DNA from: Tubiluchus corallicola
Taxonomy: Eukaryota; Animalia; Priapulida
Reading direction: 5' to 3'
Assembly (NCBI GenBank): GCA_030141605.1
Contig: JAQGDQ010000525.1
Coordinates: 62,985 to 126,984, forward strand
DNA: 64,000 nt
Shown here in pieces: positions 1 to 64,000 of this stretch. A program made the position numbers and the translations under genes. The notes under the pieces were generated by a model that was given only the letters and a program-made list of their open reading frames with translations, did not search any database and was not told the origin of the DNA. Every line of letters begins with the position of its first letter. Positions within the stretch are counted from its first letter, which is position 1.

Positions 1-1431
1 GCCACCTGCCTCAAAACAATCAACAATTTCTAATTGTTATTCTACCGATCACTTTTCATTTTCTAGAAGACAAAGACTGATAAAGACTATAATACGACAC
101 TGCGCAGTATCTTGTTGGCAACCACTTAGCCATCAAGTTAACAAGTTAGAGATGATTGTAATTAATTTTGTGAATTACTCGAAAAGTGCACTTAACTTGT
201 CAGGCTAAAACAGATGAAAGTAAAACAGATGATTCGCTTACTGGACTTGCATTGGCTCTTATGGCATCAGACCCTGCTGAAAAAAGGCGGTCAGTGACTT
301 GGAAGTGCCTGGCCAATAGTTGAGTGATGTTGCTTTACTGGCAATGTGCAAATAGCAGAATTAGCCATCATCAGCATTATTATTGTTATGAATGTCTTGT
401 CATTATCATCATCATAATCATTGCCTATGTCATTATTATAAGTGTTATCATTGTTACAAAAATTTATTATATTCAGTATCATCCCAAATTAATGTCGTCA
501 TCATCATCAGTATCAACGTCTTCCCTTACTTTCATTGTCATTATTACATTTTTGACTAAGGCTTATGGAAGGCATTGTTCAGACTTATACAATACAATAT
601 TGTGCCATCTCCTGCGAGTGGCCTGAGTGAAATTTAGTGAAGTGTGTGGCATCCATTTAATGGCCTCCAAATACCTATGCACCTGCAGTGTGATGAAATA
701 AAAAACTCGTAGTGTTCCAAGCCTCGTGTGTTTATAATTTTACGGATCCAGCACTAATACAATTGTTACATAGCTGGGTCGTACCAAAGCCTTGTCTAAA
801 TACCAGCGTGGCACGTGGTATTTAGATAAAAGTGGGGTAATGATGGTCTCTGTAACATAGCTGAAGTTTGTTATTTTTCAGCCGGCGATAATAACACTTT
901 GAGCTGATGTTAATTATTCAATGTTTACCCAAAAACCGACGTTGAATAAAGATTACTATTATTATGTTGTTGTGGCCGCTGATGGTAATGTTCGAATAAC
1001 GAAAACTGAACTGAACTGAAAGTAGTTGGCATCTGTCTATCGGTTAAATAAATCTGGTGATTATGTAAAGTCTCGGTAATCACTAAACGCGTTTTCTTAT
1101 TCTGTGATTTTTTTTCGTTTCGCAAAATTTATAATATTTTCAGTAGGATTTATTGATACCTGATTTAGTAAACTTTGGTGTAATAATGCTAAAAAAATTG
1201 GTGACTACTTAATCATCTGACTGGAGGCTACCAACTCATCCTTACTGTGATAAAAACGAAACGGTCTTGTACGTGCAACTAAATTTTAAAACTTGTCACA
1301 AAAGTCTGTACTCCCTGGAGTTCAACGTTGTAGTCGCATATTCTGTTGTTCTATGAATTGGCATAAGCACGGCTATTAATTCCAACGATTTTGGCGGATG
1401 CACGTGCTTTTTAAAAGTTCTGTTTTGGTTT

Positions 1432-14867
<13,436 letters not shown>

Positions 14868-16074
14868 TGTTTCCTGTGATGTAGGAGATATCCCAAACTA
14901 CGTGTACATTGTTTGTTAAAATCTGTGTGAACTCATAACCTACTATGTAGAAATGTAAATAGTCTCTGGAAATTAATATGGCTAAGTCACTTGACTGCCA
15001 GAAATCACACCTAACCCATTATGGGGCAGTTCTACCCATTGCCTGGTAAGAGCACTAATTTCTGTTCATTTGGTAGAAATTGTGTAATTACCGATTATTT
15101 AAATATGGTTACTATTATTATTTATTACTGGCGAGGAGAAGTTGACGTAAAAGGTGTCTAAACTGCTGCCCAAAAGTGGCTCAAAATGGTTTTTGCTTTG
15201 TCCAAAAAGTTTTCGTTTCCAATGTCTGCCAGAGTTAAATGAGAACCATTTGATTCATTAAGTGCTAGCAGAATATGTGTAAATCATTAGTAGACAACAC
15301 TGGTACATTTCTGGTTAATTTGGTATCTAAAAAGGTTTCTGCAGTCGTTGAAATTAGAACACATATGTGAAAAAACTTATGTATGTAATAAATGTCGTGA
15401 TACTTCACAAAGTAAATTAGCTATAATAGCCAATCACTTGTTTAGGTAATGTACGTGTGTAAGCATCTAAGATGCACGTCGTAATTTATTATACCAAAAT
15501 AAAAGAACCACAGCTGGATTGAAAGTACATTCTTTATGCAGAGTTATTGCTGTTTGACAATGCGAGAAGTTTTGTTAAGGTTTTATTCAAGGCTTGCAAT
15601 TTGTGAATTATCTGACATTGGGATTAGTGCACCTTACCGCTAAATATGAAGCAGTTTACAGTTTTGTTCTCTTGCACTGATACCGGTAAAGCAAGATGAT
15701 TGCAAGCTATTCAGTCATCCAGCAAAGCAAAACCAGAAATGGAACTGATACTGCTGTATGTAGAAAACTCCAGATTCGTACGTCTTCAGTGTGACTCATA
15801 TGAGTTTGAATTCTATTGATGGATTTGACCAGCTAACATTTTGTAACCACAGCTAAATCTGTAGGCATTGAATTGTTTTCCGACTGGCGATTATGTATAA
15901 TTTTACTTTGTGTCTCGAGTTATTTTGTACTACTGAAAGCATTGCTGATTTCTGTGTATCATGATAAAGTATGGTAGTGGTTCTTCTTTGTATCACAAAT
16001 CACAATTATTTCTACTGTTAAAAAAGTTGAGGATGCTATTGCATTAATAGTGTCAGTCTTTTTGATGTCTAGAA

Positions 16075-16562
16075 CAGTGATGTGCAAATTGCGGCCCGCG
16101 GGCCACTTGCGGCCCCGCGAAGAGATTTGTCAACCTAATGAAAGTGCGGCCCGGGCGATTAATTGAGTGTATCTAGCTGAAGTCCGTGCCACGATCCCAA
16201 AGATAGTGTGGGTAGTTTTTTCTACTAGATCGGATGTCATTAACCCTTACAAGACGGTTGTAGCTTAATTTCACTGTGCTACACAGACTGTGTGATACAC
16301 ATTACTAATATGCATTGTAATGAAATTACCACTATCTGTCCTGAAAGTAGAAATATATGGTTTGTAATATAAATTTTAATAACTTCTAAAATAGTTTCTT
16401 GAGTGTAGTAGTGCAGTAGTAATGATGTACACAGGTCGGATGCAAAAAAAATTGTTACTAGGCCTTTCTGTACTTGGCTCCTTGATCAAACTGCCTGTGG
16501 CCTGCAGGAATTGCGGGAAAGTTTAATGTGGCCCGGCTAGTCAGATAATTTGCACACCCCTG
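16075..16562. mobile_element. hAT (Charlie-like) MITE downstream of the LYPLA stop codon
   Basis: TIRs cagtgatgtgcaaatt / aatttgcacacccctg; perfect 8-bp TSD gtctagaa (16067-16074, 16563-16570) matching the NTCTAGAN Charlie target; subterminal gcggccc repeats. Confidence 0.9.
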
Positions 16563-18179
16563 GTCTAGAACAAAAGAAGGGCAAGTGCAGAGCTGCTCAA
16601 TACACTAAATGCAAATTACTTACAATACAGCATAAATGAAATTGACATGATTTATGTATTTTAATAGTTGCACATTGCTAGCACAAGAATCACAATGGGT
16701 TTGATTACATGTACTTGAATTTAACTGTACAGTAATTGATTAAAGTTAAGCAAAAAAGTGAGCTTGTGCTTTAATGTTTGTTAATAACATGGAAAATCTA
16801 ATAATAAAATGCCTACCCGTTCCCAAGGTATTACAGGCAAAAATCACAAATCACTGGATTCTGACTATGTGCTGTCAATTTGACAGCATGTTCCTTCCCT
16901 AACTATTTAACTATTGAGTGTTAGCTGCAAATGTGAGATTTTGCGATACATGTACAAGTAATAAAAAATAAGTACATTAACTGTACTTTCCCCGTGATAT
17001 AAATTGCAAGGAAGTATATATTGAGTTCCAAATGCAAATTTTTGTCACAGTTAATTTTAACTAGTATTATTTAATAAAGCAGTTTTACTATAAACTGGAA
17101 CAACTTATTATGTTTGTTTTGTTATGTTCTACTGTAGTATTTTTGGAATTGCTTAGTAGTAACTACACCTGGTGATTGCTATTCTATACTGCCCTGAGTA
17201 ATGTCTCTCATGAGGGAAAATATATATGTATATCTGAACGTGGCTAGGAAGCTGAGTTCTGGTTCACTGATGCTACTCAATATGACAATAAGCCACGCCA
17301 TTCAACTTCTCAATGGAAACAGAGCTGCTAACCGACTTGACTAATGGTAGTTTCCGTTGCAGTAGACACCATATTGATGAAATCTAGTTATAATTCTTAT
17401 ACATAATTATATAGTTTGTAATGTTTTAATTTTGGCAAACTAGGACCATTTTTTGGGAAATTTTGGACAAATACAGTGTTTAAATAGAAATCTACGCATT
17501 TTGAATTTTAGCCAGTTAGCGCCAGTCACTGTCTACAGAAAATCGTTATACCATCCAGGCTCTTTATTCACGTTGTTGTACACATGTACAGGTTAGTACA
17601 AATATTTATAGGCATTGTTCACAAAACTTTTCAAATTATTGTGCCACAATACCAATCCCAGAATGTACACATGATGCTTTCATTTGTTCTTCACCTTAAT
17701 TAAAAAAATTGCCTTGATAAAAAATTGAGAGGATTTACTTCCAACTAAATAACTACGCTACTTTAGTAACTAAAAGAATTCTTTGTAATAAATAATAAGT
17801 CAATCTGGGAAAGGGAGAATTTACCCTGTCCAAGTGTAACCTTGGTTCTAGCTATAGCACAGGGTTTCTTTTCATGTATTACATCTATTCTAATATTCAT
17901 AATACTACATGTCTAGAGGAAAAAACAATACACACATCCATAACAAACATAAGGACTTTATAACATGCTTTATATGAAAGCGTAGATCGAACTAAAAAAA
18001 TCTGTTATAAACTAGTTGAACATAATGGTGGTCCACATAATGCTTTGGTTTGACCTTTCTCAGAGCCGATGGGAATTGTTGAAATGGTGAAGCTTAACTG
18101 CAAAGATAGGCTTTGCTAGTCCTGTTTAGTGAATGGGGGTGGGGCAAGCTATAGAGTTGTATTGGTGTGCTAATATTTA

Positions 18180-21100
18180 TCACACATTAATGGATAGGTG
18201 GGCAAATCGATATTGTAGGGACGTTGTATTGCGTATTAGCACCACAAATTTGTTTCTGAAGCTTAAGCTCTGCAATGCATGTACTAACCCAGATGCACTA
18301 CAAAAACCAGCAGCTTGGCCACCAGCTACAGAAAACGAAAAATTGCCGTATGTCACATAGCCGATTACGTCACGGGCACAATGAGTCCTGATGTGGTTGA
18401 CACTCCCGAACAATTTTTTGCGAATGACGCGATCTCTAGCTTCAGCTAATTTTGCAGCTAAAACTCGCTTTTTTACAATCTTTAAACTAGATATCACAGA
18501 ATCTTTTGAGAACTTATCTGTCTGTCCTGACTTTATTTCACTGCTAGATATGTCACCACCCTTGTCAGAGACCAGTTTGTCACTTTCTATACGAAATATT
18601 TCCATTTTCATAGATTCTGAGACTTCATTTTTACTTTTGGCTTGGAGCTCATTTGCTGGATCATCATTTTTAGCACCATCTTTAAATCTGATTGTTGTAG
18701 CAGATTCGTGACCATCTCCCTGGCTCAGAAAAAATGGTTTCTTCTTTTTCTTTCCTGTTTTACCTAGTATTTTTGACTCAGCTAACACCTTTTTTGTTAA
18801 CAAGTCTTTATGTAAGGGTTCAGTAGGTCCTCCGTGTTTTCTATCATTGGCCAATGTGTTCAAATCCATCTCCAAAGGCAGGCAAATCATGGCATAACAC
18901 TTTGGTGTCCCTCTCTGCAGGACGTTTATCTTCACTGGTATTAGAGCACGGGGATAGTGCAGTTCTAACTGAGAAAGCACAGACATAGCCTCTGCACAAC
19001 CTTTGTCAGATGTAACCTTGCGTCGTTTAGCTGTGGATTCCATGAGTTTCTGCAGCTCCAGAAGTAGTTTTCTGTTTCTCAGTACGAAGAATTTGTCACT
19101 TGCACCTTCAAAGAAAACAAAAATTTATAGTAAATTCGATAATTTGATCATTTCAAATACAGAAGTATGTAATGTTATGTTCAGCACTGTTTCTTTGCAA
19201 AAAGCTATAGATATTTTGAATGTAATTCACTTCATTTTACTGTTAGCATATTAGAATGCTGTAGTAATTCACACATTTGTAATTGCTGACTAAAATAGTT
19301 TTGTTAACCTACCATAAATAATACGGAAAACAATTTACAGAATTTGTAACGGATAAAATTTATGTTTTACAGAATTCCAACATCATAAAATTACAAATTT
19401 TAACATTAATGTCCCTTAAACTGAGCAACATAACAAACATAAGGTTTGACTTGAATGAATACTATTAAAAACCTCGTGGGTCCTGTTTAACCATTTTAGG
19501 ACACTCAGATTTGCTGTCCCATTCGCTTACTAACTGAGCCCAGGGGCAGTGGAAGGGAGCCTGAACACCTAGCTTTACGTAATTAGGCCGTTTTGCTGGT
19601 GGATGTTTTAGATACAGCATTTCTTGCTCTTCTCTCTCACTTGCCTGCAAATAACAAAAAATATTTCATAGATTCCAATAAATTGAAAATAGAGTAAGGT
19701 AAACTAAGTGTGATAATTGTACAAATATAACACTTACTAACAATTATTAACTAAATTTGTGCAAGACAGAAACGATTAGCTTGTTTTGTTCTCCACTACT
19801 CCACTACTTGTCACATGTCTGTTAAAATTTGAAAAGATATACAAACTTATGAAAATAACCTAAAATTAAAAATTGTAAGTAATTAAAGTGTCAAGATGCA
19901 TCAAAAAATTAAAAAAAAGCATTTAGTATTATTAAAGTAAAAGCATTACAAAAGAATTAGATAATCAGTAGCTGACCTCAAGTTTTTGACAAGCTTCAGT
20001 GTCAGGAAAATCTCTTGGAAAACTTAGCTCTCCCTGTTCCCAACAGATGGCATCACTTTCTCTCAGACCACCTACTCGGGCTCCACGATACACTAACGCG
20101 ATCCAAAATGCCATCGCCCAGCCAGCTGGAGCAATGAGATCCCATCCAGAGCCATATCCCAGCATTTCCTGACAGCATGACGTTACTTTGGCAATATCGC
20201 AAACTCCTGGGTTCTGCACTAACAGCACAGGAATTCGACTTTCGTCCATACCCAAGTCTAATGGTGTTCCACATAGGGCGTTATCACTACGAATCTTATT
20301 TATGAGTTGCTCACTCAATTTTGTTGCAGTGACTTCACAACGGATGTCTTCATTCCAAAGAGCACAGTGGGAAACCTCACAGGGAATTTTATCAAAGGAT
20401 ATTACGTCAGCAACTTCTGAGTTACACATGACTTTGTTTCGTTTTGGAGGAAGAAGCAGACGTGGATCTTTCACTATTAAGCCTAGTGTTAGAGAAATAT
20501 ACATTAACATCGCACACTGGAACACTAACATATTGCAATACATTTGATATCCATATCCAACACAGAAATCTAATTTTGTGAAATTTTCTATGTTTAGTCA
20601 TTTTTTACCTTAAATAGCAAATGCTTAGTGTAACATTTTGAAATTTCAAAAATAAGCTAAAAAGTAAAACTGATAGCTGACTGTAAAGTTTGTAAAACTT
20701 AATGCAAAGTAGTAAAATGGTCTTTGTAGAGTATGTATCTTACTGAAGTCTGTGTAGAGAATATTACGTGCAATTAATGATTTTGAAACAATTACTTGAC
20801 AGACATACTTATATTGTTATTCAACCACAACTTGGATTTTAATTCTCACAAGAACTGTAAGTTTAACACCACTTGCTACATTTGTTGCATCAGGAGTTGC
20901 CTAATAGTCATATGAAATAAAAAAGCAAAATCAACATAGCATTGCAACACTGAATATAGCTTCTTACCTATAACAGTACTTGGTGATAATTCAGCTGGCG
21001 ACTGTAATCCTGCCATCAATTCCCAGAGGTCTTTCTGTTTCCCATGAATCTGGGCATTTCTTTTCTCTCTAAAATAAGCTTCCCACCATCTGCATACAAA

Positions 21101-24100
21101 CGCTGGTTGAGCGACATCCGATTTGACATCTACAGTTGGCTTTAGTTCAGCTGTGTTATTACCTGCATTACTAGTTACCTTTTGCGAACTTACAGGCGGT
21201 TTGGAGTTTTTCTCCCGTGTTACATCGTCTTTTGCTAGATTACAGAAGTCCATGTCATCATCTACCTCTGTGTTCACAGCTAGCATCTCTGGTGCATGGG
21301 AAGAAATGTCAATAGGTTTTAGAGTGTCGTGTAGGACAGCTTGAGAAAGCGGACCAGTTAGTTTAAATCGCACCAACTTGTTTTTCAAACACATTATTGA
21401 TACTGTTCCATTAGTATAGATCTCAGCAATTGGAGAACTAAACTCGCAAGGTTTTCGTTTATCATCTGTTTCTGACCGACTGACAGCTACTTTTGTTTTT
21501 TTCTTCTTGGAGACGGCATCTTCACTTTTAGCCGCCAATTCAGGAAAGTCGACATAAGCTGGAACAGATTCGATCCCAAATGCTAAAAGAAATGCTTCTA
21601 AAACTGATGCGTAACAGGACGGATGAACCCACAACCACAGCGCTCGGCTTGTATCTGCATATAAAATACAATTAACACAACTGAAAAAAACTAACATAAT
21701 AAAGCCTTCAGAATTCTGACAAAAGTAGAAGACTGTTACTGCACAAGCAAACAAATTTGTGGGAGTAGAAAACCAATGAGACACAAAAATTCTTACAATC
21801 TTGTAAACTTTGTGCAAATACAAGACATTAATAAAAACGTTTGGAATACCTATTCCCGTAGGATCAGTCAGCCGCCAAAGAATGAGAGCTAGACCGATAG
21901 CATTTTGTGGATACTTGTCCACACCATATAGCATCACTTTGCCCTCTTTGGCACCATGTAGATACATTTTTGCTGCTACTGTTAAACCTGTAATATACAA
22001 AACAGTTGTGTAATACTAAACAAAAGCACATTAAACTATAATTCTCACGATTTCTGAAAGTGGACATGCCAACAAAAATAATTCAATTATTACCCTTTGA
22101 ACAAAAGTGCAATGTTGCAGTTTCAAAGTTTTCTTGTAGATGTGCTTTCAAGTAAAACATTTTAGTATATAGATACATGTGCATAAGAGATGAAGGCAAA
22201 TAGTAACAAGCTGTTTATTACAAAACGTCCATTTGTTAAATACAGTTTGAGAGCATAGAAACTGTGCTGACGTTTGTCCACTAATGTCATAATGTGGTCA
22301 CTGAACAGATGCACTTATTAGCTACGCTTTAACTTTTTAACTCAGTCCTCTTCATTTGCTACATTCAAGCTCAACTATTACCTTATTTATTTAGTTTAAT
22401 AACCTATTATTAAGCTGATAGCTTTCACACACAAAATCGGTGGCTGCATTAAAATAACTCTTAATTATTTGATAACCTTTTCACTTGCGATGGGTTATTT
22501 GCACTTGTTATTTTAATGCATGGAAAAGATACCCTGAAACTGACATTGGATCTATGTTTTCATTGTTTAGACATTATAGAAAAAATGCACTATCTATTAA
22601 AAACAGTTAATACAGCAATGAAAACTTCTAGTAGAAAAACATGAAAGCACATTGACTATGCAAATGTAGAACAAGCACCCAATATGTGTTGAAAAGAATC
22701 ACAACTAAGTATGGAATACATACTTTTACTTGAGAGCAAATAAAAACGATGCTATAAGACGAAATACTTAATCAAATGTTTGATATTGTCAAAATAAAGC
22801 TGCTGCATGAATGACCGTAAAAATATTTAAAATGCTGAAAACCACCCAGAACATGCAAGTGTGCAGAACAAATCCTGTCGGTATTTGCAATTTGAAACTA
22901 TTGCCATGCAAAAATTTACTAATCACGTATGTAATGCCACCAAACATACCAACTTCCTTGTTCGTTAATCGTGCCATGCCTTTAATGATGTTTGCCTCAG
23001 TTCCTCTGATTTCGATACAGCACATATACGAAATGTCCTGTAACATACACAGCATTGTTGTTATCAACATGTCTCAGTATTCATTTTTTCTGGTCTTTCT
23101 GTAAATTTCGAATCAAGCAGCTATGCATGCATTGTCTAGCTTCATCATTAACAAAGCATTTTTTAACTCAGCTTTTTTCTGACCATACATTTATAATCTT
23201 AATTAATTCAAAAGATATTGACAAAACAGTTACTACTGATACGAGTTTCTCCACAGACCAGACATTTTATAGTATTATTGCAGAAACTGCTACAGTACAC
23301 GTATTGATTACAGTGAACATATGTTTTCACTTTACTACATAAAGTACTTTCAGATACTTCAGACTTTTGCTGCAACCTACACTCACCTGCAGTAAACAAT
23401 GCTTAGCTGAAGCCCTGTAACAAGCACGTACACTTTTGTCAGACGGATGAAGCGGTATCTTGTAACCCCACAATTCAGTCATCTTGAATCTCTTTGCATG
23501 CCATATGTGCGTTTCCAACCATTGTGCATGTCGCTGTCGCCGTGCGTATTCTGTCAACAAGTTGCTTGGTCGTCGACGATGCTTGCGACTGGGACGCTTT
23601 TTGCGATTAACAGCACCCGCGCCCTGAGTACAACAATAACTGGCTTGCATTCTTAACTGAACAATCTTTAGAAGTTTACAAGCAAAACAATAAATATCAG
23701 TAACTTTTGCAATTCGGGGTAACAGAAATTCGGGAAATGCTAAGTCGTCAAAGTGTGTGCTTAGCTGGAAAAGATAAGCAAAACCGAACTGGCTATCTAA
23801 AACATGGATGACCTGTAAGAACACAGCTTTTGAGCAGTTTGTTCGGCCATACTGCCACCAGAATATATATCTCAGTGAGACAGAATGGGAAATGCCCGTC
23901 AGTTCGGTGCTTAACCTTAAATGATTATCCTTAACACGCTAGATTCCAAGCTAGCTACAATCACATACTAAATTAGCTGTTGCCATCGAGTGTTGAATGC
24001 TAGCGCTTGTGTACATGTATATAAAAAATGACAAAGTCTGGAAAATATAACACAACAAACAGTCTACATTTTTTTGAAAGAACTACTGCACTGAAACATA

Positions 24101-27100
24101 TTTTATTGGAATCCAGTAAATATGCAGCTGCAGATCTGCTGTAAATGCAACATGACCAAGATTGGGTTAATTTAATTAGACTAAAAAAAATGTTATCTAA
24201 TCGAAGTCTACAGCTTCAAAAACGCAGATGAATTTATAACCACCCAACACACACTTCATGTAATGTGCTTAAATGATATGACTGATTCATGCCTGCGCTG
24301 ACTTCCAGGCCGAAAGTAAAAAAAAAACGGTAGCAAAGACTGCATCTAGTCCCTTAATAAAAAATGGTAGATAATGTCTCAGCTCAAACGGGTTCAAATG
24401 CAACAGATAAAACTATAAAATTTATTCCCTATAATGTAACATTTTGCTTGAAAGTTATCAAATAACTTCTAGCACACTGTGAGTTTATTACCACGGAAAA
24501 ATTTTTTTGCTTGGAACATTGACAGATGTTGCTTCTATCAGACATCAACACAAAGTTACGAAAATCATTATTGGCAGATTCTCAGAAAAAATGTACAAAT
24601 GATTAGTTCATATAGAGGGTCCCGTTGTCGTAAACTACAACAAACGTTCAAGAGACAACTATGGGCAAAAAGCCTACTTATAGGCTTCGCCCTGTCGATC
24701 TACAGTAATCTACTGTAAGATTTTGTGGAGAAATCAAGCTCCTGCATTGCACTGGAGTAACATTACTGGAGTTATAATTGCAATAAGTGGAGTTTTGGAA
24801 ATACATGTACTAGACAGATATACTGGAACAAAAAGCTGACAGCCAGTTCAGTAGGCCTAACTTTGGTGACTTGATATGTACACTCCGGGTAGAAAAGTTC
24901 AACATACAAACTCAAAGAGACATAATCAGCTAAGAATTTCTAAAATTTTGCACCCTCCTAGATTCCCTGAAAGGTGTAGTCCAGGTGGTAAAGTTAATGA
25001 TTTAGGCCCGAAATGCTAGCAGAGTGATGCAAAACTAAAAATATATCTAATAACAAAACACTTATTATTATAGTATAAATCCACAGTTATTGTGCTAAGT
25101 TCAGATGCCAATTTGAAAAACAAATGTGAGAAGTTATGTGTGAAGCTAACTTTTAACCTTTGCTTTTAAACATAAAACATGAATCAACGAAGCACCTCAC
25201 TGTATAAATGCTTTTAGCACAAGAACAATTCAGTCACTAACTTGGAAAACATCTCCATAACCATAGTAGCGTAAGCCACAGAAGCAATTAAATTGCAAAA
25301 AACAATGGAAAACTGGCATAAGATAGTCCAGGCAAGAAACTGGTTTTTCAGAAAACATAAAAACGGTCCCAAGAGTAAGACATTTGGCAAACCTGGCATC
25401 AGACAAGCAGTTGTGAGAAGTTTATCATTGCTGATACCTGTTTTTATGCGTGTGTTAACGCAACGTGCTGTTTTGGTATTGTCATAGTCACCACCATGAA
25501 AATGAAATGGACAAGCCCTTCTTGGTCTTCTAGAAATGCTAACATGCAATAGGGGAAACAAGTGATGGTAGGGTTTTTCAGCTGACACAATTTGCCATTT
25601 TATTTGAATGGTTTCTGCTTGAATGTGAATGTTTTTGCTTGAGATTTGAATGTTGTCGTGTACACGAATAAATCACAGTCAACAAAAGTTACCGAAAATC
25701 AGAGAGATCAGGCCTCTCTGTATATCCACACTAATTACTACCACTTGCTGCACTACAACCTACAAATAAAACTACATACTGCAGAATGTGTGTATGCATA
25801 AACAGCACAAATTAGCTGATTTATTAGCTGTAGTAAAGATTACAGTACCACACAAGAGCCTAACAAAGACACATTTTTTACAACCTGCTTGTAAGGTTCT
25901 CTTCTCTAAGCAATTATTTTGTACCATGATTAAATCACTAGTATGATACTACTCCTACTACGAAAATGTCATAAAATAATTATTCTCTGCCTTTTGTAAG
26001 CCTGCTTTAATACCAAGTTAGTCTAAAATCAACGAAAATTGTCTCGAATCTACTACAACTGTGCATCTACACAAGGTGGCCTGGAGTTGATAAACTCTTG
26101 CCTTCTTTTTCATTTCAGAGCTCTTAATTTTCTGCAGATTTATTGTGAAATATTACATTCTAAACACATCTTATTACTGGATGCTACTAAGGTAACCCAA
26201 TTAAAATATATTTCTACTGTGCACTACAAAATTTTTTATTTTTATGAGGCAAACAAACGGTTGTGTTTGCAAAAGGAAATCCCTCTTGCCGGGAAAACCC
26301 TTGCATTACTTATCTTACTTATCTTTGTATAGAAGCATGATTTTTTTTATATAGTTACATATATACTAAAATCTATCACCACCTACTGGATACTACACTA
26401 AAATGATCATTAAAATGTATGATTTCCACTGCACACTATTCAAAAGAAAAGTAAATCTTCTACTGGATAAAACTTAAAATAGCTAGTAAATAACAAGTAT
26501 AGTGTAAAAGCAGTCCAAAGCATAATCGATACATGCTTACTTTAATTTTTGGTATAGTAGTATGATTTCTTATATAGCTAACTGTACATACTGAACTCTA
26601 TCCCCACCTACTAAATACTACTCTAATATGATTATTAAACTGCATAATTTACACTGCACACTACGAATACAAGCTAAAACTTCTAAAAGAAAAACCTTAA
26701 AACAGCTAGTAAATAACAAGACTACAATATAAAAGTTGTTAGGGTATAACGAATAGCGTGAAGACACTATGTAATTTAATGAGCAAGCACGCAGGTAATG
26801 CATCATGGCCCTACCTGCGATTGTTGAATGTTTCGAAGCCGACGAGGCAATCTCCTCGTATCGTAGCTAGCGGCCCGTCGTCGCATGTGACGAGGCAGTG
26901 TCTGAAAGGCTTGCACATTTGCCATCATCCGGCTTGCCAGGATGTTTTGCGTTAGTGATTCTATTTCTTGAGCACGTCTACGAGCGTACTCCGCAACTGA
27001 CACGTCTAAAAAAGGATGGGTCCCCGTGTAATTAGTGTCCATCACAGATTTGCAAACACCTCAAGAATAGTTTTTTCTGTTAGTTTGATCTGATATATAA

Positions 27101-28891
27101 GAAAGAATACCACAATATTACAACTCCTGAAATTTTCACGGCCTAGTCACATAAAAGAATTTCTTCATACCACCGTAACTTTCAAAAGAGCGTTCCATTT
27201 TCACTACCACTAGGGGAGAACATATATCAGTTGTAAAACTGTCTGTTTCAAACCTTGGTATATGTTACATATTCAATAAATTATGTTTAAACCAAAAGAA
27301 CTTATAAATAGCATACTTAATATTAACAACACTTAATTTAATAGCATTAGTTAACAAATTGTTGAGTCAAACACAAAACTGATTGTTAATGCTCCATATC
27401 AAATTATTAATCAGAAATGATGCTTTCATATTGCTGAATTTTTCAAACAAAAAACAAAATTCTTGACAATTAATCCAAGACCTTGAAATTTAGATTCTGG
27501 AAAAACTTAAATCTTAAACATTGGGGCTGAAATTAACAATTAGATCCTTCGAACAGAAAGTCAAATTACAACTATAGAATGTGATGCAACAAACTAAACT
27601 TAACTGATGCATTAATTAAATTTTGAGACACTTAGTTAACCAAAATCCATGAATTTATATTCATTTGAGATCTTGAGTTTAGACACTTAGATATGATTCT
27701 GTAACTTGCATTTTTTACATTCAATTCGGACTTCCTATTTATTATAGTATATAATAATATAATATTATAGTATTATAATATCTTAGTTTTGGTATGTTAT
27801 GTATCTTTATTAACTATTGCTCACCAAATTCATTTTCACCTACCAGAGGGTAATCTAACTGGTCTGGAAGAAGCAGAAGGTGAGTTATGTTGACCAGATG
27901 AAGTTGACCTCCCAGAAGAATCGGAAGGCTTTGCTGCTCTCCACACAGACATTGTTGGTAAATCTGTTCGATAGCCTTCACCGACCTTCATCGGCATTGC
28001 AGATATCGCCCTCCCCTGTGCTGAACTACCAGAACCTTCATCTGCGGATGCTTCTGAAGCGTGCTCATTCTTTTCATTTGAAGTACATATCCCTCCATCA
28101 GCTCCATTGGGAGGAGACCTTGGTGCCTTCCAAACCGACATGGTAGGAGTTTCAGTAACCTGTCCTGATGCACTTCCTTGACTTGCAGCTGGTTGACTAG
28201 GCTGCTTTGCTCGCCAGACTGACATTGAGGGCATTTCATCACGATAACCAACAAATCTGCCAGACCGGTTTGTGCCATCTTGGTTTATTTGTTGCTCACG
28301 GGGATTTGGAAAGCGAGGTGAATGCACTGGGGGAAATGGAGGTACTCCACTATGAAATCCAAAGTTTGGTGTGTTTGCCTGACTTGGCCTAACACCCATC
28401 ATACGTTGCTGAATGCATTGCATTGCTGCGGCACGAGTTTGTTGGTATATAGCAGCAAAACGTTGTTGGAATGCTTCTTGTGCTCTCCTCTGTGATGGAT
28501 CAACACCAGATCTTGCCTGAGATGAACCAGCACTATTGCCAGACTCATGTGATATGGCAGGGTGCACAAAGGTGGAGGAGTCATATCCCTGGGCATAAGA
28601 ACCCTCATCAGAATCACGACCCGTCTGGTCGCGTATAGGAGACCTGCTTCTAATATTATGCCTTTGTCCATAATATGGATCAGTTGTCCGAGTTCTAGAA
28701 ATGTAACTTGGAATGGGTTCATTGTCAGAATAGCCATGGTACCTCTGAGAAGATTGATATTCAAGTGGTCTGTTTCTGTTTGCGTATCTTTGCTGTCCTT
28801 GGGAATACGAGCCCGGCAGTGATTGATGTTGTTGATTGTTGATGTTAGAGTGTGCCTCGTCTGACATGTCCATAGCCATGGCAGCGGTCAT
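18180..28891 (-). CDS. POP1: RNase P/MRP protein subunit POP1, ~1330 aa including N-terminal extension
   Basis: Minus-strand exons 28911-27844 (first in-frame ATG 28891), 27005-26815, 23623-23387, 23037-22950, 21987-21850, 21654-20968, 20482-19977, 19644-~19473 (weak donor), 19105-18180 join in phase. Motifs [97 protein letters not shown]. The true start may lie further upstream. Confidence 0.93.
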
Positions 28892-29702
28892 CCTCCTGGG
28901 TCCTCCTGGAGCTAAAAATAGACAGCTAAATTTTGTAGTCATTTGTTAGCATAGATATAATCCAACATTCTACATGAAATGTTTGTGAGGAGTTAAGTGA
29001 AAGCAGATTTAACGACATCAATGAATACTTTTTCCATTTCTGATATAAAGTACTTTGAAAGTGCATAACTCAAGGGCTGTTTTTGCCAGGCAATCGACTG
29101 CAACATTTTTGGATTGTGCAACAAACAGGGCACCAATTGCTTACTCGCTTTTTGAGCGAGCCTGGTAATCTCTCTCTGCAAACGCGTGGCAGTTAGATCT
29201 ATGGTTATTGGTAATATATTCATTGATAAGATAAAAAATGTACACTACACCAGAGTGAAGCTGGTTGTGCTATTTTGTCAGAACACTAAATTGTATAAGG
29301 ATTTATATATACTGTAATCAAATTAGCTTGAAAATGTAATACTATTGAGTAAGAAATGTTTGCCTGAATGAAAAAAACATGCTTGTTCTGTGTTCTTTTC
29401 ACATGACACTGTTTTCAAAATTATTTCATTAAATTTACCTAAAGCATCGCTGAATTTCTATAGTAAAGAAATATACCTGTTCTCGTCCCACTTCCATGTC
29501 TTTGACTTTGGTCATCATATCGCTTATCCTGCTGCATTTGGTAAGTGTACATGAAGGGTTAAGTAGTAACTTCTAATCAAATTGGTCAACTATGTAAAGG
29601 AAAAAATTGAATAATTAAGGAAAATTTAAATAAAGAATATTCTTAAATGTTCATTCATATAATTATAAGCGCAATATTAAATTAGAAAGCCTGAAAAGTT
29701 TT

Positions 29703-29770
29703 GCACCTCAGCTGGGCCTCGAACCAGAGTTCTTCTACTTTTCAGACAGCTACGCTAACTGTTATGATGC
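29703..29770 (-). mobile_element. Degenerate tRNA-like sequence (probable tRNA-derived SINE head or tRNA pseudogene)
   Basis: Minus strand gcatc...ctgaaaa...ctctggttcgaggcccagctgaggtgc: B-box-like GGTTCGA, CTGAAAA anticodon-like loop, gcatc/ggtgc acceptor-like pairing; D-arm degraded. Confidence 0.35.
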
Positions 29771-29998
29771 CTGACTTTTCAGACAATAATATTACTATCA
29801 ATGAGGTGTATCGATGATCCTTGTCCACCCTGTATGAAGACAATAAACGAGATAAATGCACAAAAGCAGCAGTAGCACACAGCACTGTTACAATTTAATA
29901 ATGTTAACCACTGCATTAATTGCATAGTAGTGTAGAACAAGAAGTGCAATTAGCCAAGGCCATGCTATTGTAATCCATATGAGTGACTAGTAACTTAC

Positions 29999-30700
29999 CG
30001 GAAAAGTGACACACTACAAACGGCACATGCTTTTGAAATAATTTTACAGGGTTAACACACTTAAGAACAAACACCCACACGGTATATAACTCAAGTTACT
30101 TTAAGTTGAGACTCTAAACTAATGGACTTGTGAATTCTTAGTACCTTTACATAAGACAAGGTAAAAAGATCACAAAAAATGACCACACATGCGACTGTGC
30201 ACCATGACGTTTTGGCCACGTGACCTACGTTTTGTTTTAGTGTCTTTACGAAAAAAATATTTGTAAATAATAATAACAAAATATTTTATTGTATAAAATA
30301 GCACATAAGTAGTACATTATTTTTTGCAGTACAAATTAAAACTTTTCATTAGTGTGCAAGTTATATGTTGCAATGCACGCGGCACGGAGCTTACCAGCTA
30401 TAACTTTGTGTACGATTCGAGAGGTAACAACGCAAAACGTGGCCAATTTAATGTGCAAATAAATTTTTTCAGGTTAGATTCCGGTAAAATTGATAAATAA
30501 TTGACGTTTTTTGCCGTTTAGGTGTCAATTACGGCTGCAGCAAAACCCTGATAATATTTCTAAGCGTTGTCACGCATTTGACAAAGATTGCAGTTAAAAT
30601 GTCTTAATATTATTATTTTGACATTAGAAAACGTAAATTGATTACTCGTGCGACTGTGCACCTTGACGTTTTGGCTACGTGACTTTGTTTCGCTTTTAGT
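29999..30700. promoter_or_regulatory. CpG-richer putative promoter region upstream of POP1, possibly bidirectional with OST4
   Basis: Minus-strand donor ccg|gtaagt at 29999/29998; plus-strand donor-like gag|gtaaca at 30423/30424; 35-bp motif duplicated at 30190-30224 and 30649-30683 containing TGACGT and (C/T)ACGTG. Confidence 0.5.
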
Positions 30701-30949
30701 TCCAATATCAAAAACATTCATTACTTATTCTTTGTAAACTTCAAATATCTGAAACGAATACTAAAGTCATTTTTTCCTTTTATTTCATTGCTGAAAAATA
30801 CAACATTTAACTGTGGTTTTGTATCAATGTACTTCTTTTTAATTAGTTAGCTAACTTATCTATGTTAACACAAATTATACCAAAAATGTTAATTATTATT
30901 ATTATCACTGAAAATAACCATTCGCACAAAGCTTATAATTGTTTGCGAA

Positions 30950-31245
30950 GTCTAAGAGACCTAACCATAAGACGGTTATTGACGGTCTCACAACAATTTG
31001 TGAAATTGCGGTAGATTTGATGCGTCAACTGTTTCACTATTAAGTGAATTCCAAGGGCCTGCAACACGAGAAGAGAAGATATGAGCTCTGATATCAGTGC
31101 GAGAGTATTGTACAAATAATTTAGAATTGTGTCCACCTAAATCACGTAGTGGTCTAGAAAAAAAATTGTCACTATGCAAAATAGAACTACCACTAATGAC
31201 TTTATAACAGTTAATAAGATCTATAGTATCATGGCGTTGTTCAAG
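30950..31245 (-). mobile_element. 3' fragment of CR1 LINE ORF2
   Basis: Translation LEQRHDTIDLINCYKVISG...GGHNSKLFVQYSRTDIRAHIFSSRVAGPWNSL...FHKLL matches the typical CR1 ORF2 C-terminus. Confidence 0.75.
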
Positions 31246-33245
31246 AAAATTGATAAATATAATATTATATAATTGATTATATGAATTAATTTTATATACA
31301 TGCACTATTTGACATGTTCTATATTGTGTTTTGCCAATGTACATTATATGTATTTGTGCAATGAATTGAATTGAACTGAAAAATGTAAAATCCATTTAAT
31401 TTGGTTGAAATAACAATATAGCACTGTATACATGTAGCAATGATATTATCATTAAATGATATCGTAAAGGAGGAACACGATTTGGTTCTATTGATTGATT
31501 GTTGTTCTGATACGACAGGGAGGTATTATCGTATTACAATTATGTTCAAATGTAGAGTTATTCCTATACAGACGAATTTTCATTTTATCCTTACTTCAAA
31601 GTAAGGATACTGGATAAGTCCATTATAACTAAGGTATGCATCCTCCGGACTGGGTTCTCAGATTGGCATGCGATGTGCTGTGCTTTACTGTCAGAATTAT
31701 CATATTTTTTATATTAGTGTTATCTCTGTACCTTTCAGAAATGTGCATTATGTACTCATTAGCATGTTCTAGCTCTGTCTATTACATGATTACATCTAGG
31801 TTAAAATATCTATAGTCTAGATGCCATAAATTACGACTGCTATGCTAATTGCCAATTGCTACGGTAATTTGATCTGTGAAAAGCACTTTTAAAATTAGCT
31901 GCAGTGAGCTTCTAAATTATTTTGCTTCCGCTTTTTTATACTAATGTAAAATAACGCGATCCAATAAGCTTAACAAAGTTATGTCAATTATCTGTCCACG
32001 TTCACAGTGTTCTCACTATCTAGGTGGCCAAATTGAATATTTATGTTAACAGAAACTTAGAGAATTAGTCAGTGTAGAAGTTTCCCTCATAGTGACAAAT
32101 AGCAGCATTTGGCTGCTTATCATAAACTCTCTTGAGTGTCAGTTTAGGAAACGCTAATTATTTCAATAGGTTCGAAGGGTATTGCTTCATTTCCCAAGGC
32201 TAATCAGATTTTAATGTATATATGCATTAATTAGTAACAGTGAAGACAAGTTGATCAACTCATTATGTTGTTTCAAAAGCAAGCTAAAACATCAAAGAAA
32301 TTTCTTTTTAGTCTGATTTTACAAAGAGCAGTAAACATTAGAGTTATTAAACTAAACATCCCTATATATTGCATCTTTTAAGAAAAGGGTCATGTCCGAC
32401 AGTTATAATGGACTACCCTTTTTCCAATGCAATATCGTCACGTTATTTTTTGTGTAGGTGATCAATATAAATTCTTTTATCCATGAGCAGCAGAGCTAAG
32501 AGAATTCTCATGCTCATTTGATCGAGTTTTGTTAGGCCAACAGTTTTAGGCATCCTCATCTTAATTCACTAGCCTCATAAAATGTTTGGCTTACGAGATT
32601 CTTCTCAGTCAAACAGTATTAGTTTTTTTACTGCTGGAACATGACAGACTGTTGTTACATTATTTGTAATGGAAGACAAGGCTTAGCCATCGTTTTGCTT
32701 AATGACATGCCTTGGAAGAATGCATTAGTATCGTAAATCCAGGATTTACTGTAGTTATGCTTGATGCAAGAATACATGCATGTTATAATACTAAATTTAT
32801 GTTTGATACTGTACCATTTGCTTTTTGGTGATTCAAACAATAATTGCTCTGTAATATTATAAACTGAATTTAATTTTAAATAAAATCAAATTAAATGTTT
32901 ATTCCGTACAAAAAAAGCACTTCGCACGAACTGCACTGTGCACTTGATGTTGTATTTTCCAGAGTAAAAATTTTCAGACACTTGCCTGCCTATGTACTTG
33001 TAAAAGACGATTTCAGTGGCTGTACTATAATGACTTCGTATATTTGTGGTGTTGACCTACGTCACAGCATAAGAGATTTCGTGGTTTTGGCCATAAATTC
33101 AAACATCAGATGACCATGTTTTTATTTGAGCCTTTTTTGTATGGTGTGTCTAGGGAGACGGCATATTTTCTTGGACCACATTTGTTAAAGCGTTCATTGA
33201 CTGACCCTGAATCGTTTAAAAATATAAGATACTTTTCTTTTCAGA

Positions 33246-33359
33246 ATGATTTCTGACGTGCAGCTGGCAATCTTCTCCAATTTGCTTGGAGTCACGTTGT
33301 TCATTTTGGTGATACTTTATCATTATGTAGCTGTGAATAGTCCAAAGAAACACGAATAA
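33246..33359 (+). CDS. OST4: Oligosaccharyltransferase 4-kDa subunit OST4, 37 aa
   Basis: [37 protein letters not shown] closely matches metazoan OST4. Acceptor ttttcag ends at 33244; donor gtaagt at 33372; likely 3'UTR exon from 33881. Too short for the ORF track. Confidence 0.96.
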
Positions 33360-34344
33360 ATGGTTACCGCTGTAAGTATTTCAGAGCTTTGTTATATGCT
33401 TTATTTTTTTGATAGGTGGCTGAGATCGATTTATCTAGTATATCGTGCTTTTAGTGGAAGTGATGTTCTGTTTGTGCATAGAATATAGCTGCAGTAACTT
33501 ATCCAATGGCAGATGCTACAATATCAACATAAACAATGTCAGACTGGGTGTTAATTTCACTAGATTTATTTTCATTGCTTAATAAAATTTAATCAATAAT
33601 GGATATTCATACTCTCTGTACTGGTTTAGGTGAAAGGTTATACTGTTTCATTCGTATCATCAACACACTGTTACAGTTTTTTAGTATTCAGCTATCATTT
33701 TGATTACAGTGGTTTTACTGTGGTTTGTGTCTCTGGATCAGTTCTTTAAAACATCATTGTAAAACCGTGAGCTCAATAACATATTCAATCCTAGTTTAAT
33801 CCGACCGTATAAAAGTACTCCGATGAACACTAGTTCATTTGTAGTAAATACATTGGTATTTACTCATGGTTATTTTTTAGGTAAACAAACACCGAATGCA
33901 TAGTCGCTGTCATAGAAAATGTAATGAATAACACCATCTCGTTGTTGTGAAACATCTGCTACAATCTACTGAGTATATTAACAGCAATGGTTATGCACAG
34001 GTGTGGCAACTATGATCTGCGGCATAGCTGATGAATTCACCTGTCTGACAAGTATTAATTCATGTAAGAAATGTTTAAAATAACCGAAGTGAAAATTTCA
34101 CCATTTTGTTTTTTGTTCCTAGCTAAAATCATAGTAAAGGTGATGCAGAATTTTCATGAAACTTTATAATTGAAAAGAATTTTTCTGTAATTTCTATTAA
34201 AATGCACCACAAACAAGAATATTTTTAAGTTACCTTGTAAAAAATTATAGTTCTGAATAAATTATGTAAAAATTTTTATATGAGTGTGATTTTTGCATCA
34301 TATCTATAGTTAGTTGATACTTCATTCTGCTTTAGTAGTCTCTG

Positions 34345-34637
34345 GATGTTAGTGCTTTGAAATGGTCTCTGGATGTGGTTTCTCTGACGTCTTGTGGCCT
34401 GTTCCACAAGCATATTACTCTGGGGTAGAAGTATATTAAGTAAATGATGAGTCTTGCTACTGGTTAATGAATTTGCTGTTATTCCTGTCACTCAAGGATA
34501 ACAGCAAATTCATTCTACCAGCAGCAAGAGTCAACATTTACTTATATTCCTACCATGGAACTATACACTTATCCAACAAAGTTCCCCTCAGACATCAGAA
34601 AAATCACATCCAGAGACCACTTCAGTGCACTAACACC
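34345..34637. repeat. Imperfect ~290-bp palindrome with ~8-nt loop
   Basis: Centre aatgaatttgctgttattcct-gtcactca-aggataacagcaaattcatt; outer arms gttagtgctttgaaatggtctctggatgtg / cacatccagagaccacttcagtgcactaac. Confidence 0.8.
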
Positions 34638-35984
34638 CTCAGCTGCTACTACAATGGGAGTGCCACCACACCTTACCTGTCTGTAAATCTAGTCATGTTT
34701 TTAGCCTGCACCCACCATGTTTGATTTCCCTTCTTTCACCTCTAATCATAACCTCCAGTACCATCACCAATTACTGAGTTGTTTTTCTCAGAATTTATAC
34801 CAATCGTGCACACCCTAGCTACTACTGTGTCATGAAAGATTTAGAAGCATATTGTTCAAAACTTCAATTAGTATGTACTAGTGACATGTAATAGCCACCA
34901 TTGATGATTGTGTACGGTTTATTGGGTAATATATTTGGTATTAATAGAAATTATTCACTGAAGCTCTTAGACTGCTGTGAAAGTTATTAGTTACTTTGCC
35001 ACATTCTAGTTGTAAAGTACAAACTGGGTCATTTTGTCGTAACAGACCTTATAAAGTAATAAAGAGACACATTTCTGAACAATAAACTTTGCTGTAGCTA
35101 GCACATTAATAAATTACTTGTCACAATGAGGTTTATTACATTAACACAATTTTGGAAAACCAGAATGTGATTAACTTTATCTAACCTGATGAAGGAAGCA
35201 GTGGTTTCCCAAAATATCGTTAATAATAATAAACGTTGTGATTAACTACTATTTTTATGGATACGCAACACCACTCGTCAACATTTATTGTTTGTTTCAT
35301 CAGAGTACTTTGTAACATGTAAGCAAGAATAACCAGGCAGTAGAATGCGTACTCATTTCATAGTAGCAAACTGGTATATCTAAAGTTTGAGGAATTTAGT
35401 ACTATGGGGCAAACATGTAGGCATTTTGGCATATTTTAATATTAATCGATTACTGATCATTAAACTGTTAGAACATTTTTTCTTTTCATTGGGAACAATC
35501 TCATCTTTCTTTTCTGAGATAAGATTGATTATTCTAAAAAGAATACTGGCATATTGCCCTTGGGCGTAGTGCCGTTGTTTATAAAACTACTGGAGATACA
35601 AAACTTATCAGTCTCTTATGACATTTTACTTCAGCATTTATACTGATAACCCAGATCTCTAGCTGAAAATCTTTCGAGCCACTGATTTCCTGTAATCCTT
35701 CCTCAGCCATTTCTCCTGCATTATGATTTCTTCCTTAAATATGCCTTTCAGCTTGAAATTTTGATACATGTACATTCTTTGTTTAAAAATAGTGGGTTCA
35801 TGGTTTAGCTCAAAGAACACAAGATGCAAGTCTAATTCATGTTTATGACAAGCTTAATAAAAATGTATTACGGTATGCAGAAATTATTTTCTGAAGTGAC
35901 TGAATATCAGTTGATGACTTTATTGTGACAGAATCATCATCAGAATCGTATCTTTCCAAGTTTTCAAGTGGACAAAAGAAGAAA

Positions 35985-38900
35985 ATGCAAAAAGCCGATG
36001 AGTTCTGGTTTGCAATAAATGAATTAAGAAAAGACTTAGTTGCTTGTGAACGGATTAAGCTTGTTAATGAACGTTTTGGTCCCTTTTCTTCATGTAAAAA
36101 ACTTGGAGACATATCCTCAAATTCAAGGTAAGTGAAAGCAGGCTTATGTAAAATCTTTTTTTGACCTAAATTTTTAATATGTGTAGTACATAATAGATGT
36201 ACATATGTAAACTTTTCCCGTGCCTGTAGTCAGAGTCATGTCTGTACAAAAAACTAAAACCAGTGAAGCTATAATTGCTAAACTTGGCGCAAGGATAGGG
36301 CTTGGCAAGCACTGTAAACTCACTGATTTTGGTTTCCAGAGGTCAAAGCTCAAGGTCTTGTGACCTTATCAAAGTCATCAAGAAATGTCTAGAAAATCAA
36401 AACAGATGAAGCCATAATCATCAAACTTAGCACAGGGATAGGTCTGGACAAGTCATGGAAATGTTTTGGCCAAAAAATCAAGGTTCAAGGTCACGGTAAT
36501 CAAAAACTGTCAAAATAAATTTATGCCCATAATGATTTCATGACAGGATATGAGTCAGCACTGCTACTGAACTGAATGCCTTCATTCTGGTTTGCTATCT
36601 ACTTAGCCTCGCCCGTTTCAATTTAGACTTGGCTAGACAGAATACATCATTGCATGCCTCGCATCAAGTTGAGGTGATGAGCTGATATAATATAACAGGT
36701 ATCTGGAGACCAATTTGCCTTTTTTCACTACAGTAGTGAATTGATGTGACTTGTACATATGACGTTAAAAGTATTCTGTAATGTTTTGTTATTAAAACAA
36801 CATCCACTTGCAATGTAGTAAACAGCTGTGCACTTCCACAAGTAACTATAGTGCCTCCTCATAAATTTCTGCTGGAAAATGATGCTTTTTTATTATACAC
36901 TATGATGCCTCCACCTATGAACTAAGATTATGTTTGTTTTTGCCATGGGCTCAGTCCTTTATGGTCTTTTGCATTGCATCTACAAAAAACATTATTACAG
37001 TGAAATGCAAATACTGAAAATTACTCTGTAAATCAGGAAAATTTAGGATCCAATTACTCCACCTAATTGGCCATTTACTTTCTGAGCAAATCATCCCGAT
37101 TTTGATATGCATGCATTAATGTGTTTTAATGATTATGTTTGATTTTGTTTTAGTAACATTGTAAAATTTTCTTTTTCTCTGAACAGAAAGGATGTTTTAG
37201 AATTGTTAGAAAGCCACATCACACAGTTTATCAAGCAACTTTGCCAAGGCAGCTCTCCAGAGCTACTTCTTCCCATGACAACAAGACAGAAATGCAAAAG
37301 GTAAGTTGATTACTACATTAAACTGCAGTTGACGGAATAACTTCTAGTTTAGTTCTGTGTAGTGTATTATTTTTAATATTAATTTAAGATTATTGATTAG
37401 TGATAGAATGGAATCGCAGTTATTGAATTGTTGAAACCATATTTGACCATAAGAAAGGAAATGTGAAATTCGCAATGTTTCCTAGTTCAAATCCAGGTTC
37501 TGTTTCGACTTTCGATTTCAGAAATTTCATAAACTGCAGATTTATTTTTGTTATTGAATGGGTTATTGTGAACAATTTTTTGAAACAGTTTTTCTGCAGG
37601 GCAAAGATTGGACCCGGTGGTGATGCTTCAAATGAATTAACAAGAATCAGGTTTACGTCTCCTACTTCAATGAGGAAATTTGGTAATAATTTTAGAATAC
37701 ATTTTAAACAGATAAATTAGCACAAAGTAATAAAATTGTGTAGCAAATACCAACAAAGTTTACTTCACCTTGTAAAGAATATTCATATGTACGTTTAGAA
37801 TGTAAAAAATATACATATTGTTTTTGTAAATAGTATTAATCTATGCTAATAAGTTGTGAATCTCCAGTGTTTCTATGTTATAAATCTTTTGTATTTCTGT
37901 GTAAAACAACTATGGATTTGATCAATGTTGTATTGAAGCAAAATAAAGGAGTGCTAGTGACTAATGTATACACCAGTCGGGCAGACGGGTTAGTGGCTAG
38001 TCAGTAAATGTTTTTGATCTTACGTTTCCCCTTACCAAAAGTGGCTTTGTAAAAAAAGTTAAAAAAATATACTGCGTGTTGTTTCTATAATGTTTCAGAG
38101 GTAGCTTCGTGTTAACGTTGCAGTTCTGCATAACAACATTTACTTTAGCAACATTTTGATATTCTTGGCTAGCAAACCTTGATTCATTTTTTTCTTAGCG
38201 TTAATGACACATGTTATGGGAATTATATACCGTCTGATACAGACTAACACATTTTGCACAAAAAGAGACATATATTACCAGGACGTGGGACTCTATGGCA
38301 CACAGCGTCGATTGGACGAATGTGTTGATAATATAGCTCGTATGTTAAATGTTCCAAGACGGGAACTTCATGTGGTAAGAATTTGTGTATTTTACAAATT
38401 AGTTTAAACTTATCATTATAATGTTTACAAATTGCTTTCCAGTAAACTGCTTCTGAGCGATTTCATGTGAGATACTACTCCCCCTCTACCCTTCCTACTA
38501 TTTTTTGCAATGGGAGAAATATGCATCTGAGCATTGCTAAAAAAAAGTCTGTTGGTTTAGTGTTTCATCTTAAAAGGTTGTCCTTGCCAGTGGGTTGGAT
38601 TCTGCTCTTACCGAGACTGTCTAAGTAGACTATGCCACTGAATAGCTGGATAGCAGCTTTGATAATACATGACTGCATAGAAATGTGTATATATATTTTC
38701 TTTGTATATTTGTATAGTGGCCTAGCACGGAGTGTGCTGATTGATCAGGGCGGCCAATACTATAATTGAGAGGAAGAAATTGAACAATTTTCTTGTGTGC
38801 TTTAAAAAAAATAGGAAAGAAGACCACTACAGCCCCTATAGTTCATCGTCAAACATGGTTTTCAAAATTCGGTGCGAAACTTGACTATATTACTGATACT

Positions 38901-41900
38901 ATTTACGACAGAAATTGCCAGTGTGGCTAGCTGCGAGCAGTGTTTTTCTAAGTTGAAATATCTTCATCCAGCTATAAGCAATCATAGACTCACTAACTTA
39001 GCGATTCTTTGTATTGAAAGAGAATATACGGAATCGTTTGATGTTGAAGAGATTGAAAAGATCATAAAGAACTTTGCAATTTGAAAAGTTAGAATGTTAA
39101 ACACCTAATTGTTCAGTGTTTTCCTATTTTGATTATTTACGTTCAGTATAAACATTAGTCCAAAGTGTCTTACATTTAAGGAAGGGAGTGACAATTTGGC
39201 TGCAGCACAGGGTGACCAAATCCCCTGCTACACCATTGTTTTTGTATCATTAGAAACTGTATTATGCTGTAATTCTGTTTGTATTTGCTAACAGCATGCA
39301 ACGTCCAAAGGTTTGATAGCTGGAGATCTGCAGTACATGGAAGATGACGACAATTTCGTGGACTGCAGTGCCAATAAAAATGTAAGTAAGCCAACCTTTT
39401 TGTGAGCATAATATCCTTTTCTTTGAGCACGCCAAATGTCTGGAAACCTGAAAGTTAAGTTGGAAGAGAACGGCCATCACACATAAATGATATTTCAGTA
39501 TCTTTAGCTGTAGTAGGTAGAGTCAATCATGTCTCTGTGCCTCTCTCTAGTCACACTTCAAGATGTTGTTTATGCTCTTTTCCCTATGGCATTTTCTTGC
39601 TAAACTTCAGTTTTCGCAGTTCTAGCAGATACTACATGTATGCATTTTGTTTAATTTTTACTGGATAATGTCATACTTGTTGATTTATGTATTATAAGAG
39701 TCATTATGTTTTAGGGATGTATGATCCCCAGTGATGTCACCACCATAAGTAGAATCCTTTTGACTTATAAATCTTTTCTTACAACTTTCATTACTTGGAA
39801 GTAGTTCAATTTTTTCGTACACTCCAAGCCAGAATCCACATTTGGTGGCCTACTAATCGTGGTTCATTATCAAGGATATCCCTGTAAGATGAATTACTGT
39901 ATTGCAGAGAAGTGTCTTGGCCACGTTCAGATGTACGTACATCCTTTATAAGTTAAACAGGAAAATCAGTACAGCGAATGAAGCTGCCAGAGTGAGTATT
40001 TTATCAGATGATAAGAAGTCACTCACGCAGCATGCACACAGAGCCAATTGGCTATGTAACCCTCTACAGTAAAATTATATTGTCACTCCATAAATTCTGT
40101 GTTTTGTGAAAATCAGTTTTATGTAAACTGAAGGCTTTGACACTTTCATGTAAATACTACTTACGATTATTATTTATTTGAATTGAGTATACCAATCCAT
40201 AATGGACACAATGAAACTCATTGTACAATGTTGGGGTGTGATTGATATGTCAAATTTTGCATTCATTGTCTTATAAACAGTTTTTCTGTACTTTTATTTT
40301 GTAACTAGTAGTACAATACAGTACCTTGCCAAGTACCTTGCAGCATAATGTAATACTGGAATGTTTTTGCTAATCTAGGCAAGCATTGTACTGCTTATGG
40401 CTGTCATCTTTAGCCAGGCCAGTGTGAAAGACGCTGCTGAATTTCAGATTGGCTTTTGTTGTGTATAACTAAAATTAACACAATTAGCTCTAGCCCTAGT
40501 TTTAGCACGTTCATACCAGAGGTATAATACTTGCAAACGATTGATTAATTAATCGATTGATTCTTGATAGTCCTCACTGTGACAGCTTTTTATTTTATCC
40601 TTAACCAGCTTGTTAGACATGTGCAGCTCTGCAAAATTTGTGTTGTTGATTGAAAAAGATGCAACTTTTCAGAAACTGCAAGATGAGAATTTCTGCAACA
40701 AAATGGGATCTTGCATTATTGTAACGGTAAAATTATCATTATCTATAATTTCTTGCGCAAGGCAAAAGGCAGTATCATAATATTGATGTGATATCCTCAC
40801 CTTGCTCTGGAGATACTTCAGAGTTTATCACAATATATTACCACTGATAACATGATATTATTGTCTTTTATCACCAGAGGTAATTTACCCTAAACATTTT
40901 TTGCAAAATCTTGGTCTGCCTACATCATACTTAGCATACCGTACATTAAATGGCTACTGTGAGAAGTCCTTTGCTGCATAAATTGGATGGACTGAAGAAG
41001 CACCACCAGATTGCAAGGTAGTCGTTTGGTACTAAGATACAGTAAACTCACAGTACAGTAATACAAAAATATGTCATGAAAATTATTTAGCCTGTCTAAT
41101 ATTATTTTCACCCAGCTAGTTTGTTAAATTTTGTAAGACAACTCTTGGACTTTGTCTGCCCTATTTCACAATATATTACCACTGATAACAAATTAGCCAT
41201 CATCACCAAAGATAACTGACCGTACATTCATGCGTTACGTTTTTAGATACTGAAGAGTTTTTCTCAATGTTATTTGGTGGGTAGCATGATTATCAGACGC
41301 TGTACTACTACAGTATGTTACCTAATAACTAACAACATGTAACAGTACTTACGAAATATACTCCTGTTACAAGCTATGCCTTCACTGCCTTGTTTACAAA
41401 TCTGTAACCAGTTTTTAATGTATACATGAACCTTTTTTGAAAACAAGGCACATTTTACTTCTTCAAGAAGCATTGTCAACTGTATGTAGTTATAGTATTG
41501 CAGAAAAGGATGGCTAAAGAGTTGACACTGCACAAAAATATTTAAAAAATTGAGTAAAGTCATTTAAGCACACAGTATGTTATTAGTAAATTTCAAATAA
41601 ATGTTTTTGTGCGCAACAGGTAATTGTGTAACTTTGTAAAGGTTTCAACTAACCTAATCAGAAGATCTGTCCTGTTCTTAATTCAATATTACATCTAGAA
41701 AAATTTGTTGATAACTAGCTCTGTAATTGAGCAACTGCCTTATCCTTACCCAATGATAACTTTCATCTCTTAATCTTGTACTAAGATCATAATGATTATT
41801 TAGCATTCTTGATGTTTTATGGCAAAACACACAAACACACATTCCTGTACATAAAAGTTTTAATATTCTTACCAGAAGTGCTACCTCCAACATTTTTAAT

Positions 41901-44900
41901 AAAACTTTTACTTGCTAATGCAATTCATTGTTTTCAGGCCAAAGGTATGCCAGATGTTAACACCAGACTTATGCTTCACAAACTGTGGAGTTCTTTCAAC
42001 ATACCCATTCTGGCCTTGGTGGACGCTGATCCACATGGCATAGAAATTATGTGTGTGTACAAATACGGTTCTAAGGTAAACCTGCTATGTCTTTTTGTAA
42101 AGTGGCTTACATTTTTGAGAGGTCAAATTCGTTTGTTTCAACCAAAGCAAAGAACACAACCATTTGAGATTTGAGTGTGCTTAGACTGCGAAGTTAAACA
42201 ACACCAAGCTCTGGTCAGTAACTCGACAGGTTTTGCCAACAGAGTGGTTTTTGGGTGGGTTTTCCCGTAATGTGGTTATTTATTTTGATGCGGGTGGACG
42301 TAAGTGCATTTGTGTGTGGCTAAGGTACTTTTATCGGTTCACCATCTGATCTTAGAAGATTGTCTTTGACTGTAAACAAAGCTCTTGTCCTGCCACAACC
42401 ACATACATTAAATATGCCCTGTTGCTGAATATTGTATCTTACCATACAGCATGCTGAACTGTATCAATATAATAATTCTTTTTAGTCATTTGCTGTTGGT
42501 TGTAAATTGTTTCGTCATGGTTTTAATTTTTTTAGTCATTGTCTCACGATGCAGACAACCTGACAGTTCCAATGTTGAAGTGGCTTGGCATACTTCCTAC
42601 AGATTTGAAACGGTAAGTCTGTGTAATATGTGGAGCAGGAGCTCATCGGATAGTCAAAGTTATTTATTGATTCCTGTAACAGTACGACAGATGTGTTTAA
42701 TATTACTTCTTATTTGCACGGTTCGTGCAACACCACAATAGCGCGGCTTTTAACATTAATACCCACTCTTACTGTGCCTGCTGCCACCATGTGAAACGGA
42801 TGTTAACAATCAGATATTTCTGTTCCCATTCAGCTTTATAAAGATACTTCTTAAATGTGTAACTTACCGTCACCTTTTGGGAAGTGTGTAGTTGGTGATT
42901 TTACTAAAGCACAATTCGGTTAGTAGTTTGTCTTAATGTCGCATTTTGTTGGAACACATTAGAGTCATTAAACGAGGCTGTATTGTCAAATTTGACTGCG
43001 AGGCTATCATTTGCTTACTATTGAACTGCCTGGTTTATAAATCAAAGGTCAAATGTCAGGTCAGGGTTAATGTGTGACTAGTTAGTGAATTTTGAGTCTG
43101 GCTTTACCTGGATGTGTGTGTTTGCAGTATGTGAAAAAAAACAAATATGTAATTTATAGCGAAATTTAGGAAACTCAATCACCAATATCAAAACTGGCAG
43201 AAAGCTAATGACGAAAATTATGCGATAGAGTTTATGCCCTTTTATAGCTCATGTAACAAATGAATGATCGTTATGTCAAAATTGTATAAAAGAAACAAAA
43301 TGTGAATGTGAAGAACTCGCTGAGCCTGGCTTTGAGCCTTGCGACAACTCGAGCATTTAGCAGCATGGATGCCTGGATTTTGTTCTGGTTATTCTTTCGT
43401 GCCAAGTTGTTAGATTGTACATTTATTGTAATAGAAAACATCTATAAAGGTATTTTGTTATATTATATATTAATTGGTATAATGTATTACTTATATATAT
43501 ATATATATATTATATATATTATATATATTATAGTATATTATATATACTATATATATATATATTATATATATATATAACAGAATGCCTCAATAGACGTTTT
43601 CTGTTACAATAAATGTACAACCCAATAACTTGGCATACAAAAATAAAATTTTGCAAACATTTGAATATATTCACATGTTAGTAAAATTTTATTTTTACGT
43701 GATCATGATGTTAAAAAAAATCTAAATTTATATGTGTGTGCATCTATCCTAAAAGCAATTTGATGAACGACATCTTTGTTAAGTCACAATTTGTAAAAAC
43801 CATTTTTATTACAGGTTGAAAATAAGCAGTGATTGCCTAATTCCACTGTCAAAGAGAGACCAAAACAAAGTTCGTGGTTTGATGAAGAGGGAGTATTTGG
43901 CCAGTGCAAAAGACTGGCTTCAACAGGTTGTTTACATTAGGTTTCTGCTTGTTAAAAATTCATTGTGAAAATGACTTTCTAATCACTAACTACAAAAACT
44001 CACACGTTTTATAAACTACTCAGTAGCAGCTTTCCAGGTGTGCACACTAGGTTTACTTGGCTTATTAAAATTTGGAAAGTGTATCCTCGAGGTAGGTCCG
44101 GGCGTGGGGTGATTTAGTTGCTTTGCTTTTCATGTTTGTCCAAGCATTTGAGCTAGCACACCAAACAGAGTCAGCGGACACAGTTTTTCCTTGCTAGCAC
44201 CAGCGGTTGAGATGTCAAGCTGTTGAGCTTGCTGTTTTTGTGCCCAGCAGTATGACAACCTTCTTTCAAGAATGTTTTAGCTTTCAAGAATATAAAACAA
44301 TGGCATAAATGTGACAGTGCAACTTGCATGCTCATCTCAAGACCATGACTTCTCTTTAGTTGCCACTTTCTGCGAAGTTCAAGCTTGCCCCGCTCGCATT
44401 TTAAAGCATTTGCAAAAATTTGTTGTCAGCAAAATTTGTGCCTTTTATGAAACGCCTTTAGGACAAACATGCTTAGCGAGAAAATTGTGCATGTTGGTCA
44501 AAGAGCTGAGGTCAAGAGTGCATACAGTATAGCTGTCATGCTGTAGTCAAGGATAGTCATAGTAAACTATACTGAAACCCAGTTGAAATGAGTGTTTGCG
44601 TGATTAAGGTAAATTTCATTCGTTTTTTTTGTAAAACGTAAAATTCTGTGAATTGTTTGCATTTGCATTTATTTAGATGATGTAGTTTTTAGAGTTATGC
44701 AAAGTTTTGTTTTACATTACTTGTCTGAATACCACCATTTAATGTTATGCAATTTGTTAAGCTACTCAGAAAATTGCAAGTTTTGATGTTTCAGGACAGT
44801 TATTATTTCTCACGTCCAAACAAACTGTTGATAAACGTAGCTATGCCAGTGTAATTCAAATTGTTTAGAATCTACAACACTCTCTATTTCAAACACATTT

Positions 44901-45173
44901 TTCTCTAGTGGGCATTATTGCTAAATTCTTCAAAAAAATGTCAATTTAAACCAAAATTTCTCAGTGCATTTCTATAGGACTTTGTAGATTTGTATATTGC
45001 TTATGTTGGGTCTACATGCTGTGCAAGTATACCAGTGCATTTTCTTACATTAGTTGCAGGTAATGCTGATTATGGGGCAGAAGGCAGAGATACAAACACT
45101 CTGTAGCATTTCAGATAACTTTCTTACTGATGTCTACCTTCCAAATAAAATCAGGTATGGAGGTTGGATTTAG
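35985..45173 (+). CDS. SPO11: Meiotic recombination protein SPO11 (TopoVI A-like), 11 exons, 398 aa
   Basis: Exons 35985-36127, 37187-37300, 37600-37682, 38199-38374, 39295-39381, 39715-39751, 40617-40726, 41938-42075, 42536-42612, 43815-43926, 45054-45173 join in phase (1197 nt). Motifs TKRDIYY (catalytic Tyr), TSKGLIAG, IEKDATFQ, KGMPDVNTR, LVDADPHGIEI (Toprim DxD), KAEIQ, VYLPNKIRYGGWI*. Confidence 0.95.
36240..36520. repeat. Two-unit tandem repeat element with AAGGTCA motifs in SPO11 intron 1
   Basis: Two diverged ~145-bp units (aaaac..gaagc.ataat...aaactt.gc.ca.ggatag...aaggtc). Confidence 0.5.
38715..39238 (+). mobile_element. Internally deleted hAT transposon retaining the C-terminal dimerization domain
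   Basis: ORF 38872-39084 (SVASCEQCFSKLK...RLTNLAILCIERE...IIKNFA) matches the hAT dimerization motif; TIRs tagtggcctagca / tgctacaccattg; 8-bp flanks tatttgta / tttttgta. Confidence 0.8.
39752..40616 (+). other. U12-type (minor spliceosome) intron of SPO11 with GA-AG termini
   Basis: 5' end GAATCCTTTT (consensus RTATCCTTT with +2 T>A); branch site TCCTTAAC at 40598-40605, 11 nt before the intron end; no polypyrimidine tract; splicing restores frame. Confidence 0.8.
43458..43577. repeat. Degenerate (TA)n microsatellite
   Basis: Run of tatata/tattat units in SPO11 intron 9. Confidence 0.9.
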
Positions 45174-45451
45174 AAAACTGTAAAGGCTGTTTGTTATGCC
45201 AGGCTTGTCTTTGTCTCGTGTTTGTACATGATTGATTTGTTATAAGTGCTTGGTATGTGACTTTCTATCATGAATGTTCTTTTCAGTAAAATGCAAGATG
45301 ATGGATAGATATGCACCTTGTTTGAAATAGTCAGCATTACTGTGAATAATAACTTTGATAACTTAACTTGTGTTAAAGGTAGAACTTGTCTAGCTTTGTA
45401 TTTACATCTGAATGATTTGATTGAGTTTTGCCCAACAATTTTTTGTGCATT

Positions 45452-45500
45452 TATTATTATTATTATCATCATCATCATCATCATCATGATTATTATTATT
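45452..45500. repeat. (ATT)n/(ATC)n compound microsatellite in the SPO11 3' region
   Basis: tattattattattatcatcatcatcatcatcatcatgattattattat. Confidence 0.9.
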
Positions 45501-47125
45501 TGTGATTGCTAGCTTGTTGTGATTCAGCTATTGATAAATCAGCAAGTTTAGTACATCGTTTTTTGAGAAATTGGAGAATCTTTGGATATTTATTAGGCCA
45601 GGATTTCATTCATAATAAGAGTTCAAAGAATTTCCAGTGCTTATTTTGCAAAAATAAACTTGGGTAAAACTGTCGTCACCAGAATTTGCCTGGGTGATGA
45701 TGAATTCTGATTATGGCTTTTGAATGCACACGAGTGCTGCATTAAGAAAAATGTTGTCTAACGCTCTGTCTGAGTTTATAAGTTCGAAGATTGATTTGTT
45801 TGATTTTCAAACTGAATCCATAAAGTACATTGTTCTGGTAAATCCAGGTAAGAATTTGTAAAAATAAGAAAATAAGATAATGAATCATTTATTTATTGTT
45901 TTAGAAGTTTGTGAGTATTTGTTAAGTCTCTGTTACTAAACTAGACTTGCCTGTTAATTATTATTTAACTTAAATGCATTTACTTGTTGACTTTTTGTTC
46001 CCTATTTCATTTTGTGTTGACAATAAAAAACATATTTTAAATTATTGATGATTATCATTATTATTGATAAATGACTTCATTAAGCATTTTTTCTGTTTAC
46101 TAAAACAGCTTTTTTGCAAACTGTTTAGCATTGATTTAGAAGTGCTTTACTAGTGCAAAATGTTAATTGCTCTTGAAGATGTTCCTTTCTGATCATTTTT
46201 TCTTGGTGCTTCTTCTGATTTTTTTTCTGCACTTCTCCACAGTTTTAAAGCTCTCAAAGTGAAATTATGAAAATTGGGTCAGATTAGGATCAGAAGCCAT
46301 AACATTTTCTCAAACATGCCAGCTTTGATATCTCGTTGATCTACTGTCACATTGAGCAGTATTTCTTCTGCATAAATAGACAGTAAACAATCAATGCTTG
46401 TTACAAAGGTGCACCGCACTTCAAGGAAATAACCTACAAAATTTTATTACTGCTGAATTTTTGTCCACCAGAGGTCAGGCTACTGTAATGCACAGGAACA
46501 GTTAGTAGTGATGTGCATAGCTTAATTAAGGTGCAGAAAGTTCATTAATCAATTAATGGTGACATTTTCGAGTCGGTAAAGTTAAGAAAAGCAAATTATC
46601 GCACTTTTACAGGAAATCTTCACATTTATGCAAAAAGATAAAAATCATAATGTGTATAATTAAGAGCATCACCATTGTTGAATAGTACATAATGGAAGAA
46701 ACACGGCCAGTTTAGCAGCAGAATGTGCACGATGTGGAATGTTTGTAGGTTTAGCGATTGAATGTAGCGATTGCAGGTTGTATATTTAGGCTATCTGTAG
46801 ACTAATGTGTATGACTCTAGGTAGTGTGTAATAATATTAAGATTGGTGGGAGTTTGAGACATGCCAAAAGATCTTTCACCATGTACAGTGATTTAGGCCC
46901 AGCAAAATAGTTCTGCTATAACCTAGTGAGTTATGATATATCAATAAATATTCATAATACCACTGTTAATAAATCGTTCAATTTTTGTACTTATTATAAT
47001 TCTTGTACCTAAACTCATTATTGAATTTGGAATTAAAGTAAAAGTTTAATAATTATTAAATCAATAAACTGTTACACATGAGTATTGCGGTGCTGATTAC
47101 AATAATTAATATAATTGTTTGTATG

Positions 47126-49310
47126 CTAAATAAAGAATGAAGATGCAAGGAGCATTATAACAATTGAAATTAAAGTCACTTCATGTTGAGCAGCCATTGC
47201 TAATTTAGCTAATTTGCAGTCTGTTCCAAACTCCTCTATTTTGATCGGATTGGTCTTATGATTTCTTTTTGGCTTGGCACAGTCAATTTCAGAAAGCTTC
47301 AAACTGCGTGCTTTCATCCAGTAAGCAGAGCAATCACAAACTAGTGGGTTATCTATAAGAAGAGAATTGTAAATGTTAATGAAAACTTGCAAAAACACTT
47401 TTGGTGCAAAATGGGAAACAAATTTGTTATTGTTACCACCAATGATTAGATTACATTTATTATATACAATGCCAATGTGTTCATGTACATACAGAACAAT
47501 ATGTAACATACACAATTTATAAATCATCAGTAGATTAAGACACATCAAGTCAACGCTATAAGAAAACTTGTGCAGTGTTAACTTAATAAATGACATGAAT
47601 GAATAGAATTCTGATATTCATTCTCAACTCAACTGTATACCAAATTCATGTGGTGAGTGTTAACTTAATAAATGGCATGAATGAATGCAGAAAAAAAGAT
47701 AATTTAAAGAAAAAAACGATGATGAACACAGAAATGAGATAAATGGATGAGAGTTATCGATGAGAATGATACATGTATAATTTTCAAAATCAGATGTAAT
47801 CAAAGTGGGGTTGGCAAAAATTATCAAATCTCAAGATTAAAAAAGAAAAAACACAGACATGCAGGGCAGGTATGATCAAATCTGCATACACGCTCACATT
47901 TACAACCTCATACACATACACTTGCTCACAATGCACTAAAATTCCACGTAGTGTCTTTACTATTTTGCACCTTTAACGATTACAACAAAACCTATGTAAC
48001 GAAATTGATGTAATAGCAGCAGTGATAGCTGACGTTTTCTTATTTTCCTGTTTTTTATTTAAATTTATTTCCAGTCATCTTTTCTTTGTGTCCCTTATTT
48101 CAGCAACATCTTTAGCAGTTTCGAATTCTCTGATTTAATAATTTCTTGGACACGTTTTGTTGTCGTGATAAACTTATTTTTATTTTTTTATCATAGTACT
48201 TTCAATTAACGTTGCATGTGATATTAACACGAGGTTATCACATTACAAATCAGTACATCCGTCCCCATTTGCCTCCTAAACCTTTTCAAACGAGTTGTGA
48301 GAACTGGGTGTCCCAGTTAAGTGCATAGTAAGGAAAATGGGGATTGTGCAGTTCCAGTTTGCGATGTTATAACTTACCACTACGTATAACTTAGTTCTCG
48401 AACCACCAGTAAAAGCTGGTCTTACAAAAATCATACATATTACTCGATTTTGTTCTGCAGTAAAACCACTAATAATTTGTTAAAAATTGTGGGAAGAAAT
48501 CACAGTTAAATTGTGCTAATTGTATGATGTTTCAAACGTTTTAATGATAAAAAATATACGTGGTTGAATTGCTTAATTTATAATTGTTGGTTCAAATCGA
48601 ATTCGAACTAGAAAATCGAACGTTGGACGTTCACCTCTAGTCCACTTACCTAAGACTTTGAGACTCATAGCAAAGTAGGTTAAGAAGCTAGGTGTCGGAT
48701 CAGCTATTGTCTCTGCTCCAGTATTCATTATGTAGTACTTTGTAATGACTTGCGAATGAAATCGATGGCCTGCAAATTCGTTTACATCATCTGTCTCTAA
48801 GAGAAACGAAATATCTATACGTTTTAACTTCGGACAGTTCTTAATGACCAGTCCCGCGAGTCGATATATTCTTGCAAATGCCAACTTGTGAATATGATTC
48901 AGTTCAGGAAGCTGGTTTATCGTGAGCGTTCCTGAGACATTGGCGCGGATGACTCCTTCTTCATTGAATTTTACAATACGAGAACTTTCCAGAAAGAAAT
49001 CAACTAGGTGTAAAGGACTGAACGAGTTAGTTGGAAGTTCATCGTCTGTATAGTTCATCAACGTGAACCTGTAAATCGGCGTGGGTAGATTGTCTTCCAG
49101 CTTTTTAATCTCATGTCTTTGAATCGCACTGTTTTTCCCGCATGTGACTATGCACGATTGACCTTGTACCGACACGTCATGCTTTTCAAAGTCACACTCT
49201 GGTAAGGTTGTTTTGGCGGTGTCATCACAGGGTACCCTAGCTCTTACCGTACACATTAAAGTGATACATAGGCCTACATTTATCGCTTTCCGATTATGTG
49301 TTTGCGACAT
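47126..49310 (-). CDS. Secreted/cell-surface leucine-rich-repeat protein with LRRCT and hydrophobic C-terminal tail
   Basis: Exon 49310-48650 (signal-peptide-like VGLCITLMCTVRA, Cys-rich cap, LRR-like units ELPTNSFSPLHL, LTINQLPELNHIHKLAF, LVIKNCPKLKRI) ends at g|gtaagt; exon 47352-47126 joins in phase 1 giving DNPLVCDCSAYWM (LRRCT) and ends VTLISIVIMLLASSFFI*. An additional small middle exon cannot be excluded. Confidence 0.72.
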
Positions 49311-49437
49311 GATAGTGAAGAACAGTAGCAGCGTAATTTGTGCAGCATGCGTTTCTGGCAATTTGTGCTTCCTGACCAAGATTCTGCTTCGATTGTGGAT
49401 CAATTGTGTGATCATTAGAAACTTGCAACGACCAAGA

Positions 49438-50528
49438 TGTTTCCAAGTTCATAATTGAGTGCTTCGTTTTTGTATTGTTATGTATTAATGCGTCAGACCG
49501 CATTAATAAAGTAGTTCGGTAACACGCATAATGCATACAGTATAAATGGTGTACTGTATTTCGTTATTTCTACTAGAAATCCAGGTACATCCAGGGCCTA
49601 TTTCAGCCTAGGCGAGGCCCGGGGAAGTGGGGCGTGTGAGGCCTCATCGGGGATGGGGCGATGCGCCGGGGGGCGGGCGCCACCATTGTTGGCGCCCAAA
49701 AACTTTTTGAACTGCTAGAACGCCGCAGAAGCATTTTCCAAGAGAAAATATGGAGTTATACAGTTGTTAAAGGAAAGAACAATTAAAAAGGTTTTATTCT
49801 CAAGACCAGTCCTTAATACTTGTCAATACTGGCAAACGGCGCGCGTGCGGCAAGAATGGGAGAGAGGAGGCAGTATGTTCGCATAAAGCAAAAAAAAATG
49901 TTACATTGGCGCGAGGCCCTGGAGGGTGAGGCCCCGGGGAAGTATCCCCACTTCCCCCCTTGAAATAGGCCCTGGGTACATCAACATAAAACATGGTGTC
50001 AGAAGTATAAATTTAGTGAAAACAAAGTAAATAGAATATGGAGAATCTAAAGCCACCAAAATTTTCCACGGATGAAGTGAACCTCGCCCAGAACTGGAAA
50101 GAATTTAAAGCCGAATTCAACGTGTTCATGACAGCCGCTGGTAAGCAGAATGAACAGAAAGTTGCGTTGTTAACAACTGTACGCAATGGGCAAGGAATAT
50201 CAAAAAGTTTTCATCAACTTGGACTTGACAGACGACGAAAAGTCTGAATATACAGCAGTTACCGCTAAATTTGACAATTATTTCGAACCACGAAAATTAC
50301 GTAAAGGGTACATTACACAATTTCAGCAGAGAAAACAAGGTCAGTATGAGAGTATTGCTGAATTTATTACTGCATTTAAAGACATAGCTGTCAATTGCGA
50401 ATTTTGTGATGGATTAAATGACTGATTATGTGTTGCAATTAGCAATGGTGTAAGAGACCCAAAGTTAAGAGAAAAACTGTGGAGCGAAGATTTGAACTTA
50501 GACGAAATTATTAAAAGGGTGCAGTTAT
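49438..50528 (+). mobile_element. Inverted copy of the 5' end of gypsy element A (LTR 49438-49993, tRNA-Leu PBS 49994-50006, decayed gag 50038-50528)
   Basis: LTR ends TGTTT...AAACA; PBS TGGTGTCAGAAGT complementary to tRNA-Leu 3' end; gag MENLKPPKFSTDEVNLAQNWKEFKAEF; reverse complement of ~57975-58682. Confidence 0.88.
49592..49974. mobile_element. hAT-family MITE (383 bp) inserted in the left LTR
   Basis: Perfect 14-bp TIR cagggcctatttca / tgaaataggccctg; 8-bp TSD ggtacatc (49584-49591, 49975-49982); the paralogous LTR near 58515 carries the empty site with a single ggtacatc. Confidence 0.96.
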
Positions 50529-52495
50529 AATGTTCAATTTCTCTATGTCTCCAAAGATTTAAATCATCTTCCGTTGATATAGTTCAGGGGCGGAAGATAT
50601 GCCCATTTGAAGTCTCCTGTACATGTATCGGCCAAACGGTGTATTGAACGCTGTTAACAAGCTTGACTCTTCATCAAGTTCTAGTTGGAAATAACGAGAG
50701 TTGGCATCTAGCACTGTGAAATGTTGGCTTCCACTGACACGAGTAATTATATCACCAACAGTATTAATTAGGTAATACTCTCTAAGTAAGGCTTTGTTTA
50801 AATCTTTAGGGTCAATTGTTAATCTCACATCAACATCTGGGCTTAACCCTTTCTTTTTCACAACATGTAATGAGCTGCACCAAGGTGTGGGAGTACCTAC
50901 TGGAATTTTTTCAATAATTCCCATTTCAACTAGTTCATCTAATTTCTTTTTTGCAGGTTCACGTAAGGCTGCTGGAATGGGCCTTGGGGGGTGAGTAACA
51001 GGTTTTACAGATTCATTACATTTTAATGAAACTTTACCAGGCATTTTTCCAATACCCTGAAACACATCTATATATTCATACAATAAAGCTCTAACTGCAG
51101 GATATGGGCATTTTCAATGCTTTCATGCACTTGCGCGTTTTTATGTAGGCCTATGTTCAACAGGATTAACTCTTTGCAACAATTTTAGCTTAAGACTAGT
51201 TTCTAAACTAAGTATATTTGGTACACTGCCGTTTACTAGTTCACATTTCAACAAATAATTTGCTCCTTTGTACACAACTGGTAATTCAACAACACGTAAA
51301 GGTTTAATGGGTGCACTATCAAAACCATAGATAACTGTATTGGATTTAGTTATTTTAGGTATACATTGTATCATACTGCTTTTTCGAAATTACATTTACA
51401 TCTACAGCTGAATCTATCTTAAAGCTCATACTGCCGCCATCACGAAGTTTGAAATTCACAGTCCAGGCTTTCTTGCTGTCATTTGATCGACATGAAGCCT
51501 GATTTGTTTTGTTACACCAAATGAATGACTTATCTAGACAGTTATCATAATTAGTATTGCTTGAGTCATCATTAACACTTAGGTTATCTACAGACCTACT
51601 CAGATCATTTTCACCATACATGCAAGCATCATTATGTGAAAAATTCTGTGATTCAACACAATTTACTCTTTTTCTGCATACTCTTGCAAAATGATTGTAT
51701 CGTTAGCAAAAATTACATTGCTGCCGCCATGCTGGACATTTTCTCGGTGGATGTGAATAACCACAGCTGTAGCATGTACTATCATGAATTCTGAAGCGTT
51801 GATTAAAACTGTGGTCACTATTCTGCATGTATTTTCCTCGCTGTGAAGTATTGCTACGCTGTTGCTGGAACAACGCTGAGTCATGACGCTGCTGATTTTT
51901 GCTACTCGGCAAAACTGACTGTTGTCGGTCATTTGTTGAAAAATCATGTCGCTGAATGTTGTGGTACCTAGTGAAGTGCAACATGGCGGTTTTGGTGCCT
52001 CGTCGAAATCCCGCATTCCTATAAAATCTCCTTTTTTTCGTGTACACGTAGCGTTTTTAAGTGCGCAAATATTGAAAAGCGGTTTAGAAAGCGCTGAATA
52101 TTGTTGAAACAGTGTTTATGTAAACAGTTGCGATTGCGGTTGCAGAAGTAATTTGAATATTTAGGCGATAAAATGATTGAGATAATGGTCATGCAATTAC
52201 AAATGGCGGAAGAGTGATTAAACATTTTTTTTGCTTGTGTGGAGTTACCTTGCACATTGTGTTTTTTCGCTATCAGCTACTAACAAATACGGGCCGTCTA
52301 TTTGAACTTGGTTTGCAGTGTTACCTGGGGTGGACCCGCCTGGGACGAAGATTGGGCATGCTTCTTAGCTAGTTTAGACTAAAACTTGAAAAAGTAGTAA
52401 GTAGTGCGAGTAGGTAGTACCAAAATCCTTGCATTGTGGCGTCTTTTGCACTTTGAAACCTTACCTGAATGAGTGTTTTTTTTTGAAAATTTGAA

Positions 52496-54280
52496 ATGAG
52501 CGGAGTTGACTTGGGTACTGTTAATAGTGGCAATACACCCGAAGTTAATTCTAATATAGCAGTGTTGGCAATAAGAACTTCTAGTGAACAAAAATCATCA
52601 AGAGAAGGGAATGTGTACAGGGATGCAAACAGTGATCCCAAAGAAATAGAGGAGGATGTGAGTCAAAGTGGAGAACCGAGTGGGCACGAGAGGGATGATA
52701 TAGTAGAGTACTGCGCAGAATGTGGAGAAATTTGTGGGTTCGAAGGAGCTTTCCAGTGTGAGGAACCGAAGTGTAAAACATGGATTCATTATAAATGTAG
52801 TGGGCTACCCCCCTATAGTATACTAGTTTTGGAGGGAACTGTCCGAAAATTTTCTTGTCCTAAGTGCTCAGTTGAGAAGGTACCACTAGGAAAGTTGGCC
52901 AAAGGCAAAAAACGAGAAGAAAGACTGGAAGAAATTAAGGCAATAGTAGGAGAAACACCAGTGACTAAGATGGCTAGTGAGGTCCAGAGTTTAGCAGAGA
53001 AGGTTAAGGAATTAGCAGAACATAATATAAAACTGGGAGAGAAAGTAAGTAAACAGGAAGAAGAAATTGCAGACCTCGCAAAAAAGTTAGCAATTTGCCG
53101 GCTTGAAGCAGATAAGGCAAGTGAAGAGAAATCTAACATGAAGGCTGAAATAAAGCAGCTTAAGCAAGATTTACGAATCGAGAGAGAGGGCTGCGAACGG
53201 CTAAGTAGAAATAATGAGCAAATGGGTGAAGAGATAAAAACAACTGTAGCTGATAATAATACCCTTAGAAAAGAGATAGAAAACAAACAAAAGCAAAAAG
53301 AAACGCTTGAAGAAGAAAATAACCAGCTACGATTAGAGGTGGGTGACATTCAGAAAAAGTGGCTGGAAGATAAGAAAGAAAGTGAAACACAAGTGACAGA
53401 AATACGTGATTTGCAAAAAAAGCTATTTTCTCCCATTGACAATGACAATGACCAAGTTAAGGAATTGGCCGAACTAAGGCAAACCATAAAACACTTAAAT
53501 GAGTATGTAACATTGTTAAAAGGAAAAAGCAGTCTCTTGGTTTCTGTAAATGATACAGAAGAGAATGCAGACAGAATGGCAGAAGTATCCAAAAGAGATA
53601 ACGTCACAGAAAGAATGCAGCCACGTACTGCTAATCAAAGAAAAAAGTTAGATGGAAATCAAATATGTCGGAATTTTGAAAAATGGGGTAGCTGCAGATT
53701 TGGGTCCAGCTGTAGATACGTCCATGAAACTAGGAATGTTGGAAGTGGCGATAACCAAGCACCAGTAGAAAAAAGAGTAGCTCCACTTTGTTGGCAATAT
53801 GAAAAGACAGGAACATGTACATGGGGATTAAGATGTAAATTCCGTCATGAATATACAGATTTTGAGAACAAGTTATATGCGGAAGGTAGATATGTACCTT
53901 CTTATGAAAGAAATAAGAAGACTAATAGACAAAATTATATGGCATGGCATAATAGCATGAGTGGAAATACAACGGCTGCAGAAATAGGAATTTCAAGAGG
54001 AAATCCATATGGGAACCAGGGAGAGTTAACTGATTTGCATAAAAAAATGGATTTTTTATTACAGAGGGTGAGATCAGTAGACGATTATCAACAGAAGGGA
54101 TTGCAGGGTTATGTAATGCAAGGTCAGGAAATGAACAACATTCAAAGCAGGGGGAACGTAATAATTCCGAGCGAGAACTGGAGCCATTTGACATGGCAAC
54201 AAGCACATTCAAGTATGAATTCAAACATTCTGGTCTCACAGAGAGTTGCAGCTCAGGGTCCAATAGTCCCGACTCAGTAA
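52496..54280 (+). CDS. LINE ORF1: PHD finger, long coiled coil, two CCCH zinc fingers (594 aa, intact)
   Basis: CAEC...CEEPKCKTWIHYKC...CPKC (PHD); E/K-rich heptad region; CRNFEKWGSCRFGSSCRYVH and CWQYEKTGTCTWGLRCKFRH (C-x8-C-x5-C-x3-H). Confidence 0.88.
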   Translation: MSGVDLGTVNSGNTPEVNSNIAVLAIRTSSEQKSSREGNVYRDANSDPKEIEEDVSQSGEPSGHERDDIVEYCAECGEICGFEGAFQCEEPKCKTWIHYKCSGLPPYSILVLEGTVRKFSCPKCSVEKVPLGKLAKGKKREERLEEIKAIVGETPVTKMASEVQSLAEKVKELAEHNIKLGEKVSKQEEEIADLAKKLAICRLEADKASEEKSNMKAEIKQLKQDLRIEREGCERLSRNNEQMGEEIKTTVADNNTLRKEIENKQKQKETLEEENNQLRLEVGDIQKKWLEDKKESETQVTEIRDLQKKLFSPIDNDNDQVKELAELRQTIKHLNEYVTLLKGKSSLLVSVNDTEENADRMAEVSKRDNVTERMQPRTANQRKKLDGNQICRNFEKWGSCRFGSSCRYVHETRNVGSGDNQAPVEKRVAPLCWQYEKTGTCTWGLRCKFRHEYTDFENKLYAEGRYVPSYERNKKTNRQNYMAWHNSMSGNTTAAEIGISRGNPYGNQGELTDLHKKMDFLLQRVRSVDDYQQKGLQGYVMQGQEMNNIQSRGNVIIPSENWSHLTWQQAHSSMNSNILVSQRVAAQGPIVPTQ

Positions 54281-54307
54281 TAAAAAATAAAGAAAATATT
54301 ACAAAAA

Positions 54308-57300
54308 ATGCAAAATATAAACAATGGTAAAAAAGTTAAAAACAATAAAAAACGAAAAAAAGGAAAACGACAAATAAACTTTGTGCTAGGATTTCATAAT
54401 GTACAGGGTTTAATTAAACAAAATAAGCAAATAGAAATGGTTGAGTGGTTAATAGAAAAAAACATAGATATTATGTTTACAGTGGAAACCTGGTTAAGAG
54501 ACGATGCAGTGTTGAGTAATATGCATCCCTACTCTTGTAAATCTATAAATCGAGAGGGTAACGCCAAAAAAGGAGGAGGTATAGGAGTTTTTTCAAAAGA
54601 AAGCTCAAAAAAGGATATAAAATATATAGAAATCGACCAAGCAGTAAAACGTGAAATTTGTTTCATAGAATGGAATGAATGGGTTTTTGGAGTTGTCTAG
54701 TTAGGTGTGAATAAAGAGGAAAACAAGTTGGAAAATATAAAAATTATGAGTGAAATTGGAAGAATATGTTTTGATAATAATAAAAAACATATTTTGATAC
54801 TCGGTGACTTCAATGCACATATACAAGAATTTGCTGGCGAAGATAATCAAAATGGCAAATTATTAACAAATTTATGCGAAATGTATGGATTATTGCTATT
54901 AAATAGTGTGTGGCCAAAGATGGATGATTTCACTTGGACGAACGGACGATATAGTTCAACCATTGACTATGCATTAGTGAATGATTCAGGTTTCCACTCA
55001 ATAAAAAACTGTGAAGTAGTATGGGAGAGTGGTGCGTGTTCGGATCATGCAGCTCTAGTGGTAAGCAGTATGGGAGAGTGGTGCGTGTTCGGATCATGCA
55101 GCTCTAGTGGTAAGCATCAAAACAAGGGGGTACATAAGCAGTAAATACAAAAAACTCCAGAATGAAAGAATAAGAAAGAAATGGAAATTTAATAAAGATA
55201 TTGATTGGGATCTGTTTCAGAATATGGTGGAAGAAAAGGCAGTTAAAGAGGAAAAAACGTTGTCTTCGATACTAGTAGAAGTAGCAGAGAAAGTAATAGG
55301 CAGGAGGACACCAAGGAAAGGAAAGAGGGGTAGAATAAATGCCCCGTGGTTCGATAAAGAGATTAGATTAGCAATAAAGCAAAGACGAGATGCAATAAAA
55401 AATTGGAGGAAAGCAAAAAAAACAAAATAGATTAGAGCATACAAGCTATTGGTGGAAAAAATACACAGTTTTTAAGCGAAAAACTAAAATACTGGTTGCA
55501 GAGAAAAGAACTACATGGGCAGCAAAATGGATGAAAGAAGTAGAGCAAGAAGATAGATATAAAAGAAAATTCTGGAGACACTTTAAAGACATAACAAAGA
55601 GTAAACAGGAATCTGAAAGTGGAGAAGAGAACTTATTTTTGATTTCTGACGAAGGTGAAAAAATAACTGAGGAAAATATAATTTCCCAAGAAATAATTAA
55701 GAAGTGGGGATCGCTTTTTCAGTTAAAAACGCATGCTCAGATACTAAGTAAAGAGATGGATAATAAGGATATGCCATTGAAAGATGTCGAACTTATGTAC
55801 ATGATCAGCGATGAAGAATTAGACAGAGCACTTATAAGTATAAAAAGTGGTAAAGCATATGGAGACGATGATGTAGCTGGAGAGTTTTTAATTGGTCTTA
55901 AAAGTAAAGCAAAACAAATATTAAAAAAAGAGCTCAACTCTGTCATTTTGACAAGAAGTATACCAGTATCATGGAAAACAGGAACAATTTCTCTCATTCA
56001 TAAAAAGGAAGAAAAAGAAAAGGTCGAAAATTATAGGCCTATAGCTATAATTTCAGTGGTCGGGAAATTGTTATCAAATATTTTAAAAACTAGGGTAGTA
56101 AAGGAACTAGAATTAAGAAATGTGGTTGCCGAAGAACAGAATGGATTTAGGATTGGCAGAAGGTTGGAGGATAACCTATGCATATTGACTCTTTTGAGAG
56201 AAATAGCTTCTATACAGGAACGAAGCCTTTGGGTGGTGATGTTAGACCTAGAAAAAGCCTATGATCGTGTCGACCAACAAAAACTGTGGCAAGTATTGAC
56301 ACATTTAGGTGCAGAGCAATCCTTTCTTGAATTTTGGAAATCATGGTACGATGGTTTTAATGTTAGATTTGTTTGGAGAAGTATCAAAACAGATAACGTA
56401 ACAGTAACGTCAGGTGTAAAACAGGGTGATCCTATGTCCTCTGTATTTTTCTCATTGTATATTAATAAAATGTTAAAAGAAATAAGTAGGTCAAAAAGAG
56501 GATACAAAATAGATGAAAATATAATAGTGAGCATATTAGCTTTTGCCGATGACACCGCGCTAATTACAGAATTTGAAGCGGATATGGTAGTGTTATTGAA
56601 GATTGCGAATGATCTTGGAAAAGAGTTTGGCATGAAATTTAGTGCGACCAAGTGTGCATCAATTCTTCTTAGTGGAGCTAATGCTAACACAGTCTTTAAG
56701 ATAGGTGACATACCTATACATGCAACAGAAAGAGAAAAATACCTAGGGGTAATTATAAGAGCCATAGAAGATGAACATAGCTGGAAAGAAAGAATACCAG
56801 ATATTAGAAGAACCATAGGTGCCGTAAAATTTGCGGCAATGCAATCAGAAGCAAGATTGGAAATAGGAAGAACAGGCTGGAAAGCAATTGTAGTCCCTAA
56901 AATAATGTTTGCTTGTGTGGGCAGAACATACAGCCAAAAGGAAGTTGATTGGTATAACAGCATTCAAGAAGAATTTGTAAGATGGCTCTGGAAAGCAAAA
57001 GGATGCAGTGGTGCTGCTATTAGAGGTGAGGCGGGTTTTTCATCCTTTGAAGAACGGGAAGCAAAGGCGCGACTAAAATTTTTTAAAAGAATTATATTTA
57101 TGACTGATAATCGGTTACTGAAAAAAGTGGTAATATGGGTAGTGACACACAGAATTCGATCGAAATGGCTGCAAAGAATCAGACATTTGGGGGATAAATT
57201 TGGGCTTCCGGTATTTGGCAATATTATGGCATTAGGGGAATTAAATGAGGTAGGTTTGAATAAAATTTATGATAAACATTTGGGTGAAAAAGCATGGGAT

Positions 57301-57735
57301 GTGCATATAGAGAAAACTATAGCTGAAACTGGATTAAAAATGTGGAATGAAAAATTAAGTAAATGTTCGACAGTAGAAAGATATAGAGACTGCAAAAGTT
57401 CTATATCATTTGAACCCAGGATGAATGATACATGGGGTGCAGAATTGCTTGTCAAAGCTAGGGTTGGCGCATTAGAAGTATTGGGAAATCCCTTGTATGC
57501 TTGTAAAGTAGGCTACTGCATAGAAAAAAGACTTTGTAAATGTGGTAATATTGAAACTGCAGAACACATAATATTAAGTTGTGAATTTTACACAGAGATG
57601 AGAAACAGAGTCCCTTGGCAAGGAGTAACTGATGAAGAGTGCTTGAGATGGTTGTTATTTGGAGAGGGAAAAATTTATGCAGTCTGCCTACTGAAGGACA
57701 TAATGGTTAGAAGAAGAGGCATAGTGAATCATTAG
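54308..57735 (+). pseudogene. LINE ORF2 (AP endonuclease, reverse transcriptase, C-terminal zinc knuckle), disrupted
   Basis: APE motifs HNVQG, VETW, GGGI, LGDFNAH, IDY, SDH; RT motifs NYRPI, EQNGFR, LDLEKAYD, GVKQGDPMS, FADD, KYLG; CKCGNIETAEHIILSC. Stops at 54698 and 55428, a 49-bp duplication frameshift and a further frameshift near 55470. Confidence 0.9.
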
Positions 57736-58682
57736 AGCTTGCATATGTGTGCGCCTTAGCATTTTCGGGTAGTAATCATATTATGTTAAAAAGCCTAGTA
57801 GTACAATATACATTGCTACTTGCCCTGTTATAAAAGGGATTTAGGCACCGGATGGATGGATGGATGGACCTACTTCTGCTTCTTCCACGACCACGAACAG
57901 TATTTATATTCACGTGCTGGTCTGCACTATTAATTGGTGTGTACAACACACGAGACTGTTGTTGTTGCACAAATAACTGCACCCTTTTAATAATTTTGTC
58001 TAAGTTCAAATCTTCGCTCCACAGTTTTTCTCTTAACTTTGGGTCTCTTACACCATTGCTAATTGCAACACATAATCGGTCATTTAATTCATCACCAAAT
58101 TCGCAATTGACAGCTATGTCTTTAAATGCAGTAATAAATTCAGCAATACTCTCATACTGACCTTGTTTTCTCTACTGAAATTGTGTAATGTACCCTTTAC
58201 GTAATTTTCGTCGTTCGAAATAATTGTCATATTTAGCGGTAACTGCTGTATATTCAGACTTTTCTTCGTCTGTGAAGTCCAAATTGTTGAAAACTTTTTG
58301 ATATTCCTTGCCCATTGCGTTCAGTAACAACGCAACTTTCTGTTCATTCTGCTTACCAGCGGCTGTCATGAACACGTTGAATTCGGCTTTAAATTCTTTC
58401 CTGTCCTGGGCGAGGTTCACTTTATCCGTGGAAAATTTTGGTGGCTTTAGATTCTCCATATTCTATTTACTTTGTTTTCACTAAATTTATACTTCTGACA
58501 CCATGTTTTATGTTGATGTACCTGGATTTCTAGTAGAAATAACGAAATACAGTACACCATTATACTGTATGCATTATGCGTGTTACCGAACTACTTTATT
58601 TACAATGCGTTCTGACGCATTAATACATAACAATAACAACACAAGAACGACGCACTCAATTATGAACTTGGAAACATCTTGG

Positions 58683-61600
58683 TAAATAACTATGGAAGTT
58701 TTTGCTGAATCAATCAAAGTGGTTTATTTATGATATTGCAGCAATGATCAGGCTGAAATAACAACAACAAAATAATTACATATAATACTGCCATACCGCA
58801 TAAGTACAAATATAAATGTTTCGAATTATACTAATTTAAGCATTGTTCCTTTAATCACAAAAGTATAACTGCAAATAATATACCGTTCTAAATGTTAAAC
58901 ATCTGCTCGACACTGCATGGAGTTCTTATCGTTAAATGTGTTAAGAATTGCCTCCTGGCAAACAGCAATACGGGTGCTCTTCATATGCTGAAATCTTCAA
59001 GATCCTCTATCCCCCCCCCTAAGTCTTGGACGGAGGTAGCATACGTCGAAGACTGATAACTGACCAAATTACCAGACATATCAAAGTCTTTGTGCCACTG
59101 AGGAGTTGTCCTCTGCCGAGTTGAACGACGTAGTGGTATAACTGGGTTGGGTGGAGCTGATGCAGTCGAAGAAGGGTCAATGGACTTATCAACTGGTTTG
59201 GAATTGTCTGGTATGGTAGTTAGTGGAATATGTGAGGGTGTGCTGAGGTTAGGGAGAGGGTCCTCTGGTCCAACAGGTTTGTCTGTTTGTTCGAAATCCA
59301 TGTGTTTGGGTGACTGTAAGGTTGAATTATTAGGGCGTTGGTTTGTTTTAGGTGGCAAAGTGGTTGATGTTGAAGGTTTCTCAACTGGTAAGCATCTGTC
59401 ATTGTAAGCAAGGTCAGTATCAATAGAGATACTGGGGCGTGGTGGATGAATTGGTTCATATTTCCGAAGAAAACGTCTATTCCGAAGTGTTACTCGGCCC
59501 GAGCCATCCACCTTGATGACATATTGACGGACTTCAATGACTATACCAGACTTGTCCCATTTGGTAGGATGTTTCCCAGTCTGATTTTGTAAATGTACCT
59601 TGTCACCAACAACTAGTGGGGGTAAGCGTTTTGTATTTTCAGTCCACCGTTCCGATGCTTTCATGTGTCTGTTACGCAGGGCTTCTTCTCGGGCCAGTAG
59701 TGATTCCTGCCAAGTGTTATGAGGTTGGTAGCGACCGGGTATTATAGGGATGAAATCTCGTATAGTGCGGCCGAACAGACACTGGGCAGGTGAGAGTTTG
59801 GTATCTCTGTCTGGGCAGTTTCTGTACTGCAGGATTGCTCGTTGAAACAAGTCTGTATTAAGGTCTCCCTGGGGGCCAGTATTATTCATAATCATGCGCT
59901 TAATGGTCTTAACACCTAATTCGGCTCTACAATTGCTGTGAGGAAAGGCAACCGAAGAGAGACGATGATGGACACCCCAGTCTGAAAAAAACTGGCGTGT
60001 TTGGAATGAAATAAATTCTGGGCCACCATCTGAGGCCAGTTCTTCAGCAATGCCGTAAGTGACAAAAACTCGGCGGAGGCAAGCAATGAGACCAGTGGCC
60101 CCAATTGGAGAACGTTCGACAATGGGCCAGTTGGAATAACGGTCAACAACAACGAGGTAGTAGACGCCCTTGTAATGAAAGAAGTCAGTGCAGATGCACT
60201 GAAATGGGTATACCGGCAAAACTGGGGGAACGGGCGGTGCTGCCGGTTGTGAGGGTGCAATACGGTTGCATTCTTGGCAACGACTTCGAAGTGCCGATAT
60301 GGCTGTCGTTATGCCTGGCCAGAATACTGATGATTCTGCACGAGAAATCATGGATGAGACCCCTTGGTGTGCTGCATGGAGTGATGAAAGCACAGTGTCA
60401 CGTAGGCATGGGGGAATAACGATGCGCTCTTTATAGAGAATAACACCATCGATGGTGTGGAGGTGTTCCCTGAACTGGTAATACTCACGTATTGGAGCTG
60501 GGAACTCCTGACGTGCTTCTGGCACGTTAGTTTCTATGATGTCTCTTAATAAGTTCATGGTGGTGTCACTTGTTGTAGCAACTCGGACCATATCCCATGT
60601 CACTGATTTGAAGTTTGCAAGCTTTGTGGCAGCTGAACATATTAAGGATGTCTCAAAGGAATCTGAAGGCGTTTCCTGACAACGAATACCTTCCAAAAAG
60701 AAAGTAGGTAGGTTTGGCAAGGTAATATTAGTGTCCTGTCGAATTGTGGCAATGTCGTCAGGCAAAGGCATATCACCAGCATGGCCAGGGCAAGACGGGT
60801 GTTGAGAGATGCCATCTGCAGCTCGATGTTTTGCTCCAGGGACATGTATGACCTGGAATTTGAAACGGAGCGTCTTTTCCTTCAGATTCCTAAGGCGAGG
60901 GTTGGGCATGTCATCAAGGGATCTGTTGCTGAAGATCTTGAGCAATGGTTTGTGGTCCACTGCAATAGTCAGGTTTGTACAACCCAGGACAAAGTACCTA
61001 GCTTTTTGAAGGGCATCTGCCACTGCTAGGGCTTCACCTTCAATTGGGGCATATCGCGATTCTGCTGGTGTGGTGAATCAGCTACCCACAAGAGCGATTT
61101 TCCACCCAGTACGGCAACAAAAAGGAGCTGATTTGGGGCATTTGCAGTGTTTTTGCAGCAGCCAGAAGCCAATGCCTGATTTTGACCAATCAGTGGCCAA
61201 GCATGTCGGCCGTGTTTTATCGAAAATTCGAACACCGTCTTCTATTTCCTGAACAATGAGTGCCTTGGACTCATTAAATATCTCATCTAGTTGTGCATGC
61301 CATGTGAATGGGGTCCCGGGTTTCAGGAGTGCACGGAATGGAAGCATTCGGTCAGCCATACTGAAAGCATAACTAACTTGGTTTATTACGCCAAACCAGG
61401 ATCGAACATCAGTGATGTTTTTTGGAGTGGGAAATTTTAGTATAGCTTCGAGATATCGCCGACAAGGGCGGACACTATTGGGTGTAATTTCAAATCCTGC
61501 AAATTCAACTGTGTCTTCAGCAAAGATGAACTTGTCAGGATTAAGAGTGATGCCGTGACGGCCACATATGTCAAGCCATTCTATTGCCTGGAAAAAGATT

Positions 61601-64000
61601 TCTTGGATTGTAGGTGACCGGAGGAGTGTGTCATCAATACATTTTGTGTGATGGGGTACGTGTGACACAATTTCGTCATAGCGTCTTGAGTAACCATCAC
61701 CCGAAGCAATGTAACCCTGAGGGGCTGTTTTGTAGCGATATCGGCCCCACGGAGTGATAAACGTAGTAAGATGGCGGTCCTCTGCACGGATTGGGACACT
61801 GTGGTAGCCATTCCAGGCATCAAGTACTGTTTTCTTCATGTTTGGGGGTACAGATCTTGCCTGCAGAAATGGTGACTGGGTGTGGTAGGTTTCTCTTGTG
61901 GCATGAACATTTAGGGCTTGAAAGTCAACAGTTCTGCGGGGTTGGCCATTTTTCTTGGGGCATACAATCATTCGATGGCACCAAGTGACAGGTTCGCCAA
62001 TGGGGACAGGTTCCAAGACTCCTAGGTGGACGTCGCGATCTATATCTGCTTTGACTTGTTTCTGCCAATGCAAGGCGACTGGGATGGGGTTGTGATGTGC
62101 CACGGGGGTGGCATCAGAATTCACCATGAGTTTCAAAGGGGCCCTTCCATAAGTGGGAGAGGTTGGTGCTCACATATGTTGAATGTGCTTGCCTTGTAAG
62201 TGTCGAGGAGGTACTGTCTCAGTTTTGGCAAATTTTCTTGCGTTGGTGAAAATGGCAGTTGGGAGGGTGGTGTAGGTGGCAGCTGTCGTCGTGGACAGTG
62301 GCACTCAGATGTCAAACCACTACTGTTTTGTTGGGGTTTGGATATGTCATGTGTCTCAGATGAAGTGCTGTTTGATGATGATATCTCTAGCGTGTTGCAC
62401 ACCTCACCAATCTTTGGAAAGCTTTCTGTGATCATTCCGAGTGCAATACAAGCTTCACGGCAAATGTATAATTTGTTTGAAGTATCGGTGACATATACGA
62501 TCTGCCTGGTTTCTAGTTGTTTGCCAGCCGTAGATGTACCAGTGAATCTTAGGATAGCAGCGCCAAGGATGTTAATTCCACGATCATTTGCAGCTTGCAT
62601 GCGCATGGTGACAGGTATGAGATGTTGCTCTGATATGCCTATGCGAGTGAGGATTTTAAGGCTGCACAAGCAACTCTGGCATCCGGTGTCTGCTATTGCT
62701 GAAATTATACAAGAATTTGGTTGTCTGCCACAGCGAAAACCAAGGGCTGTGTAGTCACTTGGGTTTATTGACATGCGCAGTGTAAGAAATGGTTGAGGCT
62801 TCGATGGTTGGCGTAGCCAACTATTACACATCTGGTCATATAGGTGATGACTAAGGGGAACTGTACGACGGCTATTTTTTTCATGTACGTGTGGTGTAAA
62901 TGAACACAATGTATCGAACACAGCTCCCTGTTCACCCAGTGAGGTGGATTGTTCACGACCTCTGTCACGGTCTGGAGCAGCATGTTTTGGCTTATTTCTA
63001 GATCTACATACCGGAGCGAAATGGTTTCTGCGACTGCAATATGTACAGGTTTTGCCGAAAGCTGGACATTTGTCCTGTCGTAATTTAAAATCAGAACCAC
63101 TTCCATGACCGTGCCTTCCACAGTGGCTGCATGGTTCGGATGTTTTATCTTTGGCTAGATTACTTGTTGTTCGTCTGTATGAGCTACGCACTGCTTCAGC
63201 ATTGTGGGTATCGAAGAGTTTTGAAGCAGATCGTTTTCCAGATTCTCTGCTTTCAATTAGCATTAATAATTCTTCGATTTCCATAACTTGATTTTTGTCA
63301 CCGAGAATGTCCAGTTGGATTTCTGGATCTGCGATGCCGCGTGTGATACAGTCACAAATTATTTCGTTGGTATAGCTGACACTGGTGTCGCACTCGGGAC
63401 ATTTCACTTCATAATTGCAGATGCTGGCTTGTCCTCGTAGACGGGCGCAGAATGCACGGATAGGTTCTTCACGGTCTTGTCGCATATCATGCAATGCTAC
63501 ACGAGCCACCATGGTGTTCTCAACGCGAACAGCGAGCTGTTTGATAGCATTAAGAACTACATCTTCTGCTTTGCCACTGAGACTGCCACCAGCAGAGCGA
63601 GTGAGATCTTTACGTAACGTTTCATCACAACATTCTAATAATTGAATTACTCTGTCTTTACCAGTGATACCAGTGGCATCTACGTATTCTTGCCAACGTG
63701 TGGTAAAATATGCCCATTCTTCGCTGGTACCGGCGGCAGATATAGTAGGCCTTTTCACTTTTTCAATTTTCGCAGTTGGAGCAGAATGTGCGGGTGGTGC
63801 CGCCTCTGTGTTCGTGGTGTGACTTCCACGATGTATTTGCAGGAGTTCGAGAACGATAGCCTCCGACAAGTCCTCTGTTGCATAATTGCAGCCAGTAATT
63901 GGGCATTGAACAATTGGCATTCTTCCGCCTGATCATAAATAACTATGGAAGTTTTTGCTGAATCAATCAAAGTGGTTTATTTATGATATTGCAGCAATGA
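58683..64000 (-). mobile_element. Ty3/gypsy (Mag-like) LTR retrotransposon B, near full length; 5' LTR runs off the window
   Basis: 3' LTR ~59009-58683 directly after a G9 polypurine tract (59011-59019); 63936-64000 is identical to 58683-58747; gag-PR 63920-62133, RT 62136-61078, RNaseH-IN to 58981. Confidence 0.95.
58981..63920 (-). pseudogene. Gag-PR-RT-RNaseH-IN polyprotein of element B with one frameshift and one nonsense codon
   Basis: N-terminal CPxxxC...H...H motif; knuckle CTYCSRRNHFAPVC; protease IADTG; RT LDAWNGYH, PWGRY, CIDD; RNase H TDWS, EALA, DHKPL; integrase HAAHQG..CQEC, CTDFF, SDGG, RAELG. Frameshift at ~62136; in-frame TGA at 61080-61078. Confidence 0.92.

Follow-up and report, generated by a model that had tools for sequence, protein, structure and literature searches.

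A Ty3/Gypsy element of the priapulid Tubiluchus corallicola and its relatives carry primer-binding sites complementary to their own LTRs, suggesting self-primed reverse transcription

Structure of element B

We analyzed a stretch of 64,000 nucleotides of Tubiluchus corallicola contig JAQGDQ010000525.1 (the window), which ends within an LTR retrotransposon, element B (Table 1). We assign element B to a Ty3/Gypsy clade as a broken copy, its coding region being split into three separate frames. Loose ends mark where the contigs of sister copies diverge, namely 59009, 58683 and 63936. These points set the LTR ends independently and define an LTR of 327 bp with TA at both ends and an adjoining primer-binding site (PBS). 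The remnant of the 5′ LTR is 100% identical to positions 58683–58747 of the 3′ LTR. As it comprises 65 nt, the 5′ copy of the LTR motif described below is visible for its last 4 nt only.

Table 1. Features of element B in the window.
Feature	Position	Strand	Basis or remark
5′ LTR, last 65 nt (rest of R and U5)	63936..64000	-	cut by window end; LTR end from contig loose ends
Predicted PBS, abutting the LTR, without TGG	63922..63935	-	pairs with LTR motif
gag-protease frame; ATG 15 nt past LTR end; terminates at frame break	62133..63920	-	gag relatives, ESM Atlas
Reverse transcriptase and start of RNase H; catalytic motif CIDD; stop codon at end	61078..62169	-	Pfam RVT_1
Remaining RNase H and integrase; without chromodomain	58981..61077	-	Pfam RT_RNaseH, Integrase_H2C2, rve
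Inverted repeat directly before polypurine tract, common to relatives	59022..59054	-	
Polypurine tract	59010..59020	-	
3′ LTR, 327 bp, TA...TA ends	58683..59009	-	contig loose ends at 59009 and 58683
TATA-like TATTATAT, 33–26 nt upstream of the A in AG	58780..58787	-	unconserved in relatives
U-rich tract ending TTTCAG, initiator-like and splice-acceptor-like; 5′ edge of predicted primer	58753..58778	-	
Predicted self-primer core, 8 nt after AG	58745..58752	-	own-LTR pairing scores, duplex energy
Predicted R hairpin TTGCTG/CAGCAA (58744–58739/58707–58702) with AATAAA (58728–58723) inside	58702..58744	-	fold −8.6 kcal/mol
Likely 5-bp target-site duplication (right copy; left copy outside window)	58678..58682	-	

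Gag of element B has 285 relatives, and the ESM Atlas contains Gag-like clusters. The pattern of the inverted repeat preceding the polypurine tract is present in 12 of 39 families. The five nucleotides of the likely target-site duplication occur once in an uninterrupted copy of the neighboring element A (49432–49436), and element B lies within an LTR of element A. The ordinary tRNA-Leu PBS ascribed to element A is indeed there: positions 58503–58492 are the complement of the 3′ 12-mer of tRNA-Leu (PMC13524379 supplement). For the host gene POP1, one search returned no match at E 1e-20, and the best match of a second was from Priapulus caudatus (85% on 75 aa).

Clade assignment

Pfam matches follow the order reverse transcriptase (RT), RNase H and integrase in the window and in five full-length relatives (1581–1639 aa). 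The best solved-structure match is Ty3 Gag-Pol, a distant one for the RT (80 bits over 271 aa). Other features of Ty3/Gypsy elements are also found, namely LTRs, a polypurine tract and a target duplication within the range of 4–6 bp. Exact 5-bp duplications flank L017, L019, L021, L028, L029, L035, L042 and L083, and those of L018 and L086 contain one mismatch. The last two LTR bases of the 39 families are TA in 34, GA in three, AA in one and TG in one, and the RT motif C[VI]DD is found in 47 of 53 hits. The absence of a chromodomain, suspected originally, holds at E 0.1: no Chromo family matches the window tail or nine relatives, five of them full length, and the window integrase tail matches no family at this threshold. 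TA...TA ends, 5-bp duplications, C[VI]DD and the lack of a chromodomain together indicate that this is not a typical Tf1/sushi element. Named hosts of the gag relatives are bivalves, a sea urchin and cnidarians, and a search of viral contigs found no relatives.

The PBS is complementary to the element's own LTR

The original prediction held that the PBS lacks TGG, follows the LTR directly and is complementary to a motif within it. All three points are correct. The 10-mer GCCTGATCAT occurs twice in the window, at 58753–58744 (minus strand) and as the exact complement of 63936–63927, and 13 of 14 positions form Watson-Crick pairs when the flanks are included. Matches to GCCTGATCAT average 0.08 in shuffled sequence, and the chance expectation within the 327-nt LTR is 0.00014. 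Primer–PBS pairing reaches as far as 58758, interrupted by a single mismatch, and the last LTR base is matched by 58744; the calculated duplex energy is −18.0 kcal/mol for 14 nt and −16.0 kcal/mol for 9 nt. Sister-copy contigs have no substitution at 58745–58758 among the 38 sites listed.

The other quoted motifs, TATTATAT, AATAAA and TTGCTG/CAGCAA, are likewise present on the minus strand at the places given in Table 1. The proposed second stem, TTGCTG/CAGCAA, is good in the window, where just 2 of 37 foreign loops pair equally well, but ranks in the top tenth in only 9 of 38 families. Natural stretches of the window folded alone are unremarkable (z −0.9 to 0.4), as expected, since neither stretch contains both arms.

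Complementarity is maintained across families

The search for relatives yielded 86 loci and 47 gag clusters including the window, from which 39 families could be judged. The pairing count omits eight of the 47 clusters: one side is missing from the contig in L011, L012, L031, L052, L070 and L085, and no LTR end was recognized in L048 (246 nt upstream) or L076 (493 nt upstream). L078, whose motif is mostly deleted, was kept in the pairing count of 39 and dropped from the AG-site and duplex-energy tests (n = 38). The gag tree is a quick version with many open forks and was used solely to define three groups: 23 families including the window, a branch of nine initiator-type families and a third branch of six. 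The families are mutually related, so all counts below are of non-independent events.

Thirty-six different PBS 10-mers are found among the 39 families. When 1482 foreign pairings are taken as reference, the own-LTR pairing score lies above their 95th percentile in 37 of the 39, the exceptions being L078 and L049, which lie at or below it. The duplex energy is −17.2 kcal/mol for own and −4.3 kcal/mol for foreign partners, with the own partner ranking first in 32 of 38 families and in the top tenth in all 38. Because the LTR/PBS junctions of relatives were chosen by best duplex score in 30 of 38 families (by hand in eight), this own-versus-foreign comparison is partly circular. Two independent checks are available. 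In a blind search of the 39 clusters with enough sequence upstream of gag, the longest perfect stem was longer than in all 30 shuffles in 24 clusters and failed to exceed them in 15; 22 of the 24 stems are located at the LTR-end junction, and coding controls gave 6–10 nt. Additionally, the junction coincides with the end of a direct repeat in L010, L024, L083, L086, six copies of the L017 family and the window.

The original prediction proposed compensatory change between motif and PBS across families as its test, and this was clearly passed. Changes on both sides are found at 15 of 23 predicted pairs in one set of 15 sequences and at 7 of 11 in another of 16. Near-identical copies contain single compensated swaps (L028, L044) or half-way states (L019, L021). 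The TCA of the motif covaries with the PBS, with TGA, TTA, ACA, GCA, ATA and GTA forms. Primer length is 8–30 nt across the clade, with a conserved AG in front.

Priming by a host tRNA or tRNA fragment, with the LTR match incidental, is close to refuted by this pattern, since none of the PBS 10-mers begins with TGG and each is matched by its own LTR. Rfam gave no tRNA match over 57500–64000 (one chance hit overall). What room is left for a tRNA stems from the scope of the host comparison, the 64-kb window, which contains no tRNA. Half-tRNA-Met, considered because many primers end in ...CAT, was rejected, as every family has different bases beyond that point. Thus, a PBS that pairs with the element's own end-repeat and changes in step with it, together with the lack of a tRNA site, makes self-primed copying likely; the tRNA-independent reading of the original prediction is strongly supported by the relatives.

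A conserved AG at the 5′ edge of the primer

The “Inr-like TCA” of the original prediction is better described as an AG conserved 8–15 nt before the primer end, which is found in 23 of 23 families of the window group (chance ∼0.36 each) and in two of six families of the third branch. The proposed combination of an initiator with a TATA box does not extend to the window group, with TCAKT in 1 of 23 and TATA in 2 of 23 families, but an initiator is seen in the nine-family branch, where the motif starts with TCAGT in eight of nine. There, the A is paired in eight of nine families and the preceding base in none, as predicted by a start site at that A. In the 23-family group, pairing falls from 18 families just past the AG to 10 at the G and 8 at the A.

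The AG of the 23 families resembles a 3′ splice acceptor. By a test requiring YAG, a pyrimidine content of 60% or more and no other AG in the preceding 20 nt, 17 of the 23 sites pass, compared with 28 of 328 other AGs (8.5%). In 17 of 23 families the AG outscores every other AG of its upstream stretch, any base may come after it, and a branch-like YTRAY is found in 12 of 23 (27% background). The window site, the best acceptor-like among the 17 AGs of its LTR, is similar to four acceptors of the host POP1 gene deduced from an alignment. We therefore considered that self-priming might be combined with a spliced front end, the AG serving as the acceptor that links a host exon from upstream, or a spliced leader, to R. 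The priming cut would then discard the joined sequence, and the element could dispense with a promoter. The loss of pairing at the AG and a U3 of just 35–53 nt in five families (L014, L060, L058, L074, L082) are in keeping with this scheme, and the accessible text of PMC3315495 reports a subgenomic Cer1 RNA that is trans-spliced to SL1.

Several observations argue against splicing at this site. All nine initiator-type families have an AG at the same distance and the acceptor test is passed by six of the nine, so it cannot separate the initiator and splice readings. PBS pairing continues past the AG into upstream bases in four cases (the window, L001, L040 and L079). The primer is not completed by any donor encoded in the element: the best donor within 400 nt upstream adds 0–5 nt of pairing in the 23 families, and at most 2 nt where the LTR start is known, and four of the short U3 regions have no GT at least 38 nt upstream. 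A primer formed across an exon-exon joint inside the LTR was accordingly rejected. A conserved internal donor for a Gag-only RNA was also sought, and none was found in gag-pol (at most 7 of 38 families at any one position). Among the contigs, which come from DNA-type runs, none is spliced; no RNA run was listed with the element, and the single run presumed to be RNA contributed one short piece, not on the LTR. Finally, bivalves and a sea urchin are among the named hosts, and no spliced-leader system is known from these animals. On balance, we consider a spliced front end unlikely. The same doubt applies to its broader form, in which a widespread animal clade would have replaced its promoter with a splice acceptor at the 5′ LTR AG and the cut would remove the borrowed front, allowing U3 to shrink to 35 nt; the sister branch would retain a true initiator, the unpaired C that invariably follows its PBS would represent a copied cap, a sign of a PBS rewritten from the primer in each cycle.

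Proposed mechanism

The observed complementarity, its geometry, its covariation across families and the LTR ends are best explained by self-priming, which in one form or another we regard as very probable. The complete scheme, with a primer from the RNA 5′ end, a start at the AG, fold-back and an RNase H cut, is probable on the sequence comparisons and by analogy with Tf1. The RNA would likely start at or beside the conserved AG, and its first 10–15 nt would fold back and pair with the PBS. The element's RNase H would then cut after the ...TCA opposite the LTR end, as proposed from Tf1 for both cut and enzyme, and the last LTR base would be the exact starting point of DNA synthesis, in agreement with a PBS touching the TA end without a spacer. 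The U-rich tract before the AG would belong to U3, hence to the 3′ LTR of the RNA only, where it most likely acts as an acceptor-like polyadenylation enhancer. Against a start at the AG stands the 23-family group, whose AG lacks an initiator or TATA consensus and whose A is paired in only eight families.

The element-derived primer might instead have a source other than the 5′ end of that same RNA, namely the 3′ LTR copy or short solo-LTR transcripts acting in trans, or the duplex might only regulate access to the site. The 3′-copy variant assumes that transcription starts at TCATT within the motif. The two bases after the primer are TT in 37 of 39 families, which places TCATT, an initiator-like word of Zam LTRs (PMC3601003), at the end of most motifs, and the far greater contig depth of the LTR than of the body hints at many solo LTRs. 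However, the TCA changes with the PBS, which is unexpected for a promoter element; the stop of pairing exactly at the A of TCAGT indicates a 5′ end there; and cutting the 3′ copy would presumably lose the R needed for strand transfer. These alternatives are thus improbable, and priming from the RNA 5′ end is preferred.

Implications

A self-pairing clade without a chromodomain suggests repeated origin or survival of tRNA-free priming. Its dozens of natural primer variants form a comparative set for the requirements of RNase H in cutting RNA duplexes. Such elements would be overlooked or misclassified by annotation software that requires TG...CA ends and a tRNA site. If the AG were used for splicing, it would represent a new route to LTR-element expression without an own promoter. 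Repbase entries reportedly mention self-primed Gypsy families in marine invertebrates. In the literature outside Repbase Reports and subscription journals, we found no description of self-priming in such a clade.

Comparison with known systems

According to the accessible text of PMC6317226, self-priming has been demonstrated for Tf1-type chromoviruses only and is predicted in a few plant lineages. Its mechanism and geometry are described for Tf1 and Tj1 in the accessible parts of PMC4600332, PMC5341516 and bioRxiv 2022.12.06.519325, and the last states that the 5′ LTRs of the fission-yeast elements end in CA. On these accounts, in Tf1/Tf2 (Schizosaccharomyces pombe), Tj1 (S. japonicus) and the Tf1/sushi group, as in the clade described here, the PBS directly follows the LTR and can pair with a part of it close to the predicted start of the RNA, with the primer 3′ end towards U5. 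A U5-end stem, with changes on both sides, is predicted in one branch of our clade and would parallel that of the Tf1/sushi group; swapping its partners gave no support for it (3 of 38 families), a weak test because the stem is common to families. The third duplex of the Tf1 “pretzel”, involving the leader after the PBS, is unsupported here (top tenth in 2 of 38). In contrast to the chromodomain and CA ends of Tf1/sushi elements, the clade has no chromodomain and TA ends, and it differs further in its C[VI]DD motif, its primer of 8–30 nt behind a conserved AG and its invertebrate hosts.

The plant elements Tcn1 (Gypsy) and TAR, Houba and Osr-1 (Copia) are predicted self-primers in the accessible text of PMC6317226, from at least 10 bp of LTR complementary to the PBS position, an argument of the same kind as ours; TAR places the trait outside chromoviruses. 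These elements belong to another superfamily or are related to chromoviruses and have plant hosts, and TA ends or an acceptor-like site are not mentioned in that text.

Among chromodomain-free Gypsy elements, the Mag A, B and C clades and the unnamed MolGy, PolGy and LGF clades of molluscs and annelids are similarly widespread in the same host groups, and in their accessible parts these surveys (PMC6238403, PMC8556966, PMC8220671) are silent on priming in such a clade. The clade described here may be one of the numbered clades of these surveys; rare TATA-ended elements are mentioned for a tubeworm genome in the available text of PMC8220671. Mag A and Mag C LTRs end in TGT...ACA (TGTT...AACA; PMC3601003 Table 3), unlike the TA...TA found here, a difference that weakens the “Mag-like” label of the original prediction. 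Troyka, another LTR lineage of marine invertebrates without TG...CA ends, has CG...CG ends and 3-bp duplications according to the accessible text of PMC12440569, compared to TA...TA ends and 5 bp in the clade of element B.

A primer-binding site of element B complementary to its own LTR

Element B, a Ty3/Gypsy copy disrupted into three frames, is inserted within the LTR of the neighbouring element A, whose second copy represents the empty site. The ordinary tRNA-Leu primer-binding site (PBS) ascribed to element A agrees with the supplement of PMC13524379. Contigs of sister copies part from the window sequence at 59009, 58683 and 63936, which fixes the LTR of element B at 327 bp, with TA at both ends and the PBS directly adjoining. 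The original prediction described a PBS without TGG and its complement inside the element's own LTR, and both were located; their 10-mer has two matches in the whole window, the motif and the PBS, with 0.08 expected. Since the 5′ LTR is represented in the window by its last 65 nt alone (identical to their 3′ LTR counterpart), the self-pairing argument rests on the motif copy in the 3′ LTR. The LTR-complementary PBS is a real feature of element B.

The inverted repeat before the polypurine tract may help plus-strand priming; a search with the same pattern recovers it in 12 of 39 families. In sequencing run X3, the summed contig depth of the LTR (58683–59009) is many times that of the body; depth is not copy number, and the excess may point to numerous solo LTRs or non-autonomous copies.

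Features of the window and of element B
Feature	Position	Strand	Remarks
Long inverted-repeat pairs	3673–4465, 34344–34638, 43389–43646		Probably foldback or MITE-type elements
Host POP1 gene (RNase P/MRP subunit)	18180–27060	minus	Best match Priapulus caudatus
Element with terminal inverted repeats and 8-bp duplication	about 49592–49974		Inserted in second copy of element A LTR; presumably a hAT-like MITE
CCCH zinc-finger ORF, then RT ORF	52487–57735	plus	Probably a non-LTR retrotransposon
Element B	beyond window end to 58683	minus	
PBS complement in 3′ LTR of element B	58753–58744		
Inverted repeat AGTCTT...AAGACT	59022–59054	minus	Directly before polypurine tract
PBS of element B	63935–63922		No TGG

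Relatives of element B

A gag search returned 285 related proteins. The named hosts are Mytilus, Saccostrea, Mya, Lytechinus, Actinostola and Paramuricea; contigs filed under bacteria are also represented. Bacterial-labelled genome and protein records (L081–L086; P0021, P0068, P0199) of this animal retrotransposon clade are most likely host DNA in assemblies. An alignment of 38 sequences was used to retrieve 80 metagenome and 6 genome loci; with the window added, they fall into 47 clusters at an amino-acid identity threshold of 80%. Where a locus has both LTRs, these end in TA...TA and are flanked by target duplications of 5 bp, and the RT motif C[VI]DD is present in 47 of 53 matches. Five relatives of full length each consist of one ORF (1581–1639 aa) with domains in Gypsy order; as had been claimed for element B, none contains a chromodomain.

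Covariation of the PBS with the LTR

A blind stem test used one locus per cluster, that with the longest upstream sequence; 39 had at least 150 nt and 7 were left out. In 24 of the 39 loci the longest perfect stem exceeded all 30 shuffles; 22 of these stems are located at the LTR end, and coding controls gave stems of 6–10 nt. The exceptions are an AT repeat (L065) and a stem using an additional upstream copy (L037). The additional copy repeats the PBS sequence within U3, ahead of the primer (L037, about 473–483), and could be an alternative pairing partner for the primer.

For an anchored test of 39 families, junctions were placed by score (30), by hand (8) or, for the window, from contig ends; eight clusters were omitted (L011, L012, L031, L052, L070, L085, L048 and L076). 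The families have 36 different PBS 10-mers, none starting with TGG, and in 37 of 39 the pairing with the own LTR scores higher than the 95th percentile of the 1482 foreign pairings. Duplex energies are −17.2 kcal/mol for own and −4.3 kcal/mol for foreign partners, and the own partner is best in 32/38. With RNAalifold, 15 sequences selected from one branch showed both-side changes at 15 of 23 pairs, and 16 of the others at 7 of 11 pairs; the cells are not independent events because the sequences are related. Within single families, compensated swaps occur in L028 and L044, and half-way states in L019 and L021. The compensatory change expected between LTR motif and PBS is thus borne out across families, and a tRNA primer cannot explain such covarying, family-specific pairing. 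With 30 bp, L079 (about 2940–3060) has the longest duplex among the families, and its LTR ends in AA rather than TA.

Predicted start region and possible splicing

A quick gag tree separates the families into branch X (9), branch Y (6) and the remaining 23, which include the window. In branch X, TCAGT is present in 8/9 families; pairing covers its G in 9/9, its A in 8/9 and the preceding base in 0/9, a stop at the A as predicted by a start site there. On the PBS side a C follows the duplex in all nine families, although the base opposite is also C (e.g. L017:6403). One reading of this invariant C is a cap copied by RT while the PBS was rewritten from the primer; another is common descent. An AG lies 8–15 nt before the primer end in 23/23 families of the window's group and in 2/6 of branch Y, where the boundary is variable. 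Pairing in the window's group includes the position just after AG in 18/23 families, the G in 10/23 and the A in 8/23. As to the predicted Inr-like TCA and TATA box, TATTATAT of the window is outside the TATA pattern yet at the canonical distance, and among the group TCAKT occurs in 1/23 families and the TATA pattern in 2/23 (background 5%).

A bold alternative is that the AG is a true 3′ splice acceptor. The strict acceptor signature is present at the AG in 17/23 families versus 28/328 other AGs, and the window's site, the most acceptor-like AG in its LTR, resembles four acceptors of host POP1 inferred by alignment. However, 6/9 branch X families pass the same test, and in the window and three other families pairing with the PBS continues upstream of the AG. 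No donor that completes the primer and no conserved gag-pol donor was found, nor were spliced contigs seen among the sister-copy contigs (DNA-type runs). Because of this counter-evidence we read the AG as the predicted start region in all branches and keep splicing second. The tract before it is read as a putative U3 signal for 3′-end formation. An AATAAA-type hexamer lies between primer and LTR end in 22/23 families of the window's group and is absent there from 8/9 of branch X (L017, L026, L032, L041, L061, L063, L084 and L086); hexamer and acceptor-like tract occur together. U3 is only 35–53 nt in five families.

The second stem, proposed to close the loop, is good in the window, where the post-primer hairpin enclosing AATAAA has −7.3 kcal/mol (2/37 foreign loops are equally good), but reaches the top tenth in only 8/23 families of the window's group and 9/38 overall. 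For branch X, the prediction includes a stem at the U5 end.

Comparison with known self-priming elements

Repbase may contain mentions of self-primed marine Gypsy families. The literature searched, with Repbase Reports and subscription journals outside the search, yielded no self-priming description for a TA-ended clade, and the passages covered of mollusc and annelid Gypsy surveys (PMC6238403, PMC8556966, PMC8220671) do not discuss it. In the parts consulted, Tf1/sushi elements are described as self-priming, and plant Tcn1 and copia TAR are predicted to prime in this way (PMC6317226).

Complementarity, geometry, covariation and termini are directly observed in the clade of element B; the priming pathway is a prediction modelled on Tf1 (PMC4600332, PMC5341516 and bioRxiv 2022.12.06.519325, as far as consulted). 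The 5′ end of the element RNA would fold back onto the PBS, RNase H would cut the folded RNA and release the primer, and the primer would be extended into U5. We place the putative cut after ...TCA, because this base lies opposite the first base of the PBS, so that synthesis would begin at the last LTR base; it could also fall one base later. Element B is predicted to resemble Tf1 in its working mode. Its clade differs from Tf1/sushi in missing the chromodomain and the CA end of the LTR, and there is no support for a leader duplex like that in the Tf1 pretzel (2/38 families). Self-priming, the likely mode of element B, would be a variant of the mechanism known from Tf1.
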